The position numbers were made by a program, and so were the translations under genes. Positions 1 through 64,000 of a stretch of DNA of 64,000 nucleotides are shown piece by piece (positions within the stretch are counted from its first letter, which is position 1; every line of letters starts with the position of its first letter). The notes below the pieces were generated by a model. The model was not told the origin of the DNA, did not search any database, and was given only the letters and a program-made list of their open reading frames with translations. The stretch comes from Pristiophorus japonicus. Lineage: Eukaryota. The stretch is from positions 30,132,001-30,196,000 of the forward strand of contig NC_091991.1 of NCBI RefSeq assembly GCF_044704955.1, read 5' to 3'.

Positions 1-65
1 CCAAAGACATCAGCTGGGCTGAGTCACTGACTCTCCTTGATCCAGGAAAATTATGCAGCCTCAGT

Positions 66-393
66 CAGGGAGACGAGAACTAGGGAGCACAGCCTCAAAA
101 TACGGGGGAGCCAATTTAAAACCGAGTTGAGAAGGAATTTCTTCTCCCAGAGGGTTGTGAATCTGTGGAATTCTCTGCCCAAGGAAGCAGTTGAGGCTAG
201 CTCATTGAATGTATTCAAATCACAGATAGATAGATTTTTAACCAATAAGGGAATTAAGGGTTATGGGGAGCGGGCGGGTAAGTGGAGCTGAGTCGACAGC
301 CAGATCAGCCATGATCTTGTTGAATGGCGGAGCAGGCTCGAAGGGCTAGATGGCCTACTCCTGTTCCTAATTCTTATGTTCTTATGTTCTTAT
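66..393 (+). mobile_element. CR1 LINE 3' fragment
   Basis: ORF2 C-terminus RTREHSLKIRGSQFKTELRRNFFSQRVVNLWNSLP, 3' UTR hairpin and (TTCTTATG)n tail. Confidence 0.9.
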
Positions 394-540
394 CTCACAA
401 TTGTGCAGTTGCGTGTCAATTCCTCTTCCATTTCCATTATTCATTATGAAATCTGCTTTATTTTCTGGTCTAGAATTTATAAAATACTGTGTATTCCATT
501 ACAAAGCATAGCGGGATTTTAATTTTTAATTTTTAATTTT

Positions 541-705
541 CCGTGCAGTGAAGGTGCTCCCACAGTGCTGTGACAATGAAGGAAGGGCGACATATGTCTA
601 AGTCGGGATGGTGTGCAACTTGAAGAGGAACTTGGAGGTGGGGGTATTCCCATGCAGCTGCTGCCCTTGTCCTTCAAGGTGTGTCCTTCACAGGGTCAGC
701 TGTGC

Positions 706-738
<33 letters not shown>

Positions 739-1190
739 AGGTTGTTGGTTCAAGTCCCACTCCAGAGCACAAAAAATTTAGGTTGACGCTCCCAGTGTAG
801 TGCTGAGGGAGCACTGCATTGTCGGAGATGCCGTCTTTCGGATGATACATTTAACCGAGATCCCGTCTGCTCTCAAGTGGACGTAAAATATCCTATGGCA
901 CTATTTTGAGGAAGAGCAGGGAGGTTATCCCTGCTGTCCTGGCCAATATTTATTCCTCAATCAACATAACAGAAACCGATTATCACATTGCTGTTTTTGG
1001 GAGCTTGCTGTGTGCAAATTGGCTGCCGCATTTCCCACACTACCACAGTGACTACACTTCAAAAGTATTTCATTAGCTGTAAAGTGCTTTGAGACATCCA
1101 GTGGTTGTGAAAGGCACTATATAAATGCAAGTCTTTCTTTTTTTTCAAGTTGGTGGAGGTTGTGGATTTGGAAGGTGCTGTCGAAGAAGT
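541..1190 (-). mobile_element. Fragment of a second CR1/Jockey-group LINE family, split by a SINE at about 696-1145
   Basis: Reverse complement matches the 3' region of the LINE copies at 26750-27490 and 51505-52885; the sequence resumes after the SINE. Confidence 0.7.
696..1145 (+). mobile_element. tRNA-derived Deu-domain SINE (SacSINE1-like)
   Basis: A/B-box head (CTCAGTGGGTAGCAC...GGTTCAAGTCCC), conserved central domain and L2-like tail AAGGCACTATATAAATGCAAGTCTTT; many near-identical copies in the window. Confidence 0.85.
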
Positions 1191-2369
1191 AAAATTACCT
1201 CAGGGTTATGCGTTTGAGCGGTAAAATAACTTCCTATTGCATTCTCCTGTATGGCTATATTATTCTGCAGCAATGATATAACAGCTTTGTGCAGTGTGAG
1301 CTCATCTCTTCCTTTCAATTCCATTAGTTATTTTAATTTTATTAATGCTTCAGTGTACATTATAAAACTGATATATGTTGGTGATAAGTATTAAATTGTA
1401 ATTTCATCTTGGGAACATATATGCTATATTTATTTATTACCTGGCTTTAAATCAATTTTATTTACCCAAAATTATATTTATCTGTTGCCTTTTTGCATCA
1501 CACACACTTTAAATAGCCTTCATTTTAAGTGAACTATTCAGCGATTATTCAAGTTTTAGAGTGCCATTATACCAAATGAGAGTTATTTTACAATACCTCA
1601 TTCAAGAAGAGCTTTCCCTCTGCTAATAAAGTGTGTGTACTTGAGTTAATGCACAGATTTCAAGTGTGATGCTGTTGTGCGTTTCCATGAGGACTCCAGC
1701 ATTGACAACATTGACTATTATTTGCAAGAGCAAATGGTAGATTTTCCTCTTTTTCATCGAAAGGGTTAATAACTCTCACTTTTGTAGTGTTACCGATTGC
1801 CAATCAAAATGGTGTTTGGCAGGGTTCCTTGCAATTAGCTTCATGCACTATGGTTTTTGAAAGAGGGAACGACACAGCTGTAATAATGTAGCTTTCATAC
1901 TTCTCAAGTGGCTAAAAAAAGCCAATTACCTGCTAAAAATGATGAAAAGTTCTCTCTGTCAGTGGTTTAATGTGCCAAACTTTCGAATCATGTCTCAGCA
2001 TCCAATTTGGAATGCCCAATTTACTGATCTGACCAAGGATGCTCTTATCAGTGGAATCATCAAGAAACAGGATGATATTTGTGGCACATCACAAACGGGC
2101 AATGGAGACAAAAAGCCTGCAGCCTACTGAGAGAAAGTGGATGAAGATTTGGAAGACAATCCACAATTTGGAAAAAGACCAATATGATAAAGAACGAATA
2201 TCAGTGTTCAGTAGCAAAGGATACAGCGATGAAGGGTCACCATTAGGAATGCTAGTTATTAACACGCAGTGAGAAATGAATGAATTTCAGCGCGGCCTAT
2301 CCCTCTGACTAAATATGAAAATGAAAGACACAATAGGAGGTATAGAGAACAAAAATATGGAAGTTATAA

Positions 2370-3057
2370 TAAGAACATAAGAAATAAGAAATAGGGGCAG
2401 GAGCAGGCCATATGGCCCCTCGAGCCTGCTCCGCCATTCAATAAGATCATGGCTGATCCGATCATGGACTCAGCTCCACTTCCCTGCCCGCTCCCCATAA
2501 CCCCTTATTCCCTTATCGTTTAAAAAACTGTCTATTTCTGTTTTAAATTTATTCAATGTTCCAGCTTCCACAGCTCTCTAAGGCAGCGAATTCCACAGAT
2601 TTACAACCCTCTGAGAGAAGAAATTCCTCCTCATCTCAGTTTTAAATGGGTGGCCCCTTATTCTAAGATTATGCCCCCTAGTTCTAGTCTCCCCCATCAG
2701 TGGAAACATCCTCTCTGCATCCACCTTGTCAAGCCCCCTCATAATTTTATATGTTTCGATAAGATCACCTCTCATTCTTCTGAATTCCAATGAGTAGAGG
2801 CCCAACCTACTCAACCTTTCCTCATAAGTCAACTCCCTCATCCCCGGAACCAACCTAGTGAACCTTCTCTGAACTGCCTCCAAAGCAAGTATATCCTTTC
2901 TTAAATATGGAAACCAAAACTGCACGCAGTATTCCAGGTGTGGCCTCACCAATACCTTATATAGCTGTAGCAAGACTTCCCTGCTTTTATACTCCATCCT
3001 CTTTGCAATATAGGCCAAGATGCCATTGGCCTTCCTGATCATTTGCTGTACCTGCAT
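2370..3057 (-). mobile_element. CR1 LINE, 5'-truncated
   Basis: ORF 2578-3057 (LYKVLVRPHLEYCVQFW...RRNFFSQRVVNLWNSLP) plus CR1 3' UTR and tail. Confidence 0.92.
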
Positions 3058-3120
3058 AATAGGAGCAGGAGTAGGCTATACAGCCCCTCGAGCCTGCTCC
3101 ACCATTTAATATGACCATGA

Positions 3121-3645
3121 ACCTGTATAAAACACTGGTTCGGCCTCAATTCTGGGCACCGCACTTTAGGAAGGATATGAAGGCCTTAGAGAGGGTGCAG
3201 GGATGAGGGACTTCAGTTATGTGGATAGACTGGAGAAGCTGGGATTGTTCTCCTTAGAGCAAAGAAGGTTGAGAGGAGACTTGATAGAGCTGTTCAAAAT
3301 CATGAGGGGTATGGACAGAGTAGATGGAGTGAAACTGTTCCCATTGGCAGAAGGGTCAAGAACCAGAGCACACAGATTTAAGGTGATTGGCAGAAGAACC
3401 AAAGGCGACATAAGAAAAAACTTTTTTACGCAGCAAGCGGTTAGGATCTGGAATGCACTGCCTGAAAGGGTGGTGGAGGCTTTCAAATGGGATTTGGATA
3501 AATACCTGAAAGAAAAAAATTTGCAGGGCTACGGGGAAAAGGCAGGGGAGTGGGACTGGCTGAGGTGCTCTTGCAGAGAGCCAGCACGGGCTCAACAGGT
3601 CGAATGGCCTCCTTCCGTGCTGTAACCATTCTATGATTCGATGAT
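3121..3645 (+). mobile_element. CR1 LINE 3' fragment (second subfamily), preceded by a minus-strand CR1 tail at about 3058-3120
   Basis: ORF 3203-3625 (LGLFSLEQRRLRGDLIE...IWNALP); tail CATTCTATGATTC. Confidence 0.88.
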
Positions 3646-4099
3646 AACGACTAATTTTTCAAGGCCAAGCTCCTGGTGCGAAATTTCACTAGTTAGAACG
3701 TAGGTTGCAGAATCCGTCTTATACATGCGTATCAGAGGAAATCACAGATTCAGAGTAGGCCTTCTGTATCCCATGCAACTCGCTAGTTGGTTGAGCAGCA
3801 AAGCACTAATGATATTCCTTCAGGTTTTGGGGGACACTTAGAAGTCAGCCATTTACGTCAGGTCACACAGACGTCCTGACTCAAAAGGGGTAAGAGCATC
3901 GGAAAAACACTGTGCACTGAGAGTGGAGCCTTGCAAAATGATTCCTGTATGTAAATGTAGCTAAAAGTGCTCATTCTTATCCAGAGAAATGAATCAATTT
4001 CAATTTGCCAAATCGCCCTTTCTATATTCCTACATTACAACAGTGACTACACTTCAAACTTCATTGGGATATGCTCAAAATTGATGGTAGATATACAAA

Positions 4100-4612
4100 T
4101 AAGAACATAAGAATTAGGAGCAAGAGTAGATCATGCGGCCCCTCAATCTTGTTCAATAAGATCATGACTGATCTTCGACCTCAACTCCACTTGCCCGCCC
4201 ATTCCCTATAACCCTTAATTCTTCGAGAGACCACAAATCTATCAATCTCAGCCTTGAATATACTCAACGACTGAGATCTACAGCACTTTGGGGCACAGAA
4301 TTGCAAAGATTCACCACCCTCTGAATGAAGAAATTCCTCTTCATCTCAGTCTTAAAAGGCTGGCCCCTTATCCTGAGACCATGACTCCTAGTTCTAGACT
4401 CTCCAGCCAGGGGAAACATCCTCTCAGCATCTAACCTGTCAATCCCCCTCAGAGTCTTATATGTTTCAATGAGATCACCTCTCATTCTTCTAAACTCCAG
4501 AGAGTATTGGCCTAATCTACTCAATCTCTCCTCATAGGACAACCCTCTCATCCCAGGGATCAATCTAGTCAACCTTCGTTGCATCACCTCTAAGGCAAGT
4601 ATATATAAGGGT
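4100..4612 (-). mobile_element. CR1 LINE 3' fragment
   Basis: ORF 4264-4587 encodes the CR1 ORF2 C-terminus; tail present. Confidence 0.88.
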
Positions 4613-4616
4613 CATC

Positions 4617-4690
4617 GACCCGAAACGTTAACTCTGTTTCTCTCTCCACAGATGCTGCCTGACCTGTTGAGATTTCCAGCATATTCTGTA
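4617..4690 (+). repeat. Short repeat resembling the end of a Penelope-like element (partial hammerhead-type motif)
   Basis: AAGGGTCATCGACCCGAAACGTTAACTCTGTTTCTCTCTCCACAGATGCTGCC; degenerate relatives at about 5495-5575 and 26237-26325. Confidence 0.45.
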
Positions 4691-5029
4691 TATATAACTA
4701 CAAATGTAGAAAAGCTGTTGCTGCTTCTGCTGCTGTTGCTGGTTATTGCTGAAGTATCTCTAAGTAATTGCTTGGTAGAAGCAGGCCTTGAATTACCTTC
4801 CTAATGCAGTACTGGATAGTATATCATCCGATTACTGTGATAACACCTGTGTCTCACTGAAGAGCCCTTGAGCATAAAAATGAGGGCAATGTAGGTGTTC
4901 ACCATGCCTGACAACTGGTGTTAGGACCCTGATTTGCGTATGCATGCCTAACACCTGTTTCAGCTTCGAATTTGGCACACTTCCAGGGCTGATTAGGCAT
5001 GGGTGATCACAATCTGAGATAAGGAAGAA

Positions 5030-5465
5030 AGGAAGAAAATCAAACATCCAAAGCACTTTACAGCCACTGAAGTACCTTTGGAGTGTAGTCACTGTTGTAA
5101 TGTGGGAAACGCAGCAGCCAATTTATACACAGCAAGCTCCCACAAACAGCAATGTGATAATGACCAGATAATGTGTTTTTGTCATGTTAATTAAGGGATA
5201 AATATTGATCAGGACACCGGGGATAGCTTCCCTGCTCTTCTTCGCAATAGTGCCATGGGATTTTTTACATCCACCTGAGAGAGTAGACGGGACCTCGGTT
5301 TAACATCTCATCTGAAAGACGGCACCTCTGACAGTGCATCACTCCCTCAGCCCTGCACTGGAGTATCAGCCTAGATTTTTTGTGCCCAAGTCCCTGTAAT
5401 GGGACTAGAACCCACAAACTTCTAACCCAAAGCAAGCGGTGCTATCCACTAAGCCACAAATGACA
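5030..5465 (-). mobile_element. SacSINE1-like SINE
   Basis: Reverse complement of the SINE at 696-1145. Confidence 0.85.
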
Positions 5466-6649
5466 ACAGGCACAGCAATATCAAATTTCTTCCCCAAGGT
5501 TTCGACCCTGAACTTTAACCTGCTCTTTCTCTTTTCAGTTGATGGCAAACCCGCTGTGTATTTTCTGTTTGTATTAAAGATATATCAACAGAGCTGGCTG
5601 CAGAGATACATGCACAGATCAATAAAAATAGAGTTAGCGATAGAGACAGAGTTAGCAACAATAATAGTACGTCCTAAATGCTCGTTACCGCCCAATATTA
5701 TCGTCCCAAAAGGTGGCTTAACTGCATTCCTTTCTCTTTCATTTATGTCTAGCCCGGCAGCTGAAACGAATACTATACTCCAAGGTTGCCTCTGCAATAC
5801 ATTCAACAAGACACACTGCCAATAAAGAATGATAGATTTGGGTAAATTGTTTGGATAAATGGATTGATGAAGGTCACATTCTAGTTGTCTGTCTTAATCT
5901 GAAGACCGTAAGTTGCACAGCTCGAATTGTTTGATATCGTAACCTGCATGGCGCCTACCTTTTAAAGTGCTGCTGGCAACAGAGGTCAACCCGTTGTTCA
6001 TTTTTTAAAAACAGGGGAATTTGGGCCTGCATTGAAAGCAAAAAAGGGCCACTGCAGTGAATAACAATATATTTAATCAGCAGCAGCAACACTGAAATGT
6101 TCTTCAAATAAGGGTTTAAAGAGCATAATTTAAAAAGCATTTTGTTAAGTGTAATTGGATGTTCTTTCAAATATGATGGCAAATTAAAAGCACAATTCAC
6201 ACTGTAATAGTGGAATTGCCACTGAGGAGCAAGCAGACTCTCCGACAATACATGTAACAGAATGCATTTAAAGCTCTGTGGGACACATGATTATTAGACC
6301 CGCTTGGTGACTGGGATTTAAATTATTCATAAACTCTAATTCCTTTTGCAGACAAATTGCTTGGTGCACAGAGGCAACAAAAAGACTGTTAATTCAGAAT
6401 ATTAAAGGGGACCGCATTCTATTGAAATAATAACCACGGTTTCTGTGGCTAAGAGGCACAGTGCAGGACCTCGCTGAGTTCGAGAAGATTAAAACAGAAG
6501 ATGATGTCAGCCAAAGAGTGGTGAGTAAATTATGTCAAACTTGGGGTTTTTAAAAGACGGAAAGATTGTAAAAGGAAGGAGGGAGGTAAGCAGCATGTCA
6601 GTTTTGAGGGCCAGGGAGGGATAGGAGTAGGAGACTGCGTGATGAATCT

Positions 6650-6872
6650 TTGATTTCAACACAATGAGGAATTCTTTGGAATTCTCTACCCCAGAGAGCT
6701 GTGGATGCTCAGTCGTTGAGTATATTCAAGGCTGAGATTGATTGATTTTTGGACTCTAGGGGAATCAAGGGATATGGAGATCGAGTGGGAAAGTAGAGTT
6801 GAGGTCGAAGAACAGTCATGAACTACCTTCGAGGGCCCATAACTCCTGTTCCTAATTTTTACATTTCTTATG
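6650..6872 (+). mobile_element. CR1 3' fragment (degenerate)
   Basis: TGGAATTCTCTACCCCAGAGAGCTGTGG...CCTGTTCCTAATT tail. Confidence 0.75.
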
Positions 6873-7062
6873 TAGAGAGGAGGAATATAGGGGAGATCAT
6901 ATATGGAGCTCAGAAGGAACAAGGGAAGAAATTTCAGAGACACAATTGCCACAGTACTTTTGATGAAGTAGCAAAAGTTAAGGAATAGTGTAATGGAGAG
7001 CCAGGCATTGAAGCTAACAGACTGAGTATCTGTTGGAACAAGCTTTTTCCTGTATCCACTCC

Positions 7063-7229
7063 AGGGGGTTGATTTTGACTTTATGCAACGATGCAAAACC
7101 GGTGATAGTGAGTCGGTAGCCTGTTTCACACCTCTCCCGTTGACTTTAATGGAAATGAAAATGGGGAGAGATGTAAAGCGGGCTGCCAATTTGCTATCGC
7201 CCATTTTATACTCTGTCAGAATCCACTCT
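7063..7229. mobile_element. Short palindromic MITE-like element (possibly Harbinger-derived)
   Basis: Imperfect terminal inverted repeats GGGGTTGATTTTGAC/GTCAGAATCCACTC and internal dyad symmetry; related fragments at about 51312-51392 and 58017-58128. Confidence 0.5.
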
Positions 7230-7534
7230 TGGGAGTGTGAGAGATGCTGGAAGAGCATTGCCAGAAATGGGGGCAGTACTCGAGTCTTGGATGGACTTGG
7301 TCTTCCTTTAAGGAGCATGCCATCATTGGATCTTACTTACTCACCAAGATATTTGCTGGGAATTTTCTCAGAGCTTTTCCCACTCTCTGTAACTTCAGAA
7401 ACCCATTTCAAGTGCTTGAATTTTGTTGATCGTGACGCCGCTCTACAATATTCAGCAACATTGCTACTACTGAAAAGGAAATTCAATCACCCGCACTTCT
7501 GCCAGCAGAACAGGCCACAAGCCAAAGATGAACA

Positions 7535-7690
7535 AACATAGAAACATAGAAACATAGAAAATAGGTGCAGGAGTAGGCCATTCGGCCCTTCTAGCCTGCA
7601 CCGCCATTCAATGAGTTCATGGCTGAACATTCAACTTCAGTACCCCATTCCTGCTTTCTCGCCATACCCCTTGATCCCCCTAGTAGTAAG
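7535..7690 (-). mobile_element. CR1 3' tail, (TTTCTATG)n subfamily
   Basis: CATAGAAACATAGAAA...GGTGCAGGAGTAGGCC; same subfamily as the CR1 ending at 50895. Confidence 0.85.
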
Positions 7691-7857
7691 GATAGAAAAA
7701 ATTGGTACACTTTGCCCAAAAATGTCTACCTCATTGTGTATATCTTGAACAGTTTATTCTTGTTCATAGACATCTTGTCTTAACATTGTGTTTTTCTTTA
7801 TGTAGCCAAGTGTTTCAAGTAATTTTCATGTGCATATTCTTTTTTCTATCTGCTTTC

Positions 7858-8180
7858 ACAGGATGTGCATTCCTGGCAAGGCCAGCATTTATTGCCCGTC
7901 TCTAATTGCCCTTGGGAAACTGGTGGTGAACCACCGTTTCAGAGGGAAGTTAAGAATCAGCCACGTAAGGTAAGGGCAGCAGATTTTCCTTTCCTAAAGG
8001 ACATTAGTGAACCAGATGGGTTTTTACAACAATCCCATAGTTCCATGGTCACAATTACTAATTAATTTTATTGAAGATTTATTTAATTAACCAAATTTAA
8101 ATTTCCCAGCTGCTGTGGTGGGATTTGAACTCACCAGGCCTCCTGGATTACTTGTCTGGTAACATAACCACGATGCTACA
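7858..8180 (-). mobile_element. tRNA-derived SINE whose 3' tail is shared with the second LINE family
   Basis: Minus-strand head GTGGTTATGTTACC...GAGTTCAAATCCCACC; 3' end GGGCAATAAATGCTGGCCTTGCCAG matches the LINE ends near 27430-27460 and 52830-52855. Confidence 0.65.
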
Positions 8181-8234
8181 AAGATGTCGACCTTGCCCCA
8201 GATTATAGGGATGAAGAAAGAGGAAAGAACGACC

Positions 8235-8570
8235 CAGTTATACAGCACCTTTCATGACCTCAGGATGTTCCAAAGCGCTTTACAGCCAATGAAGTACTTT
8301 TGAAGTGTAGTCACTGTTGTAATGTAACAAGCGCTGCAGCCAATTTGCGCACAGCAAGCTCCCACAAACAGCAATGTAACAATGAGCAGATAATCTGTTT
8401 AAGTGATGTTGATTGATGGATAAATATTGGCCAGGACACCGGGGAGAACTCCCCTGTTATTCTTCGAAATAGTGGCGTGAGAATTTTGTTAAGTCCACCT
8501 AAGAGAGCAGACAGGGCCTCGGTTTAATGCCTCATCTGAAAGACGACACCTCCAACAGCGCAGTCGTTAG
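8235..8570 (-). mobile_element. SacSINE1-like SINE (5' part missing)
   Basis: Reverse-complement match to the other copies. Confidence 0.8.
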
Positions 8571-9003
8571 CATAGTCAGACTGGGCCACCAGTGCCAGCA
8601 ATGGTGCTGTAGGGGCGCCCACACCCATGCGCACTTATAAAGCCGGAAGGTCCATGGGCACTCTGCCAAAGATGGACCGAGGCCTTTCCCAACCGAAGAC
8701 AAAGCTGAGTTAAAACACCATGAGCTCCTAAAGGATTGATCATCTTTGACTGTGTCTTCCGAAGAACTCTTCCAGCTTTCAGCTCACATCTGGCAGGAGT
8801 CCAACGGAGTCCCACCAAGGGCAGAAATGGGTATAATTCCTGGAAAGGCCCAGGAACTTCCTTAGCCACAACCCCATTGGCGCAATGAGGAGTGAATTCC
8901 AGCAAAACTGGGCCCGCCCTATTTTCCGGGCGCCATTTATGCAACGGCCCTGAAGAGAATTTCAGGGCCTCAGTGTGAATTAATTCCTGAATCCCATTTC
9001 GTG

Positions 9004-9473
9004 CCAGCTGTGGCTCAGTAGGTAGCGCACTCACCTCTGATTCAGAAGGTTGTGTTCGAGTCCCATGCCAGGAACATGAGCACATAAATCTAGTCTGATA
9101 CTCCCAGTGCAGTGTTGAGGGAGCGCTGCACTATCAGAGATGCCGTCTTTCAGATGAGATGTTAAACCGAGGCCCCGTCTGACCTCTCAGGTGGATGTAA
9201 AAGATCCCATGGCACTATTTCGAAGAAGAGCAGGGGTATTATCCCCGGTGTCCTGGCCAATATTTAGCCCTCAATCAACATAACAAAAACAGATTATCTG
9301 ATCATTATCACATTGCTGTTTGTGGGAGCTTGCTGTGTGCACATTGGCTGCCACATTTCCCACTTTACAACAGTGACTACATTCCAAAAGTACTTCATTG
9401 TGTGTAAAGTGTTTTGAGATGTCTGATGGTATTGAAAGGCACTATATAAATGCAAGTCTTATTTATTTATTTT
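9004..9473 (+). mobile_element. SacSINE1-like SINE, full length
   Basis: Head GCTGTGGCTCAGTAGGTAGC, central domain and tail. Confidence 0.88.
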
Positions 9474-10153
9474 TGAAGTGTTGTTCGACCACACATTCAG
9501 TACTTCCCCTGTTCACAACACCTCTACTTAATGATTTCTAGATGAACAGATTGCATTTGATTTTCAAGATTTTTCTCAGCTTTGTAATATTAAAAAGGCT
9601 GTTATTATGTACGCAACTCAAAAGCAGGCATTTAACACTGCCGTATTTAATACTGCCTCGTTTGAAACTGCAGTATCCCAATCAGGTGTCCCCCGCATAC
9701 TCCCGCTCTGCCGGAACCATTCAATATTTTAACATTTGCACAGTATACCTACAACAATCATTATTTTCTCCCTCAGAAAGACATAAAATATTGGCTTTTC
9801 CTCAGCTGAAAGATTGCTCCAACTCCCAATGGTGCATAAGTGAGGATGCCTTTTCACCACAAAATGCACTGAAATGTTGATTGAGCCTGTAGGAGTTTAT
9901 TTAGAAGGCAGAGACTACAAAAATCCACCATCCATTTTATTTTCCTCAACTGAATAAATATTGTTTTTTACTGTAGAGTAAATTCTGCTCCGAGAATATA
10001 TTGTAATTAAACACCAGCAGTACTTTACGGTCAGCAGCATTTGCAACAATCTGCTATGCTCAGCGATTCCCTAACTTCTTGTGCCAAGTCAAGTGATGAA
10101 CAGCTCCATTATATTTATTTGGCAGCTATAAAATACGAGAGAATTTACGTTAC

Positions 10154-10245
10154 CTCTTCTTCAGGTTTCTGTAGGATTCTTATGTTCATTAGCCGCTCTC
10201 CATAGAATTCTCTCCCGGACAGAAGGTGGAAGCACCGTGGTGCAT
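10154..10245 (-). other. Candidate host-gene exon (92 nt), unidentified
   Basis: Polypyrimidine acceptor TTTTTATTCTCCCCGCAG and donor GAG|GTAACG in non-repeat DNA; one open frame (xAPRCFHLLSGREFYGERLMNIRILQKPEEE). Confidence 0.35.
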
Positions 10246-10344
10246 CTGCGGGGAGAATAAAAATAAATTCAGAGCGTGTTCAATTCCGGCCCACTTTTGT
10301 TTTCCCCGGGTAATCCGGAGAATACGGAAAATGCAAGCGATTTG

Positions 10345-10670
10345 AGTCCTTGAGGCGAATAGTACAGCTGCATTTAAGGGGAGGCTGGATAAGCATATGA
10401 GGGAGAAGGGAATAGAGGGAAATGCTGATAGAGTTCATAGAGTCAAAGAAATTTACAGCATAGAAGTAGGCCATTTCAACCCATGGTGTCCGCACTGGCC
10501 GACCAAGAGCTATCCAGCCTAATCCCACTTCCAGCTCTTGGTCCGGAAAGATGAGCAGTTAGATGAGGAAGGATGGGAGGAGGCTCAAGTGGGGCATAAA
10601 TGCCAGCATGGACTGGTGGGGCCGAATGGCCTGTTTCTGTGCTGTATATCCCATATCATTCTGTGTAACT
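10345..10670 (+). mobile_element. CR1 3' fragment with a nested opposite-strand CR1 tail (about 10436-10545)
   Basis: The CR1 3' UTR is interrupted by CATAGAGTCAAAGAAATTTACAGC...GGTCCG and resumes at AGATGAGGAAGG. Confidence 0.75.
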
Positions 10671-10849
10671 CTAGATTGAACTCAGCTCTTTCTTTGGCCT
10701 GCTTGAAATGTTCTACTTTCTAGTCTTTACAAAACCTCCATAGGTGTGAATGAGTAAATAATGTCTCCTTACTATCAGTGGAAGATATGATGTCTATCCA
10801 GACTGCTAGGTTTTACTGTTTAGTCTCTGCTGGATGTTGTGTTAAAGAT

Positions 10850-11188
10850 GTTTCCACGTGTGAGGGAGTTGAGACCAAAACTAGGGGCCATAAAGGTAAG
10901 ATAGTCACTAATAAATCCAATAGGCAATTCAGGAGAAACTTCTTTAGCCAGAGAGTGGTGAGAATGTGGAACTCGCTAGCACAGGGAGTAGTTGAGGTGA
11001 ATATAGCATGGAGACATTCAAGGGGAAAGCGAGATAAACACATGAGGGAGAAAGGAATAGAAGCATATGCTGATAGGGTGAGATGAAGTCGGGTGGGAGG
11101 AGGCTCACGTGGAGCATAAACATCGGTATGGACCCGTTGGGCCAAATGGTCTGTTTCTATGCTGTACATTCTATGTAATACTATGTAA
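10850..11188 (+). mobile_element. CR1 3' fragment
   Basis: KTRGHKGKIVTNKSNRQFRRNFFSQRVVRMWNSL; (TATGTAA)-type tail. Confidence 0.85.
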
Positions 11189-11634
11189 TTACATTACACC
11201 ACAAGGTAAAAATTTAGTTACTGACTGCTTTGTAAAGAGACCAGATATCTGCTGGTATTTTTCTCTTGCCATTTGATTCAGTTCCTCTATGAACTTTTGA
11301 AAGTATTGATTTTTCCACGATCTGGGAGTCAATTTTTGATTTTGATCAATTTCGTAAGTCCAAAAATCAACCAACCATCAATTTCTGTGCACATGAGCAG
11401 CAGAAGAACTGTTAGTGACAGCACAGGTGAGTATCTACCGGGCAAAGTGATCAAGACAGAGATTCAAATAATATACTACTGATAATTCAGGGTTGCTTTT
11501 TGCATGAACACTTTTTGAATTATCCAATCATTTGAATTATGCAACATAAATAACAAAGCATGTTCATGCTTTTGAAAACAGAATTCTGGAGGATGAGCAG
11601 TTACGTATGATTTACATTTTAGTGCTTAAAATGT

Positions 11635-12110
11635 CGGCCAGTCGCTCAGTGGGTAGCATCCTCGCCTCTGAGTCAGAAGGTTGGGGGTTCAAGTCCCACT
11701 CCAGAGACTTGAGCACTAACAAAAATCTAGGCTGACACACCAGTGCAGTGCTGAGGGAGTGCTGCAAGTTGGAGGTGCCGTCTTTCAGATGAGACGTTAT
11801 ACCTAGGTCCCGTCTGCCCTCTCAGGTGGATGTAAAAGATCCCACGGCAATATTTCGAAGAAGAGCAGCGGAGTTATCCCCGTGTCCTGGCCAATATTTA
11901 TCCCTCAATCAACATAACAGAAACAGATTATCTGGTCATTATCACATTGCTGTTTGTGGGAGCTAGCTGTGTGCAAATTGGCTGCCGCATTTCCCACATT
12001 ATAACAGTGACCACACTCCAAAAGTACTTCATTTGCTGTAAAGCACTTTGGGACATCCAGTGGTCGTGAAAGGTGCTATATAAATGCAAGTCTTATTTTA
12101 TTATTTATTT
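11635..12110 (+). mobile_element. SacSINE1-like SINE, full length
   Basis: Match to the other copies. Confidence 0.88.
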
Positions 12111-13384
12111 TTAATTTGAATTAAGCAACTTTGAATTAAGAGAAGTAGACATGACACATAACCTGGTCGGAAGAAATGAATACAGCAAATATCATCTTGT
12201 TCCATTCACCAACTCTGTGACTGAATATCCTTGGTGACTTTCAAAATGCACTCACATTTGCCAACTGTTTCTGTGATCATTGTTTTAGCTAGAAGTTTAT
12301 CGTCTTGAATTAGAGAGACTATTGCTTCAGCCTTGTTATTTATACAAGTACGGAAGGCCAAAAGTACAATGTGGTCTGAAATGCTATTCAATCATTTAGT
12401 CAAGAGGTAAAAAAGTTCATGATTGTGAAAACAGAATGCTGGAGGATGAGCAGTTGCGTATGATTTACATAACACTCATGGAAATGACCCACTTAACTCA
12501 CTCGTGATTCAGCAACTGTTGCTCATATATCCTATGTAAGTTAAAATTGTAAAGATTTTGCTCTTTAACCTTCCCAAAATATTGCCACCAGATAATTGCC
12601 CACTATCTGGGGTTTTTTTAACGTGGAGTTTTGTTTCATTATTAATTCTGAGAATATGGGCCATCGCTACCAAGGTCGGCATTTTACTGGCCAGCCCCTA
12701 GTTGCCTTTGAGAAGATGGTGGTGAGCATCGTTCCTTATAGGCTGAGCAGCCACTCGGGACTCGGCTCAGGGCCAGCTTTTCAAATGTGAAATTTCACAC
12801 ATGCACGAAACCTTGAATGGCCCGTCAAAGGGGCCACGCACCCGATAAAAAATGAGGAGGAGCTTGGTGGTGAGCCTTCTTCTTGAACTACTGCAGTCCA
12901 TATGGTGACGGAACTCCCACAGTAGACCTCCGTGGAGCCTAAAAAAAAGGCTTGAAATGGTTGGTTGTTCTAACCCGATCTGGAATTTTATAGCTCACTA
13001 AGGTTTTGGACATCCTGAGGTAAAATGGTTTGACAACACTAAAAAGATATGAGAAACCTTTAGACAAAGATAGATATTCTGTATACCCCAAAAAACTACA
13101 TATGGCACTATATTTTATATATACATTAGCCAGTATAAAACTGCAAGTGTAGATAAAGCAAAATTCACAAGATCATTCATTGTGTTGCATTAGTCAACCC
13201 CCAGATGTATAGATCATAAAAGTTGCATCAGATTTTATGTTTATCTATCTATATTACACAAAGGTGTATACATATATTGAAGAAGGTTTTCTTGGTGCAC
13301 TGAGAATTGCACATGCTAACCTGAATTTCTATCTAAACAGAACAGTGAAAGCAAGTACTAGGCAGAGAACCAATTTGTGAAAGA

Positions 13385-13870
13385 CTTATATATAGATTTA
13401 TAAATTAAATTAGGCACATGGAGAGAGGAATCGGGTATATAGGCAGAGAGGTAAGGATATATATAGTTAGAAATAGATACATAGAGGCAAGGACAGAGAT
13501 AAATAGGTGCTTACAGATAGGAATATAGATAGATTGGGAACTAGATAATGCAATAGAGGTGGTCCGAGATACACATGATAGATAGTTTTGACAGAATGAT
13601 GTAGAGAAGCAACGATATATATAGATAAATATCTGTTGATAAAGATAGACAAATAGATTCATAACTGGGCAGATCAGCTATATAGATAGATAGAATTATA
13701 TGAGAAAATAAAGATATAGAGATGGAGCGATGGAGATATAGATCGACAGATATAGAAAAATGCTAGTATAAATTGGTCAATAAATAGGTAAATAATGTAG
13801 AGATAAAGATATAGAGACAATTTGGGCACCGATATAAACACTTAAATAGAAATAAGTCGAGAGATGGTTA
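13385..13870. repeat. Degenerate (ATAG/GATA)-rich low-complexity tract
   Basis: Decayed purine-rich tetranucleotide repeat. Confidence 0.7.
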
Positions 13871-15064
13871 ATCAATCAGGGATCAAACTGATTTGTTAAC
13901 TGCATTGAGCTAGTTTTGATTTATTTTGCAAATACCTGAATTTGGCCCCAAAAACCCAGTTACATATCCTCAACTAAGAATAGCCTTCTCACAGTTCATT
14001 GCACTGCTCCAAGATCTGGGTATTGTAATGAGGTACTTCGATAATTGAGAGACTATATTTTTTTAACATGGTAAAGTGTCTGTTTTTTTTGTGTGTGGAA
14101 GAGAAATTTTAGAAAAATTTTAGAATTCCTTTAGCTCTATAATGCAATAGTTCCGCCAATTTTTGCTAACCTAAAGATTATATTTTAATATGTTACTCAC
14201 TTATTTAAATTACATCAAAGCCTGCAAAATTGAAAATGGAACCAGGGGCACAACAATGAACAGTTTCTATACTACACAGTTTCAAAGGTATTGTTAGCCG
14301 TACAGTTACTGACAAAAGGCCTTCGGGTCAAACTTTCCACTTGAAAGATCAGAAGCAAGTGACTGCGTTACCCTTGTTACAGTGAATAAGTCTATGCTCA
14401 CTCTACGATGTTACTTCTTATCCTTCACCAGTCAACCACTGCAAAATGGTCTACATGGCAACATCGAGTTCCAAGGTGCCTATCCCTTTTTCCAAAATTG
14501 GTGGCAAATATGTGGAAAGAAATAACACATCCCTGCAGGCAGGTGGCACCATTCATTTTCCACCATCCTGGTGATCAAAATTGTCATCAGTTTCAAGGAC
14601 AGTTGTCTTTTCTTGTTCTGATTGGGAGTGGGCAAGATCAGATGTTAAATACGTGTACATAATAAAATATGATTTGTATCCCTGATGGGCTAATAAAGTG
14701 AACCCCAGCAGTTTAGTCAGGGGTTTGCACTTCCTAATTGGCGTTATTTGAATACATTTATTTTGAATCTGTTACTGGCAACATTAAAATGACGTTGATT
14801 TGAAAATCCAAGCCAGGGTTGTTACGTCTTGAATAAAGAATTTGTGAGCTCAACGTAATGTTTGACCATAGTCCTTTATTGCAGGTCTCCAGAGTGCCTC
14901 TCCAGCCTGTGAGGCCTCCTTATGTACAGGTGCTCCTAAGGGATTGTGGGATCCCTTGGGACTTGAGGAGATGAGCCCTTTGGTTAAAAAAGGTATTTAC
15001 AGGTTTACATATATAACACTCCCCCACCCCCCAAAGTCAATAGTGTAACTATTTACAATGTGAG

Positions 15065-18000
15065 TCAATCTGGGGCCTTCCTTTCCCTGGTTGATCGTCT
15101 CAGTGCAAATGCTGGTTTTGGTGAGTCGTTTGTTGGGCCCTCGCTGGGCTGCTGCGCAGCTGGCCTTGCAGGACTGCTGGGGGTGGTGAGTCCTGCTGGG
15201 CTGCTGCGGGTAATGGGTTTTGCTTCGTGGTCAACCGTTGGGTCGGTTGCCACTTGTGTGTGTGTTGGGGGGGGTCAAAAAAGGTAAAGTCTATTGTGGG
15301 TTGTTCTGGATAGTCCGTGAATCTGAGTTTGGGTTTGGTCCAAGTGTTTTCTGTAGTTGAATCCATTTGAAAGTTTGACCAGAAACACCCTACTCCCCTC
15401 TTTGGCCACGACAGTGCCAGGAAGCTACTTGGGGCCTTGTCCATAATTCAACACAAATACAGGATCATTAATCTCGATTTCGCGTGACACATTTGTGCGA
15501 TCATGATATGTATTCTGTTGAAGCCGCCTGCTCTCTACCTGATCCTGTAGATCAGGGTGGACTAACGAGAGCCTTGTCTTAAGTGCCCTCCTCATGAGCA
15601 GTTCAGCTGGGGAAACCCCAGTGAGCGAGTGCAGTCTTGTGCGGTAACTAAGCAGGACTCGGGATAGGCGAGTCTGCAGTGAGCCTTCAGTTACTCTCGT
15701 CAAGCCCTGCTTGATTGTTTGCACTGCTCGCTCTGCCTGACGATTGGACACTGGTTTAAACGGGGCACGTGTGACATGTTTGATCCCATTGCAGGCCATG
15801 AACTCTTTGAACTCGGCACTGGTGAAGCACGGCCCATTGCCACTCACAAGGACGTCAGGCAAGCCGTGCATGGCAAACATGGCCCGCAGGCTTTCAATGG
15901 TGGCAGCAGACATGCTTGCCGACATTACCTCACATTCAATCCATTTGGAGTACGCATCTACAACCACAAGGAACATTTTTTCCAAGAATGGGCCTGCATA
16001 GTCGACATGGACCCTGGACCATGGTTTGGAGGGCCAGGACCATAAACTTAGTGGCGCCTCCCTGGGTGCATTGCTTAACTGTGAACATGTGTTACATTTG
16101 TGCACACAGGACTCTAAGTCTACATCGATACCGGGACACCACGCGTGGGATCTGGCTATCGCTTTCATCATTACAATGCCTGGGTCAGTACTGTGGAGGT
16201 CACTAATGAAAGTGTCTCTGCCCTTTTTTAACACCACTACCCGATTACTCCATAGGAGGCAGTCTGCCTGTATGGACATTTCATCTCTGCGCTGCTGGTA
16301 CGGCTTTATTTCTTCCTGCATCTCTAACAAGACACTAGACCAACTCCCATGGAGCACACAGTTTTTTACTAAGGACAGTAAGGGGTCCTGGCTCGTCCAG
16401 GTTCTAATCTGTCGGGCAGTAACAGGTGATTGCTCACTCTCGAATGCTTCCATTACCATAACTAAATCTGCAGGCTGTGCCGTCTTTGCCCCTGTGGTGG
16501 ACAATGGCAACCTACTGAGAGCATCGGCACAGTTTTCTGTGCCTGACCTATGGCGGATGGTGTAGTTGTATGTGGACAATGTGAGCACCCATCCCTGGAT
16601 GCGGACCGATGCATTCGTATTTATCCCCTTACTTTCAGAAAAGAGATATATCAGTGGCTTTTGGTCAGTTTCCAATTCAAATTTGAGCCCAAACAAATAT
16701 TGATGCATTTTCTTTACCCCATTAACACACGCTAATGCTTCTTTTTCGATCATGCTGTAGGCCCTCTCAGCCTTAGACAGACTTCTGGATGCATAAGCAA
16801 CCGGTTGCAATTTCCCAGATTCATTGGCTTGTTGCAATACACACCCGACACCGTATGACGACGCATCACATGCTTGTACCAAACGCTTACATGGATCATA
16901 CAACACAAGCAATTTGTTTGAGCATAACAGTTTCCTAGCTTTCGCAAAGGCATTTTCTTGGCTTTTACCCCATACCCATTCATCTCCTTATGCAGTAAAG
17001 TGTACAGTGGTTCTAACAGTGTGCTAAGACCCGGTAAGAAGTTACCAAAGTAGTTCAGGAGTCCTAGAAACGAGCACAGCTCCGTCACGTTCTGTGATCT
17101 CGGTGCATTCTTGATTGCCTCCATCTTCGAATCAGTGGGCCTGATGCCGTCCGCCACGATTCTTCTCCCCAGGAACTCCACTTCAGGCACCAGGAAAATG
17201 CACTTCGAGCATTTTAACCTGAGCCCCACATGATTAAGCCGATTAAGAACCTCCTCCAGGTTCTGCAGATGCTCGACGGTGTCCCGACCTGTAACCAAGA
17301 TGTCGTCCTGGAAGACCACGGAGCGCGGGACTGACTTCAGCAAGCTTTCCATGTTCCTCTGGAATATTGTCGCGGCTGATCGAATCCCAAACGGGCATCT
17401 GTTGTAAATGAAGAGACCTTTGTGCGTGTTGATGCAGGTGAGGTCCTTCGATGATTCCTCCAGCTCCTGCGTCATGTAGGCCGAGGTCAAGTCCAGCTTC
17501 GTGAACGTTTTTCTTCCCGCCAGCGTCGCAAATAGGTCATCTGCCTTTGGTTGCAGGTATTGATCCTGCAGGGAGAAACGATTGATAATTACTTTGTAAT
17601 CACCACAGATTCTGACAGTACTGTCTTCCTTGAGGACTGGAACAATCGGACTGGCCCACTCGTTGAATTCAATCGGTGAAATGATGCCCTCTTGTTGCAG
17701 CCGGTCCAGCTCGATCTCCACCCTCTCTCTCATCATGTACAGTACCGCTCTCGCCTTGTGATGGATGTGTCGCACCCCCGGAATCAAGTGGATCTGCACT
17801 TTTGCTCCTTGGAGCTTCCCGATACCCGGTTCGAACAGCGAGGGGAACTTGAAATGTCGTCGACGGACGAGAGTGCTCGGACGTTGTCCCAGTTCCAGCA
17901 TATCTTCCCCAGCCAGCTCCTGCTGAACAGCATGGGGCCATTGCCCGGTACCACTCAGAATGGTAAATTGTGCACCGTTCCATCGTAGGAGACCTTTATG

Positions 18001-18180
18001 GTAACACTGCCAATTAAGGGAATCAGTTCCTTTGTATACGTTCTCAGTTTAGTACGAATGGGAGTCAGGACTGGCCTTGAGGCCTTGCTGCACCACAATT
18101 TATCGAAAGTCGTTTTGCTCATTATGGACTGGCTCGCACCCGTGCCCAGCTCCATTGACACGGTGAGTCCATTTAATTAA
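15065..18180 (-). pseudogene. pol: Gypsy pol (protease, RT, RNase H, integrase) with frameshifts
   Basis: MELGTGAS (DTGA-like), WASPIVPV, RICGDYK, KLDLTSAY, FQDDILV, CDASSYGVG, EKEALAC, RVHVDYAGPF, QAERAV. Confidence 0.92.
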
Positions 18181-19143
18181 ACCTTCAGCTTTATCGGGGG
18201 GACACTTTGTGGTAAATGCGTGCACCCCATATACCTCAGCTCCCTCAGTCTGAGGCTCTGGTTCATCGTGATCTACCATGGATCTGTCCTCCTCTGCAAC
18301 ATGGTGGTTTGCAGGATTAGCAGGGTTTGCAGCTCGCCTGCACATACGTTGGAGGTGTCCCATTGTTCCACAGCCCTTGCAGATGTATCCTTTGAAGCGG
18401 CATGAATAGAAACGATGATCACCTCCGCAGCGACAACAAGGTGTTAATGGCCTTGCATTCAGCACCCTTGATGGTGGACTCTGAGACATCTGCGAATGTG
18501 CAGCTGCAGGCATGTGAGTCCTGCCCTGTACATTACAATTCGAGAACAACCTTACTTTGTTCACAGTACTTGCAGCAGCACTCGTATGCTGAGAAATTTG
18601 TTTGGTATTGTCACTGATAGTGATGAATGCCTGGGCTATCACTATGGCTTTACTCAAGGTTGGGGTCTTTACAGTCAAAAGTTTGTGAAGTATTACTTCA
18701 TGGCCAATGCCAAGTACAAAGAAATCCCTGAGCATGTGCTCCAAGTGTCTTTCAAAGTTGCAATGTCCTGCAAGGCGCCTTAGTTCAGCGAAGTAGCTCG
18801 CCACTTCCTGGTCTTCAGACCTCTTGTATGTGCAGAACCAGTAGCTCGCCATCAGAACGCTTTCCTTCGGGTTTAGATGCTCCCGGACCAGTGTGCACAA
18901 ATCATCGTACGACTTCTCTGTGGGTTTCGCTGGAGCGAGCAGATTTTTCATGAGGCCATACGTTGGTGCCCCACAGACGGTGAGAAGGATCGCCCTTCTT
19001 TTGGCAGCGTTCGTTTCTCCTTCCAGCTCGTTGGCCACGAAGTATTGGTTGAGTCACTCCACGAAGGTTTCCCAATCATCTCCCTCCCAAAATTTCTCCA
19101 GGATGCCCACAGTTTTCTGCATTGTTGCGGTGGGGTTAGTCAT
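18180..19143 (-). pseudogene. gag: Gypsy gag (premature stop)
   Basis: DDWETFVE*LNQYFVANEL...; zinc knuckles CCRCGGDH and CKGCGTMGHLQRMC. Confidence 0.88.
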
Positions 19144-19605
19144 CTGTACCTCATCGGCAGTTGTTACGACTTGCATAAAGAATTTGACCAGATACTGTAA
19201 GCTCAAAGTAATGTGTGACCGTAGTCCTTTATTGCAGGTCTCCAGAGTGCCTCTCGAGCCTGTGAGGCCTCCTTATATACAGGTGCTCCCAAGGGATTGT
19301 GGGATCCCTTGGGACTCAAGGGGATGAGCCCTCTGGTGGTTAAACAAGGTATTTACAGGTTTAAATATATAACACAGGTGTCCAATCATTGTTCATTAAC
19401 TAATGGGAGTGCCACATATACTTGTGGATAAGATGACCCTGCTCCTACTTTCCAGCTAAAACTAAAAAATATCTGTGAACTACCTACAAGAACCCCACCT
19501 TGGTTCACTATAGATCCATAGAACGTGGGGAAATTTACATTTTAATGCTGGCTCGTATGTCTGCACATCAACGGCAAACCAGGGGCCTGAAAGAGGGGAG
19601 CAAGA

Positions 19606-20765
19606 TGTAATGTATTTATTTCATGGGTTCGTTACTTAAGAATTCATAGCAACACATTGCTATTAAGAACTAGTTGGTTCATTAGTAAAGGTTTAACAAT
19701 CACACCACACATTACCAGTTCATCCAACAGGCTCACAACCACCTGCCTCATCATGGATCTCCTGAACACAACTGGCTGGGGTTTTATTGAGCCTTGTGAA
19801 CAGCACGTGACTGGCTAAGCCACTTCCAACTCAACAGCTCTACAGCTATTTTAAATTAACAGATAAAGCGGTGTGCCCCCTTATTAAGGGGACACGAGAA
19901 CCCACAAATGAACAATTAAACTTTAAGGGAACTTAGCAGATCAAAAAATTTGGTTGCCGGGGGTAATGATGCAGTCCAGTTGCTCCAGTCACGCCTCTCA
20001 TGGAAGGCCGCGAGCGTACCGGTAGACACCGCGTGCTCCATCTCCAGGAACATCCTGGCGCACAACAGCTCTACCGCTATTTTAACCTAAGCTTTAAACC
20101 TAGTGCCCCCTTTTTGTAAGGGCACTAGCACCCTAAAATTAACAAATTAACTGGGAACTTTGCCAAATTAAATTAAAATTCTGTTCCCGGGGGTGATGAT
20201 GCACTCCAGTCCCTCCGGTGCCCACCTCTCGCGGAAGGCCGCAAGCGTACCAGTGGACACCGCGTGCTCCATTTCCAGGGGCACCCTGGTGTGAACGTAA
20301 CCGCGGAAGAGCAGCAGATCAACAGCTCTACAACTCTTTTGGTTGTGAACAAATAAAACAATTAAATCAAGTGCCCCCTTATTAAAGGGGGGGACACTCC
20401 AAACATTTTTCAATGCCATGTTTTTGGGTTTTTTTGGGGGTGGTTTTGTAAGGTTTTTTTGTGGGTTTTTTTGGGCACCAAGAGGCAAATTATACAAGTG
20501 CCCCATGACTGGGGGGGACATTAAAACCCGGCAATAAAACAAATTAAACTATAAAACATGTAAAATCAAATAAAGATTTGTTTGCCGGGGGTAACGATGC
20601 ACTCCAGTCTCTCCGGCGCCCACCTCTCGCGGAAGGCTGCGAGCGTACCAATGGATACCGTGTGCTCCATCTCCAGGGGCACCCTGGTGCGAACGTAACC
20701 GCGGAAGAGCAGCAGATCAACAGCTCTCCAAACCTGTGAGCATACTCACAGGTGCATACATTTCA
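19606..20765 (-). mobile_element. Solo LTR (about 280 bp, copy 1) carrying three tandem Tx1 fragments
   Basis: Termini TGTAATGTAT...ATACATTTCA; perfect TSD CAAGA (19601-19605 and 20766-20770). Confidence 0.88.
19844..20717 (-). mobile_element. Three 5'-truncated Tx1-clade (L1 group) LINE 3' ends: 19844-20062, 20075-20319, 20332-20717
   Basis: Each encodes the ORF2 C-terminus ...LEMEHAVSTGTLAAFRERWAPEGLECII(T)PGN..; they are separated by repeats of the target CAACAGCTCTAC. Confidence 0.8.
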
Positions 20766-21147
20766 CAAGAGACCAAAAGAGGCAAGTGGCAGTGGAGAAG
20801 TAGGAATAGATGGGGGAATGAAAGTTGGCCAGGAGCAAGCGATCGCACTCCCCTAAGGCAGCTACAGTTACCATTTTCCTCAATGATTCACATATAAGAT
20901 GCACTTTCAACATGCAAACAGTGACTTAAGCGACTACTACAATATATGAATATGCACAGTGTGGCAGGAAAATCATGGGTACATGCAGCAAACCCTGCCG
21001 GTAATGTCTGCAGCAATGTATTCCTTTATGAATTTTGAAACTGTTGGCACTGGCACTCTATTAATGAGTAGCCAAGTCCTCACTAACTGCATTAATATTT
21101 TAGTACAATCTATTCTAAATTATAATATTTCACCAGTCTTGTTCGAG

Positions 21148-21543
21148 GCTGTGCTTGCTGACTTACATTGACTCCCGGTCTGGCCACGTCTCAATTTTAA
21201 AATTCTCATCCTGGTGTTCAAACCCCTCTATGGCCTCACCCCTCCCTATCTCTGTAACCTCCTCCAATCTTACAACCCTCCGAGAACCTCTGCGCTCCTC
21301 CAATCCTGACCTCTTGTGCATCCCCAATTTCCTTCGCTCCACCATTGGGGGCCTTGCTTTCAGATTTCTAGGCCCTATGCTATGGAATTCTCTCCCTTTA
21401 CCTCTCTCTCCTCCTTTAAGTCGCTTCTTAAAAACTACCTCTTTGACCAAGGTTTTGGTCACCTGTCCTAATATCTCTTTATGCAGCTCAGTGTCAAATT
21501 TTGTCTGATTACGCTCATGTGAAGCACCTTGGGATATTTTACT
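21148..21543 (+). mobile_element. L2-clade LINE 3' fragment
   Basis: VLADLH*LP..., GGLAFRFLGPMLWNSLP, LKTTS/LKTYLF-type end. Confidence 0.8.
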
Positions 21544-22230
21544 GGGAGCATCTTAAAGGAGGAAAGAGAAGTAGAGAGTCGGTGAAGGATTATGGCGGGA
21601 GTTCCAGAGCTTAGGGGCATGGCAGCTGAAGGAACAGCCAGCAATGGTGCAGCGATTAAAATCGGGGGTGTGCAAGAGGCCAGAATTGGAGAAGTTCAGA
21701 TATCTTGGAGGAGGTTACAAAGATAGGGAGAGGTGAGGCCATGGAGGAATTTGAAAACAAAGATGAAAATCTTAAAATCGAGACATTGCTCAACCGGAAG
21801 CCAATGTAGGTCAGCGAGCACAGGAGTGATGGGTGAGCAGAACTTGGTGCGAGTTAGGACACGGGGCAGCCGAGTTTTGGATGAGCTCAAGTTTACAGAT
21901 GGTGGAAAATGGGAAGTCGGCCAGGATAGTCAAGTCCAGAGGTAACAAAGGCTTGGATGAGGGTTTCAACAGCAGATGAGCTGAGGCAGGGCGGAGTCGG
22001 GTGATGTTGCAGAGGTGGAAATAGGCGGTCTGAGTGAGGGTGGGACACGTGGTCGGAAGCTCACCTCGGGGTCAAATATGACACCAAGTTTGCGAACAGT
22101 CTGATTCAGCCTCAGGCAGTTGCCAGGCGATGGCAAGGGAATGGAATTTGTGGCGGGGGCCAAAGACAATGGCTTTGTTCTTCCCCATATTTCGTTGGAG
22201 GAGATTTCTGCTCATCCAGTAGTGGATGTC
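21544..22230 (-). mobile_element. L2-clade LINE fragment (opposite orientation)
   Basis: SPITPVLADLHWLPVEQCLDFKI; NQTVRKLGVIFDPEVSFR. Confidence 0.82.
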
Positions 22231-22749
22231 GGAAAAGCAGTCTCACAATGGAGGCATGGAGAGGTCTCCCCTCAATTATTTTCTAAACTAGAACATGCAT
22301 TATATAGCACAAGTCACTCAGTACGTCCCACGTTAATGACTGTTTGAAGTGCACTGACCATCACTATGCGGGCGGACGCAACAACGGTTTCACAGCAAGA
22401 TCCCATAAGCAGCAATGAGAAGTTAAACACCGAATATAACAGGCCTGAAACTGTACTTCTGGCAGGGAATCGTACCTGTTGGGAAATAGCAACATGCTTC
22501 CCGTGATGTTCCAAGGTGGAAATCATGGGGGGGTTTACCTGCGATTCCCGATGTGCTCGCCGGATGAGTGAAGCTCTGCACCAAATGTACGTATTCGGAA
22601 AACTCAGCCCTTTAATCTATTTTTCATGGAAGAGTATTGCCTCGGGCACCGGGAGAGGACACTGGGAGAACTCCTTGCTGTTCTTCAAATGGTGCCATGG
22701 GCTCTTTAACATCCAGTCGAACAGACAGACAGGGGCCTCGGCTTGACAA

Positions 22750-24754
22750 GTCAATTGAGGTATGGCTACAACAGCGAAGAGGTCCACTTTGTGGCAGGAG
22801 GAGAGGTCAGAGTGACCACAGCCATTGTGCACACCACATGCTCGCCAGGGGCTCCGCAACTGAATGGGAACAGCAGCTGGGGGGGAGGCCAAGACATCGT
22901 CGGAGGGAGGAAGGCCCGATCGTCGCTGGTGAAGTACAGGCCTGCCACCATCTCAGCAAAACCCCAGCCCTGCACGAGGTCAAAAAGGTCATCCGTCAGC
23001 TCAAGAATACAAGGCATCAGGAACAGATGGAATCCCCACTGAGGCACTAAAGTATGGTGGAGAAGCACTATTGGCACGAATGCATGACCTCATCTCTCTT
23101 ATCTGGAAGGAGGAAAGCATGCCGGGAGATCTCAGAGATGCCATAATCGTGACCATCTTTAAAAAAGGGGAAAAGTCCGACTGCGGCAACTACAGAAGAA
23201 TTTCCCTGCTGTTGGCCACTGGGAATGTCATCGCTAGAATCCTCCTCAACCGTCTTCTTCCTGTGGCTGAAGAGCTCCTCCCAGAGTCACAATGTGGATT
23301 CTGTCCACTGAGGGGTACAACGGACATGATCTTCGCCGCGCGACAACTACAAAAGAAATGCAGGGAACAGCACCAACCCTTGTACATGGCCTTCTTTGAC
23401 CTCACAAAGGCCTTTGACACTGTTAACCACGAGGGACTATGGAGCGTCCTCCTCCGTTTTGGCTGTCCCCAAAAGTTTCTCACCATCCTCCGCCTGCTCC
23501 ACGAATACATGCAAGCCGTAATCCTGACCGACGGATCTACCACACACCCAATCCACGTCCGGACCAGGGTCAAGCAGGGCAGCGTCATCTCGCTAATGCG
23601 CTTCTCGATCTTCACTGCAATGCTCCATCTCACACTCAACAAGCTCCCCACTGGACTGGAACTAAACTATAGAACCAATGGGAACCTGTTCAACCTTCGT
23701 CGCCTCCAGGCTAGATCCAAGTTCATCCCATCTTCTGTCATCGAACTACAGTACGCGGATGACGCTTGCGTCTGCGCACATTTAGAGGCTGAACTCCAAG
23801 CCATCGTCAACACCTTCACCGAGATGTACGAAAGCATGGGCCTTACACTAAACATCCGTAAGACAAAGGTCCTCCACTAACCTGACACTGCCACACAGCA
23901 CTGCCCCCCCCAGTCATCAAAATCCATGGCACGGCCTTGGACAACATGGACCATTTTACATGCTTCAGGAGTCTACTGTCAGCAAGGGCAGACATCGACG
24001 ACGAGGTCCAACACTGCCTCCAGTGTGCCAGCACAGCTTTCGGTCACCTGAGGAAGAGAGTGTTTGAAGACCAGGATCTCAAATCTGACACCAAGCATAT
24101 GGTCTACAGGGCTGTAGTGATACCCACCCTCCTGTATGGCTTAGAGATGTGGATCATGTACAGTAGACACCTCAAAACACTGGAGAAATACCACCAGCGC
24201 TGCCTCCGCAAGATTCTGCAAATCCCCTGGGAGGACAGACGCACCAACGTCAGTGTTCTCGATCAGGCCAAAATTCCCAGCATCGAAGCACTGACCACAC
24301 TCGACCAGCTCCGTTGGGCGGGCCACATCGTCTGCATGCCTAACACGAGACTCCCAAAGCAAGCACACTACTCGGAACTCCTACATGGCAAGCGAGCCCC
24401 AGGTGGGCAGAGGAAACATTTCAAGGACACCCTCAAAGCCTCCTTGATAAAGTGTAACATCCCCACTGGCACTTGGGAATCCCTGGCCAAAGACCGCCCT
24501 AACTGGAGGAAGAGCATCCGGGAGAGCACTGAGCACCTCAAGTCTCGTCGCCGAGACAATGGAGAAAACAAGCGCAGACAGCAGAAGTAGCGTGTGGCAA
24601 ACCAGACTCCCCACCCACCCTTTCCTTTAACCACTGTCTGTCCCACCTGTGACAGAAACTGTAATTCCTGTATTGGACTGTACAGTCACCTGAAAACTCA
24701 CTGTTAGAGTGGAAGCAAATCTTCCTTGACTTCGAGGGACTACCTATGATGATG
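22750..24754 (+). mobile_element. RTE-clade LINE, 5'-truncated, with RT domain
   Basis: CGNYRRISLL, LPESQCGF, FFDLTKAFD, VKQG, LQYADD, QLRWAGH, C-terminal CPTC..H; (GAT)n tail. Confidence 0.92.
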
Positions 24755-24914
24755 GCAACAGCTAAACCGACTTGAACACATAAATTAAGTGCTCTGGATC
24801 ATCAAGTAAGATTGTTAACGGAAAGGTTGTTTCTGGTAAGGCTGAGGGGTCACAGCCTGAAACTGCATTCAGTCAATATAATCTATTAATAAGTGCACAA
24901 AGACATACACGTAC

Positions 24915-25051
24915 ATGCTCCTGTCTCGTCTCTTTGAACAATCATGACTCATAATCGCATCAAAGGACTGTATATTTTCATAAAGGAAAAGGCAACTGCA
25001 GGTGAATGAAAGACAAATGATGTACCCTTTCTGTAGCTCCATCGTGCTCAT
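24915..25051 (-). other. Candidate first coding exon, unidentified
   Basis: ATG-initiated frame MSTMELQKGYIICLSFTCSCLFLYENIQSFDAIMSHDCSKRRDRS ends at a possible donor GTACGT in non-repeat DNA. Confidence 0.2.
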
Positions 25052-25542
25052 ATTAAAAGGTTTCTGTTGATATTTTTTCAGGAGACTTTCTCATTCTACG
25101 CCCACTCCCACTGCCACAAACTAAATCCTCGTTTCCCATTTATCTCCCACCCCCCACCTCCTGCAGCTCCTCGCACATTTGACTCTCAGTTCTTTTTAGA
25201 CGAGCGCAATTATGTTAACCATTCTTTCAAACAGGGTGACTGATTCTCAAACAAACATGCTCTTAATTGAAATTGCTTCTACAAAGATCGCACCTTTCTA
25301 AACTTGCAATTCAGTTGGAGAAGAAGTAATATCCAGACTAGCAATTTTTTTTTTAAAACAAGCAATCTTCAGCTGCATCTCAATATCTGTCAGTTTTTTT
25401 CTAGATGTGTCACCGTTGTCTGCTACAATCATCCTGCATTAGCTTTTTTTTATCAGAAATTGGGATACATATCATCAGATGTTTTACAGCATTAACTTGC
25501 CAGCGTTACTGGAATTTACTTTTGACAATCTAGAAAAGGAAT

Positions 25543-25746
25543 AACAACAATAACAACTTGTATTTATATAGCGCCTTTAACGTAGTGAAACATCCCAAGG
25601 CGCTTCACAGGATAAAAATTGACACCGAGCCGCGTAAGTAGAAATTAGCGCAGGTGGCCAAAAGCTTGGTCAAAGAGATAGGTTTTAAGGAGTATCTTGA
25701 AGGAGGAAAGAGAGGTAGAGAGACGGAGAGATTTAGGCAGGGAGTT
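25543..25746 (-). mobile_element. L2 3' end
   Basis: ACAACTTGTATTTATATAGCGCCTTTAAC... tail. Confidence 0.8.
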
Positions 25747-25786
25747 GTAATACTTCTGAAGATAACTACAAAGCTTGCATTTATAT

Positions 25787-26144
25787 ACGTCTCAAATCCA
25801 GCAACCTCGGGACCGAGACCGCGCCGATTTTCAGATTTGTTCAGATTTCGGACAAAAAAATCAAGAGCGCGCATATGCTACCGAGACAGACAAATACTAA
25901 TGGTGGGGTGGGTCAGGTCGGGTCGGGCCGGGTCGAGCCGGGTCGAGGGTCATTCAGCAAGGCTCGGACCGATCGCACGGCATTTAAAAGATAGCAGCGA
26001 AGCCGATGGCTAGTCCGGCTCGCTGGTTTTTGGACAATAATTCCAGATTTTATTTTACTGATCATCAAATGGGATTTTCTCAAAAACGTCCGGTTTTCGG
26101 ACAATTCCGATTTTTGGACAGACGGATTTGAGATGTTGTACCTG
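25787..26144. mobile_element. Tc1/mariner (Tigger/pogo-like) MITE with eroded left end, inserted in an L2 tail
   Basis: ACGTCTCAAATCC ... GGATTTGAGATGTTGTACCTG inverted termini at a TA within CATTTATATA|GCACCTTTAAC. Confidence 0.65.
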
Positions 26145-26749
26145 CAGCACCTTTAACACAGTGAAATGTTCCAAGGAGCTTCACAAGAGCAGTAAACACA
26201 CAGCACCTACAAAGAGAACAGAGAGGTTAACTATTCAAAGATCTATACACGAAGCATTAACCTGTCTTTTCTCTTTTCTTTTGAATGCCGGCAGACCCGC
26301 TGGACATTTCCAGCACTCTGTTTAATTTGATCCCCTGTGACAAACTCCCTTAATTTAAAAAAAAAGGGCAAAGCTTTTGACCCAGTTTGAGCGTCCATTA
26401 GGATTCAAAAAATCTTTACACAAATATTTTTTTTTGTAGCAAGCCGATAATCTGAAGCTTCTGTGAATATTTGTGCTTGTTGTTAAGATGCTGCCGTGAG
26501 GAATTCATTCCACTAGCAATGTGTTGGTATGTCTTATGTTCACAGATGAATACACAGCCTCCAACCACTGCTCTCGGTGCTGTGATGCTGACTCTGAAAT
26601 TTTAACTCACGATTAAATGATGTAAAAACACACAAAACCGCGCACGAACCCATCCCAGTTCCATAACAGCAATCCAGTGCCATTCTTTGCAACTCTCTGC
26701 CACAATTATTACCACCTAAAACCAATTAGCACAATGTTCATCTCACTTC

Positions 26750-27490
26750 GACATTCACTCCCTCCACCACTGGCACACTGTGTCTGCAGTGTGTACCATC
26801 TACAAGATGCACTGCGGCAACTTGCCAAGGCTTCTTCTTCAGCAGCTCCCAAATCCACGACCTCTACCACCTAGAAGGTCACAGGAAGCAGGCACATGGG
26901 AGCACCATCACCTCCACATTACCCTCCAAGTCACACACCAGCCTGATTTGGACATATGTCGTCCTTCCTTCACTGTAACAGCACTGTGGGCGTACCTTAA
27001 CCACACCACACTTGACCACAACACTCAAGAAGCTCGACAGCATCCAGGACAAAGCAGCCTGCTGATTGGCATCCCATTCATCGTCTTCAACATTCACTCC
27101 CTCCACCACCGGAGCACCGTGGCTGCAGTGTGCACCATCTACAAGATGCACTGCAGTAACTAATCAAGGCTTCTTCAACAGCACCTCCCAAACCCGCGAT
27201 CTCTACCACCCTGAAGCCCTTGGCTGCAGGCGCATGGGAACACCACTACCTCCACGTTCCCTCCAAGTCACACCCAGCCTGACTTGGAAATATATCGGCC
27301 GTTCCTTCATCGTCACTGGGTAAAAATCCTGGAACTCCCTCCCTAACAGCACTGTGGGAGTACCTTCACCACAAGGACTACAGCGGTTCAGGAAGGTGGC
27401 TCACCACCACTTTCTCAAAGACAATTAGGGATGGGCAATAAATGCTGGCCTTGCCAGCGAAGCCCACATCCCGGTATGAATAAAAAATAA
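26750..27490 (+). mobile_element. Two tandem 3' fragments of the second CR1/Jockey-group LINE family
   Basis: NIHSLHHRSTVAAVCTIYKMHC motif occurs twice; end GGGCAATAAATGCTGGCCTTGCC. Confidence 0.8.
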
Positions 27491-27705
27491 AAAAGAACCT
27501 TGCCGTTTGTTGGACCTAGCTATGTGTAATTGGCACCCGTGTTTGTTTGCAACAGTGATTGTACCTCAAAAGCACTTCTTTAGCTGTGATCTTCTGAGGA
27601 TGTGACAGGCACTATAGAAATTACCCATGGAGTCTTACAGAACAGAAGGAGGCCATTTGGTTCATCGTGGCTGTGCCGGCTGTGCAACTGTTTTCTTATC
27701 AAGTC

Positions 27706-28180
27706 AACAACAACAACTTGCATTTATATAGCGCCTATAATGTAGTAAAATGTCCCAAGGTGCTTTATAGGGACGTCATCAAACTAAATTTGACATTTAG
27801 TTTGATGATGCCCCTATAAAGTCACATAAGGACATATTAGGAAGATGTCCAAAAGTTTGGTCAAAGAGATAGGTTTTAAGGAACATCGTAAAGGAGGTGA
27901 GCGAGGTAGAGAGGCGGAGAGGCTTAAGGAGGGAATTCCAGAGATTAGGGCCTAGGCAGATGGAAGCACAGCCGCCAATGGTGGAGCGATTAAAATTGGG
28001 GATGCACAAGAGACCACAATTGCAGGAGCATAGAGATCATTGATGGTTGAAGCGCTGGAGGAGGTTACAGATATAGGGAGGGTCAAGGCCATGGAGGGCT
28101 TTGAACACAAGGATGCGAATTTTAAAATTGAGGCTTTGCCGGTCTGGGAGCCAATGTAGTTCAGCGAGCACAGGGGAGAT
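27706..28180 (-). mobile_element. L2 3' fragment
   Basis: SPVLAELHWLP, LGPNLWNSL, FLKTYLF; (TTG)n tail. Confidence 0.85.
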
Positions 28181-28429
28181 GATTCCATTGGTCCAATCCC
28201 TCCACAGGAAGCAGCAAGTCCCACAGCCGCTGGAGATCCTCAACCCCAAATGCAGTATCATAGAACATCACTGCAATGAAACAGGCCTTTTGGCCCGTGA
28301 AGTCAGCATTGGCATTTTGCTCCATTTAAGTCCTCTAGTCCGAACCCACTCTCCTGCGCACTCCCCATATCTTTTGATATTCCTCTTTTACAAGCAACTA
28401 TCAAACACCCATTTAAATGAATTTATGGG

Positions 28430-29098
28430 TATAATGTATTTGCATCAAGGGTTCTTTGCTTAAGAATTCATAGCAACACATTGCTATTGAGAACTAGTTG
28501 GTTTATTCGCTAAAGGTTTAACAAATCACACCACACATTAGCAGTTCATCCACCAGGCTCACAACCACTTGCCTCATCGTGGATCCCCCGAACCCATCTG
28601 GCTGGGGTTTTATTGAGTCTTATGAACATCACGTGACTGGCTAAGCCACTCCCAACTCAACAGCTCTACACTATTTTTGTTAAACCATAATTCAAATGCC
28701 CCCTTATTAAAGGGGCGCTGAAACCGACAAATTAAACAAATTAAACTTTTAACATTAATGGATCAAATTAAAATTTGGTTGATGGGGGTGATGATGCACT
28801 CCAGTTCCTCCGGTGCCCACCTCTCGCGGAAGACCACGAGCGTACTGGTGGACACCGCGTGCTCTATCTCCAGGGACACTCTGGCTCGAACGTAACCGCA
28901 GAAGAGAGGCAGGCAGTCGGGCTGAGTGACCCCTTCGACCACCTTGGCCATGCCCAGGAGCAGTCCTACGAGGAGGCCCTCCGACCTGCCCGCTCCCCTC
29001 CACACAGGGTGCCCAAAGATCAGGAGTGTGGGACTGAAGTGCAACCAGAAATTGAGGAGCAACTCAACAGCACTACAAACCTGTGAGCATACATTATA
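28430..29098 (-). mobile_element. Solo LTR (copy 2) carrying one Tx1 fragment
   Basis: Homologous to 19606-20765; perfect TSD ATGGG (28425-28429 and 29099-29103). Confidence 0.88.
28670..29059 (-). mobile_element. Tx1-clade LINE 3' fragment
   Basis: ORF 28763-29062 (...RARVSLEIEHAVSTSTLVVFRERWAPEELECII..); 17-bp TSD CAACTCAACAGC(T/A)CTAC. Confidence 0.82.
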
Positions 29099-29959
29099 AT
29101 GGGCCCTGTTTCAACACGATAGCAAAAGTCAACTCCAGAGCACCTTCTTTAAGTCGTCTTACCTTCCAAGTCAGTAATTCACTGATCTTAACCATAAAAC
29201 CCAGTTTAAATAGGTTACCATATAAATTTGGTTTTACAGTTAGGGCCTGCCTCGTAGGCACTACAGAAATGGCAAGGTTACTGATATTACAAAGCCCTGA
29301 ACAGTGCTACAGTATTTATAGCATAAGTTATGAGTGAGGTGATTTTTTTAGTATAATAATCTTTGATGTATTGGAACATTACATTGTGACCACAGCTTCT
29401 AGTGTCAGATCAAAGAGAGCATTGAGCATGAAAGCCAATCAGTAAAGGAGATTGAAAAGAGCAATTTTAGAATTTATTGACCAGTTTTTTTGTAATTGGT
29501 AGCAACCTGTGCATTCTTAAGAGCCACTCAGCTGTATCCAGCTTGCCAAATCACTGTTAAACTCCAGCTAGAAGGTCTAATCCCCTGACTAGGAACAGAA
29601 GGATTACTCCTCACCCGTAACCACTGACTGTGTAACCAGGGAATTCAGCAAGGTGCAAATCAATGTGAGTCAGTTCGAGTGGCCATACAATAAAAAGCTA
29701 GATGATTGCCTATTGCTTACAACATGTTTGACGACTTTACTTCATATACGTCTGTAAAACGCAGAATGTTGCAGACCTGTTTTCTTACTTCTCAACATTT
29801 AATTCAAGCCCAAATTCTGAATCTTTTCAAATAAAACAGCATAACAAAAGATGCTAAATTTGACCTTTTTTTTAATCTGCCTACTGCGGTGATAATCGGG
29901 TTTTAATTTCTTCCCTGCGTTTAATGTTAGTAATGTCAATGTTAGTAATGTTAGTTTGG

Positions 29960-30400
29960 AGGGTAGGACCCTCGCATCTGAATCAGAAAGTCGTGAGTTC
30001 AAGTCCCACTCTAGAGACCTGAGCACAAAAATCTAGGCTAACACTCCCAGTGCAGTACTGAGAGAGTCCTGCACTGTCAGAGGCGCCATCTGTTGGATCA
30101 GCCGTTAAACCGAGGCCCCGTCTGCCCTCTCAGGTGGACGTAAAAGATCTCACGGCACTATTACGAGATTAAGCAGGGAAGTTATCCCCGGTGTCCTGGC
30201 CAATATTTATCCCTCAACCAACATCACTAAAACAGATTATCAGGTCATTATCAAATTGCTGTTCGTGGGAGCTTGCTGTGCACAAATTGGCTGCCGCATT
30301 TTCTGCATTACAACAGCGACTACAGTTCAAAAAGTACTCCATTGGCTGTAAAGCATTTTGGAACATCTGATGGTCCATCTGATAAAGCAAGTCATTCTTT
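29960..30400 (+). mobile_element. SacSINE1-like SINE
   Basis: Match to the other copies. Confidence 0.85.
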
Positions 30401-30589
30401 AATAAGGAAATATAGCTAAAGAAACTTCTATTTCCATCAGCATAGGAGGAAGAATAACAACCACAGGCAGAACTAGATTTCCTACCAGTAGAAACCTTGC
30501 TATTGCCCACAAAACATATTCCGGGTCCTAAATGTTAAGCTATTTTAGATGTTAAGAGAATTCAATTTTTCAGACAGGATACATTGCAA

Positions 30590-31442
30590 ATAAAATTCAA
30601 TATAGAGAAGTGTAAAGTGGTTAATTTTGGTTGGAGAAATAAGGAGGTCACTTATTCCTTGGAAGCTAAAAAACTAAATGGTAGTAGAGGAGCAAAGAGA
30701 TATGGGAATACAAAAATATAAATTGCTAAAAGTGGCAATGCAAGTTGATAAGGCAATTAAAAAATGCAAATAAAGTACTGGGGTTCACTTATAGAGGAAT
30801 AGAATACAAAATCAGGGACGTAATGTTAAATTTATAGAGAACCTTGTTTAGACCACACTTGGAAACTTGTCTGCAATTCTGGTCTCCATATTACAAAAAG
30901 GATGTTGGTGCACTGGAGAAAGTGCAGAAAAGATTAACAAGGATGTTACCAGAATGGAGTGGTTGCAACCAGTAGGAAAGGTTGAGCCAGCTGGGACTCT
31001 TTTCCCTGGAAACAGAAGGTAAGAGGAGACCTAAAACATAATCGATAGGGTGGATCTGGGGAGAGTTATGTGACTCTGGGTTTAAAGTGGCTTTGAAATA
31101 ATAAAACAATAAATATTGATGAAGTCCACTTATGGGTGAGCAAGAAAAAGGGGGCATAAATATAAGAGAGCCGTTGAAAGATCAAATAAAGAATTTAGAA
31201 GGAATTTATTTACACAGAGGGTGGTGAGAATGTGGGATTCAATGGCACATGGAGTATTTGAAGCTGATAGCATTGATGCAGTTAAGGGACGGCATGATGT
31301 ATACATGAGAGAAAAGAGGGCTATGGGGGCAGCGTGGGAAGAGGTAGTTAGAGTAGGAACAGGCTTGTGCAGAGTATAAACTCTGGCGTAGACCAGTTGG
31401 GCCAAATGGCCTGTTTCTATGATGTAGATTTTATGTAACTCT
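30590..31442 (+). mobile_element. Older CR1 fragment
   Basis: Degenerate ORF2 end (KCKVVNFG, RTLFRPHLE, QFWSPYYKKD, RVVRMWDS) and tail. Confidence 0.8.
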
Positions 31443-32872
31443 GGGTTCAAAGTGGCTTTGAAATAATAAAACAATAAATATTGATGAAGTCAAATCAAAA
31501 CCTGACATCTGCCACAATTTTGAATCCTGTTCCATTGATCAACCACTACCGCAGTGCACCAAATACTGAGCATGCTCTAACTGAGTCTACTAGGAACCCT
31601 ACAGATACACCAGCACCACAAAGCCACCTACCACCTTCCCCACTAGACTACCAGGGGACCTACAAGCACACCACTATCTCAATGCCAAGTTCTCCCTACC
31701 CCCACCCCCATCCCGTAGATTCTCAAGAATGGTATAAATATACTTCCACCTGGATACCTTCTATCATTTGCTGTACTAGATAGACCACTAAGGATTTGGC
31801 ATCAACATCATCACCACAAGACCACCGACCATCCTCCGCACCATATCACCAATGGTCCAACGTGTACACACTGCAAAGCTGCATCTATACAATAGTCCAT
31901 CAGAAACTGAGTGGACTATCTCATACCATGAAGTCACATCCTCACCCACAAGGGACTGGGCACATACCATGCTCCCAATCAGATGTTTGCGGGAGAGTGT
32001 TTGCTCTATCAAAGCTACAATGAAAGCTCTCTACTTGATGCTTTGGTTTCAGCTGCAGGGGGTGGCAATATCTTATCGATTAATCAGTAGGATATACAAA
32101 ATGGTGCTTTGTACTTATGGAGATCATGTTTATGTTTCTACATATGTACCGCACTACTTTTATTACAAGACCGCCTCTTCCCCTTTCACAACCCACTATT
32201 GTCAGAATGTGGCATAATTGAGCCATTAACAAAGAAACCCATAATGGCCCAATTTGGGATGCATAAATGTGTTGATTTGGTTTATTATTCCCAATAAATT
32301 ATTTTAGATGACATTTTGTTATGGAATCAAGTGGATGTATCAATGCACTCCTCCTGTGAGCATTATGTCACACGATGTATAATAGCTTCATTAAATATAT
32401 TATGTGAATAGACTTGTTTGAGAGTTCAATTTTTTTTTAAACTATGATAATGGCAAACGATCAAGTGTTGATGCTGGTTACATTGACCTGGCATGTGCTG
32501 TCATTATGTACTGTGTTGGCCTAAATTAATTTTTAGTCTAACCATTTGGTGTCAACTTTCAAATAGTGAGTGTTTTCCTTTTGTACAACAAACCATTATT
32601 TTCTATAATTGTCTTATTATAAATATTGATAAGTAGAATTACATAACTAATTTTATTCAATAGTTCTTAACTTACAGTCATTAAAAAAATCTAAAAAAAA
32701 TGTTATAAATTTTTGGGTTCAAGAATGCTCCTCAATAATTAAGCAATATTACCTAGTCTTGTTTACAGGTGAAATGGTGCGTGCAATTTTCTGAAAGCGG
32801 TGGTTAAGTAGTCAACCTTTGGTGGCAGTGGTAATGTTTAAAGAATTGTATTTCCTTCAGTTTTCAGTACTA

Positions 32873-33224
32873 CAGGTTGAACCTCCCTTATCCGGAACCC
32901 TCGGGACCTGGCCTGTTCTGGATAAAGGATTTTTCCAGGCAAGGGGTGGTCACGTTAAATTGGATGGTACAGGTACTGAGCAAGGGGATATCGGGGCTGG
33001 CTGGCTTGGGGCTGGTTGTGCGGCAGAGAGATCATGGGGGCGGGAGGGGGGGTGGTTGCGGTGAATCACGGGGTCAGGCCAGCGATTGCGGCAGTCGGCA
33101 GCGAGGAAGGACTTCAATTTGTTCATGTCGGAGTTCTGCGCATGCGTCACCCGGTGTCCGGGAATGGTTCCAGACAAGGGGTGGTTCCGGATAAAGAAGA
33201 TCTGGATAAGGGAGGTTCAACCTG
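32873..33224. mobile_element. Tc1/mariner (Tigger/pogo-like) MITE
   Basis: Perfect TIR CAGGTTGAACCTCCCTTATCC / GGATAAGGGAGGTTCAACCTG with TA on both sides. Confidence 0.9.
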
Positions 33225-34109
33225 TATTACACATTATTATGATTAATAAGTACAAAAATGACATTTTGAAAGGGAAAAATCCAGTTAATAAAGTCATAAA
33301 TATATTTTACTTGTATGAACACTTTGCAGTGCTGAGCGTGAAATAAAAATCAGCTGATGTTTCAAAAGCAGGGGTATCCTATTCCCATCTCCACACAGCA
33401 ATCTCTGTCCTGTACCAGCGATTGTTGTAACTCATTAGAATATGATTAAATTAGAAATTACATCATTAAATTACATGAAATAGAAGTCTTACCATCTTAT
33501 ACACATAAAACATTATTCCTCAAAACTATTTTTGGTACGTCTGTCTCCCACTTACACACACACGCACTTACACAGTCATATATACATACGCATTTACATT
33601 TATATGCACACAAAATAAAGATAGCAAGCCAGATAATTCACGTCATCAGCCTACAAGGCACGCTGATAACTAAGTACATAGCTCTTTCAGAGAGCCTGTA
33701 CAGGCCGTTCTGTAAGATTCTGTAATTCGAAACATTTGCCGTAGCAGATTTCTCTCTGGCTGTGAATGATCCTCCAGGTGAAACACACAGAAGAAATTTG
33801 TGCAGGGAGGATTGCAGGCCCATAATGGAGTCTGCTCAAATTTCTATCCATTTAAATCAAAATATCAAGCTTTGTCTGAGAACGTTCCTGTGAAGCACCT
33901 TGGGACATTTTACTACGTTAAAAAAAGGTGCTTTACAAATGCAAGTTGTTGTTGCTACAGGTATGACAACCTATCCATCTGCTTTTCCTCTATGCACTCC
34001 ACCCACACGATTATTTGCACCCAAGCGCAGAAGAGGAGAATGTGCCTCTGAAGATTTTCCCACATCATTTTTACAACTTATACTTTACATACCACTATAA
34101 TGAGAGGTT

Positions 34110-34540
34110 GGAACATAAGAACATAAGAAATAGGAGCAAGAGTAGGCCATACGGCCCCTCAAGTCTGCTCCGCCATTCAATAAGATCATGGCTGATTTGA
34201 TCTTGGGCTCAGCTCCACTTCCCTGCCCGCTCCCCATAACCCTTCACTCCCTTATTGTTCAAAACCTCAAATCTACTTTCCCACCCTATCCACATAGCTC
34301 TTGATTCCTCTAAAGTTCAAAAATCCATCGATCTCAGCCTTGAATATACTCTCAACGACTGAGCCTCCACAGACCTTCGGGGTAGAGAATTCCAAAGATT
34401 CACAACCCTCTGAGTGAAGAAATTCCTCCTTATCACAGTCCTAGATGGCTGACCCCTTATCCTGAGACTACGCCCCCTAGTTCTAGACTCTCCAGCCAGG
34501 GGAAACAACCTCTCAGCATCTACCCTGTCAGGCCCTCTTG
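34110..34540 (-). mobile_element. CR1 3' fragment(s)
   Basis: ORF 34317-34508 and (TTCTTATG)n tail. Confidence 0.85.
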
Positions 34541-34874
34541 AACATGGAAATCAATCAGATATGTTATTTTAACATAGTGAAGTTCACCTTTCATTGCCAT
34601 TTCTCTTAAAGCATTGGAGTCAACATTTAGTTTAAAAAAAACTTCTGAGGTACAAGTAGGAGCTTAAAAAAGCTTACATTTAATTATTCAGTTCCTAATT
34701 ATCTACAATGAAATATCTAGATAGCTGCAGTAAAAGTGTGTTTTAGAAATACACTGACATCAACTCTTCAGCCATTGGTGCCTGCTGATCACAGTCATAA
34801 CTTGCATGAAGAGTGAATACCAGTTACACAAGCATATAATAGGCCGAGAACTTTAATAAACTCTTAATAGTAAC

Positions 34875-35394
34875 GATTAGAATATTTGTTTCAATGGATA
34901 GATTTCTTATACGGGTACATTGGAAATGTTTAATTTTTGGAGCACTGCATAGCATAGAACTATATTATATAGAAATTACAGCACAGACACAGGCCATTCG
35001 GCCCAACTGGTCTATGCGGACATTTATGCTCCACACGAGTCTCCTCCCACTTTACTTCATAAGACCATAAGAATTAGGAGCAGGAGTCGGCCATTCGGCC
35101 CCTCGAGCCTGCTCCGCCATTCAATAAGATCATGGCTGATCTTCTACCTCAACTCCATTTTCTCAGTCATGATCTCATTGAATGGCGGAGTAGGCTCGAG
35201 GAGCCAAATGGCCAACTCCTGCTCCTAATTCTTATGTTCTTATGAAGTAGAGTGGGAGGAGGCTCATGTGGAGCATAAATGTTTGTGCTGTAATTTCTAT
35301 ATAATGCAATTCTATGTTATGCAGTGCTCTAAAAATTACACATGTCCAATCTACCCATATAAGAAATCTATCCATTGAAAAAAATATTCTGATC
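34875..35394. repeat. Long inverted duplication (fold-back) inside nested CR1 tails
   Basis: 34875-35139 is the reverse complement of 35163-35394, apart from scattered substitutions and a deletion of about 33 nt. Confidence 0.9.
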
Positions 35395-35650
35395 TATCCT
35401 CATTCCCTTTGATTCCCTTCGTATCCAAAAATCTATCGATCTCTGTCTTGAATATACTCAAAGACTGCATCTCCACAGCCCTCTGGGGTAGAGAATTCCA
35501 AAGATTCATCACCCTCTATGTGAAGAAGTTTCTCCTCATCTCAGTCCTAAATGGCCGACCCCTTATTCTGAGACTGTGAACCCTGGTTCTAGACTCCCCA
35601 GCCAGGGGAAACATCCTTCCTGCATCTACCTTGTCAAGACCTGTAAAAAT
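35395..35650 (-). mobile_element. Continuation of the CR1 interrupted by the fold-back
   Basis: CR1 sequence resumes (ATTCCCTTTGATTCCC...GAATTCCAAAGATTCATC). Confidence 0.8.
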
Positions 35651-36292
35651 TGTGTTTGTTTCAACTTACCCTATCCACATATCATACAATCATAGAATGG
35701 TTACAGCACGGACAAAGGCCATTCTCTCATGTACTTACTCTGCCTTCTATGCCTTCGTCTCAGCCACACCCTGTGGAAGCACGTTCAACATTCTCCCCAC
35801 TCTCTGAGTTTGCAGATTTAACTACAAATGTTATTTATAACAATGCATAAAGCTGAGTCCCACGAGCTTGCAAAATTCATTATAAGTCTATACTTTGGGT
35901 TCGAATCCATAACACCCTTCATAATCAGGCACCCGACCTGAGCTACATAATTCAATCAGCATTACTTGCTCTGTGTTATGTCATTATTGTATTAACAAGG
36001 AACACTTGCCATCATTGGTTTACTATTTTCATTTATGGATGGACAGCTCCTTTCAAATTTAAAGTACATCCTTACCTATCAGCGTTGCATTTGAAACCTC
36101 AAGCACCATTTGAAGCTCATGTACAGTAATCAGAATTCATATGTTTTGTAAATGAAATTAAAATTGCTGCAAAAGAAATCAATGTACATCAACGAAAGTG
36201 AAGGTTGATTTTTGTGAGCCTTCATCTTTCAACAGAGCAGATTTTTATGATGTGGAAACTACAAACTAGACGTAGGAGCTATCATTCTATCT

Positions 36293-36740
36293 CAACAACA
36301 ACAACAACAACAACTGGTATTTATATAGCACCTTTAACGTAGTAAAATGTACCAAGGCGCATCACTGTTATAAAACAACACTTTTGACACCGAAGGAAAG
36401 AGAGGTAGAGAGGCAGAGAGGTTTAGGCAGGGAGTTCCAGAGCTTAGGGCCTAGGCAACAGAAGGCACGGCCACTAATGGTTGAGTGATTATAATCAGGG
36501 ATGCTCAAGAGGGCAGAATTTGAGGAGCGCAGACAGCTCGGGGGGTGTTGTGGGGCTGGAGGAGATTACAGAGATAGGGAGGGTCGAGGTCATGGAGGAA
36601 TTTGTAAACAAGATGAGAATTTTGAAATCGAAGCATTGCTTAACCGGAGCCAATATAGATCAGCGAGTACAGGGGTGATGGGTGAGCGGGACATGGTGCG
36701 AGTTAGGTCACGGGCTGCCGAGTTTTGGATCACCTATAGT
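36293..36740 (-). mobile_element. L2 3' fragment
   Basis: (CAA)n tail and L2 ORF2 end. Confidence 0.82.
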
Positions 36741-36939
36741 TTACATCTCAAACATGTTTCAACAATCCAAGATTTCAGACTCTTGATACACACTTGCTGA
36801 CACATGGACATTGGCGAAAAACTGATACAAGCTTCACCTTTGAGCAGCATCCAGATTGTAATGAACCATTAATTCCAACATCTGGTTCATCTGGGTGAGA
36901 AACAAATCTATTTCTATGGACCTTCTTACAATTCCATTT

Positions 36940-37578
36940 GCAACAACAACTTGCATTTATATAGTGCCTTTAATGTGGTAAAACGTCTCAAATGCTTCAC
37001 AGCAGCGTTATAAAATAAAATTTGACATTGAGCCACATAAGGACATGATGGGCCGAAATGGCTTCCTTCTGTGCTGTCAATTTTTATGATAAGGAGAAAT
37101 TAAGCAGATCATAGAATCATAGAATCATAGAAAAATTACAACACAGAAGGAGGCCATTCGGCCCATCGTGTCCGTGCCGGTAGCAGAAGAGTTACCCAGC
37201 CTCATCCCACCTTCCAGTACTAGGTCCATAGCCCTGTAGGTTACGGCTCTTTAAGTGCACATCCAAGTACTTTTTAAATGTGATGAGGGTTTCTGCTTCT
37301 ACCACCCTTTCAGGCAATGAGCTGACCATTAGTTTGGTCAAAGAGGTAGGTTTAAAGGAGCATCTTAAAGGAGGAAAGAGAGGTATAAAGGTTTTGGGAG
37401 GGAATTCCAGAGCTTAGCAGAGACTGGCAGCTAATTGCACCACCGCCAATGGTGGAGCGATTAAAATCAGGGGTGTTCAAGAGACCAAAATTAGAGCAGT
37501 GCAGGCATCTTAGGGAATTGTGGGGCTGGAGGAGATTACAGAGATAGGGAGGGGCGAGGCCATTGAGGGATTTGAAAA
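36940..37578 (-). mobile_element. L2 3' fragment with nested CR1 tails (about 37045-37090 + and 37110-37320 -)
   Basis: The L2 sequence resumes at TGACCATTAGTTTGGTCAAAGAGG after the CR1 insert. Confidence 0.75.
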
Positions 37579-37751
37579 ATTAGTGTTTATTATGCATCAA
37601 AAATTGAACGTGTAAATTACACGTATAAGAGTTGCCTAGAAATAGTTTGAGATATGCATAGTATGTGAGTCTTCCTCTCCCTTACCACCAATTTTAAGTG
37701 GAGGTTCTGGGTGTGTTTACACTAAAGTGTGGAAGCAAAGTGGTTTCCACT

Positions 37752-37892
37752 TCATAAGAACATAAGAAATAGAAGCAGAAGTAGGCCATTTGGCCCCTCG
37801 AGCCTGCTCCGCCATTCAATAAGATCATGGCTGATCTGATCTTGGCCTCAACTCCACTTCCCTGACCGTTCCCCATAACCCTTGACTTCCTA
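37752..37892 (-). mobile_element. CR1 3' tail
   Basis: CATAAGAACATAAGAAATAG...CCCCATAACCCTTG. Confidence 0.8.
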
Positions 37893-38177
37893 ACAACGCT
37901 GAAGTTATCGGGCAAACCTGGAGTCAGGGCCCTGCCTGCGAAGTGGAGTGAGACTCCCGGGAGAGGCTCATCTCTCACTGCTTTGGTTCAACATTCATGA
38001 AGTATAAATCCAGGACAGTGCCAACCCGGGTGTGAAAAATGCCTTTGGATCTCCTGGATACTTCTTACATCTACCTGCAATAAATGTCAAGGTTCAGAAA
38101 ATAGGGAGGTCTCGCCCCCACTGACGAAACATGGATCTGCTGGGGAGAGGAGTTGCCCTGAGAGTTGAGATCTGCTC

Positions 38178-38627
38178 TGCAATGTATGCACCTGTGGGGA
38201 TGCTCACAAGTTTCATCATCATCATAGGCAGACTTGTTTCCACTCTAAAAATGATTCCTTAGGTGACTGAACAGTCCAATACGAGAACCACAGTCCCTGG
38301 TACAGGTGGGATATATAGCCATTGAGGGAAAGGGTGGGACTGGTTTGCCGCACGCTCTTTCCGCTGCCTGCGCTTGATTTCTGCATGCTCTTGACTGTTG
38401 AGTTGTGAGTGGCTTAGCCTGTCATGTGATGTTCACAAGACTCAATAAAACCCCAGCCAGTTGGGTTTAGGTGATCCACTATAAGGCAGGTGGTTGAGAG
38501 CCTGGTGGATGAACTGGTAATTTGTAGTGTGATTGTTAAACCTTTTGCTAATAAAGCAACTAGTTCTTAATGGCAATGTGTTGCTATGAATTCTTAAGCA
38601 AAGAACCCATGAAGCAAATACATTACA
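38178..38627 (+). mobile_element. Solo LTR (copy 3) interrupted by an RTE 3' fragment (38214-38394, -)
   Basis: TGCAATGTAT...ATACATTACA; perfect TSD TGCTC (38173-38177 and 38628-38632); AATAAA signals lie on this strand. Confidence 0.88.
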
Positions 38628-40574
38628 TGCTCCTTTGTGCTTTTCTCTGTCTCTCCAGCAACGTAATTGAACCTCCAGCCAAGCCAGATAGTGTAAAGTG
38701 GGACGAACGCCCCCCCAGTCGCATTTACCGGTAGCCGCAGACTAAACGTGCCTACCCTGTGAAGTCTTGACAGTGGTCGTTCGTCATGACCTCAGAAGAC
38801 TCCAGCTTAAAGGCTGGCGACAGCACACCAGAGTTAAGTGACGGGCAAAGGGGAATGATAACGCGTTGGCGAAAAGGATCGCTACATTGCTTGCCTGTTC
38901 TGTCAAAAAGCATAACGCCTTAATGTGTCAGCTCAGACTCGAATTCCAAGCCATTTTTTTTCCCTCACACAATCAGAAAATGTGCAGACACTGGGAGAGC
39001 TTTGCTGCACACATTTTTCTGTACGTGGAATTAAACCAGAATTATCTATATGGGCCAAATGAACCCAATAATCCGTCCGGATAATGCCGTATGTACATTG
39101 GACCTGATCCCAAGCATACTTCGCGAGGCAAGCCACTATAGCATGAAGGTGATCTATAAACAGTCCTTAATCATCAATCGCCAATCAGTCACAGCAGCCA
39201 TGCCGACCTTTGGGGCTGGAACAGGCGGCGCGGCGAATGGGAAACATGTCAGTCACATATCCTGACTGGCGTGCAAATGAGGAATGTTTCAGCAAGAAAA
39301 TACTTTTGGAAAAATAACCAAATGATGCTGGGATGGTGCAGATGTGTGTTATTCAAATGGCACTACCGCGCAGAGAGTTGGCATTAGCCTGGTGTCTATT
39401 ACATTTTATTAGTAATTAAATAAATGACAATTGGTTCTAAAATTAAAAGGTTTCGTTGCATTTATATTGAAGGCGCAGGGGCGCTCTGTGAAATCATTTG
39501 GCACAGCGGGGTGTTTTTTTTTGCACAGACTCTTAACTCCTGTTCCGTTTAACAAAGGGCTGTGTTATCATTCTACAGACATTGTTCGTTCCAAAGTTGT
39601 CCAGTATGCGAGAGGGGGTAACGCCAGACAGAAGCTGAGTGGCCCTGGGAGGGGTCTGGCAGCAAAGAATGAGGGGGAGGGGGGAATACTGAAATGGACA
39701 TGATCGATTCCTGTCTGGTTGGATATAAATTACCAGGTGGGGTCCCGACGTGATATGCCGCCGAGCGGGGGTGAGGGTTTATCGAAAGGTGCCAGTGTCC
39801 CGTTTTAAAGCTCGGCTAGCTGGCTTTACGTGCTTGCTGCTTTAGAGTCTGGGCTGGTCGTTTAAAGTGGGACAGCGCAACATAACAGAAACTGGGATAC
39901 AATCGCGTTTTTCCTCCTGATGTGAATGGGCTGGCAGCAAAGAAAGCCTGCGACCTCCACCGCACATTTTGCTGTGGAATGAGATCGGCGCTAATACAAA
40001 AGAGGACACCGCACAATTTTCCAATATGGGCATTCACTCTTCGCCCGATCCGAACCCCTGACTCTACATGTTGGCTGCTCCCGTTTGAGGGAGACCGCCT
40101 CAAACATAAGAGTCTAAATTCTACTATACTTAAAAAAAATCACAATTCTTGACAACAACAAATTGAGCCAGTTACCGTGCAAGAAAGAAAGAGGGGGAAA
40201 GAACTCACGTATGTTTCTGTATTTTCTAGTGCTCCTATAGTCAAAAGCTGTTAACTAAATTTTGCAGAACTTCGTTCCTGTATAGGACGTTCAAATCATC
40301 GTGGTATTCGGTTCGATCACGCGTTACCTTAAAAGGGACCCAACTTTTCGGAGATTTCAAAATGCTTTCTGAAATGTTCGGTTGCAATCAATTTTCAACT
40401 TTCTCATCTTTGGGTCGCAGCCTGCCTATTTCAATGGTGTTGATGGTTATAATCTATGCCAAAATACAGTTTAACATGAAACAAACAGAACGCAACCAAT
40501 TTGCCCAGTGCATCGAGTGAACTGGCACCCCACACATCATTGTTATACACCATCGCATCACTGCCAGAGATTTC

Positions 40575-40955
40575 TTAACCTTGTTTTCAAACCTTCCATG
40601 CCCTCGCTCCTCTCTATCTCTGTAACCTCCTCCAGCCCCACAACCTTCTGAGATGTCCGCGCTCCAATAATTCTGGCCTCTTGAGCATCCCTGACTATAA
40701 TCGCACAACCATTGGTGGCCGTGCCTTCTGTTGCCTCTGGCCTAAGCTCTGGAACTCACTGCCTAAACTGCTCCACCTCTCTACCTCTCTTTCCTCCTTT
40801 AAGATGCTCCTTAAAACCTACCTCTTTGACCAAGCACCTGCCCTAATTTCTTCTAATGTGACTCAGTGTCACAATTTTTTTGATAACACTACTGTGAAGC
40901 ACCTTGGGAAGTTTTACTGCATTAAAGGCGCTATATTAATACAAGTTGTTGTTAC
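40575..40955 (+). mobile_element. L2 3' fragment
   Basis: GGRAFCCLWPKLWNSLP..FKMLLKTYLF; tail. Confidence 0.85.
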
Positions 40956-40961
40956 TTGTTT

Positions 40962-41303
40962 CAACAACAAGTTGTGTTTATATAGCGCCTTTAATGTAGT
41001 AAGAGTCCCAAGGCGCTTCACAGGAGTGTTATAAGACAAAAAAAAAATGCCACGGAGCCACATTAGAAGAAATTAGGGCAGGTGACCAAAAGCTTGGTCA
41101 CAGAGGTAGGTTTTAAAGAACATCTTAAAGGAGGAGAAAGCGGTAGAGACGCGGAGAGGTTTAGGCAGGGAGTTCCAGAGCTTGAGGCCTAAGCAACAGA
41201 AGGCACAGCCAGCAATGGTGGAGCGATTAGAATCAGGGATGCTCAAGAGGGCAGAATTAGAGGAGCGCGGATAGCTCGGTGGGTCGAAGGAGATTACAGA
41301 GAT
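40962..41303 (-). mobile_element. L2 3' fragment, tail-to-tail with the preceding copy
   Basis: AFCCLGLKLWNSLP..FKTYL. Confidence 0.85.
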
Positions 41304-42849
41304 AGCTTCTTCCATTAGTTCTAAAGTTAGTTGTAAATTGAATACAGAAGTTTACTTTTAAGCAACAATCTAATAGGATGGAGTCTCTCGGATTGGCTTC
41401 TCTTGGAGAAAACAATGGTACAAGTCTCTCCTCCCCGCCCCTCACCAATACAGTTCGGTTTCTTGCCTTCAATTCGATTTGAGCAATCTTGTTTTATACT
41501 TTGCTGGCAATTCTTTAGCTGGAATAACTCGCTTGCTTTTCAAGGTGTGTGGTTAGGCATACAGTTGACCGGCAGGAGACAACAACAAAAAAAACCTTGA
41601 ATGTGAATGTCGAAAATAATCTGGCTTGGCGGGACGAAAATAGATAAGCATTATCTCTCAGTCGATAGTCATTTGCCAGACACGCGGGGTTTGAGGTCCG
41701 GAGCTATCAGAACTTGCTCGCCAACTGTCTGCCTCTGAAAGACTCCCCGTCGCTGCAAACATGATACCCATGTGCCAAGTCATAACTCCCAACCCCCCAC
41801 CCCCATCAAAACAAAACAGAAAGAAAAGGGAGGGGGTAATGAGAAAGATAAGTTGGGGGGGAAATCCGAGATTTTCACATATAACAAAAAAAAATCCAAT
41901 TTGTCTTTTGCAAAGAGATGTGGAAAAAATATAACTGGGTGAGTGGGGGCAGAGTTGGGGTAAGGAAAAACAGAAAAAAGCTGGTTCAAGCAAAATAATT
42001 GTTTAAGAGACTGGAGAAAACGAGGTGGCGTAGCAGCAGACTGAGAAATAACAACTGGACAGCAATTTATAAAATAAATTAAAAAGGTCTGGGCGAGTCA
42101 GTGTTCTGTGAGAGACATATTTGCGAGGGTGCCCTGCTGGTACTGGGGTGCAGTAGATTGCAGGTGTGTCGAACTGTTTCAGGAATTGTTAAATCTGCCG
42201 AAAGCACAAAGAACCGAAGGTCCTTAGAAAAGGTCGGCGTGTGTGGGAGGCGCCCGTTAAATCCGAACATTTTGTCCATTGCTGTTTGACCCTTGCATTT
42301 CGAACGAGACCCAGAGTGAGATTGGAGACAACCCGGATACATCAAGGCGGGGAGCATTACAGGACTCTGGGGAAAGGATGGGAGTAATTGGATAGCTCGA
42401 CCAAAGAGCCAACATAGGCACGATGGGCCGCATGGCCTCCTTCTGTATTATAAGATTCTATGATTCTATGACATAAACAGCCAAATGAGAAGGGAGAAGA
42501 CTGGGTTGATAAGGAATGACCTAGAATGGGGATGGGTACACGCCGGTTGTGTGGTAACGAGCAACACGGTTGTTAGCAAAGGTTCATCTTTTTGGGGCTC
42601 GCTGCTTCCTTTTTCCAAATATCTGCATCTTATTGGCACTTCTTGCACTCACATATGCACAAGGACCCCTGAGCTTTAGCTGTTTATTGATACTGAATGA
42701 GTGCAGCATTCTACTTCACTCTCTATCAGAAAGCTGGAGTCCGAGGATCTCATTCACAACTGGTCATTCTGCTGCCGGAATTCTAATACAGGAAGACCAC
42801 GGCGCGATGGTGGACTACCTGGTACAGACTTGTATCGCTCGGACACTCT

Positions 42850-43760
42850 CAGACACACACATGGCTTCACACACACACGCACTCGCACACTCACACAGCC
42901 TTACACACTCGCACACACTCACACAGCCTTACACACTCACACAGCCTTATACACTCGCACACACACACAGCCTTACACACACACTCACACAGCCTTACAT
43001 ACACACACTCTCGCTCACACACACAGCCTTACACACTCACACAGCCTCATACACACATGGTCTCACACACACGCTCGCACTCACACGCAGCCTTACACAC
43101 TCATACACACTCACACAGCCTCACACACACATGGTCTCTCACACACACACACACACTCGCGCGCACACACACACAGCCTTCCACACTCATACATACACAC
43201 ACGCAGCCTCACACTCACACACGCTCTCATACACACAGCCTTGCACAATCTCATGTTAGACCTGGCCTCACATGCTCCCACACATAATCTCACACACACA
43301 CACTCCTAAATACACACACACATACATACAGTCATACACACAGTCTCTCACACATATACACAACCACACATACTCATGATCATAAACACTCGCACACAAC
43401 TACGCACATTGCTACAGATATCCATATACATGAACACACAGACACATAAAAGCTCCCACACACAGCTAGAGCCTCAGATACTCATAACTGCACACAGCCA
43501 CACTCATACACACACAACCCCGTACACACACTCCTGCACACACTCATACACGCACACTCATACATACACAACCACAAAAGGACTCTTGCACTTTCGCATA
43601 CTCTTACGCAAACACACCTTTCACGGACGCACACTTGTGCACTTTCGCACACTCACAAAACTCGCTCCCATGCAATTTCACGTGCACACTCATTCACACT
43701 TTCCCACACGTGTGCACTCACAGTCATCCTACACGAACGCACTCGCACAAATGAAAGCCC
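42850..43760. repeat. (CA)-rich low-complexity tract containing a CACACAGCCTTACACACT-type minisatellite
   Basis: Recurrent ACAGCCTTA unit at about 42890-43240 within CA repeats. Confidence 0.9.
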
Positions 43761-44172
43761 ACACGGGACGCTGCCTGCCGGCTGTGCAGAACCAGTTAAC
43801 CACAATGATCCCAGTAATCCGAGAGAGAGAGAGAGAAAGAAGATACATCTTGTTGGAGATGGGAAACGCAACAAAACACATCCCAGGATTTTTTAAAAAA
43901 GCAATGCCAAACGATGACAATCTTCACACTGTCACGTTGCAATTCCTCTTAAAACTTCATTTGATGTCGATTTCAATCCTGTGTTTTTTGATCGGTTTCA
44001 CTGATCCAAGCAGTTATCCCAATGCGATCCCAATGCCTTAAAATGTTTTCCGATTTGCTAACTATGGTTACGTTGCAGGCACCTGTCGTGACGGCTGGGT
44101 GAAGTGTATTGTTAAAAAAAACATGGCATAACAATCCTCTTAATGCAACATCGTTTCACTTATATCACCTAC

Positions 44173-44900
44173 CTGCAGCCCCTCCTTGCTGGAGAGATAC
44201 CTTTCCTCCACCTTCACGTTAAGGGACACCAAGTCTGAGTTTCATTCTGGAAAGAAGGGAGGGAAAAAAAACCCTTCTCCGGAGTAAAGTGTTTCCAAAC
44301 GCCCCAATCTAACGCTGTCTTCTTCGTCTCAATCCTCTCTTTCTCTTTCTAATTCTCTCTCTCTCTCTCTCTGCCTCTGTAGTCAGCTCTGAGCAACACA
44401 CACACACACACACACACAAAAAGGACAAGTCTGGTCGCCCCCTCCCAACAACTAAATCTTACTGAGATCGCAGCAGTCACGGTGGAGGGGGTCTTAGCGC
44501 CAGCAGCGAATGGCAAAACGCTTTCTTACACCAGTTACCTATTTCATTCCATCTCTGGTCTGCTCGCTCTCCTCCTGTAGTTTTCCCCCCCGCTCTCTCT
44601 CTCTCTCTCTTGGGAAAGCCGATTGGACAGATCGATTTACCTCCAGGACATCTGTATCCATGTAGATCTCCAACAAACAATTTTTTTTTAGAGACAGTCT
44701 TCCAGAAATATCATGTCCTCTTTCCCGCCACACCTCCCCTTTTCCAGTTGTCCAGCCAGAGCGAGGTGGAAGAGCTTTTGCCAAGTGTGGCACGGTGACT
44801 CCAATATCCTCTCCCGTGTGTGTGTGTGTGTGTGTATAGGCTAGTCAGTAAATGTAGCTGATCGGGCTGCTTGTCAGATCTCTCTGTTCGTTATCTAGAG
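44173..44900 (-). promoter_or_regulatory. Candidate promoter and 5' exons of a minus-strand gene
   Basis: CpG-containing unique DNA with GA/CA microsatellites; donors GAG|GTAAAT (44641) and TAG|GTAACT (44539); 74-nt segment 44246-44173 bounded by CCCTTCTTTCCAG and CAG|GTAGGT. Confidence 0.3.
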
Positions 44901-45979
44901 CACTCCAATTAATAGGTGAGATATTTCTGTTACACTGGGGACTTCATGGGTGTCACTCGCCCCTCCACCCCCGCCCCAAGCTGTCAAGGATGGAATGGGG
45001 GCGGGGGGGGGGGGTGAGGGGGTAGGAAGGATTCAGCTCTCACTCAAAACATGGACTGAATCGTAAATCTGTGAAACAAAACACATCCTGCACAAACTAT
45101 GCCACAACCAGGGGACCACAACCCAGTAGTCAGACGGTAAAGACACCTGTAAGTTGCATTGGCTGTGATAAATACCCTTGAGATATTAGTCCATTGTTGG
45201 AAACCAGAGGCTTTTCAATAAGGGGGTGTTTCCTGATTTTATTTTCTGGATTTCTCAAATTGATCATAAATAATAATCTGATCAAATTCCATAAGTATAT
45301 ATATATATATAAATCCAAACCTTGCTTCGGGCACTCCGATCTTCTGAAACACCGTCACAAAACAAGAATGATGCTGAAGAATGCCATTAAAATGATTTTA
45401 TCACCGTTGAATATTTTCTGCAGTGTTAACATCGACATGTCAAGGTTAGAAGGTGGGTGAAAGGGGTTTCAACTTGATTTTTTTAAGGACTAGTTGATGT
45501 TAAAACCTAAGTCTCTGTCTCCCTCAAGAGTATGTGTGAGGTTTTACAGCGCGGTTTCTCTTTTTATTTCCAAATGGGCGCCGATGGAAGGACTGCAATC
45601 CAGTTAGTTCCCACTCTTGTTCTTGGAGATCCTCCTTTCTCCCGGCGGTGCTCACTCCCCACCTCTTATCTCAGAAATAACAAACAAAACGTGCCAGAAA
45701 AATCACCAAGTTTAATTGATCCATAGGATCTGGTAGCTGCTTGTGATAATTTATTATTTCAGAAACACTAAACCTGGTCTTATTATTCAAGTATTCCTGG
45801 GTACCTGTTGAGCACGAGGAATGTCACATGTTTTCCAAATTGCTCCCCACAGCTGAGGAGATTCATGAAGCCCTCCGATTTCTGTATTTGTTGACACACA
45901 TAGGTTGTTTGTGTACATGTATTTTATTTACATATTTCATTACTACCTATATTATAAAATGCATGTCATACTTAAAGCA

Positions 45980-46120
45980 TCATAAGAACATAAGAGATAC
46001 GAGCAGAAGTAGGCCCTACGACCCCTCGAGCCTGCTCCCCCATTCAGTAAGATCATGGCTGATCATTGACCTCAATCACTTTCCCGTCCGATCTCCATAT
46101 TCCTTGATTCCCCTAGACTC
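45980..46120 (-). mobile_element. CR1 3' tail
   Basis: CATAAGAACATAAGAG...CCCTAGACTCC. Confidence 0.8.
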
Positions 46121-46908
46121 CAGTCTCTGCTGTGCGATGATGTCACACACACACACACAGTCTTAGGTCATATTAACAATATATTCCACCTCAATTAAAT
46201 TCCTTCTACCTGAGTAGTTCACATGTAAAAAAGAAAATTTTATTCAGATTCAGTTTTAAAATCCTTTCCATTCCATTGGCCGAAATAAAAATGTGTTAAT
46301 TCTGATTTGAATTTATTGATAGTGTTTGGCTGCAATTCAAGCATTTGCAAATTGCTGAGTGAGAAAAAAGTGAGCATTGTACATAATATTTTTTTAAAGG
46401 ATTTAATGCGTCATTTGTTTTACTGCTACCAGCTTATTTAGTGTAGGCTAAAAATTAGGTTTCTAACCAAATTAAAACATTCGAAGTAGTACATTTTCAA
46501 ATGGCATAATTAAACTTAGTTTTTGTGCCTTTGTGTAAATCAGTAACTCCATTAATGTTTCTTTATTTGCCTTAGTATGTTTTGAAAGAAAGACTTGCAT
46601 TTATATAGCGCCTTTCACAGACATCAGATGTCTCAAAGCACTTTACTGCCAATGAAGTACTTTTGGCATCTAATCATAGAAACATAGAAACATAGAAAAT
46701 AGGTGCAGGAGTAGGCCATTCGGCCCTTCGAGCCTGCACCGCCATTCAATAAGATCATGGCTGATCATTCACGTCATGTTTGTAATTACAGCCAAGGGGG
46801 CAAGTGATTGGCTGGTGATTGGTGAGTAGTTTTTCTTTTTCTTTTCTTTATCAGTAAGTAACCTTTAACATTATTGTTGCCAAATTAAGTTAATCTAGGG
46901 GTTAAGTC

Positions 46909-47839
46909 ATGGCAGGAGAGCTTGGACACATGTTGTGCTCCTCCTGTACTATGTGGGAAGTCAGGAAAGTTTCCAGTGTCCCTGACGACGACATATGCGG
47001 GAAGTGTATCCAGCTGCAGCTCCTGACAGACCGCATTGTGGCACTGGAGCTGTGGGTAGATTCACTCTGGAGCATCCACGATGCTGAGAATGACGTGAAT
47101 AGTACGTTTAGTGAGTTGGTCTTACCGCAAGTAAAGGTTACACAGCCAGATAGGGGATGGGTGACCAACAGGAAGATCAGTGGAAGGAAGGTAGTGCAGG
47201 GGTCCCCTGTGGTCATCCCCCTGCAAAACAGATACACCGCCTTGGGTACTGTTGAGGGGGATGACACATCAGGGGAGGGCAGCAGCAGCCAAGTCCATAA
47301 CACCAGGAGGGCAGGAAAAAGAGTGGGAGAGCTATAGTGATATGGGGTTTCTATTGTAAGGGGAATAGATAGATGTTTCTGCGGCCACAACCGAAACTCC
47401 AGGATGGTATGTTGCCTCTCTGGTGCAAGGGGCAAGGATGTCTCAGAGCTGATGCAGGATATTTTGAAGGGGGAGGGTAAACTGCCAGTTGCCGTGGTGC
47501 AAATAGGTACCAATGATATAGGTAAAAAAACAGGATGAGGTCCTACAAGACAAATTTAGGGAGCTAGGAGCTAAATTAAAAAGTAGAACCTTAAAAGTAG
47601 TAATCTCAGGATTGCTACCAGTGCCACGTGCTAGTCAGAGTAGGAATTGTAGGATAGCTCAGATGAATATGTGGCTTGAGGAATGGTGCACAAGGGAAGG
47701 ATTCAAATTCCTGGGATATTGGAACCGGTTCTGGGGGAGGTGGGACCAGTACAAACCAGACAGTCTGCACCTGGGCAGGACTGGAACCAATGTCGTAGGG
47801 GGAGTGTTTGCTAGTGCTGTTGGGGAGGGGTTAAACTAA
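46909..47839 (+). pseudogene. CR1 ORF1 (N-terminal CxxC-CxxC zinc finger plus SGNH esterase-like domain), frameshifted
   Basis: CSSC..CGKC, IPLQNRYTAL, degenerate GDS block, GTNDIG, KPDSLHL. Confidence 0.85.
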
Positions 47840-48009
47840 TATGGCAGGGGGATGGGAACCGATGCAGGGAGACAAAGGGAAGTAGAATGGGGGCAGAAGC
47901 AAAAGATAGAAAGAAGAAAATTAACAGTGGAGGGCAGAGAAACCCAAGGCAAAAAGCAAAAAGGGCCACTGTACAGCAAAATCCTAAAGGGGCAAAGGGT
48001 GTAAAAAAG

Positions 48010-50798
48010 ATCTGTGCCTCAATGCAAGGAGTGTTCGGAATAAGGTGGACAAATTAACTGCGCAGATAGCAGTTAAGGGATATGATGTAATTAGCATCAT
48101 GGAGACATGGCTCCAGGGTGACCAAGGCTGGGAACTCAACATCCAGGGGTATTCAACATTTAGGAAGGATAGACAGAAAGGAAAAGGAGGCGGGGTGGCG
48201 TTGCTGGTTAAAGAGCAAATTAATGCAATAGTAAGGAAGGACATTAGCTTGGATGATGTGGATCTGTATGGGTAGAGCTAGGGAATACCAAAGGGCAGAA
48301 AAAGCTAGTGGGAGTTATGTACAGACAACCAAACAGTAGTAATGAGGATGGGGACAGCATTAAACAAGAAATTAGGGATGCGTGCAATAAAGGTACAGCA
48401 GTTATCATGAGCGACATTAATCTACATATTGACTGGGCTAACCAAACTGGCAGCAATGTGGTGGAGGAGGATTTCCTGGAGTGTATTTGGGATGGTTTTC
48501 CAAAACATTATGTCGAGGAACCAACTAGAGGGCTAGCTATCCTAGACTGGGTGATGTGTAATGAGAAAGAACTAATTAACAATCTTGTTGTGCGAGGCCC
48601 TTTGGGGAAGAGTGACCATAATATGGTAGAATTCTTTATTAAGATGAAGAATGACACAGTTAATTCAGAGACTAGGGTCCTGAACTTAGGGAAAGGAAAC
48701 TTTGACGGTATGAGACATGAATTGGCTAGAATAGACTGGCAAGTGATACTTAAAGGGTTGATGGTGGATAGGCAATGGCAAACATTTAAAGATCACATGG
48801 ATGAACTTCAACAATTGTACATCCCTGTCTGGAGTAAAAAATAAAATGGGTAAGGTGGCTCAACCGTGGCTAACTAAGGGAAATTAAGGATAGTGTTAAA
48901 TCCAAGGAAGAGGCATATAAATTGTCCAGAAAAAGGAGCAAATCTGAGGACTGGGGGAATTTTGTAATACAGCAGAGGAGGACAAAGGTTTTAATTAGGA
49001 GGGGGAAATAGAGTATGAGAGGAAGCTTGCTGGGAACATAAAAACTGACTGCAAAAGCTTCCATAGATATGTGAAGAGAAAAAGATTAGTGAAAACAAAT
49101 GTAGGTCCCTTGCAGTCAGATTCAGGTGAATTTATAATGGGGATCAAAGAAATGGCGGACCAGTTAAACAAATACTTTGGTTCTATTTTCACAAATAACC
49201 TTCTGGAAATACTAGGGGACTGAGGGTCTAGTGAGAAGGAGGAGTTGAAGGATATCCTTATAAAGTGGGAAATTGTGTTAGGAAAATTGATGAGATTGAA
49301 GGCCGATAAATCCCCGGGGTCTGATAGTCTGCATCCCAAAGTACTTAAGGAAGTGGCCACAGAAATAGTGGATGCATTGGTGATCATTTTCCAACAATCT
49401 ATCGAATCTGGATCAGTTCCTATGGACTGGAGGGTAACTAATGTAACACCACTTTTTAAAAAAGGAGGGAGAGAGAAAACAGGTAATTATAGACCGGTTA
49501 GCCTCACATCAGTAGTGGGGAAAATGTTGGAATCAATTATTAAAGATGAAATAGCAGCGCATTTGGAAAGCAGTGACAGGATCGGTCCAAGTCAGCATCG
49601 ATTTATGAAAGGGAAATCATGCTTGACAAATCTTCTGGAATTTTTTGAGGATGTAACTAGTAGAGTGGACAAGCGAGAACTAGTAGATGTGGTATATTTT
49701 GACTTTCAAAAGGCTTTTGACAAGGTCCCACACAAGAGATTGGTGTGCAAAATCAAAACACATGGTATTGGGGGTAATGTACTGATGTGGATAGAGAACT
49801 GGTTGGCAGCCAGGAAGCAGAGAGTCGGGATAAACGGGTCCTTTTCAGAATGGCAGGCAGTGACTAGTGGAATGCCGCAGGGCTCAGTGCTGGGACCCCA
49901 GCCCTTTACAATATACATTAATGATTTAGATGAAGGAATTGAGTGTGATATCTCCAAGTTTTCAGATGACACTAAACTGGGTGGCGGTGTGAGCTGTGAG
50001 GAGGTCGCTAAAAGGCTGCAGGGTGACTTGGACAGGTTAGGTGAGTGGGCAAACAAGTGGCAGATGCAGTATAATGTGAATAAATGTGAGGTTATCCACT
50101 TTGGGGGTAAAAACACGAAGGCAGAATATTATCTGAATGGCGGCAGATTAGGAAAAGGGGAGATGCAATGAGACCTGGGTGTCATGGTTCATCAGTCATT
50201 GAAAGTTAGCATGCAGGTACAGCAGGCGGTGAAAAAGGCAAATGGTATGTTGACCTTCATAGCTAGGGGATTTGAGTATAGGAGCAGGGAGGTCTTACTG
50301 CAGTTGTACAGGGCCTTGGTGAGGCCTCACCTGGAATACTGTGTTCAGTTTTGGTCTTCTAATCTGAGGTAGGATGTTCTTGCTATTGAGAGAGTGCAGC
50401 GAAGGTTCACCAGACTGATTCCGGGGATGGCGGGACTGACATATAAGGCGAGACTGGATCAACTGGGCCTTTATACACTGGAGTTTAGAAGGATGAGAGG
50501 GGATCTCATAGAAACTTATAAGATTATGACGGGACTGGACAGGTTAGATGCGGGAAGAATATTCCCGATGATGGGGAAGTCCAGAACCAGGGGACACAGT
50601 CTTAGGATAAAGGATAGGCCATTTAGGACTGAGATAAGGAGAAACTTCTTCACTCAGAGAGTTGTTAACCTGTGGAATTCCCTACCGCAGAGAGTTGTTG
50701 ATGCCAGTTCATTGGATATATTCAAGAGGGAGTTAGATATGGCCCTTACGGCTAAAGGGATCAAGGGGTATGGAGAGAAAGCAGGAAAGGGGCACTGA
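48010..50798 (+). pseudogene. CR1 ORF2 (APE endonuclease plus reverse transcriptase), with stops and frameshifts
   Basis: CLNARS, METWL, SDHNMV; NYRPVSLTS, DFQKAFD, PQGSVLGP, FSDDTKL. Confidence 0.93.
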
Positions 50799-51504
50799 GG
50801 GAATGATCAGCCATGATCTTATTGAATGGTGGTGCAGGCTCGAAGGGCTGAATGGCCTACTCCTGCACCTATTTTCTATGTTTCTATATTTCTAATGTGT
50901 GAACCCCAGCAGCCAATTTGCATACAGCAAGCTCCCACAAACAGCTACATGATAATGACCAGATAAACTGTTTTTGTTATGTTGATTGAATGATAAATAT
51001 TAGCCAGGATACCGGGGATAACTTCCCTGTTCTTCTTCCAAATAGTGCCATGGGATCTTTTACATCCACCTGAGTGAGCAGACAGGGCCTCGGTTTAACA
51101 GCTCATCCAAAATACAGCATCGCTGACAGTGCAGCACTCCCTCAGCAGTGTCAGCCTAGTGCTCAAGTCCCTGGAGTGTGTCTTGAACCCACAACCTTCT
51201 GACTCAGGCAAGTGTGCTACCCACTGAGCCACAGCTGACACAGTTGTGTCAGTTTAAATCCCTTAAGGCCAGCTTGAAGTTGATGTTTTGACCCAGAGCT
51301 GTCACTCAGTGAAGGTAATTTTGACTTTGTGCCAGGATGTAAAATGGGCGTAAATTACATCTCTCCCGATTTCTATTTCAATTGACGTCAATGCACAACC
51401 ATGAATCTTGGCACTTTTCTCTGAGGTAACGTTTAGGTATTTTTTATGATTAACAGCTAGATTGGTTATAAACAAAGGACTTCAACTCGAGAAAGTCTAA
51501 CCAC

Positions 51505-52885
51505 CTCTCCTTGACATTCAATGGTATTACCATCATCAGATCCATCACCATCAACAGCCTGGAAACTTTACTGGACCCGCCACATAAATACGAGAGCAAT
51601 CAGAGGCTGGGTATTTTGCCACGTGTGACTCACCTCCTGACTCTCCATAGCCTTTCCAACATCTACAAGGGACAAGTCAGGAGTGTGATGGAATATTCTC
51701 CACTCGGTTACCTGAGGAAGAGAGTGTTCGAAGACCAGGACCTCAAATCTGGCACCAAGCTTATGGTTTATAGGGCTGTAGCGATACCCGCCCTCCTGTA
51801 TGGCTCAGAGACGTGGACCATATACAGTAGACACCTCAAAGCGCTGGAGAAGTACCACCAGCGATGCCTCCACAAGATCCTGCAAATCCCCTGGGAGGAT
51901 AGACACACCAACATCAGTGTTCTCGATCAGGCCAACACCCGCAGCATCGAAGCACTGACCACACTCGACCAGCTCCGATGGGCCACATCGTCCGCATGCC
52001 CGACACGAGACACCCAAAACAAGCACTCTATTCGGAACTCCTATATGGCAAGCGATCCTCAGGTGGGCAGAGGAAATGTTTCAAGGACACCCTCAAAGCC
52101 TCATTGATAAAGTGCAACATCCCCACCGGCACCTGGGAATCCCTGCCCCAAGACCGCCCTAAGTGGAGGAAGAGCATCTGGGAGGGCGCTGGGCACCTCG
52201 TGTCTCATCGCCGAGAGCATGCAGAAAACAAGCACAGGCAGCGGAAAGTATGTGTGGCAAACCAGACTCCCCACCCACCCTTTCCTTCAACGACTGTCTG
52301 TCCCACCCACCTGTGACAGAGACTGTAATTCCCGTATTGAGAACTCACTTTTAGAGTGGAAGCAAATCTTCCTCGATTTTGAGGGACTGCCTATGATGAT
52401 GACTCTCCACTTGTCTGGCTGAGTGGAGCTCAAACAACACTCACGAAGCTTGACACCATCCAGGACAAAGAAGCCCGCTTGATTGGCACCCCAATCACCA
52501 CCTTAAACATTCACTCCTTCCATCACAGGCGCACCGTGTCTGCAGTGTGCACCATCTACAAGATGCACTGCAGTAACTAATCAAGTCTTCTTCAACAGCA
52601 CCTCCCAAACCCATGACTTCTACCACATAGAAGGACAAGGGCAGCAGCCGCATGGGAACACCATCACCTCCAAGTTCCCTCGAAGTTACACATCATCCTG
52701 ACTTGGAAACATATGGTCAAAATCCTGGAGCTCCCTCCCTAACAGCACTGTGGTAGTGCTTTCACCACATGGACGGCAGCGGTTCAAGAAGGCAGCTCAC
52801 CACCACTTTCTCAAGGGCAATTAGGGATGGGCAGTAAATGCTGGCCTTGCCAGCGATGCCCACACCCATGAATGAATTTTTTTTA
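51505..52885 (+). mobile_element. Second CR1/Jockey-group LINE 3' fragment, split by an RTE
   Basis: IYKGQVRSVMEYSPL continues after 52401 (LDTIQDK.ARLIG, HSFHHRRTVSAVC). Confidence 0.82.
51705..52401 (+). mobile_element. RTE 3' fragment
   Basis: LLYGSETW, YHQRCL, QLRW; (GAT)n tail; TSD A(T/C)TCTCCACT. Confidence 0.9.
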
Positions 52886-53539
52886 AACTTGATTCTTATA
52901 GTCCCTACCGCTCAGTCATTGACCTTGATGTGAAGCAAAAACGTTTCAACTTTTTGTGAAGTAATTTTAGCTAACAATTTACAAAGATTTATTTTGCAGA
53001 GAGGTAAAAGGCAGAGACAAATCTGGTATATGAGAGGGAAAGGGAGGGGGTGTCTATGTTTGTGCAAGGGAGAGACGGTGTCCATCTGCATCTGTATGTG
53101 AAGCAGAGATAATTCTGTGATGAGTGTTGTGGAAGGGAAGAACATGCTCTCTGCCAGCATAATTTGAATGATAATTGAAGTGCAGAACTGGACCTTGATG
53201 GCAAATGAAGGGGAAGATTTGAAAACAGAAAACGAATTTTTATGTAGCGAGGGTACAAGTTTCTGACCCAAGCTGTGCCACAGGGGAGTTTTCACATCAG
53301 CATTCCTGCCGATGCAGAGATTCTTGAGTAATATCTCCCTTTCCACGGGCATTAGATTTTGGGATGCATCCCAGAGCAAACAGCAACGGTGTGACTTCAA
53401 ACCAGACTGAGGGTCACTCTTGAGCCACCACACCCTGGACAGCAGGCTGGTAAATTTGAGGTCCTTTCACCTTGATGGAGCGCTGTTAGCTGTGGATATG
53501 CCATTCTTGCACAATTAACAATGACACTCAAGAATATGA

Positions 53540-53795
53540 AAGACAATGCAAAGGAGATGCAAGAAAAAATCTTTTTATGCAGTGGGTGGTTGCATTTTGG
53601 AATGCACTGCCTGAAAGGGTGGTGGAGGCAGACTAAATCTTACCTTTCAAAAGGGAGTTGGTTAAGTATCTGAAGGAAAAACATTTGCATGGCTACAGGG
53701 AAAGGGCAAAGGGGAATGGAATTAGTGGGGCTCGATGGGATGAATGGCCTTTTTCGGTGCTGTAACCATTCTATGCTTCTTCTATGATTCTATGA
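53540..53795 (+). mobile_element. CR1 3' fragment
   Basis: WNALPERVVEA and tail. Confidence 0.8.
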
Positions 53796-53802
53796 AAGAC
53801 TT

Positions 53803-54387
53803 GGGTGCCGAATTTCATCACCTCACTGCTCACTGCTGCCGACATAGCTTTTGCAGATCCGCCCAGTGCCACTTTGGAGGTGGCCTGGAGCAGGCGGGAG
53901 GGGAGAACCGCTGGGAATGGCTCGCCACCATCCCGCCCGCCCAGTTCCCGTAATGATGCGGGCAGGAGTCAACAGCAGAACGGGGGTGGACCGCTGCGAG
54001 GAGGCTGGTCTGTCCCCGACGGTAAGTATGAAGAACCTGAAAAAAAGGTTAGTGAACATTTTATATATTTTTTTCCACAGCGACTTACCTGCATGGGGTC
54101 CCCTGAAGGTCTTCCGATAGTTTTTTTATTTTTTACTGATGATTTTTTTTTTCAGGTCTTTGACCCTCCGTGGGCCGAACTCCATCCTCGGCGGCAAGTG
54201 CCTCTGCCACTGAGAATGAGACCACCCGCCCGCTGCCACCCAGATTGGCGACGTACGTCGTCCATTTGCTGCCCGCTGACCTTCGAGGGCCCTCGGCGAT
54301 GAATATCCTGCCCAAAGTACTTTCCAGTACCTCGGCGGCCATTGGCGGCACTTTGGGTGGGCGGAGGCCTGGATCAAAATCAGCCCC
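53803..54387. mobile_element. GC-rich non-autonomous DNA transposon (Harbinger-like termini)
   Basis: Imperfect inverted ends GGGTGCCGAATTTCATC / GATCAAAATCAGCCCC; no coding capacity recognised. Confidence 0.5.
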
Positions 54388-54398
54388 TTGATAGAGAC

Positions 54399-56505
54399 TA
54401 TCATGTATGTAACCACAATGTAACACCACTGTATTACTGTATGCACTCAACCTAGATGCACACCTTGACCACAAGGGGTAAAGTTGTGGGAGATACTCCT
54501 TACCTGATCACACAGGTATAAAAAGGGAGGTCCCACGCAGGGTCATCGTCTTTGGAGTCCTGTGAATAAAATGTTAAGGTCACAGAGTGACCTTGTCCCC
54601 AGAATGTGCCTCGTGTGGTTTCACGCTGTAGAGTAAGGACTTTACATTAGCGACGAGGATGGGATCTATAGGCCAGCAGGAGACGTGATAGGCGGCATTG
54701 TAGGGAGGGTCTTTGAATCCTGAGCCTACCTTGCTTGATGATTTGGACCGCACGTTCCGCCTGGCCATTGGAGGCCGGCTTGAACGACGCAGTCCTGACG
54801 TGGTTGATGCCATTGCCCGACATAAACGCTCGGAATTCGTAGCTTGTGAAACATGGGCCATTATCACTAACCAGGATGCCCGGCAAGCCACGGGGTGCAA
54901 AAATCCATGTAGGCTTTCCACGGTGGTGGATGACGTGCATGAATTCTGAATGATGCATTCGATCCATTTCGAGTACGTATCTACCACAATAAGGAATATC
55001 TTACCCATGAACGGGCCCGCATAGTCAACATGAATGCGTGACCATGGCCTGGTGGGCCAGGGCCACGGGCTGAACGGGGCCTCCCTGGGGGCATTACCCA
55101 GCTGGGCACACGTCGTGCACCTGCGAACACAGTGTTCCAGGTCTGAATCAATTCCAGACCACCAAATGTGTGACCAGGCAATGGCCTTCATCAGCACAGT
55201 GCCTGGGTGCTCGCGTGGAGTTCCCTGATGAATGCCTCCCTGCCCTTCTGGGGCATAACTACACGGCTGCCCCATAGTAGGCAGTCGGCTTGGATGGAGA
55301 GCTCATCCATCCATCTGTGGAACGGTCTGACCTCCTCAGGACAGGCTCCGTGTGCGGGCGCCCAATCCCCAGTCAGGACACATTTCTTAATCAGGGATAG
55401 GAGGGGATCTCTGTTTGTCCAGATTTTGATCTGGCGGGCTGTGATGGGGGAGCCTGTGCTGTCAAAGGCATCGACAGCCATGACCATCTCAGCGCTTTGC
55501 TCCGCTGCCCCCTCAGTGGTGGCCAGTGGAAGCCTGCTGAGTGCGTCAGCGCAATTTTCAGTGCCGGGCCGGTGCTGGATGGAGTGGTCATAAGCAGCCA
55601 GCGTGAGAGCCCATCGTTGTATGCGAGCTGATGCATTGGCATTGATAGCCTTGCTGTCTGACAACAAGGATGTTAATGGCTTGTGGTCCGTCTCTAATTC
55701 AAACTTCCTACCAAATAGGTACTGATGCATTTTTTTTACACCATAGACACATATAAGCGCTTCCTTCTCGACCATCTCATATCCCCGTTCTGCTTGAGAG
55801 AGGTTGTAGTTGACCTCAGCATTGCCCTGCTGCAACACGCACCCAACCCCATAGGATGATGCATCACATGTCAGAACCAATTTTTTACAGGGGTCGTACA
55901 GGGTCAACAACTTGTTTGAACAAAGTAGGTTTCGCGCCCGATCAAAAGCCCGTTCCTGACAGTCCCCCCAAAGCAAATCACAACCCTTATGCAGGAGCAA
56001 GTGTAGCGGCTCCAACAACGTGTTCACGTTCGGCAGAAAGTTCCCAAAATAGTTGACCAGTCCCAGGAATGATGGGTGCTAGTAAGTCCTTCATGAGCGG
56101 GTAAGTCTTTGGTCCGCAGCTGGTCAAAAGATGAGCCCTTCGCTTGTCGGCCGCTGCATTCCCCAGCCATTCTTTCGTAACGAAGCTTTGCTGAAGCCTC
56201 TCGACAAAATCATCCCAGTCCTCCCCAACACAGTACCGTTCCTCTATGCTACTGGTGGGCATTCTCGGGGCCGTTAATTCCCGTTTCTCGTCGCCAATGT
56301 AAAGTCCTTACTCTACAGCATGAAACCACATGAGGCACATTCTGGGGACAAGGTCACTCTGTGATCTTAACTCTTTATTCACAGGACTCCAAAGACGATG
56401 ACCCTGCGTGGGACCTCCCTTTTTATACCTGTGTGATCAGGTGTGCATCTAGGTTGAGTGTATACAGTATTACAGTGGTGTTACATTGTGGTTACATACA
56501 TGACA
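54399..56505 (-). mobile_element. Internally deleted Gypsy element with inverted LTRs
   Basis: LTR 54399-54646 (+) and LTR 56298-56505 (-), each followed inward by a PBS; gag start, RNase H and partial integrase on the minus strand; TSD GAGAC on both sides. Confidence 0.9.
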
Positions 56506-56721
56506 GAGACCACAGCAGTGGATTTACGTCAGATGCAGTTTCTTTCTTTGGCTCTTCAACTTCGAAGGGTTGGCCACCCCTGGTCCGGCTCCTCTCCTTT
56601 GGGACTACCGCTGAAGTTCTCTTTTTCCTGTGTGTGTACCATTCCTGTACTGTCATCTACCACTTCAAGAACAACATGTGACCTATTTTTAAACTCATAA
56701 AGTAGAAGTGTAATCATAATT

Positions 56722-57440
56722 ACCATCATAGGCAGTCCCTCGGAATTAAGGCAGACTTGCTTCCACTCTTAGCATGAGTTCTTAGGTGGCTGTACAGTCG
56801 AATACGAGAACCACAGTCTCTGTCACAGGTGGGACAGACAGTGGTTGAAGGAAAGTGTGGGCAGGAAGTCTGGTTTGCCGCACGCTCCTTCCGCTGCCTG
56901 CGCTTGATTTCTGCATGCTCTCGGCGACGAGACTCGAAGAGCTCAGCGCCCTCCCGGATGCATTTCTTCCACTTAGGGCCAGGTGTCAGTGGGGATGTCG
57001 CATTTTATCAGGGAGGCTTTGAGGGTGTCCTTGTAACGTTTACGCTGCCCGTCTTTGGCTCGTTTGCCGTGGATGAGTTCCGAGTAGAGCTATTGCTTTG
57101 GGAGTCTCGTGTCTAGCATGCGAACTATGTGGTCTGCCCAGCGGAGCTGATCAAGTGTGGTCAGTGCTTCAATGCTGGGGATGTTGGCCTGGACGAGGAC
57201 GCTAATGTTGGTGCGTCTGTCCTCCCAGGGAATTTGCAGGATCTTGTGGAGACATCGTTGGTAGTATTTCTCCAGCGACTTGAGGTGTCTACTGTACATG
57301 GTCCACTTCCCTGAGCCATACAGGAGGGCGGGTATCACTATGGTCCTGTAGAACATGAGCTGGTGACAGTTTTGAGGGCCTGGTCTTCAAACACTCTTTT
57401 CCTCAGGCGGCCGAAGGCTGTACTGGCACACTGGAGGCGG
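56722..57440 (-). mobile_element. RTE 3' fragment
   Basis: ORF 57090-57356 (LLYGSGKW..YYQRCL..QLRWADH). Confidence 0.88.
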
Positions 57441-58016
57441 CAGAGTAGTGTAGTAGAAGCTTAGTGCGGTTGAGAATAGAATGTTTAGGTGTTGAGTACT
57501 AATTAGCAGTTCTTATTATTGGAGACAGCTTCACTTTTGTTCTGAGCGATCCTTTTATTGACGACGGAACAATAGACCGGCTGAATATGCAAAAACCCAC
57601 ATGCCGAGTGAATCAGAGTTCTCTGTCCATCTTTCCTTCTAATACTTCAAAGGACTGAGTATTCATACCATGTGGTAGTCTATTCCCCAAAGTATACGTG
57701 GAAAGACAGAAAATGACAATTTCTTGGTGAAAAGATAAAACACTTCTGATGTGCAAATGCAGACAGAGCCAAAGTGCAACTGGACTGACTTGAGATGATT
57801 ACAACCAAAAGGCAATCAGCTAGATTTATATCAATTCATCTGCATTGGATCAATCAATGGGCTTGTTTAATGGGGTAATGTTAAATACAATTCTGTTGCA
57901 GAGTGCAATCTTGTATGATCCAAATTAGAAGATGTTTTGGATATTCTGGAGTCCAACTTTAAAAAAAAGAATGGCTTAAATTGCCACTTGTTTCCCCCAA
58001 AATACAGACAGCCATT

Positions 58017-58128
58017 GGGGGTGAAATTGGTCAATGCTGATAGCGCAAAGTGGCCCGATAGTGAATCGCCCGCCTGTGTTACACCGTGCCCTGAATTTCT
58101 TTTCCATTGATGACCAATTTCACACCCC
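58017..58128. mobile_element. 112-bp MITE
   Basis: Inverted termini GGGGGTGAAATTGGTCA / TGACCAATTTCACACCCC. Confidence 0.7.
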
Positions 58129-58485
58129 ACAGGCTCAATTTTCCCCAATGCCGTTTTTTGGCGTATTGCCGGAGTTACGCCCGTTTTTTCTGGCCACAAC
58201 TACTCCAAAAAAATAAGTACAAGTTTCCCCGTTCTATTTTTTTAAATTGGCACCGTGCAGCCTGGCCTGTAGCTTCGGTGGGTGGAGCCTAATGTCTGCG
58301 CCGAAAAAAACAATGCCCCCCCGCCCCTTTCTGCGCATGCGCGGGGAAAAAAAGACGTTTTTGACGTGATTGCTATGAATGCGCATGCCCAGTACAGCTC
58401 CCGGCCTGCATTCAGCCATTTTTTAAGAGCCAGTCGTGTGTGAGAACTTTAATTCTTAGTGGAAAAATCGGAGCTGCAATACAAG

Positions 58486-59758
58486 ATGCAACGTGGCTCA
58501 AGGACCAAGAAATTCTTAGAGGATGAAGTAGAGGCACTGGTTACTGTAATTGAGGATAGATGGCACGAGCTGGACACCAGCAGAAGTCACATAAAAGTTT
58601 CATCAAAAGAAATGAAGAAACGCTGAACCAACTTGCAGAAGATTACTGTGCAATGGTGACCACCCCGAGGTCTGGAGGCCAGTGCAAAAAGAAATGGCAG
58701 AATCTTGGTCAAGTAGTTAGTGTAAGTAATATTTTCATTTATTCAATGGAATTGCAATTGTAAATGTGACCAGCTGTATATGTCCCACCCAACAGAAAGA
58801 CACCCTCTCTAAAAAGTTATATTTTTTATCTTTGCAGAGGAAGGTGGCACACAACAAACAGGAAATAACTTAAACAGGAGGAGGCCCGGCAAATCTGCAG
58901 CCACTGACACCCTTGGAAGACAGGGTCGCCGCTTTGATGGGTCCTGCCTGGAGAAAAGCAACCACCACTGCACAAGCTGGGCCCACACTCGAGGGAGAGG
59001 GTAAGTCCTGCAAATTCCACAGTCTGGCTTTCCTAAATATTAAGTACTGCGCGGACTAGCTATGCTTCGGTTCCTGGGGATGTCTCCGTCAGCTACGCTT
59101 CGGTTGATGCAATGTGCTATCATTCATCGTGATCCTTCAAATGAGCCTGGTGCCTGCACTGTGTGAGCCCACTCATTCCACCCACCCTGCCCCCTTCTCT
59201 GCTGCTCACCATTTGCCTGTTCTGTTATATTTTGCAGAACTTGAGGCCAACCCTGACAATGCAGAAGAAGATTCAGACGCGGACGAGCTTGAAGAGGAGA
59301 ACATCTTCCAGTCCCACCTCCAGACCAAGAGCATGGGGGTGAGGGGGAGGGGGAGTGGGAGGGGATGGATGAAGCCCCCACTGTTATATTCATTTTGGAG
59401 GAGGTGCAGGTGCCGCCCATTGAATGGTGCCAACCCCTTTCCTGAGTGGTACATGTTGCTGAGACATTCCATGGTTTCCCACAGTCCCAGGCTGGGGATT
59501 CCAGTGGGGTGCAGCAAGGCACACCCAGGGCCCCACCGTCTGAAGCTGTGAGTCCCAGTGGGATGCAGTGAGACACACCCAGGGTGAGGAGGGGAAGGAG
59601 AGCTTGACAGTGCTCTCCTGAGGTGCAGGATCTAACAGATGTGGTTCAGATGATGGCAATGAGTGTGGAGAGCATTGACCTTATGTGATCACTCTTGGAC
59701 ACCATCAGTGGGGTGGGTGATGAGGTATCAGGACTGTCAGGAGAAGTTACAACACTCT
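58486..59758 (+). pseudogene. Harbinger Myb/SANT-like DNA-binding protein, spliced (exons 58486-58721, 58838-59000, 59238 to about 59758)
   Basis: FLEDEVEALV..RSGGQCKKKWQNL, TGGGPA motif, acidic tract; GTAAGT donors and TTTGCAG acceptors; frameshift and stop. Confidence 0.82.
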
Positions 59759-60934
59759 TACAAAGCGTTCACTGATGAACTGCTGGCGCAAGGCTTGAAC
59801 AATCGTTAAAGGGTCATGACGGCCCGCCCTCCTCCACTGTCGTGCTCCCAATTCAGGTAGTTGCATGACTTCCTTGCCCTCATCCTCCTCCTCCTCCTCC
59901 TCATCTGCATCTTCCTCCTCATCATCAGCCACTCTCACCTCAGGTGGGTCTTCTACTACCAGCTGCTGTTGCCTCATGATGGTTAAGTTATGCAGCATGC
60001 AGCACACAACAGTGAACTGACCGACAACCTCAGGAGAGTATTGCAAGTAGCCTCCGGAATGGTTCAGGCAATGGTCCTCTCTATTATGCTTCGTGTTGCA
60101 ATGTGCAACATGTTGTATTCCCGGTCAGCTTCCGTTCGGGTTACGCGAAGGGGCATCATGAGCTTGGTGGCGAGGCCGTACCCTTTGTCTCCCAGTAGCC
60201 AGCTCTGCCCTTCTGACTGCTGCTGAAACATGGCAGATATAACGCTTTTGCGTAGGATGAACGCTTCATGGGTACTCCCGGGGTATCTTGCATCAACTGA
60301 CATGATGCGATACATGTCATCACACACAAGTTGCACATTAATGGAGTGGAAGCCTTTTCTGTTCTTGTACATCTCGGAATCCTCCAATGGTGTTCGCAAG
60401 GCAATGTGGGTACAATCAATGCAGCCCTGTACCTTTGGGAAGCCAGCAATCCTGGAGAATTCCACAGCCCTGTCATGCATTGCCTGGGTAGTCATGGAGA
60501 AACTTTATGTAATCATTCCTCTGGGCATATAGTGCAGCAGTCACCTGCCGAATGCAGACATATGTTTCATGTTGAGAAATGGCGCGCACATTCCCAGTTA
60601 TGGCCTGGAATGATCCAAATGCATAGACTGAAAGTGCAGCTGTAACCTTCACCAACTGATAAAGCAATCCTCCTGATGCTTCTAGGTTGCAGGTCTGCTT
60701 TTACTAACTCAGTTACAACTTCTTTGTTGAAACGCAGCCTTCTCACAGTCTGCATCACTCAGGTGCGGGTATGAATGCCCGTCTCAATATATCCAACATG
60801 GGTAAAGGCCTCCTGCCCATCATACTATGTGCTCTAAGGTTCCTCATGCGATGACATCAAATCAATTGTCTCCTCCACAGCACCATCTTGCAGAAGGCTT
60901 GCATGAGATATGGCATTGTCAGTATTGCCCCCAT
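59747..60934 (-). pseudogene. Harbinger (HARBI1-like, DDE_Tnp_4) transposase, disrupted
   Basis: FPKVQGCIDCTHI, NRKGFHSINVQLVCD, PGSTH, WLLGDKGY, RSIIERTI, CCMLHN. Confidence 0.92.
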
Positions 60935-61949
60935 GATTAAATTGTACCTATGCAAGAAGCTCAAAACGGCAGGTAGGACAAGCTTCTTTGATGTCTCTCT
61001 CCCCGAGGTCGATGCCCTAGTATGGACCACACCCAGGTCTAAGCATGTGCAATGGGCTTGCTTCGTTCGGGGAACATCCCCTCCCCCCCTGGCTTTATTT
61101 GATGCTGCTTGCTGCATAGTGGCATAGTGTAAGGGTTCTCAACCCTTCAGTTTGGCTTCCACACAAGCCCCCTCCCCCAACACACATAACCCCCCCCCCC
61201 CCCCGGGCTTCTTTTCGAGCCGAGCCCCGAGCCCCTCTGTCCAGGCGAGGGACAGATTCTGCCGGCCGATGCTCCGACTCTCAAGCCTGGTTTGGAAACG
61301 TTCGGTGGTGGCATGGCACTTTAAAAAAATCCAAACTTAAAGAATTACATGGAACTTCTATTCTCTGTGCTTTCAGTTGGAAAAATTTAAGCTTGATGAT
61401 GCATATTTATGTGTTCTTGACTCCCTCCAAAACTTCGCCTAAAAACAATGGTGTCTTTCTGCACCAATTTTTTGATGTGCGCTGGTTTTTCTTAAGTTCC
61501 CAGAAGGTTTTTTCGGAAGTGGTCACATACGCCGTCCTAGGAGAATTGTAAGTTGGCCAAACTTGCATAATTGTGAAAAACTGGCGCAGACATCAGGTTA
61601 TGACCCTATGACGCAAAAATAAAATAACATTAAAAAATCGTAACTAACTGAGTTACGCTGGCGCTCAGTCTTTGGGGAAACTTGGATTTTAAAATTTAGG
61701 CCAAAAAAAGCAGCGTGCGGCAAAAAACGGCGCGAATCACTGGGGAAAATTGAGCCCCTTGTACCTCGCACCATGACACACTCTACATTTTCTGTGGAGG
61801 GTGTCTGTGCTCAATTTAATCCTGGAAATGTAAAATATACCACCTCCAAATAAAGGCATGCATAAAAGCAATCCCTCCACCTTCTTAGCAGCAAATCGTG
61901 GACCTTCGGCGAATTATATGGAAAAGAATTCTACTTGATGTCGCAGAAG

Positions 61950-62455
61950 TGTCAGCTGTGGCTCAGTGGGTAGCAAGCACACACTTGCCTCTGAGTCAGA
62001 AGGTTGTTCCTCAACGGCTTTCTTTATTTTGGGGAAAACAAGTCCCAATCCAGGGACTTGAGCACAAAAAATCTAGGCTGACACTCCAGTGCAGCGCTGA
62101 GGCAATGCTTCACTGTCGGAGGTGCCATCTTTCGGATGAGACGTTAAACTGAGGCCCTGTCTGATCTCTCAAGAGGACGTAAAAGATCCCATGACACTAT
62201 TTCGAAGAAGAGCAGGGGAGTTATCCCTGGTGTCCTGGCCAATATTTATCCCTCAATCAACATAACAAAAACAGATTATCTGGTCATTATCACATTGTTG
62301 TTTGTGGGAACTTGCTTGTGCGCAAATTGTCTGCTACATTTCCTACATTACAACAGTGACTACATTCCAAAAGTACTTCATTGGTTGTAAAGCACTTTGG
62401 GATGTCCAGTGGTTGTGAACGGCGCTATATAAATGCAAGTCTTTCTTTTTTCTTT
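61950..62455 (+). mobile_element. SacSINE1-like SINE, full length
   Basis: Match to the other copies; short insertion in the head. Confidence 0.87.
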
Positions 62456-62964
62456 CAGATTTATAAATCTGTTCAGGATCATGATCAATAATGCTTCCAA
62501 GCCCACACTTAGACCTGTACAGCTGACTTGTAGATTAACACTTCAATCAGATAAGTCTGACCTTGGCCAATTCTCATTGGAGATACATGTAGGTTTCAAT
62601 ATTGTAAGCATTCTGCCATTTCCCAGTCAGGTTGTTCAATGGATGCTCGATAGATGCATGCTGATGTTGTTAAGGGGCCAAGGGCACATCTCAATTATGC
62701 TGAGGTGAAATATTTCTAAGCGAGTAGTCACATTTTTGGTAAATATACTTAGATGATTCTCCAATTTCACTTTTCTTTCTTATATCCACAAGTGCTAATA
62801 TCTTATGGAAATAATATTTTCAAATGGGCACTAAAGTGATTAGGCCACAGTCGGAGTGTTTTTCATGACTGTTCCAACTGCATCTACAAAGGCCTGCACT
62901 CCAATGGCCAAATTGCAGCTATCTTCTCCAGTCTCCACATGTTGGGCGGTTAGATGGAGATAAC

Positions 62965-63759
62965 CATCGTCATCATCATCATAACAGGTCCTCGAAATCG
63001 AGGAAGAATTGCTTCCACTCTAAAAGTGAGTTCTCAGGTGACTGTACAGTCCAATATGGGAATTAGAGTCTCTGTCACAGGTGGGACAGACAGTGGTTGA
63101 AGGAAAAGGTGGGCGGGGAGTCTGGTTTGCCGCACACTCCTTCCGCTGCCTGCGTTTGTTTTCTGCATGCTCTCGGCAAAGAGACTCGAGGTGGTCAGTG
63201 CCCTGCCGGATGCTCTTCCTCCTCTTAGGGCAGTCTTTGGCCAGGGACTCCCAGGTGTCGGTGGGGATGTTGCACTTTATCAAGGAGTCTTTGAAGGTGT
63301 CTTTGAAATGTTTCCTCTGCCCACCTGGGGCTCGCTTGCCGTGTAGGAGTTCTGAGTAGAGCGCTTGGCTTTGGGAGTCTTGTGTCGGGCATGTGGATGA
63401 TGTGGCCCGCCCAGCAGAGCTGGTCGAGTGTGGCCAGTGCTTCGATGCTGGGGATGTTGGACTGAGCGAGAACACTGACGTTGGTGCGTCTATCCTCCCA
63501 GTGGATTTGCAGGATCTTGCGGAGACATCGTTGGTGGTATTTCTCCAGCGATTTGAGGTGTTCTTCTGTATATGGTCCACGTCTCTGAGCCATACAGGAG
63601 GGCAGGTATCACACAGCCCTGTAGACCATAAGCTTGGTGCCAATGAAGTACTTGGTGACGAGGTCCAACACCGCCTCCAGTGTGCAAGCGCAGCTTTCGG
63701 TCGCCTGAGGAAGAGAGTGTTCAAAGATCAGGCCCTCAAATCTGGCATCAAGCTCATGG
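62965..63759 (-). mobile_element. RTE 3' fragment with an inverted 5' segment (63657-63759, +)
   Basis: C-terminal CPTCDRD..HLRTH; the upstream DEVQHRLQCASAAFGRLRKRVF segment lies on the opposite strand. Confidence 0.9.
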
Positions 63760-64000
63760 CCCTCATTGCCACCCAGAGGTCTGTTCCCATCCAGATCATT
63801 GATCAGCCTTTTGGGACTGCCATGCAGCAAAGGACATGGATGAGGCTGTTGCCTCTTAGGGCAACACCACAGCTGCTCCCCTCCTACCCTCCTCAAATGA
63901 CAGAAGATATGGCAGGAAGCAGATAGGAACAGATAGTGGTTGCAGACCAGGTCAGCACAAGAAAACAGGGACCACCTCAGTACTACACTTTCAGATGAAG

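Follow-up and report, generated by a model that had tools for sequence, protein, structure and literature searches.

A Tx1-clade LINE lineage of Pristiophorus japonicus that occupies one site in an LTR and, in apparently younger branches, one codon position of CR1

Why do several truncated Tx1-like elements lie at exactly the same nucleotide of a dispersed LTR, in the same orientation, in a single stretch of the Pristiophorus japonicus genome? The window (the whole 64,000-nucleotide stretch of contig NC_091991.1 that was analysed) was described in an initial annotation as carrying two LTR copies with different 5-bp target site duplications (TSDs), interrupted by four Tx1 3′-ends that share one site and one orientation and duplicate their target. 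Both LTRs, both TSDs and all four 3′-ends are verified here; a third LTR copy had been overlooked.

LTR copy 1 (19606..20765, minus strand, as are all of its parts) is a solo LTR of about 275 bp if empty, is 87-94% identical to a natural empty copy (L008), and is flanked by the 5-bp TSD CAAGA (19601-19605 and 20766-20770). Its left arm (20730..20765) ends in CACAGGTTT directly before the insertion point, and a copy of the target with one mismatch forms the 5′ junction (20718..20729). Three tandem Tx1 3′-ends follow: unit 1 (20332..20717), of the youngest type, with a long 3′ UTR and the tail AAAAGAGTT; unit 2 (20075..20319), with a short 3′ UTR; and unit 3 (19844..20062), of the oldest type, with a short 3′ UTR and the tail AAAATAGCT. 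Units 1 and 2 are separated by the target copy GTAGAGCTGTTG (20320..20331) and units 2 and 3 by another (20063..20074), and the right arm (19606..19843) begins with the 3′ target copy (19832-19843). Contrary to the initial annotation, the truncation points do not all differ: units 1 and 2, whose 3′ UTRs are unlike, have one 5′ breakpoint, and that of unit 3 is another.

LTR copy 2 (28430..29098, minus strand), also solo, has the 5-bp TSD ATGGG (28425-28429 and 29099-29103) and is split by a single Tx1 3′-end, unit 4 (28670..29059, minus strand), which consists of the ORF2 C-terminus and 3′ UTR between direct repeats (28653-28669 and 29060-29076) and is 34% identical to residues 1194-1291 of Xenopus Tx1L ORF2 (E 2e-12). 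Duplications of 12 or 17 bp had been reported; 12 bp does occur at times, but 13 bp is usual and the 17 bp at LTR copy 2 include microhomology. The third copy (38178..38627, plus strand, TSD GAGCA) contains a 3′-end (38214..38394, minus strand) that we take, from its C-terminal motif, to be RTE-like, lying near the Tx1 site in the opposite orientation with 6 bp of the target lost. BLAST of the 64 kb with a full-length relative as query gave matches only at 19886-20715 and 28723-29061, and thus no other piece of the family was found in the window, in agreement with the initial annotation.

By sequence comparison, the window fragments are assigned as 3′-ends of a Tx1-clade LINE. The full-length relative (L071) has two ORFs, an ORF1 of 702 aa (stop to stop) and an ORF2 of 1306 aa in which an APE endonuclease (Pfam Exo_endo_phos, 5.6e-10) is followed by a reverse transcriptase (RT; RVT_1, 8.5e-38) and a weak zf-RVT match. 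Among named LINE proteins the closest to ORF2 is YTX2_XENLA (Tx1L), with 49% identity over 99% of the length.

The LTR host has TG...CA ends with short inverted repeats and a 5-bp TSD, as seen in the three window copies and L008, with TA at both ends of window copy 2. The LTR end plus PBS has nine exact matches, paired LTRs and a purine tract are present at four loci (L091, L093, L160, L163), and the primer is presumably tRNA-Ser; an Rfam scan of L094, L008 and L092 gave one sub-threshold match across the extended primer site. The interior, represented by deleted and broken copies only, has a zinc knuckle below the cut-off (E 6.7e-4), RVT_1 (4e-8) and then, past a CR1 insertion, Integrase_H2C2 (4.9e-7), a domain order compatible with Gypsy. 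Gypsy ORFs among the Tx1 pieces at L075 were considered as the host interior and proved to be a later insertion of another element.

The LTR site is a target throughout the genome. A genome search found 9,131 exact tail-target junctions of the LTR-site family, termed B, and the reversed-pattern controls, with 0 matches in every genome search, exclude chance. The junctions have a fixed 3′-end without poly(A), and target duplications are 12-14 bp. When copies were chosen by an internal B marker, 62/100 ended at the LTR site (12-mer after the tail with at most 2 mismatches; about 70 by eye), so that the flanks are not diverse and the proposed targeting of the LTR is upheld. A fixed site within a mobile repeat could also arise without targeting, from a single old Tx1 insertion spread by the LTR element (or CR1), and a few identical junctions do recur in duplicated regions. 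However, 17 of 30 LTR sites are occupied, with 16 different breakpoints among the 17; both elements with paired LTRs and an occupied 5′ LTR have an empty 3′ LTR; and several Tx1 subfamilies of unequal ages share the site. These observations refute such hitchhiking, which we regard as extremely improbable.

The lineage has three targets: B uses the LTR (GGTTT^GTAGAGCTGTTG), and families C and A use CR1 (GGGAT^CTGTGGACAAGCA and GGGAT^TCATGCACAAGGA, respectively), at the same codon position of ORF2 in two CR1 subfamilies. CR1 is the dominant LINE of birds, and this is the basis for the host's label: its RT is 50-55% identical to many bird RT proteins and 58% to a ray protein, with no match named CR1. 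Exact junctions at the CR1 ORF2 site number 587 for CR1-C and 14,553 for CR1-A in the genome search. The peptide that the initial annotation proposed as a probe does find the lineage, but mostly this younger, CR1-targeting branch (22 of the first 30 loci). Among the first 100 A-tail copies, 85 lie on the CR1-A site; this and the B value above both exceed the published threshold for target specificity (Kojima 2015, PMC4494074), under which >20% of flanks must lie within a single repeat, and both families also duplicate their target.

Copies using the three targets are 92-97% identical, and intact young copies exist. In a DNA tree of 54 ORF2 copies, C is nested in B (0.946) and A in C (1.0); an outgroup-rooted protein tree gives the same nesting save for one B copy. 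Median terminal branches are 0.052 for B, 0.028 for C and 0.019 for A. Heads of the younger families retain pieces of older targets: the LTR 12-mer is present in 100 heads, in 99/100 of them behind a CR1-C-like duplication. Because of the trees, the copy ages and this LTR-target relic in younger heads, the order of targets is read from sequence as LTR, then CR1-C, then CR1-A, with the same lineage moving later to CR1. Across 21 columns the outgroup residues are divided, 7 matching old B and 8 matching A, and the root is therefore not fixed by protein states.

At the first switch no fixed change of the endonuclease was found: over codons 1-245, the 4 late B copies, a small and decayed sample, cannot be told from 24 C copies by any single column. 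In an endonuclease-only tree, two LTR-site copies (L292 and L327) fall among C, and one LTR-site and one CR1-C copy (L172 and L334) fall among A. L172, which carries an internal deletion, may be a recombinant, and the nick at a copy's own site may have been made by an enzyme encoded elsewhere. Loop position 196 is Arg in old B copies and Val in later ones. Glu14, Asn21 and Ser159 are ruled out as LTR determinants, being found in A and C copies. Cys67Ser is present in 21/22 A copies; as the cause of the A switch it is weakened by Ser67 in one LTR-site and one CR1-C copy.

The first bases at off-target insertions follow each family's own target. B off-target sites have G first in 17/18 and GT in 13/18, with T at -1 in 16/16 visible sites, and A off-target sites start with TC in 8/11 and with an A-run in 3; for C, the off-target loci were chosen by hand, and the list they came from also had G-start flanks. 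Identical 21-base tails precede either CTG-start or GT-start flanks. Where the two duplication copies differ in their first base, the change approaches the family target in 2 cases and departs from it in 2.

Insertion in the Tx1 clade is by target-primed reverse transcription, begun by the APE endonuclease. The scheme to which we lean, by a narrow preference, is of a Tx1 lineage at one LTR site with younger branches at one CR1 codon, in which the endonuclease would nick after a short motif common to the three targets, and read-through RNA, extending beyond the element into the target of the parent copy, would pair with the cut strand and thereby select the site. The enzyme would chiefly read bases to the left of the nick, where T at -1 is invariant and GGA or GGT often precedes, and the bases to the right may be chosen by pairing with the read-through RNA, at about even odds. 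If read-through RNA does pick these bases, a full-length copy landing off target in another abundant repeat would found a family with a new target. The landing site could then be inherited through RNA, with a few target bases at the transcript end programming the next insertion. The lineage would have left an LTR for two subfamilies of LINE with its endonuclease unchanged, earlier targets would lie layered in its head, and every site would hold a stack of copies that can be dated; this fuller reading is put forward tentatively, at a little under an even chance. The evidence for read-through comes from one non-CR1 locus (L353), where one unit bears a tail, the CR1-A 13-mer and a truncated unit, an arrangement that template switching or conversion could also explain.

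Retargeting by protein alone, in which the RNA flank chooses nothing and small changes in ORF1p, the post-endonuclease linker, the RT or the C-terminal domain (or endonuclease changes masked by decay or recombination) redirect insertion, is a serious possibility that we would nevertheless place somewhat below even. At thirty columns of ORF1 and the 5′ UTR, 3 late B copies differ consistently from 17 C copies, and ORF2 differs between late B and C at R251Q and A827T, so that a protein change outside the endonuclease is possible; the near-fixation of Ser67 in A and the codon position shared by A and C fit the same reading. The purified Tx1L endonuclease without RNA nicks its target almost exclusively (PMC1950540), and Kojima 2015 (PMC4494074) names the endonuclease as the main determinant of target choice. 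Weighing against it are Ser67 on the other two targets, the identical tails with different flanks, and the finding that the endonuclease codons compared show no fixed difference between B and C, despite 13-mers with almost nothing in common. In favour of the preferred scheme, a hairpin loop of the endonuclease reads the cut strand on the downstream side of the nick (PMC1950540). For RNA pairing there is precedent in R1Bm, which requires downstream target in its RNA, and in SART1, where a 3-base target match lifted accurate initiation from 36% to 76% (PMC7265360).

Returning to the tandem units of LTR copy 1, array neighbours have a common 5′ breakpoint in 38/58 pairs, as against 220/9,915 pairs between loci (2.2%). 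The younger tail is upstream in 16 cases vs 2, and the longer UTR in 19 vs 4. Breakpoints are thus inherited within arrays, which are stacked from young to old. A new copy would insert where an earlier insertion has restored the target on its upstream side, and its 5′-end would be joined by homology to the resident, from which it would follow that the resident's breakpoint is inherited and that arrays grow young to old. A test for a copied stretch at shared breakpoints showed no gradient, likeness near the junction being not clearly above that further in, and no transduced LTR target was found among 84 arrays. A short non-autonomous element behind the shared breakpoint in the window is ruled out by the locus-specific breakpoints. 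Shared breakpoints would also result if whole arrays were duplicated in tandem or copied by read-through, and the identical neighbours (L028-L030) and repeated blocks (L398-L400) of some A arrays and the two-unit piece at L353 are of that kind. In LTR arrays, however, neighbours of one breakpoint are 7-12% divergent and have unlike UTR types that follow a set sequence from young to old, and the rarity of common breakpoints between loci also argues against it; whole-array duplication is disfavoured as the source of LTR arrays and is improbable as a general account.

The initial annotation knew of no Tx1 family with an LTR target. LTR-preferring families have already been published from crocodilians (Tx1-8_Crp, Tx1-4_AMi, Tx1-Mar group; Kojima 2015, PMC4494074), so that LTR targeting by Tx1 is a known kind with a new member. 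A literature search outside Repbase Reports and most subscription papers found no report of the present family, of a Tx1 family targeting CR1, or of inherited breakpoints; beyond what is known are the CR1 switch, the apparently unchanged endonuclease and the inherited breakpoints. Tx1-8_Crp and Tx1-4_AMi likewise prefer specific LTR retrotransposons, have group relatives that target another transposon and gain 5′ sequence in their heads, but there the second target is a DNA transposon, Mariner, and the families, at 85-87% to consensus, are old (PMC4494074). In the present lineage the later targets belong to LINEs, and the copies on either side of the switch have near-identical endonucleases. 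The site is base-exact here.

Xenopus Tx1L and Tx2L (in Tx1D and Tx2D) share the APE and RT, the ORF2 similarity and site specificity within another transposon, which for them is a non-autonomous DNA transposon (PMC1950540, PMC6719617). The hairpin loop is shorter here (RPGV/RGW vs RVRDGHV in Xenopus), with duplications of the length given above. In R1Bm and SART1, also APE-type and site-specific, target-matching bases at the RNA 3′-end aid precise initiation, but these elements target rDNA or telomere repeats and the pairing serves precision, not lineage retargeting (PMC7265360). Pairing of primer and RNA after nicking contributes to site choice by human L1 at T-tracts, via poly(A), which the shark junctions lack (PMC3649969). 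R2 is likewise a site-specific LINE lineage with a changed target, but has a restriction-like endonuclease and rDNA targets (PMC5035012).

What makes a site-specific LINE change its target is an open question that has usually been addressed by comparing distant families. With three targets, closely similar copies, intact young elements and thousands of junctions, the cause is testable here through the exchange of 13 bases or of a handful of residues. The lineage is a LINE that parasitises the coding region of another LINE at a fixed codon, and its arrays themselves record the relative ages of the subfamilies. Should the choice of site lie with the RNA flank, RNA could be used to retarget an APE-type LINE, a prospect of relevance to site-specific gene insertion.

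The window corresponds to G000:C15:30132001-30196000 in a genome of 5.9 Gb and contains, as the initial annotation described, two LTR copies with their 5-bp duplications, four Tx1 3′ ends and a target sequence that is repeated. The truncation points, which it took to differ, do not all do so; instead, one 5′ breakpoint is common to two of the three tandem units in the first LTR (19606-20765). Unit 4, in the second LTR (28430-29098), aligns to the C-terminus of Xenopus Tx1L, and no further Tx1 pieces of this lineage were found in the window with a full-length relative as query, which matches nowhere else. A third LTR copy (38178-38627) carries the 3′ end of another type of LINE at the Tx1 site, in the opposite orientation and with 6 bp of target lost; this 3′ end, which we take to be RTE-like, may represent another LINE exploiting the Tx1 nick, or chance. 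The insert matches a group of dispersed repeats (24000-24754, 51704-52402, 56713-57440 and 62966-63759) in a self-BLAST of the window, where other dispersed families also fill the sequence (15705-17073 and 54729-56072). The left arm of the LTR includes a palindrome, CCTGTGAG-4 nt-CTCACAGG (20735-20756), that is common to all LTR copies and ends 3 bases short of the insertion point.

The Tx1 element has a fixed 3′ end (tail), AAAA(T/G)AGTT, without poly(A). L071, a tandem unit retrieved from the genome, spans 7,195 bp and encodes ORF1 and an ORF2 of 1,306 aa with an APE endonuclease and RT. ORF2 is 49% identical to that of Xenopus Tx1L across 99% of its length, and the nearest named protein pieces are from cartilaginous fishes (71% and 69%). 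The host LTR is 274 bp, with a primer-binding site behind it in nine exact cases, among which no intact element was found; a purine tract precedes the second LTR of a pair, and the LTRs flank broken pieces, gag-like, RT and integrase-like, whose order fits Gypsy. Miniature, TRIM-like forms, in which two LTRs enclose about 200-310 bp, keep the primer site and purine tract (L091, G000:C1:241.75 Mb; L093, C3:322.69 Mb), and at another locus (L094, 1511-1570) the primer-binding site is lengthened to about 55 bases that are antisense tRNA-like. Later Gypsy and CR1 insertions lie within Tx1 units within LTRs at L075 (1566-4906), L165, L166 and L076.

Copies of family B, the LTR-targeting branch, were picked by a marker at the end of ORF2 that is independent of the flank (4,479 exact genome matches). 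Among the first 100 of these, the 12 LTR bases abutting the tail (≤2 mismatches) follow it in 62, with 37 other flanks and one false CR1 call lying inside an LTR; inspection by eye recognized about eight further copies in LTRs whose 12-mer has additional mismatches or is hit by deletions, and 18 copies are true off-target loci, each with its own 12-14 bp duplication. The B tail joined to the LTR target has 9,131 exact genome matches, and the LTR left arm joined to the target has 3,339, of which 17 among the first 30 are occupied LTRs with 16 different breakpoints. Two elements have an occupied 5′ LTR and an empty 3′ LTR. Hitchhiking of Tx1 with the LTR element, the amplification of one ancestral insertion that the initial annotation had raised against its own proposal, is excluded. 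That a Tx1 family targets this one LTR site holds genome-wide and is virtually certain.

The peptide suggested as a probe, searched as a DNA pattern, has 17,263 genome matches, and 22 among the first 30 listed terminate at one fixed site other than the LTR, the site of family A. Behind the tail of family A, its 13-base target is present in 85 of 100 listed copies, in part in two and absent from 13, and the LTR target is found behind none of the 100; because the tail pattern misses flanks with C at base 13, the number of A off-targets is too low by roughly a quarter. A third target, that of family C, was found among forty near-full-length copies. Exact tail-target junctions number 14,553 for A and 587 for C. 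The two sites occupy the same codon position, in antisense, of ORF2 of two LINE subfamilies (DLGVLVHE^SQKV and DLGVLVHR^SLKV), which are probably CR1, since their RT shares 50-55% identity with RT proteins of birds. At many CR1-A sites among the matches listed (for example G000:C1:8101377, 16574750 and 49041019) just the last 3-15 Tx1 bases lie between two target copies; these are abortive insertions. C-tail copies in GT-start CR1-like sites (G000:C1:341733517, C3:173845731) are possible stepping stones from LTR to CR1.

A DNA tree of ORF2 was rooted on the B copy that has diverged most and includes 54 of 58 copies, four having too little coverage. In it, B forms a ladder, C branches from within B (0.946) and A from within C (1.0). 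This order is also found in a protein tree with four outgroups, apart from one B copy (L172) that falls inside A; the root of the protein tree is weakly supported, and outgroup residues (7 versus 8 of 21 columns) provide no polarity. Median terminal branches in the protein tree decrease from B (0.052) through C (0.028) to A (0.019). Full-length B copies begin directly behind the LTR 12-mer; CCAAT, this 12-mer and the B start occur together in 100 heads (5′ start regions), 99 of which sit behind a CR1-C-like duplication, and A heads keep a decayed form. Because trees, branch lengths and, independently, heads agree, LTR targeting appears from the sequences to be ancestral, its target carried into the head of the younger families, and a series of switches from LTR to CR1-C to CR1-A is very likely. 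Within G000:C7:226.3-238.5 Mb one head junction repeats on both strands at intervals of about 0.8 Mb, which suggests that a large region is amplified or palindromic; C-tail matches form a similar run on C19 (29.2-31.2 Mb).

Off-target B loci have T at -1 in all 16 visible cases, G at +1 in 17 of 18 and GT in 13 of 18, and A off-targets start with TC in eight of 11 and an A-run in three. One C-type tail is found alike at flanks that start with CT(G), at others that start with GT and at LTR sites, in a listing that by design filters out the main C target; of the CTG-start loci fetched, three show true duplications, and at one the upstream copy has G. Left of the nick, GGA/GGT-rich sequence followed by T is common to the three main targets and many off-targets, and PMC1950540 describes a hairpin loop of L1-type endonucleases that reads this side. 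The family-specific side is the primer strand, a strand able to pair with RNA, and R1Bm requires downstream target in its RNA (PMC7265360). Locus L353, whose left flank lacks CR1, has at least 14 stacked short units (5970-9201), one carrying tail, CR1-A 13-mer and a truncated unit, as would be expected from a read-through transcript. Its insertion site is non-repeat and resembles Tx1's own tail. The shared left motif, differing primer strand, R1Bm requirement and L353 unit favour a model in which the endonuclease would nick at the left-side motif and RNA pairing would choose the side right of the nick.

This choice by RNA is our best guess, held tentatively and about level with the rival that a protein change moved the target. 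The purified Tx1L endonuclease needs no RNA for its specificity (PMC1950540), and no transduced LTR target was found in 84 LTR-site arrays. Across groups, endonuclease DNA shows 92-97% identity in a set of 12 B, 24 C and 22 A copies (breaks read as X, sampled through patterns and mostly from contig 1), and an endonuclease-only tree intermixes targets. No column in codons 1-245 separates C from the four latest B copies, which are decayed and one perhaps recombinant; fixed differences first appear at codons 247 (silent), 251 and 827. Over-reading this sameness is cautioned against by 30 columns of ORF1 and 5′ UTR that separate three B from 17 C copies, by Arg196 in the hairpin loop of old B copies and by Ser67 in 21 of 22 A copies.

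The 84 arrays at LTR sites comprise 142 units, and a 5′ breakpoint (called shared within 6 bases) is common to 38 of 58 neighbour pairs versus 220 of 9,915 pairs between loci. In 16 neighbour pairs the upstream unit has the younger tail type and in two the downstream unit has it; the longer UTR lies upstream in 19 and downstream in four, and identity to a young reference is unpolarised (27/58). Neighbours with a common breakpoint diverge by 7-12%, a difference that shows no clear trend with distance from the junction, and A arrays and off-target arrays behave in the same way. The upstream duplication of an occupied site would be cut again, and a free end running into the resident copy would anneal to new cDNA at the resident's breakpoint; such stacking of copies joined by homology is likely. 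In one off-target array (L363), the nick registers of the oldest unit (C tail) and later A units are one base apart.

Tx1 targeting of other mobile elements has precedents: PMC4494074 places Tx1L in Tx1D, a transposon, Tx1-Mar in Mariner-N4_AMi and Tx1-9_AMi in Harbinger, and gives LTR retrotransposons as hosts of Tx1-8_Crp and Tx1-4_AMi, as they are of family B here. LTR targeting by Tx1 is therefore already known as a kind, contrary to the suggestion that it might be undescribed. No report of a Tx1 family in CR1, of inherited breakpoints or of the present lineage was found in the literature searched, without Repbase and most subscription papers. The LTR-site observation is real, genome-wide and richer than initially reported.

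Follow-up and report, generated by a model that had tools for sequence, protein, structure and literature searches.

An inverted-LTR Ty3/Gypsy insertion with a target-site duplication and a probable tRNA-Ser copy at its inner junction in Pristiophorus japonicus

How can an LTR retrotransposon come to present a U3 end to the host chromosome on both of its sides? At positions 54394 to 56510 of the window (the whole 64,000-nucleotide stretch of Pristiophorus japonicus DNA analysed here), two LTRs lie in inverted orientation, U3 ends outward, around a fragment that runs from gag to integrase, and not as the direct repeats of a canonical LTR element. The structure was confirmed as real. We propose, with a probability of about 0.6, that it is the dead, one-off product of a reverse transcription error in a particle of an abundant Mag-like Ty3/Gypsy family, that its parts were joined before integration and that the integrase of the family inserted it.

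Layout of the element and its host junctions

The features are given below in the order of the plus strand; P0001 is a relative of 1356 amino acids that aligns to the interior over residues 13-66 and 686-1166.

54394-54398, no strand: left copy of the target-site duplication (TSD), GAGAC, 5 bp, abutting the left LTR
54399-54646, plus strand: left LTR (U3-R-U5), 248 bp, starting with TA instead of TG and ending with CA; TATA box at 54517, AATAAA at 54565; has 40 bp (54462-54501) that are missing from the right LTR
54648-54665, plus strand: left primer-binding site (PBS), or tRNA copy, matching the complement of the tRNA-Ser(GCU) 3' end at 17 of 18 nt, with nt 19 mismatched
54661-54665, no strand: microhomology GGGAT, 5 nt common to the tRNA tail (nt 14-18) and the integrase antisense strand
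54661-55230, minus strand: integrase, truncated at its 3' end, the Zn finger and the greater part of the core being retained; reading frame broken near 55209-55214 and 54895-54946; residues 982-1166 of the 1356 of P0001
55231-56073, minus strand: RNase H preceded by the last part of RT; a short deletion near 55802-55813 keeps the frame; residues 686-981 of P0001
56074-56262, minus strand: 5' end of gag, fused to the last part of RT at about 56073/56074; residues 13-66 of P0001, then 686 onward
56287-56296, minus strand: genomic PBS, a 10-nt match to tRNA-Ser(GCU), with the family leader after it
56298-56505, minus strand: right LTR (U3-R-U5), 208 bp, TG...CA; TATA box at 56427, AATAAA at 56379; has lost 40 bp at 56442/56443, between short direct repeats
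56506-56510, no strand: right copy of the TSD, GAGAC, crossed by contigs 56483-56748 (run X2) and 56482-56760 (run X4)

A TATA box and an AATAAA signal in each arm, together with a PBS at each inner U5 end, identify both outer ends as U3. The first-pass annotation, made from the letters of the sequence, had placed a left LTR with a PBS on the plus strand and a right LTR with a PBS and gag on the minus strand; every one of its coordinates was reproduced, and the absence of a PPT and a 3' LTR and the end of the integrase at LLLAYRS were likewise confirmed. The TATA box and the poly(A) signal are intact in each arm, and the U3 and U5 termini are imperfect inverted repeats of each other. When LTR and PBS are aligned, the two arms differ by 9 substitutions over 219 aligned nt (4.1%) and by one 40-bp indel, for which the left LTR shows the family state, as the 40 bp are present in family contigs (run X2 has 126 loose ends at 56442). 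APOBEC-type hypermutation of the left arm was considered and is ruled out, since the nine differences run in both directions.

About 620 codons (the remainder of gag, the protease and most of RT) are missing from the interior at the gag-RT fusion, and about 190 C-terminal amino acids of the integrase are absent along with the PPT and the 3' LTR. No PPT was found in the interior, where the sole sense-strand purine run of at least 10 nt lies within RNase H, at 55769. Pfam searches of the minus strand (four frames scanned) returned RNase H (E = 1.6e-25), the integrase Zn finger (2.1e-7) and a partial rve domain (1.4e-5, below the curated cut-off). RT-RNase H precedes integrase in pol, and the right arm reads as a TG...CA LTR followed by a tRNA PBS and then gag, both as in Ty3/Gypsy elements. 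Mosquito Mag elements are described as having mostly 5-bp TSDs and a Ser or Leu PBS, and, as far as the same source goes, the Mag lineage of Ty3/Gypsy (Metaviridae) shares with our element the order Gag-RT-RNaseH-INT, LTRs of about 200-250 bp, a tRNA-Ser PBS and a 5-bp TSD (PMC3286476). The PBS, the TSD and the short LTRs suggest a Mag-like assignment, made from such features in a copy from which most of RT is absent; relatives of about 1300 amino acids, 41-50% identical, are found among the "K02A2.6-like" polyproteins of fish and invertebrates. Unlike Mag, the element has inverted LTRs, two PBSs and neither a PPT nor a 3' LTR, and most of gag-RT and the C terminus of the integrase are gone.

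GAGAC is repeated in direct orientation at the two outer ends, where the flanks match at exactly 5 bp and fail to match at 3, 4, 6, 7 and 8 bp; the chance that two random 5-mers from the window agree is 0.0012. The perfect duplication reported in the first pass thus holds, at exactly 5 bp, and a short direct TSD at both ends is the mark of an insertion made by an integrase. Beyond the TSD, the host sequence on one side does not recur in inverted form on the other.

Public contigs from four runs, representing at most three samples, were aligned to 54600-56760, a stretch that begins within the left LTR, without the left flank and most of that LTR. Contigs of single-copy depth in both runs of sample S1 cross the junction of right LTR, TSD and flank, with just 23-24 nt on the LTR side, under the 31-nt bridging criterion, and these runs may derive from the same sample as the assembly. 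Among the 32 listed of about 121,000 pieces, none bridges the left junction and none spans the whole stretch, a gap in contig cover proving nothing about presence or absence; no contig of an empty site is among those listed for 54600-56760. At 56526 the contigs of both S1 runs have a different letter, which may reflect an allele or an assembly error. The left junction forms a small hairpin (54389-54401, GATAG-AGA-CTATC) that takes in the TG-to-TA change at the start of the LTR, and this change may have been templated by the flank.

Two unlike primer-binding sites

The two PBSs had been taken as equivalent, a view that does not survive comparison with the tRNA: the left one is 18 nt long, not 11, and corresponds to a reverse-transcribed copy of the primer tRNA. 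The genomic PBS on the right ends after 10 nt. Family contigs read through it and into the leader (X4 record 15, X5 record 22), and 65 X2 contigs end only at 56268; since contigs pass through the right PBS, a length of 10 nt appears, among the contigs listed, to be the norm of the family. The chance that the 8 nt past a genomic PBS would equal the tRNA is 1.5e-5, and it is 0.016 for the 3 nt that are not supplied by integrase.

The tRNA reference is the conserved 3' end of tRNA-Ser(GCU) from other genomes, that of the host being assumed identical, and no tRNA gene lies within the 64-kb window. When loci bearing the motif were retrieved (125 in all), tRNA-Ser(gct) was found in 29 of the 34 that were scanned, and one 27-nt context is common to 116 of the 125. 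The minus strand of the left junction is identical over 16 nt to a human tRNA fragment published in PMC11855652. A literature search with the PBS motif gave unrelated matches only, among the matches listed. The window also contains a full-length Gypsy relative (14818-19375, minus strand) whose DNA is 67% identical over RNase H-integrase. It has direct LTRs, a PPT, frame breaks, a degenerate tRNA-Ser PBS that matches the tRNA at 9 of its first 11 nt, and possibly a degenerate 5-bp TSD.

The mismatched nt 19 of the left PBS would face position 58 of the tRNA. Plus-strand strong-stop synthesis is reported to end at m1A58 of the primer tRNA (PMC12657518), and the tRNA copy of the left arm ends where such a stop predicts (nt 18 matches and nt 19 does not), the stop site being that of the literature and not of the host's own tRNA. 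In this arm U3-R-U5 thus leads into a tRNA copy that exceeds the genomic PBS in length (17/18 versus 10 nt), as in strong-stop DNA, and because the tail copies the tRNA up to the A58 stop, the left arm is best read as plus-strand strong-stop DNA. A rare lineage of the family with an inherited long PBS is possible and would weaken this reading.

At the inner end of the tail, the microhomology proposed earlier is indeed present, and only its size needs correction, to the 5 nt GGGAT. Two integrase contigs of X5, among the loose ends listed, depart from the alignment just before 54661, so that 54661-54665 belongs to the integrase and to the tRNA tail alike. The extent of the overlap was settled by these family contigs and not by the tally of residues after YR in 120 distant homologues.

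The family itself is very large, with 74,160 contigs in X2 and a summed depth of 10^5-10^6 against 15-20 on the single-copy flank, depth not being equal to copy number. One contig joint in X2 (depth 41; one among the 12 listed of 24 joints) connects 55780 with 56287 and has a single extra letter. The PBS thereby grows to 11 nt, and next to it comes an RNase H site where the window's copy agrees with tRNA nt 12-18 at 6/7; the chance of a match of at least 7/8 there is 3.8e-4. This suggests that a tRNA tail misprimed in direct orientation at another locus, in other words that mispriming has recurred in the family. A 695-nt contig of X6 (record 31) matches the right LTR and the 10-nt PBS only, with 22 other letters, before running about 540 nt outside the element; it is a candidate for a divergent subfamily or a non-autonomous derivative.

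A proposed route and its rivals

The layout and the tRNA match with its end point are read directly from the DNA, and from them we infer the following order of events. The family PBS pairs with tRNA-Ser(GCU) over 10 nt, and the left arm, as its sequence shows, is U3-R-U5 plus an 18-nt tRNA copy that stops before A58. As in Ty1 and Ty3, the strong-stop tail would then be unable to extend at its normal place, because its last 8 nt mismatch the genomic PBS, and would be displaced as a dead end. Its 3' end could have paired, over the 5 nt of overlap seen at the junction, with the integrase site on a plus-sense template, presumably a second genomic RNA or stalled plus-strand DNA, along which RT would have worked its way back over pol and gag to the genomic PBS and U5-R. 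The second U3 would have come from a later strong-stop DNA of the ordinary kind, and filling in of both strands would have given the linear duplex U3-R-U5-PBS10-gag..int-[PBS18-U5-R-U3 inverted], already joined before integration. Integrase would finally have taken both U3 ends in one concerted insertion, to which the 5-bp duplication directly attests, and a decay of about 2% per arm would have followed. The earlier proposal that two U3 ends were integrated together is supported by the exact 5-bp duplication and by the similar age of the arms and the interior. Five nucleotides are a short anchor for RT priming, and the 40-bp LTR indel and the gag-RT deletion fall outside the model and need separate slips or later deletions.

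Dead-end strong-stop DNA of this kind has a counterpart in yeast. In the Lauermann and Boeke model of Ty1 and Ty3, as presented in PMC5371799, the genomic PBS is short and the first strong-stop DNA, whose copy of the tRNA reaches past it, is displaced; what is inherited is the genomic PBS and not the tRNA copy, and the inherited PBS corresponds to the right arm of our element. The same source describes the build-up of dead-end, tRNA-tailed strong-stop DNA in Ty3 particles. The yeast dead-end product has 12 nt of tRNA and accumulates in particles (PMC5371799), whereas an 18-nt version would here be fixed in a chromosome as one arm. Ty1 integrase is reported to have relaxed end specificity and to make 5-bp duplications when it inserts composite DNAs that arose by erroneous priming (PMC2939329).

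Another likeness is the aberrant second-strand transfer of HIV-1, in which a tRNA-tailed plus strong-stop DNA that mismatches the minus strand is reported, from defective proviruses, to go to an internal site, the tRNA copy marking the junction (PMC12657518). According to that report the HIV-1 tail runs past A58 (7-54 nt beyond the 18-nt PBS) and lands on the minus strand, which yields a deletion in direct orientation; the tail studied here, in contrast, goes no further than A58, owes its mismatch to a genomic PBS of just 10 nt, and would land on a plus-sense template, which yields an inversion and two U3 ends. Inverted segments are reported in 1-2% of proviruses in HIV-1 (PMC9278108) and HTLV-1c (PMC13427564), and inversion circles formed by autointegration in Arabidopsis particles (PMC7197481). 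As described in these sources, they lie inside proviruses or circles, whereas our element has U3 at both host junctions. Autointegration is ruled out here, since it couples an LTR terminus to the interior, whereas the inner junction lies where the tRNA copy stops.

DIRS elements, like ours, have inverted terminal repeats around gag/RT sequence, and to our knowledge they have neither a tRNA PBS nor a TSD. The present element, in contrast, has PBSs, a 5-bp TSD and the remnant of a DDE integrase: the four frames scanned gave rve and Integrase_H2C2 only, and no tyrosine recombinase, the enzyme that DIRS elements are described as having in place of a DDE integrase (PMC3950715). The event proposed is thus a known type of error, aberrant strong-stop transfer, in a geometry (a two-U3 inverted element with a TSD) for which no literature precedent was found, older retroviral literature and most subscription literature, the older included, lying outside the search.

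Sequence alone cannot separate joining coupled to reverse transcription from later end-joining by the host. For the latter, the main rival although we regard it as rather unlikely, and a refinement of the two-molecule model of the first pass, two cDNAs (one ending in an unextended, tRNA-tailed strong-stop flap, the other broken in integrase) would have given their U3 ends to one integration complex, and the host would then have sealed the free inner ends at the 5-nt microhomology. This scheme accounts equally well for the TSD, for the 18-nt tail and for the 5-nt overlap; microhomology at proviral breakpoints is reported to arise from RT switching or MMEJ (PMC13427564), and if the templates came from two members of the family, some of the differences between the LTRs, the 40-bp indel among them, could be explained. 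However, two defective cDNAs would have to meet in one complex, repair would have to spare the 18-nt tail to its last base, and the direct-orientation joint 55780/56287 points to mispriming by the tail at the time of reverse transcription.

In a family this abundant, nested or adjacent insertions and microhomology deletions are to be expected, and the 40-bp indel does distinguish the arms. One could imagine that two elements inserted independently, in opposite orientation, and that a deletion then took out all that lay between the PBS of the one element and the integrase of its neighbour, but this is very improbable: GAGAC would have to match by chance (0.0012), and the left element would in addition need a tRNA-type PBS of 18 nt against the family norm of 10 nt.

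We find it hardly credible that one plus strand folded back on its own PBS region, or that a replication template switch after a normal insertion inverted the 5' LTR. The element's own leader does have GGGA soon after the PBS, 4 nt that overlap with the junction, and the imperfect inverted repeats at the U3 and U5 ends could have served for a switch back. A fold-back copy, however, would carry the genomic leader letters (AAAC...) between PBS and GGGA, whereas the junction reads the tRNA letters GAT, and on this ground the aberrant fold-back cDNA put forward in the first pass lacks support; the 18-nt tRNA match already goes most of the way to refuting it. Moreover, the private changes of the right arm are at 56470, 56365 and 56331 and include the 40-bp loss, and the left arm, whose own are at 54400 and 54649, keeps the family state at all four, so that the left arm is at least no late copy of the right one.

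That the element belongs to a mobile, non-autonomous inverted-LTR subfamily copied as a unit, as had also been suggested, has very little to recommend it beyond its intact TATA boxes and poly(A) signals. A PPT and a sense 3' R are missing from both strands; strand transfer could therefore not take place, U3 would not be regenerated and the copy could not be reverse-transcribed again, which makes such a subfamily unlikely. The full set of cis signals that allows mobilisation in trans of elements of the TRIM or LARD type (direct LTRs with PBS and PPT) is lacking as well. Contigs without the family letter at 54891, 54895, 54902 and 54947, the private positions near the junction, amount to 0-2.8 single-copy equivalents in X4 and 2.4-26.5 in X2, depth not being copy number, and no strand-changing joint is among the 15 listed of 46 joints. 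We probably face a single dead copy.

An artefact of assembly or long-read fold-back would suit a highly repetitive family whose left junction and whole stretch are unspanned among the contigs listed, but it has next to no probability, as it would create neither a TSD nor a tail that matches a tRNA, the arms are set apart by nine substitutions and the 40-bp indel, each arm keeping some of the family alleles, neither host flank is an inverted copy of the other and the right junction is found in short-read contigs.

Age, surroundings and meaning

Counted over the 40 variant rows listed, the interior shows near-fixed differences from the family at 34 or more of 1621 sites (at least 2.1%). With the 4.1% divergence between the arms, this fits one old insertion that has undergone neutral decay since. 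A read-through transcript from the right LTR is predicted from the letters to be able to pair with the far end at 112 of its first 120 nt. Convergent transcripts from the two LTRs would be fully complementary, so that a source of dsRNA or piRNA is possible on geometrical grounds.

The window is dense in LINE, SINE and LTR repeats. Inverted LINE 3' fragments, 79-86% alike, lie on both sides of the element (51704-52401 and 56724-57438). Their origin with the element in one inverted duplication is ruled out, as further copies lie at 24016-24754 and 62966-63642 and the sequence between is unrelated; these further copies identify the bracketing pair as independent insertions. A GC-rich element (53803-54388), whose terminal inverted repeats are short and imperfect, ends 5 bp before the left TSD, and just before it is a ATTCTATG tail that we take to be CR1-like. 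On the other side, the single-copy flank at 56511-56690 (minus strand) has an AG splice-acceptor-like site near 56686 and then an open stretch, possibly a host exon beside the insertion. Broken frames at 59747-60758 (minus strand) resemble a Harbinger-type DDE transposase.

As a single dead copy in a very large family, the insertion has little biological effect and is no new kind of mobile element. Its interest is as a germline fossil of steps that are as a rule known only from particles or from the proviruses of patients. It indicates that an animal Gypsy element with a 10-nt PBS may copy its primer tRNA up to A58, that dead-end strong-stop DNA can apparently be rescued by mispairing over 5 nt, and that the integrase would accept a pair of U3 ends and still make an exact TSD. 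The junction at nt 18 of the tRNA tail, with its microhomology, gives a signature that can be searched for in genomes, where standard LTR finders look for direct repeats and thus miss inverted copies. We tentatively raise the idea, doubtful as it is at present, that LTR elements with a short PBS regularly throw off two-U3 inverted insertions, which have been overlooked, and that the tRNA-tailed strong-stop DNA of these elements would reprime at any match of 5-8 nt, either in direct orientation, giving a deletion, or in inverted orientation, giving two U3 ends. If this were true, large families would leave many independent two-U3 copies, each recording the position at which its tRNA copy stopped, and the facing promoters could make each copy a source of dsRNA against its own family.
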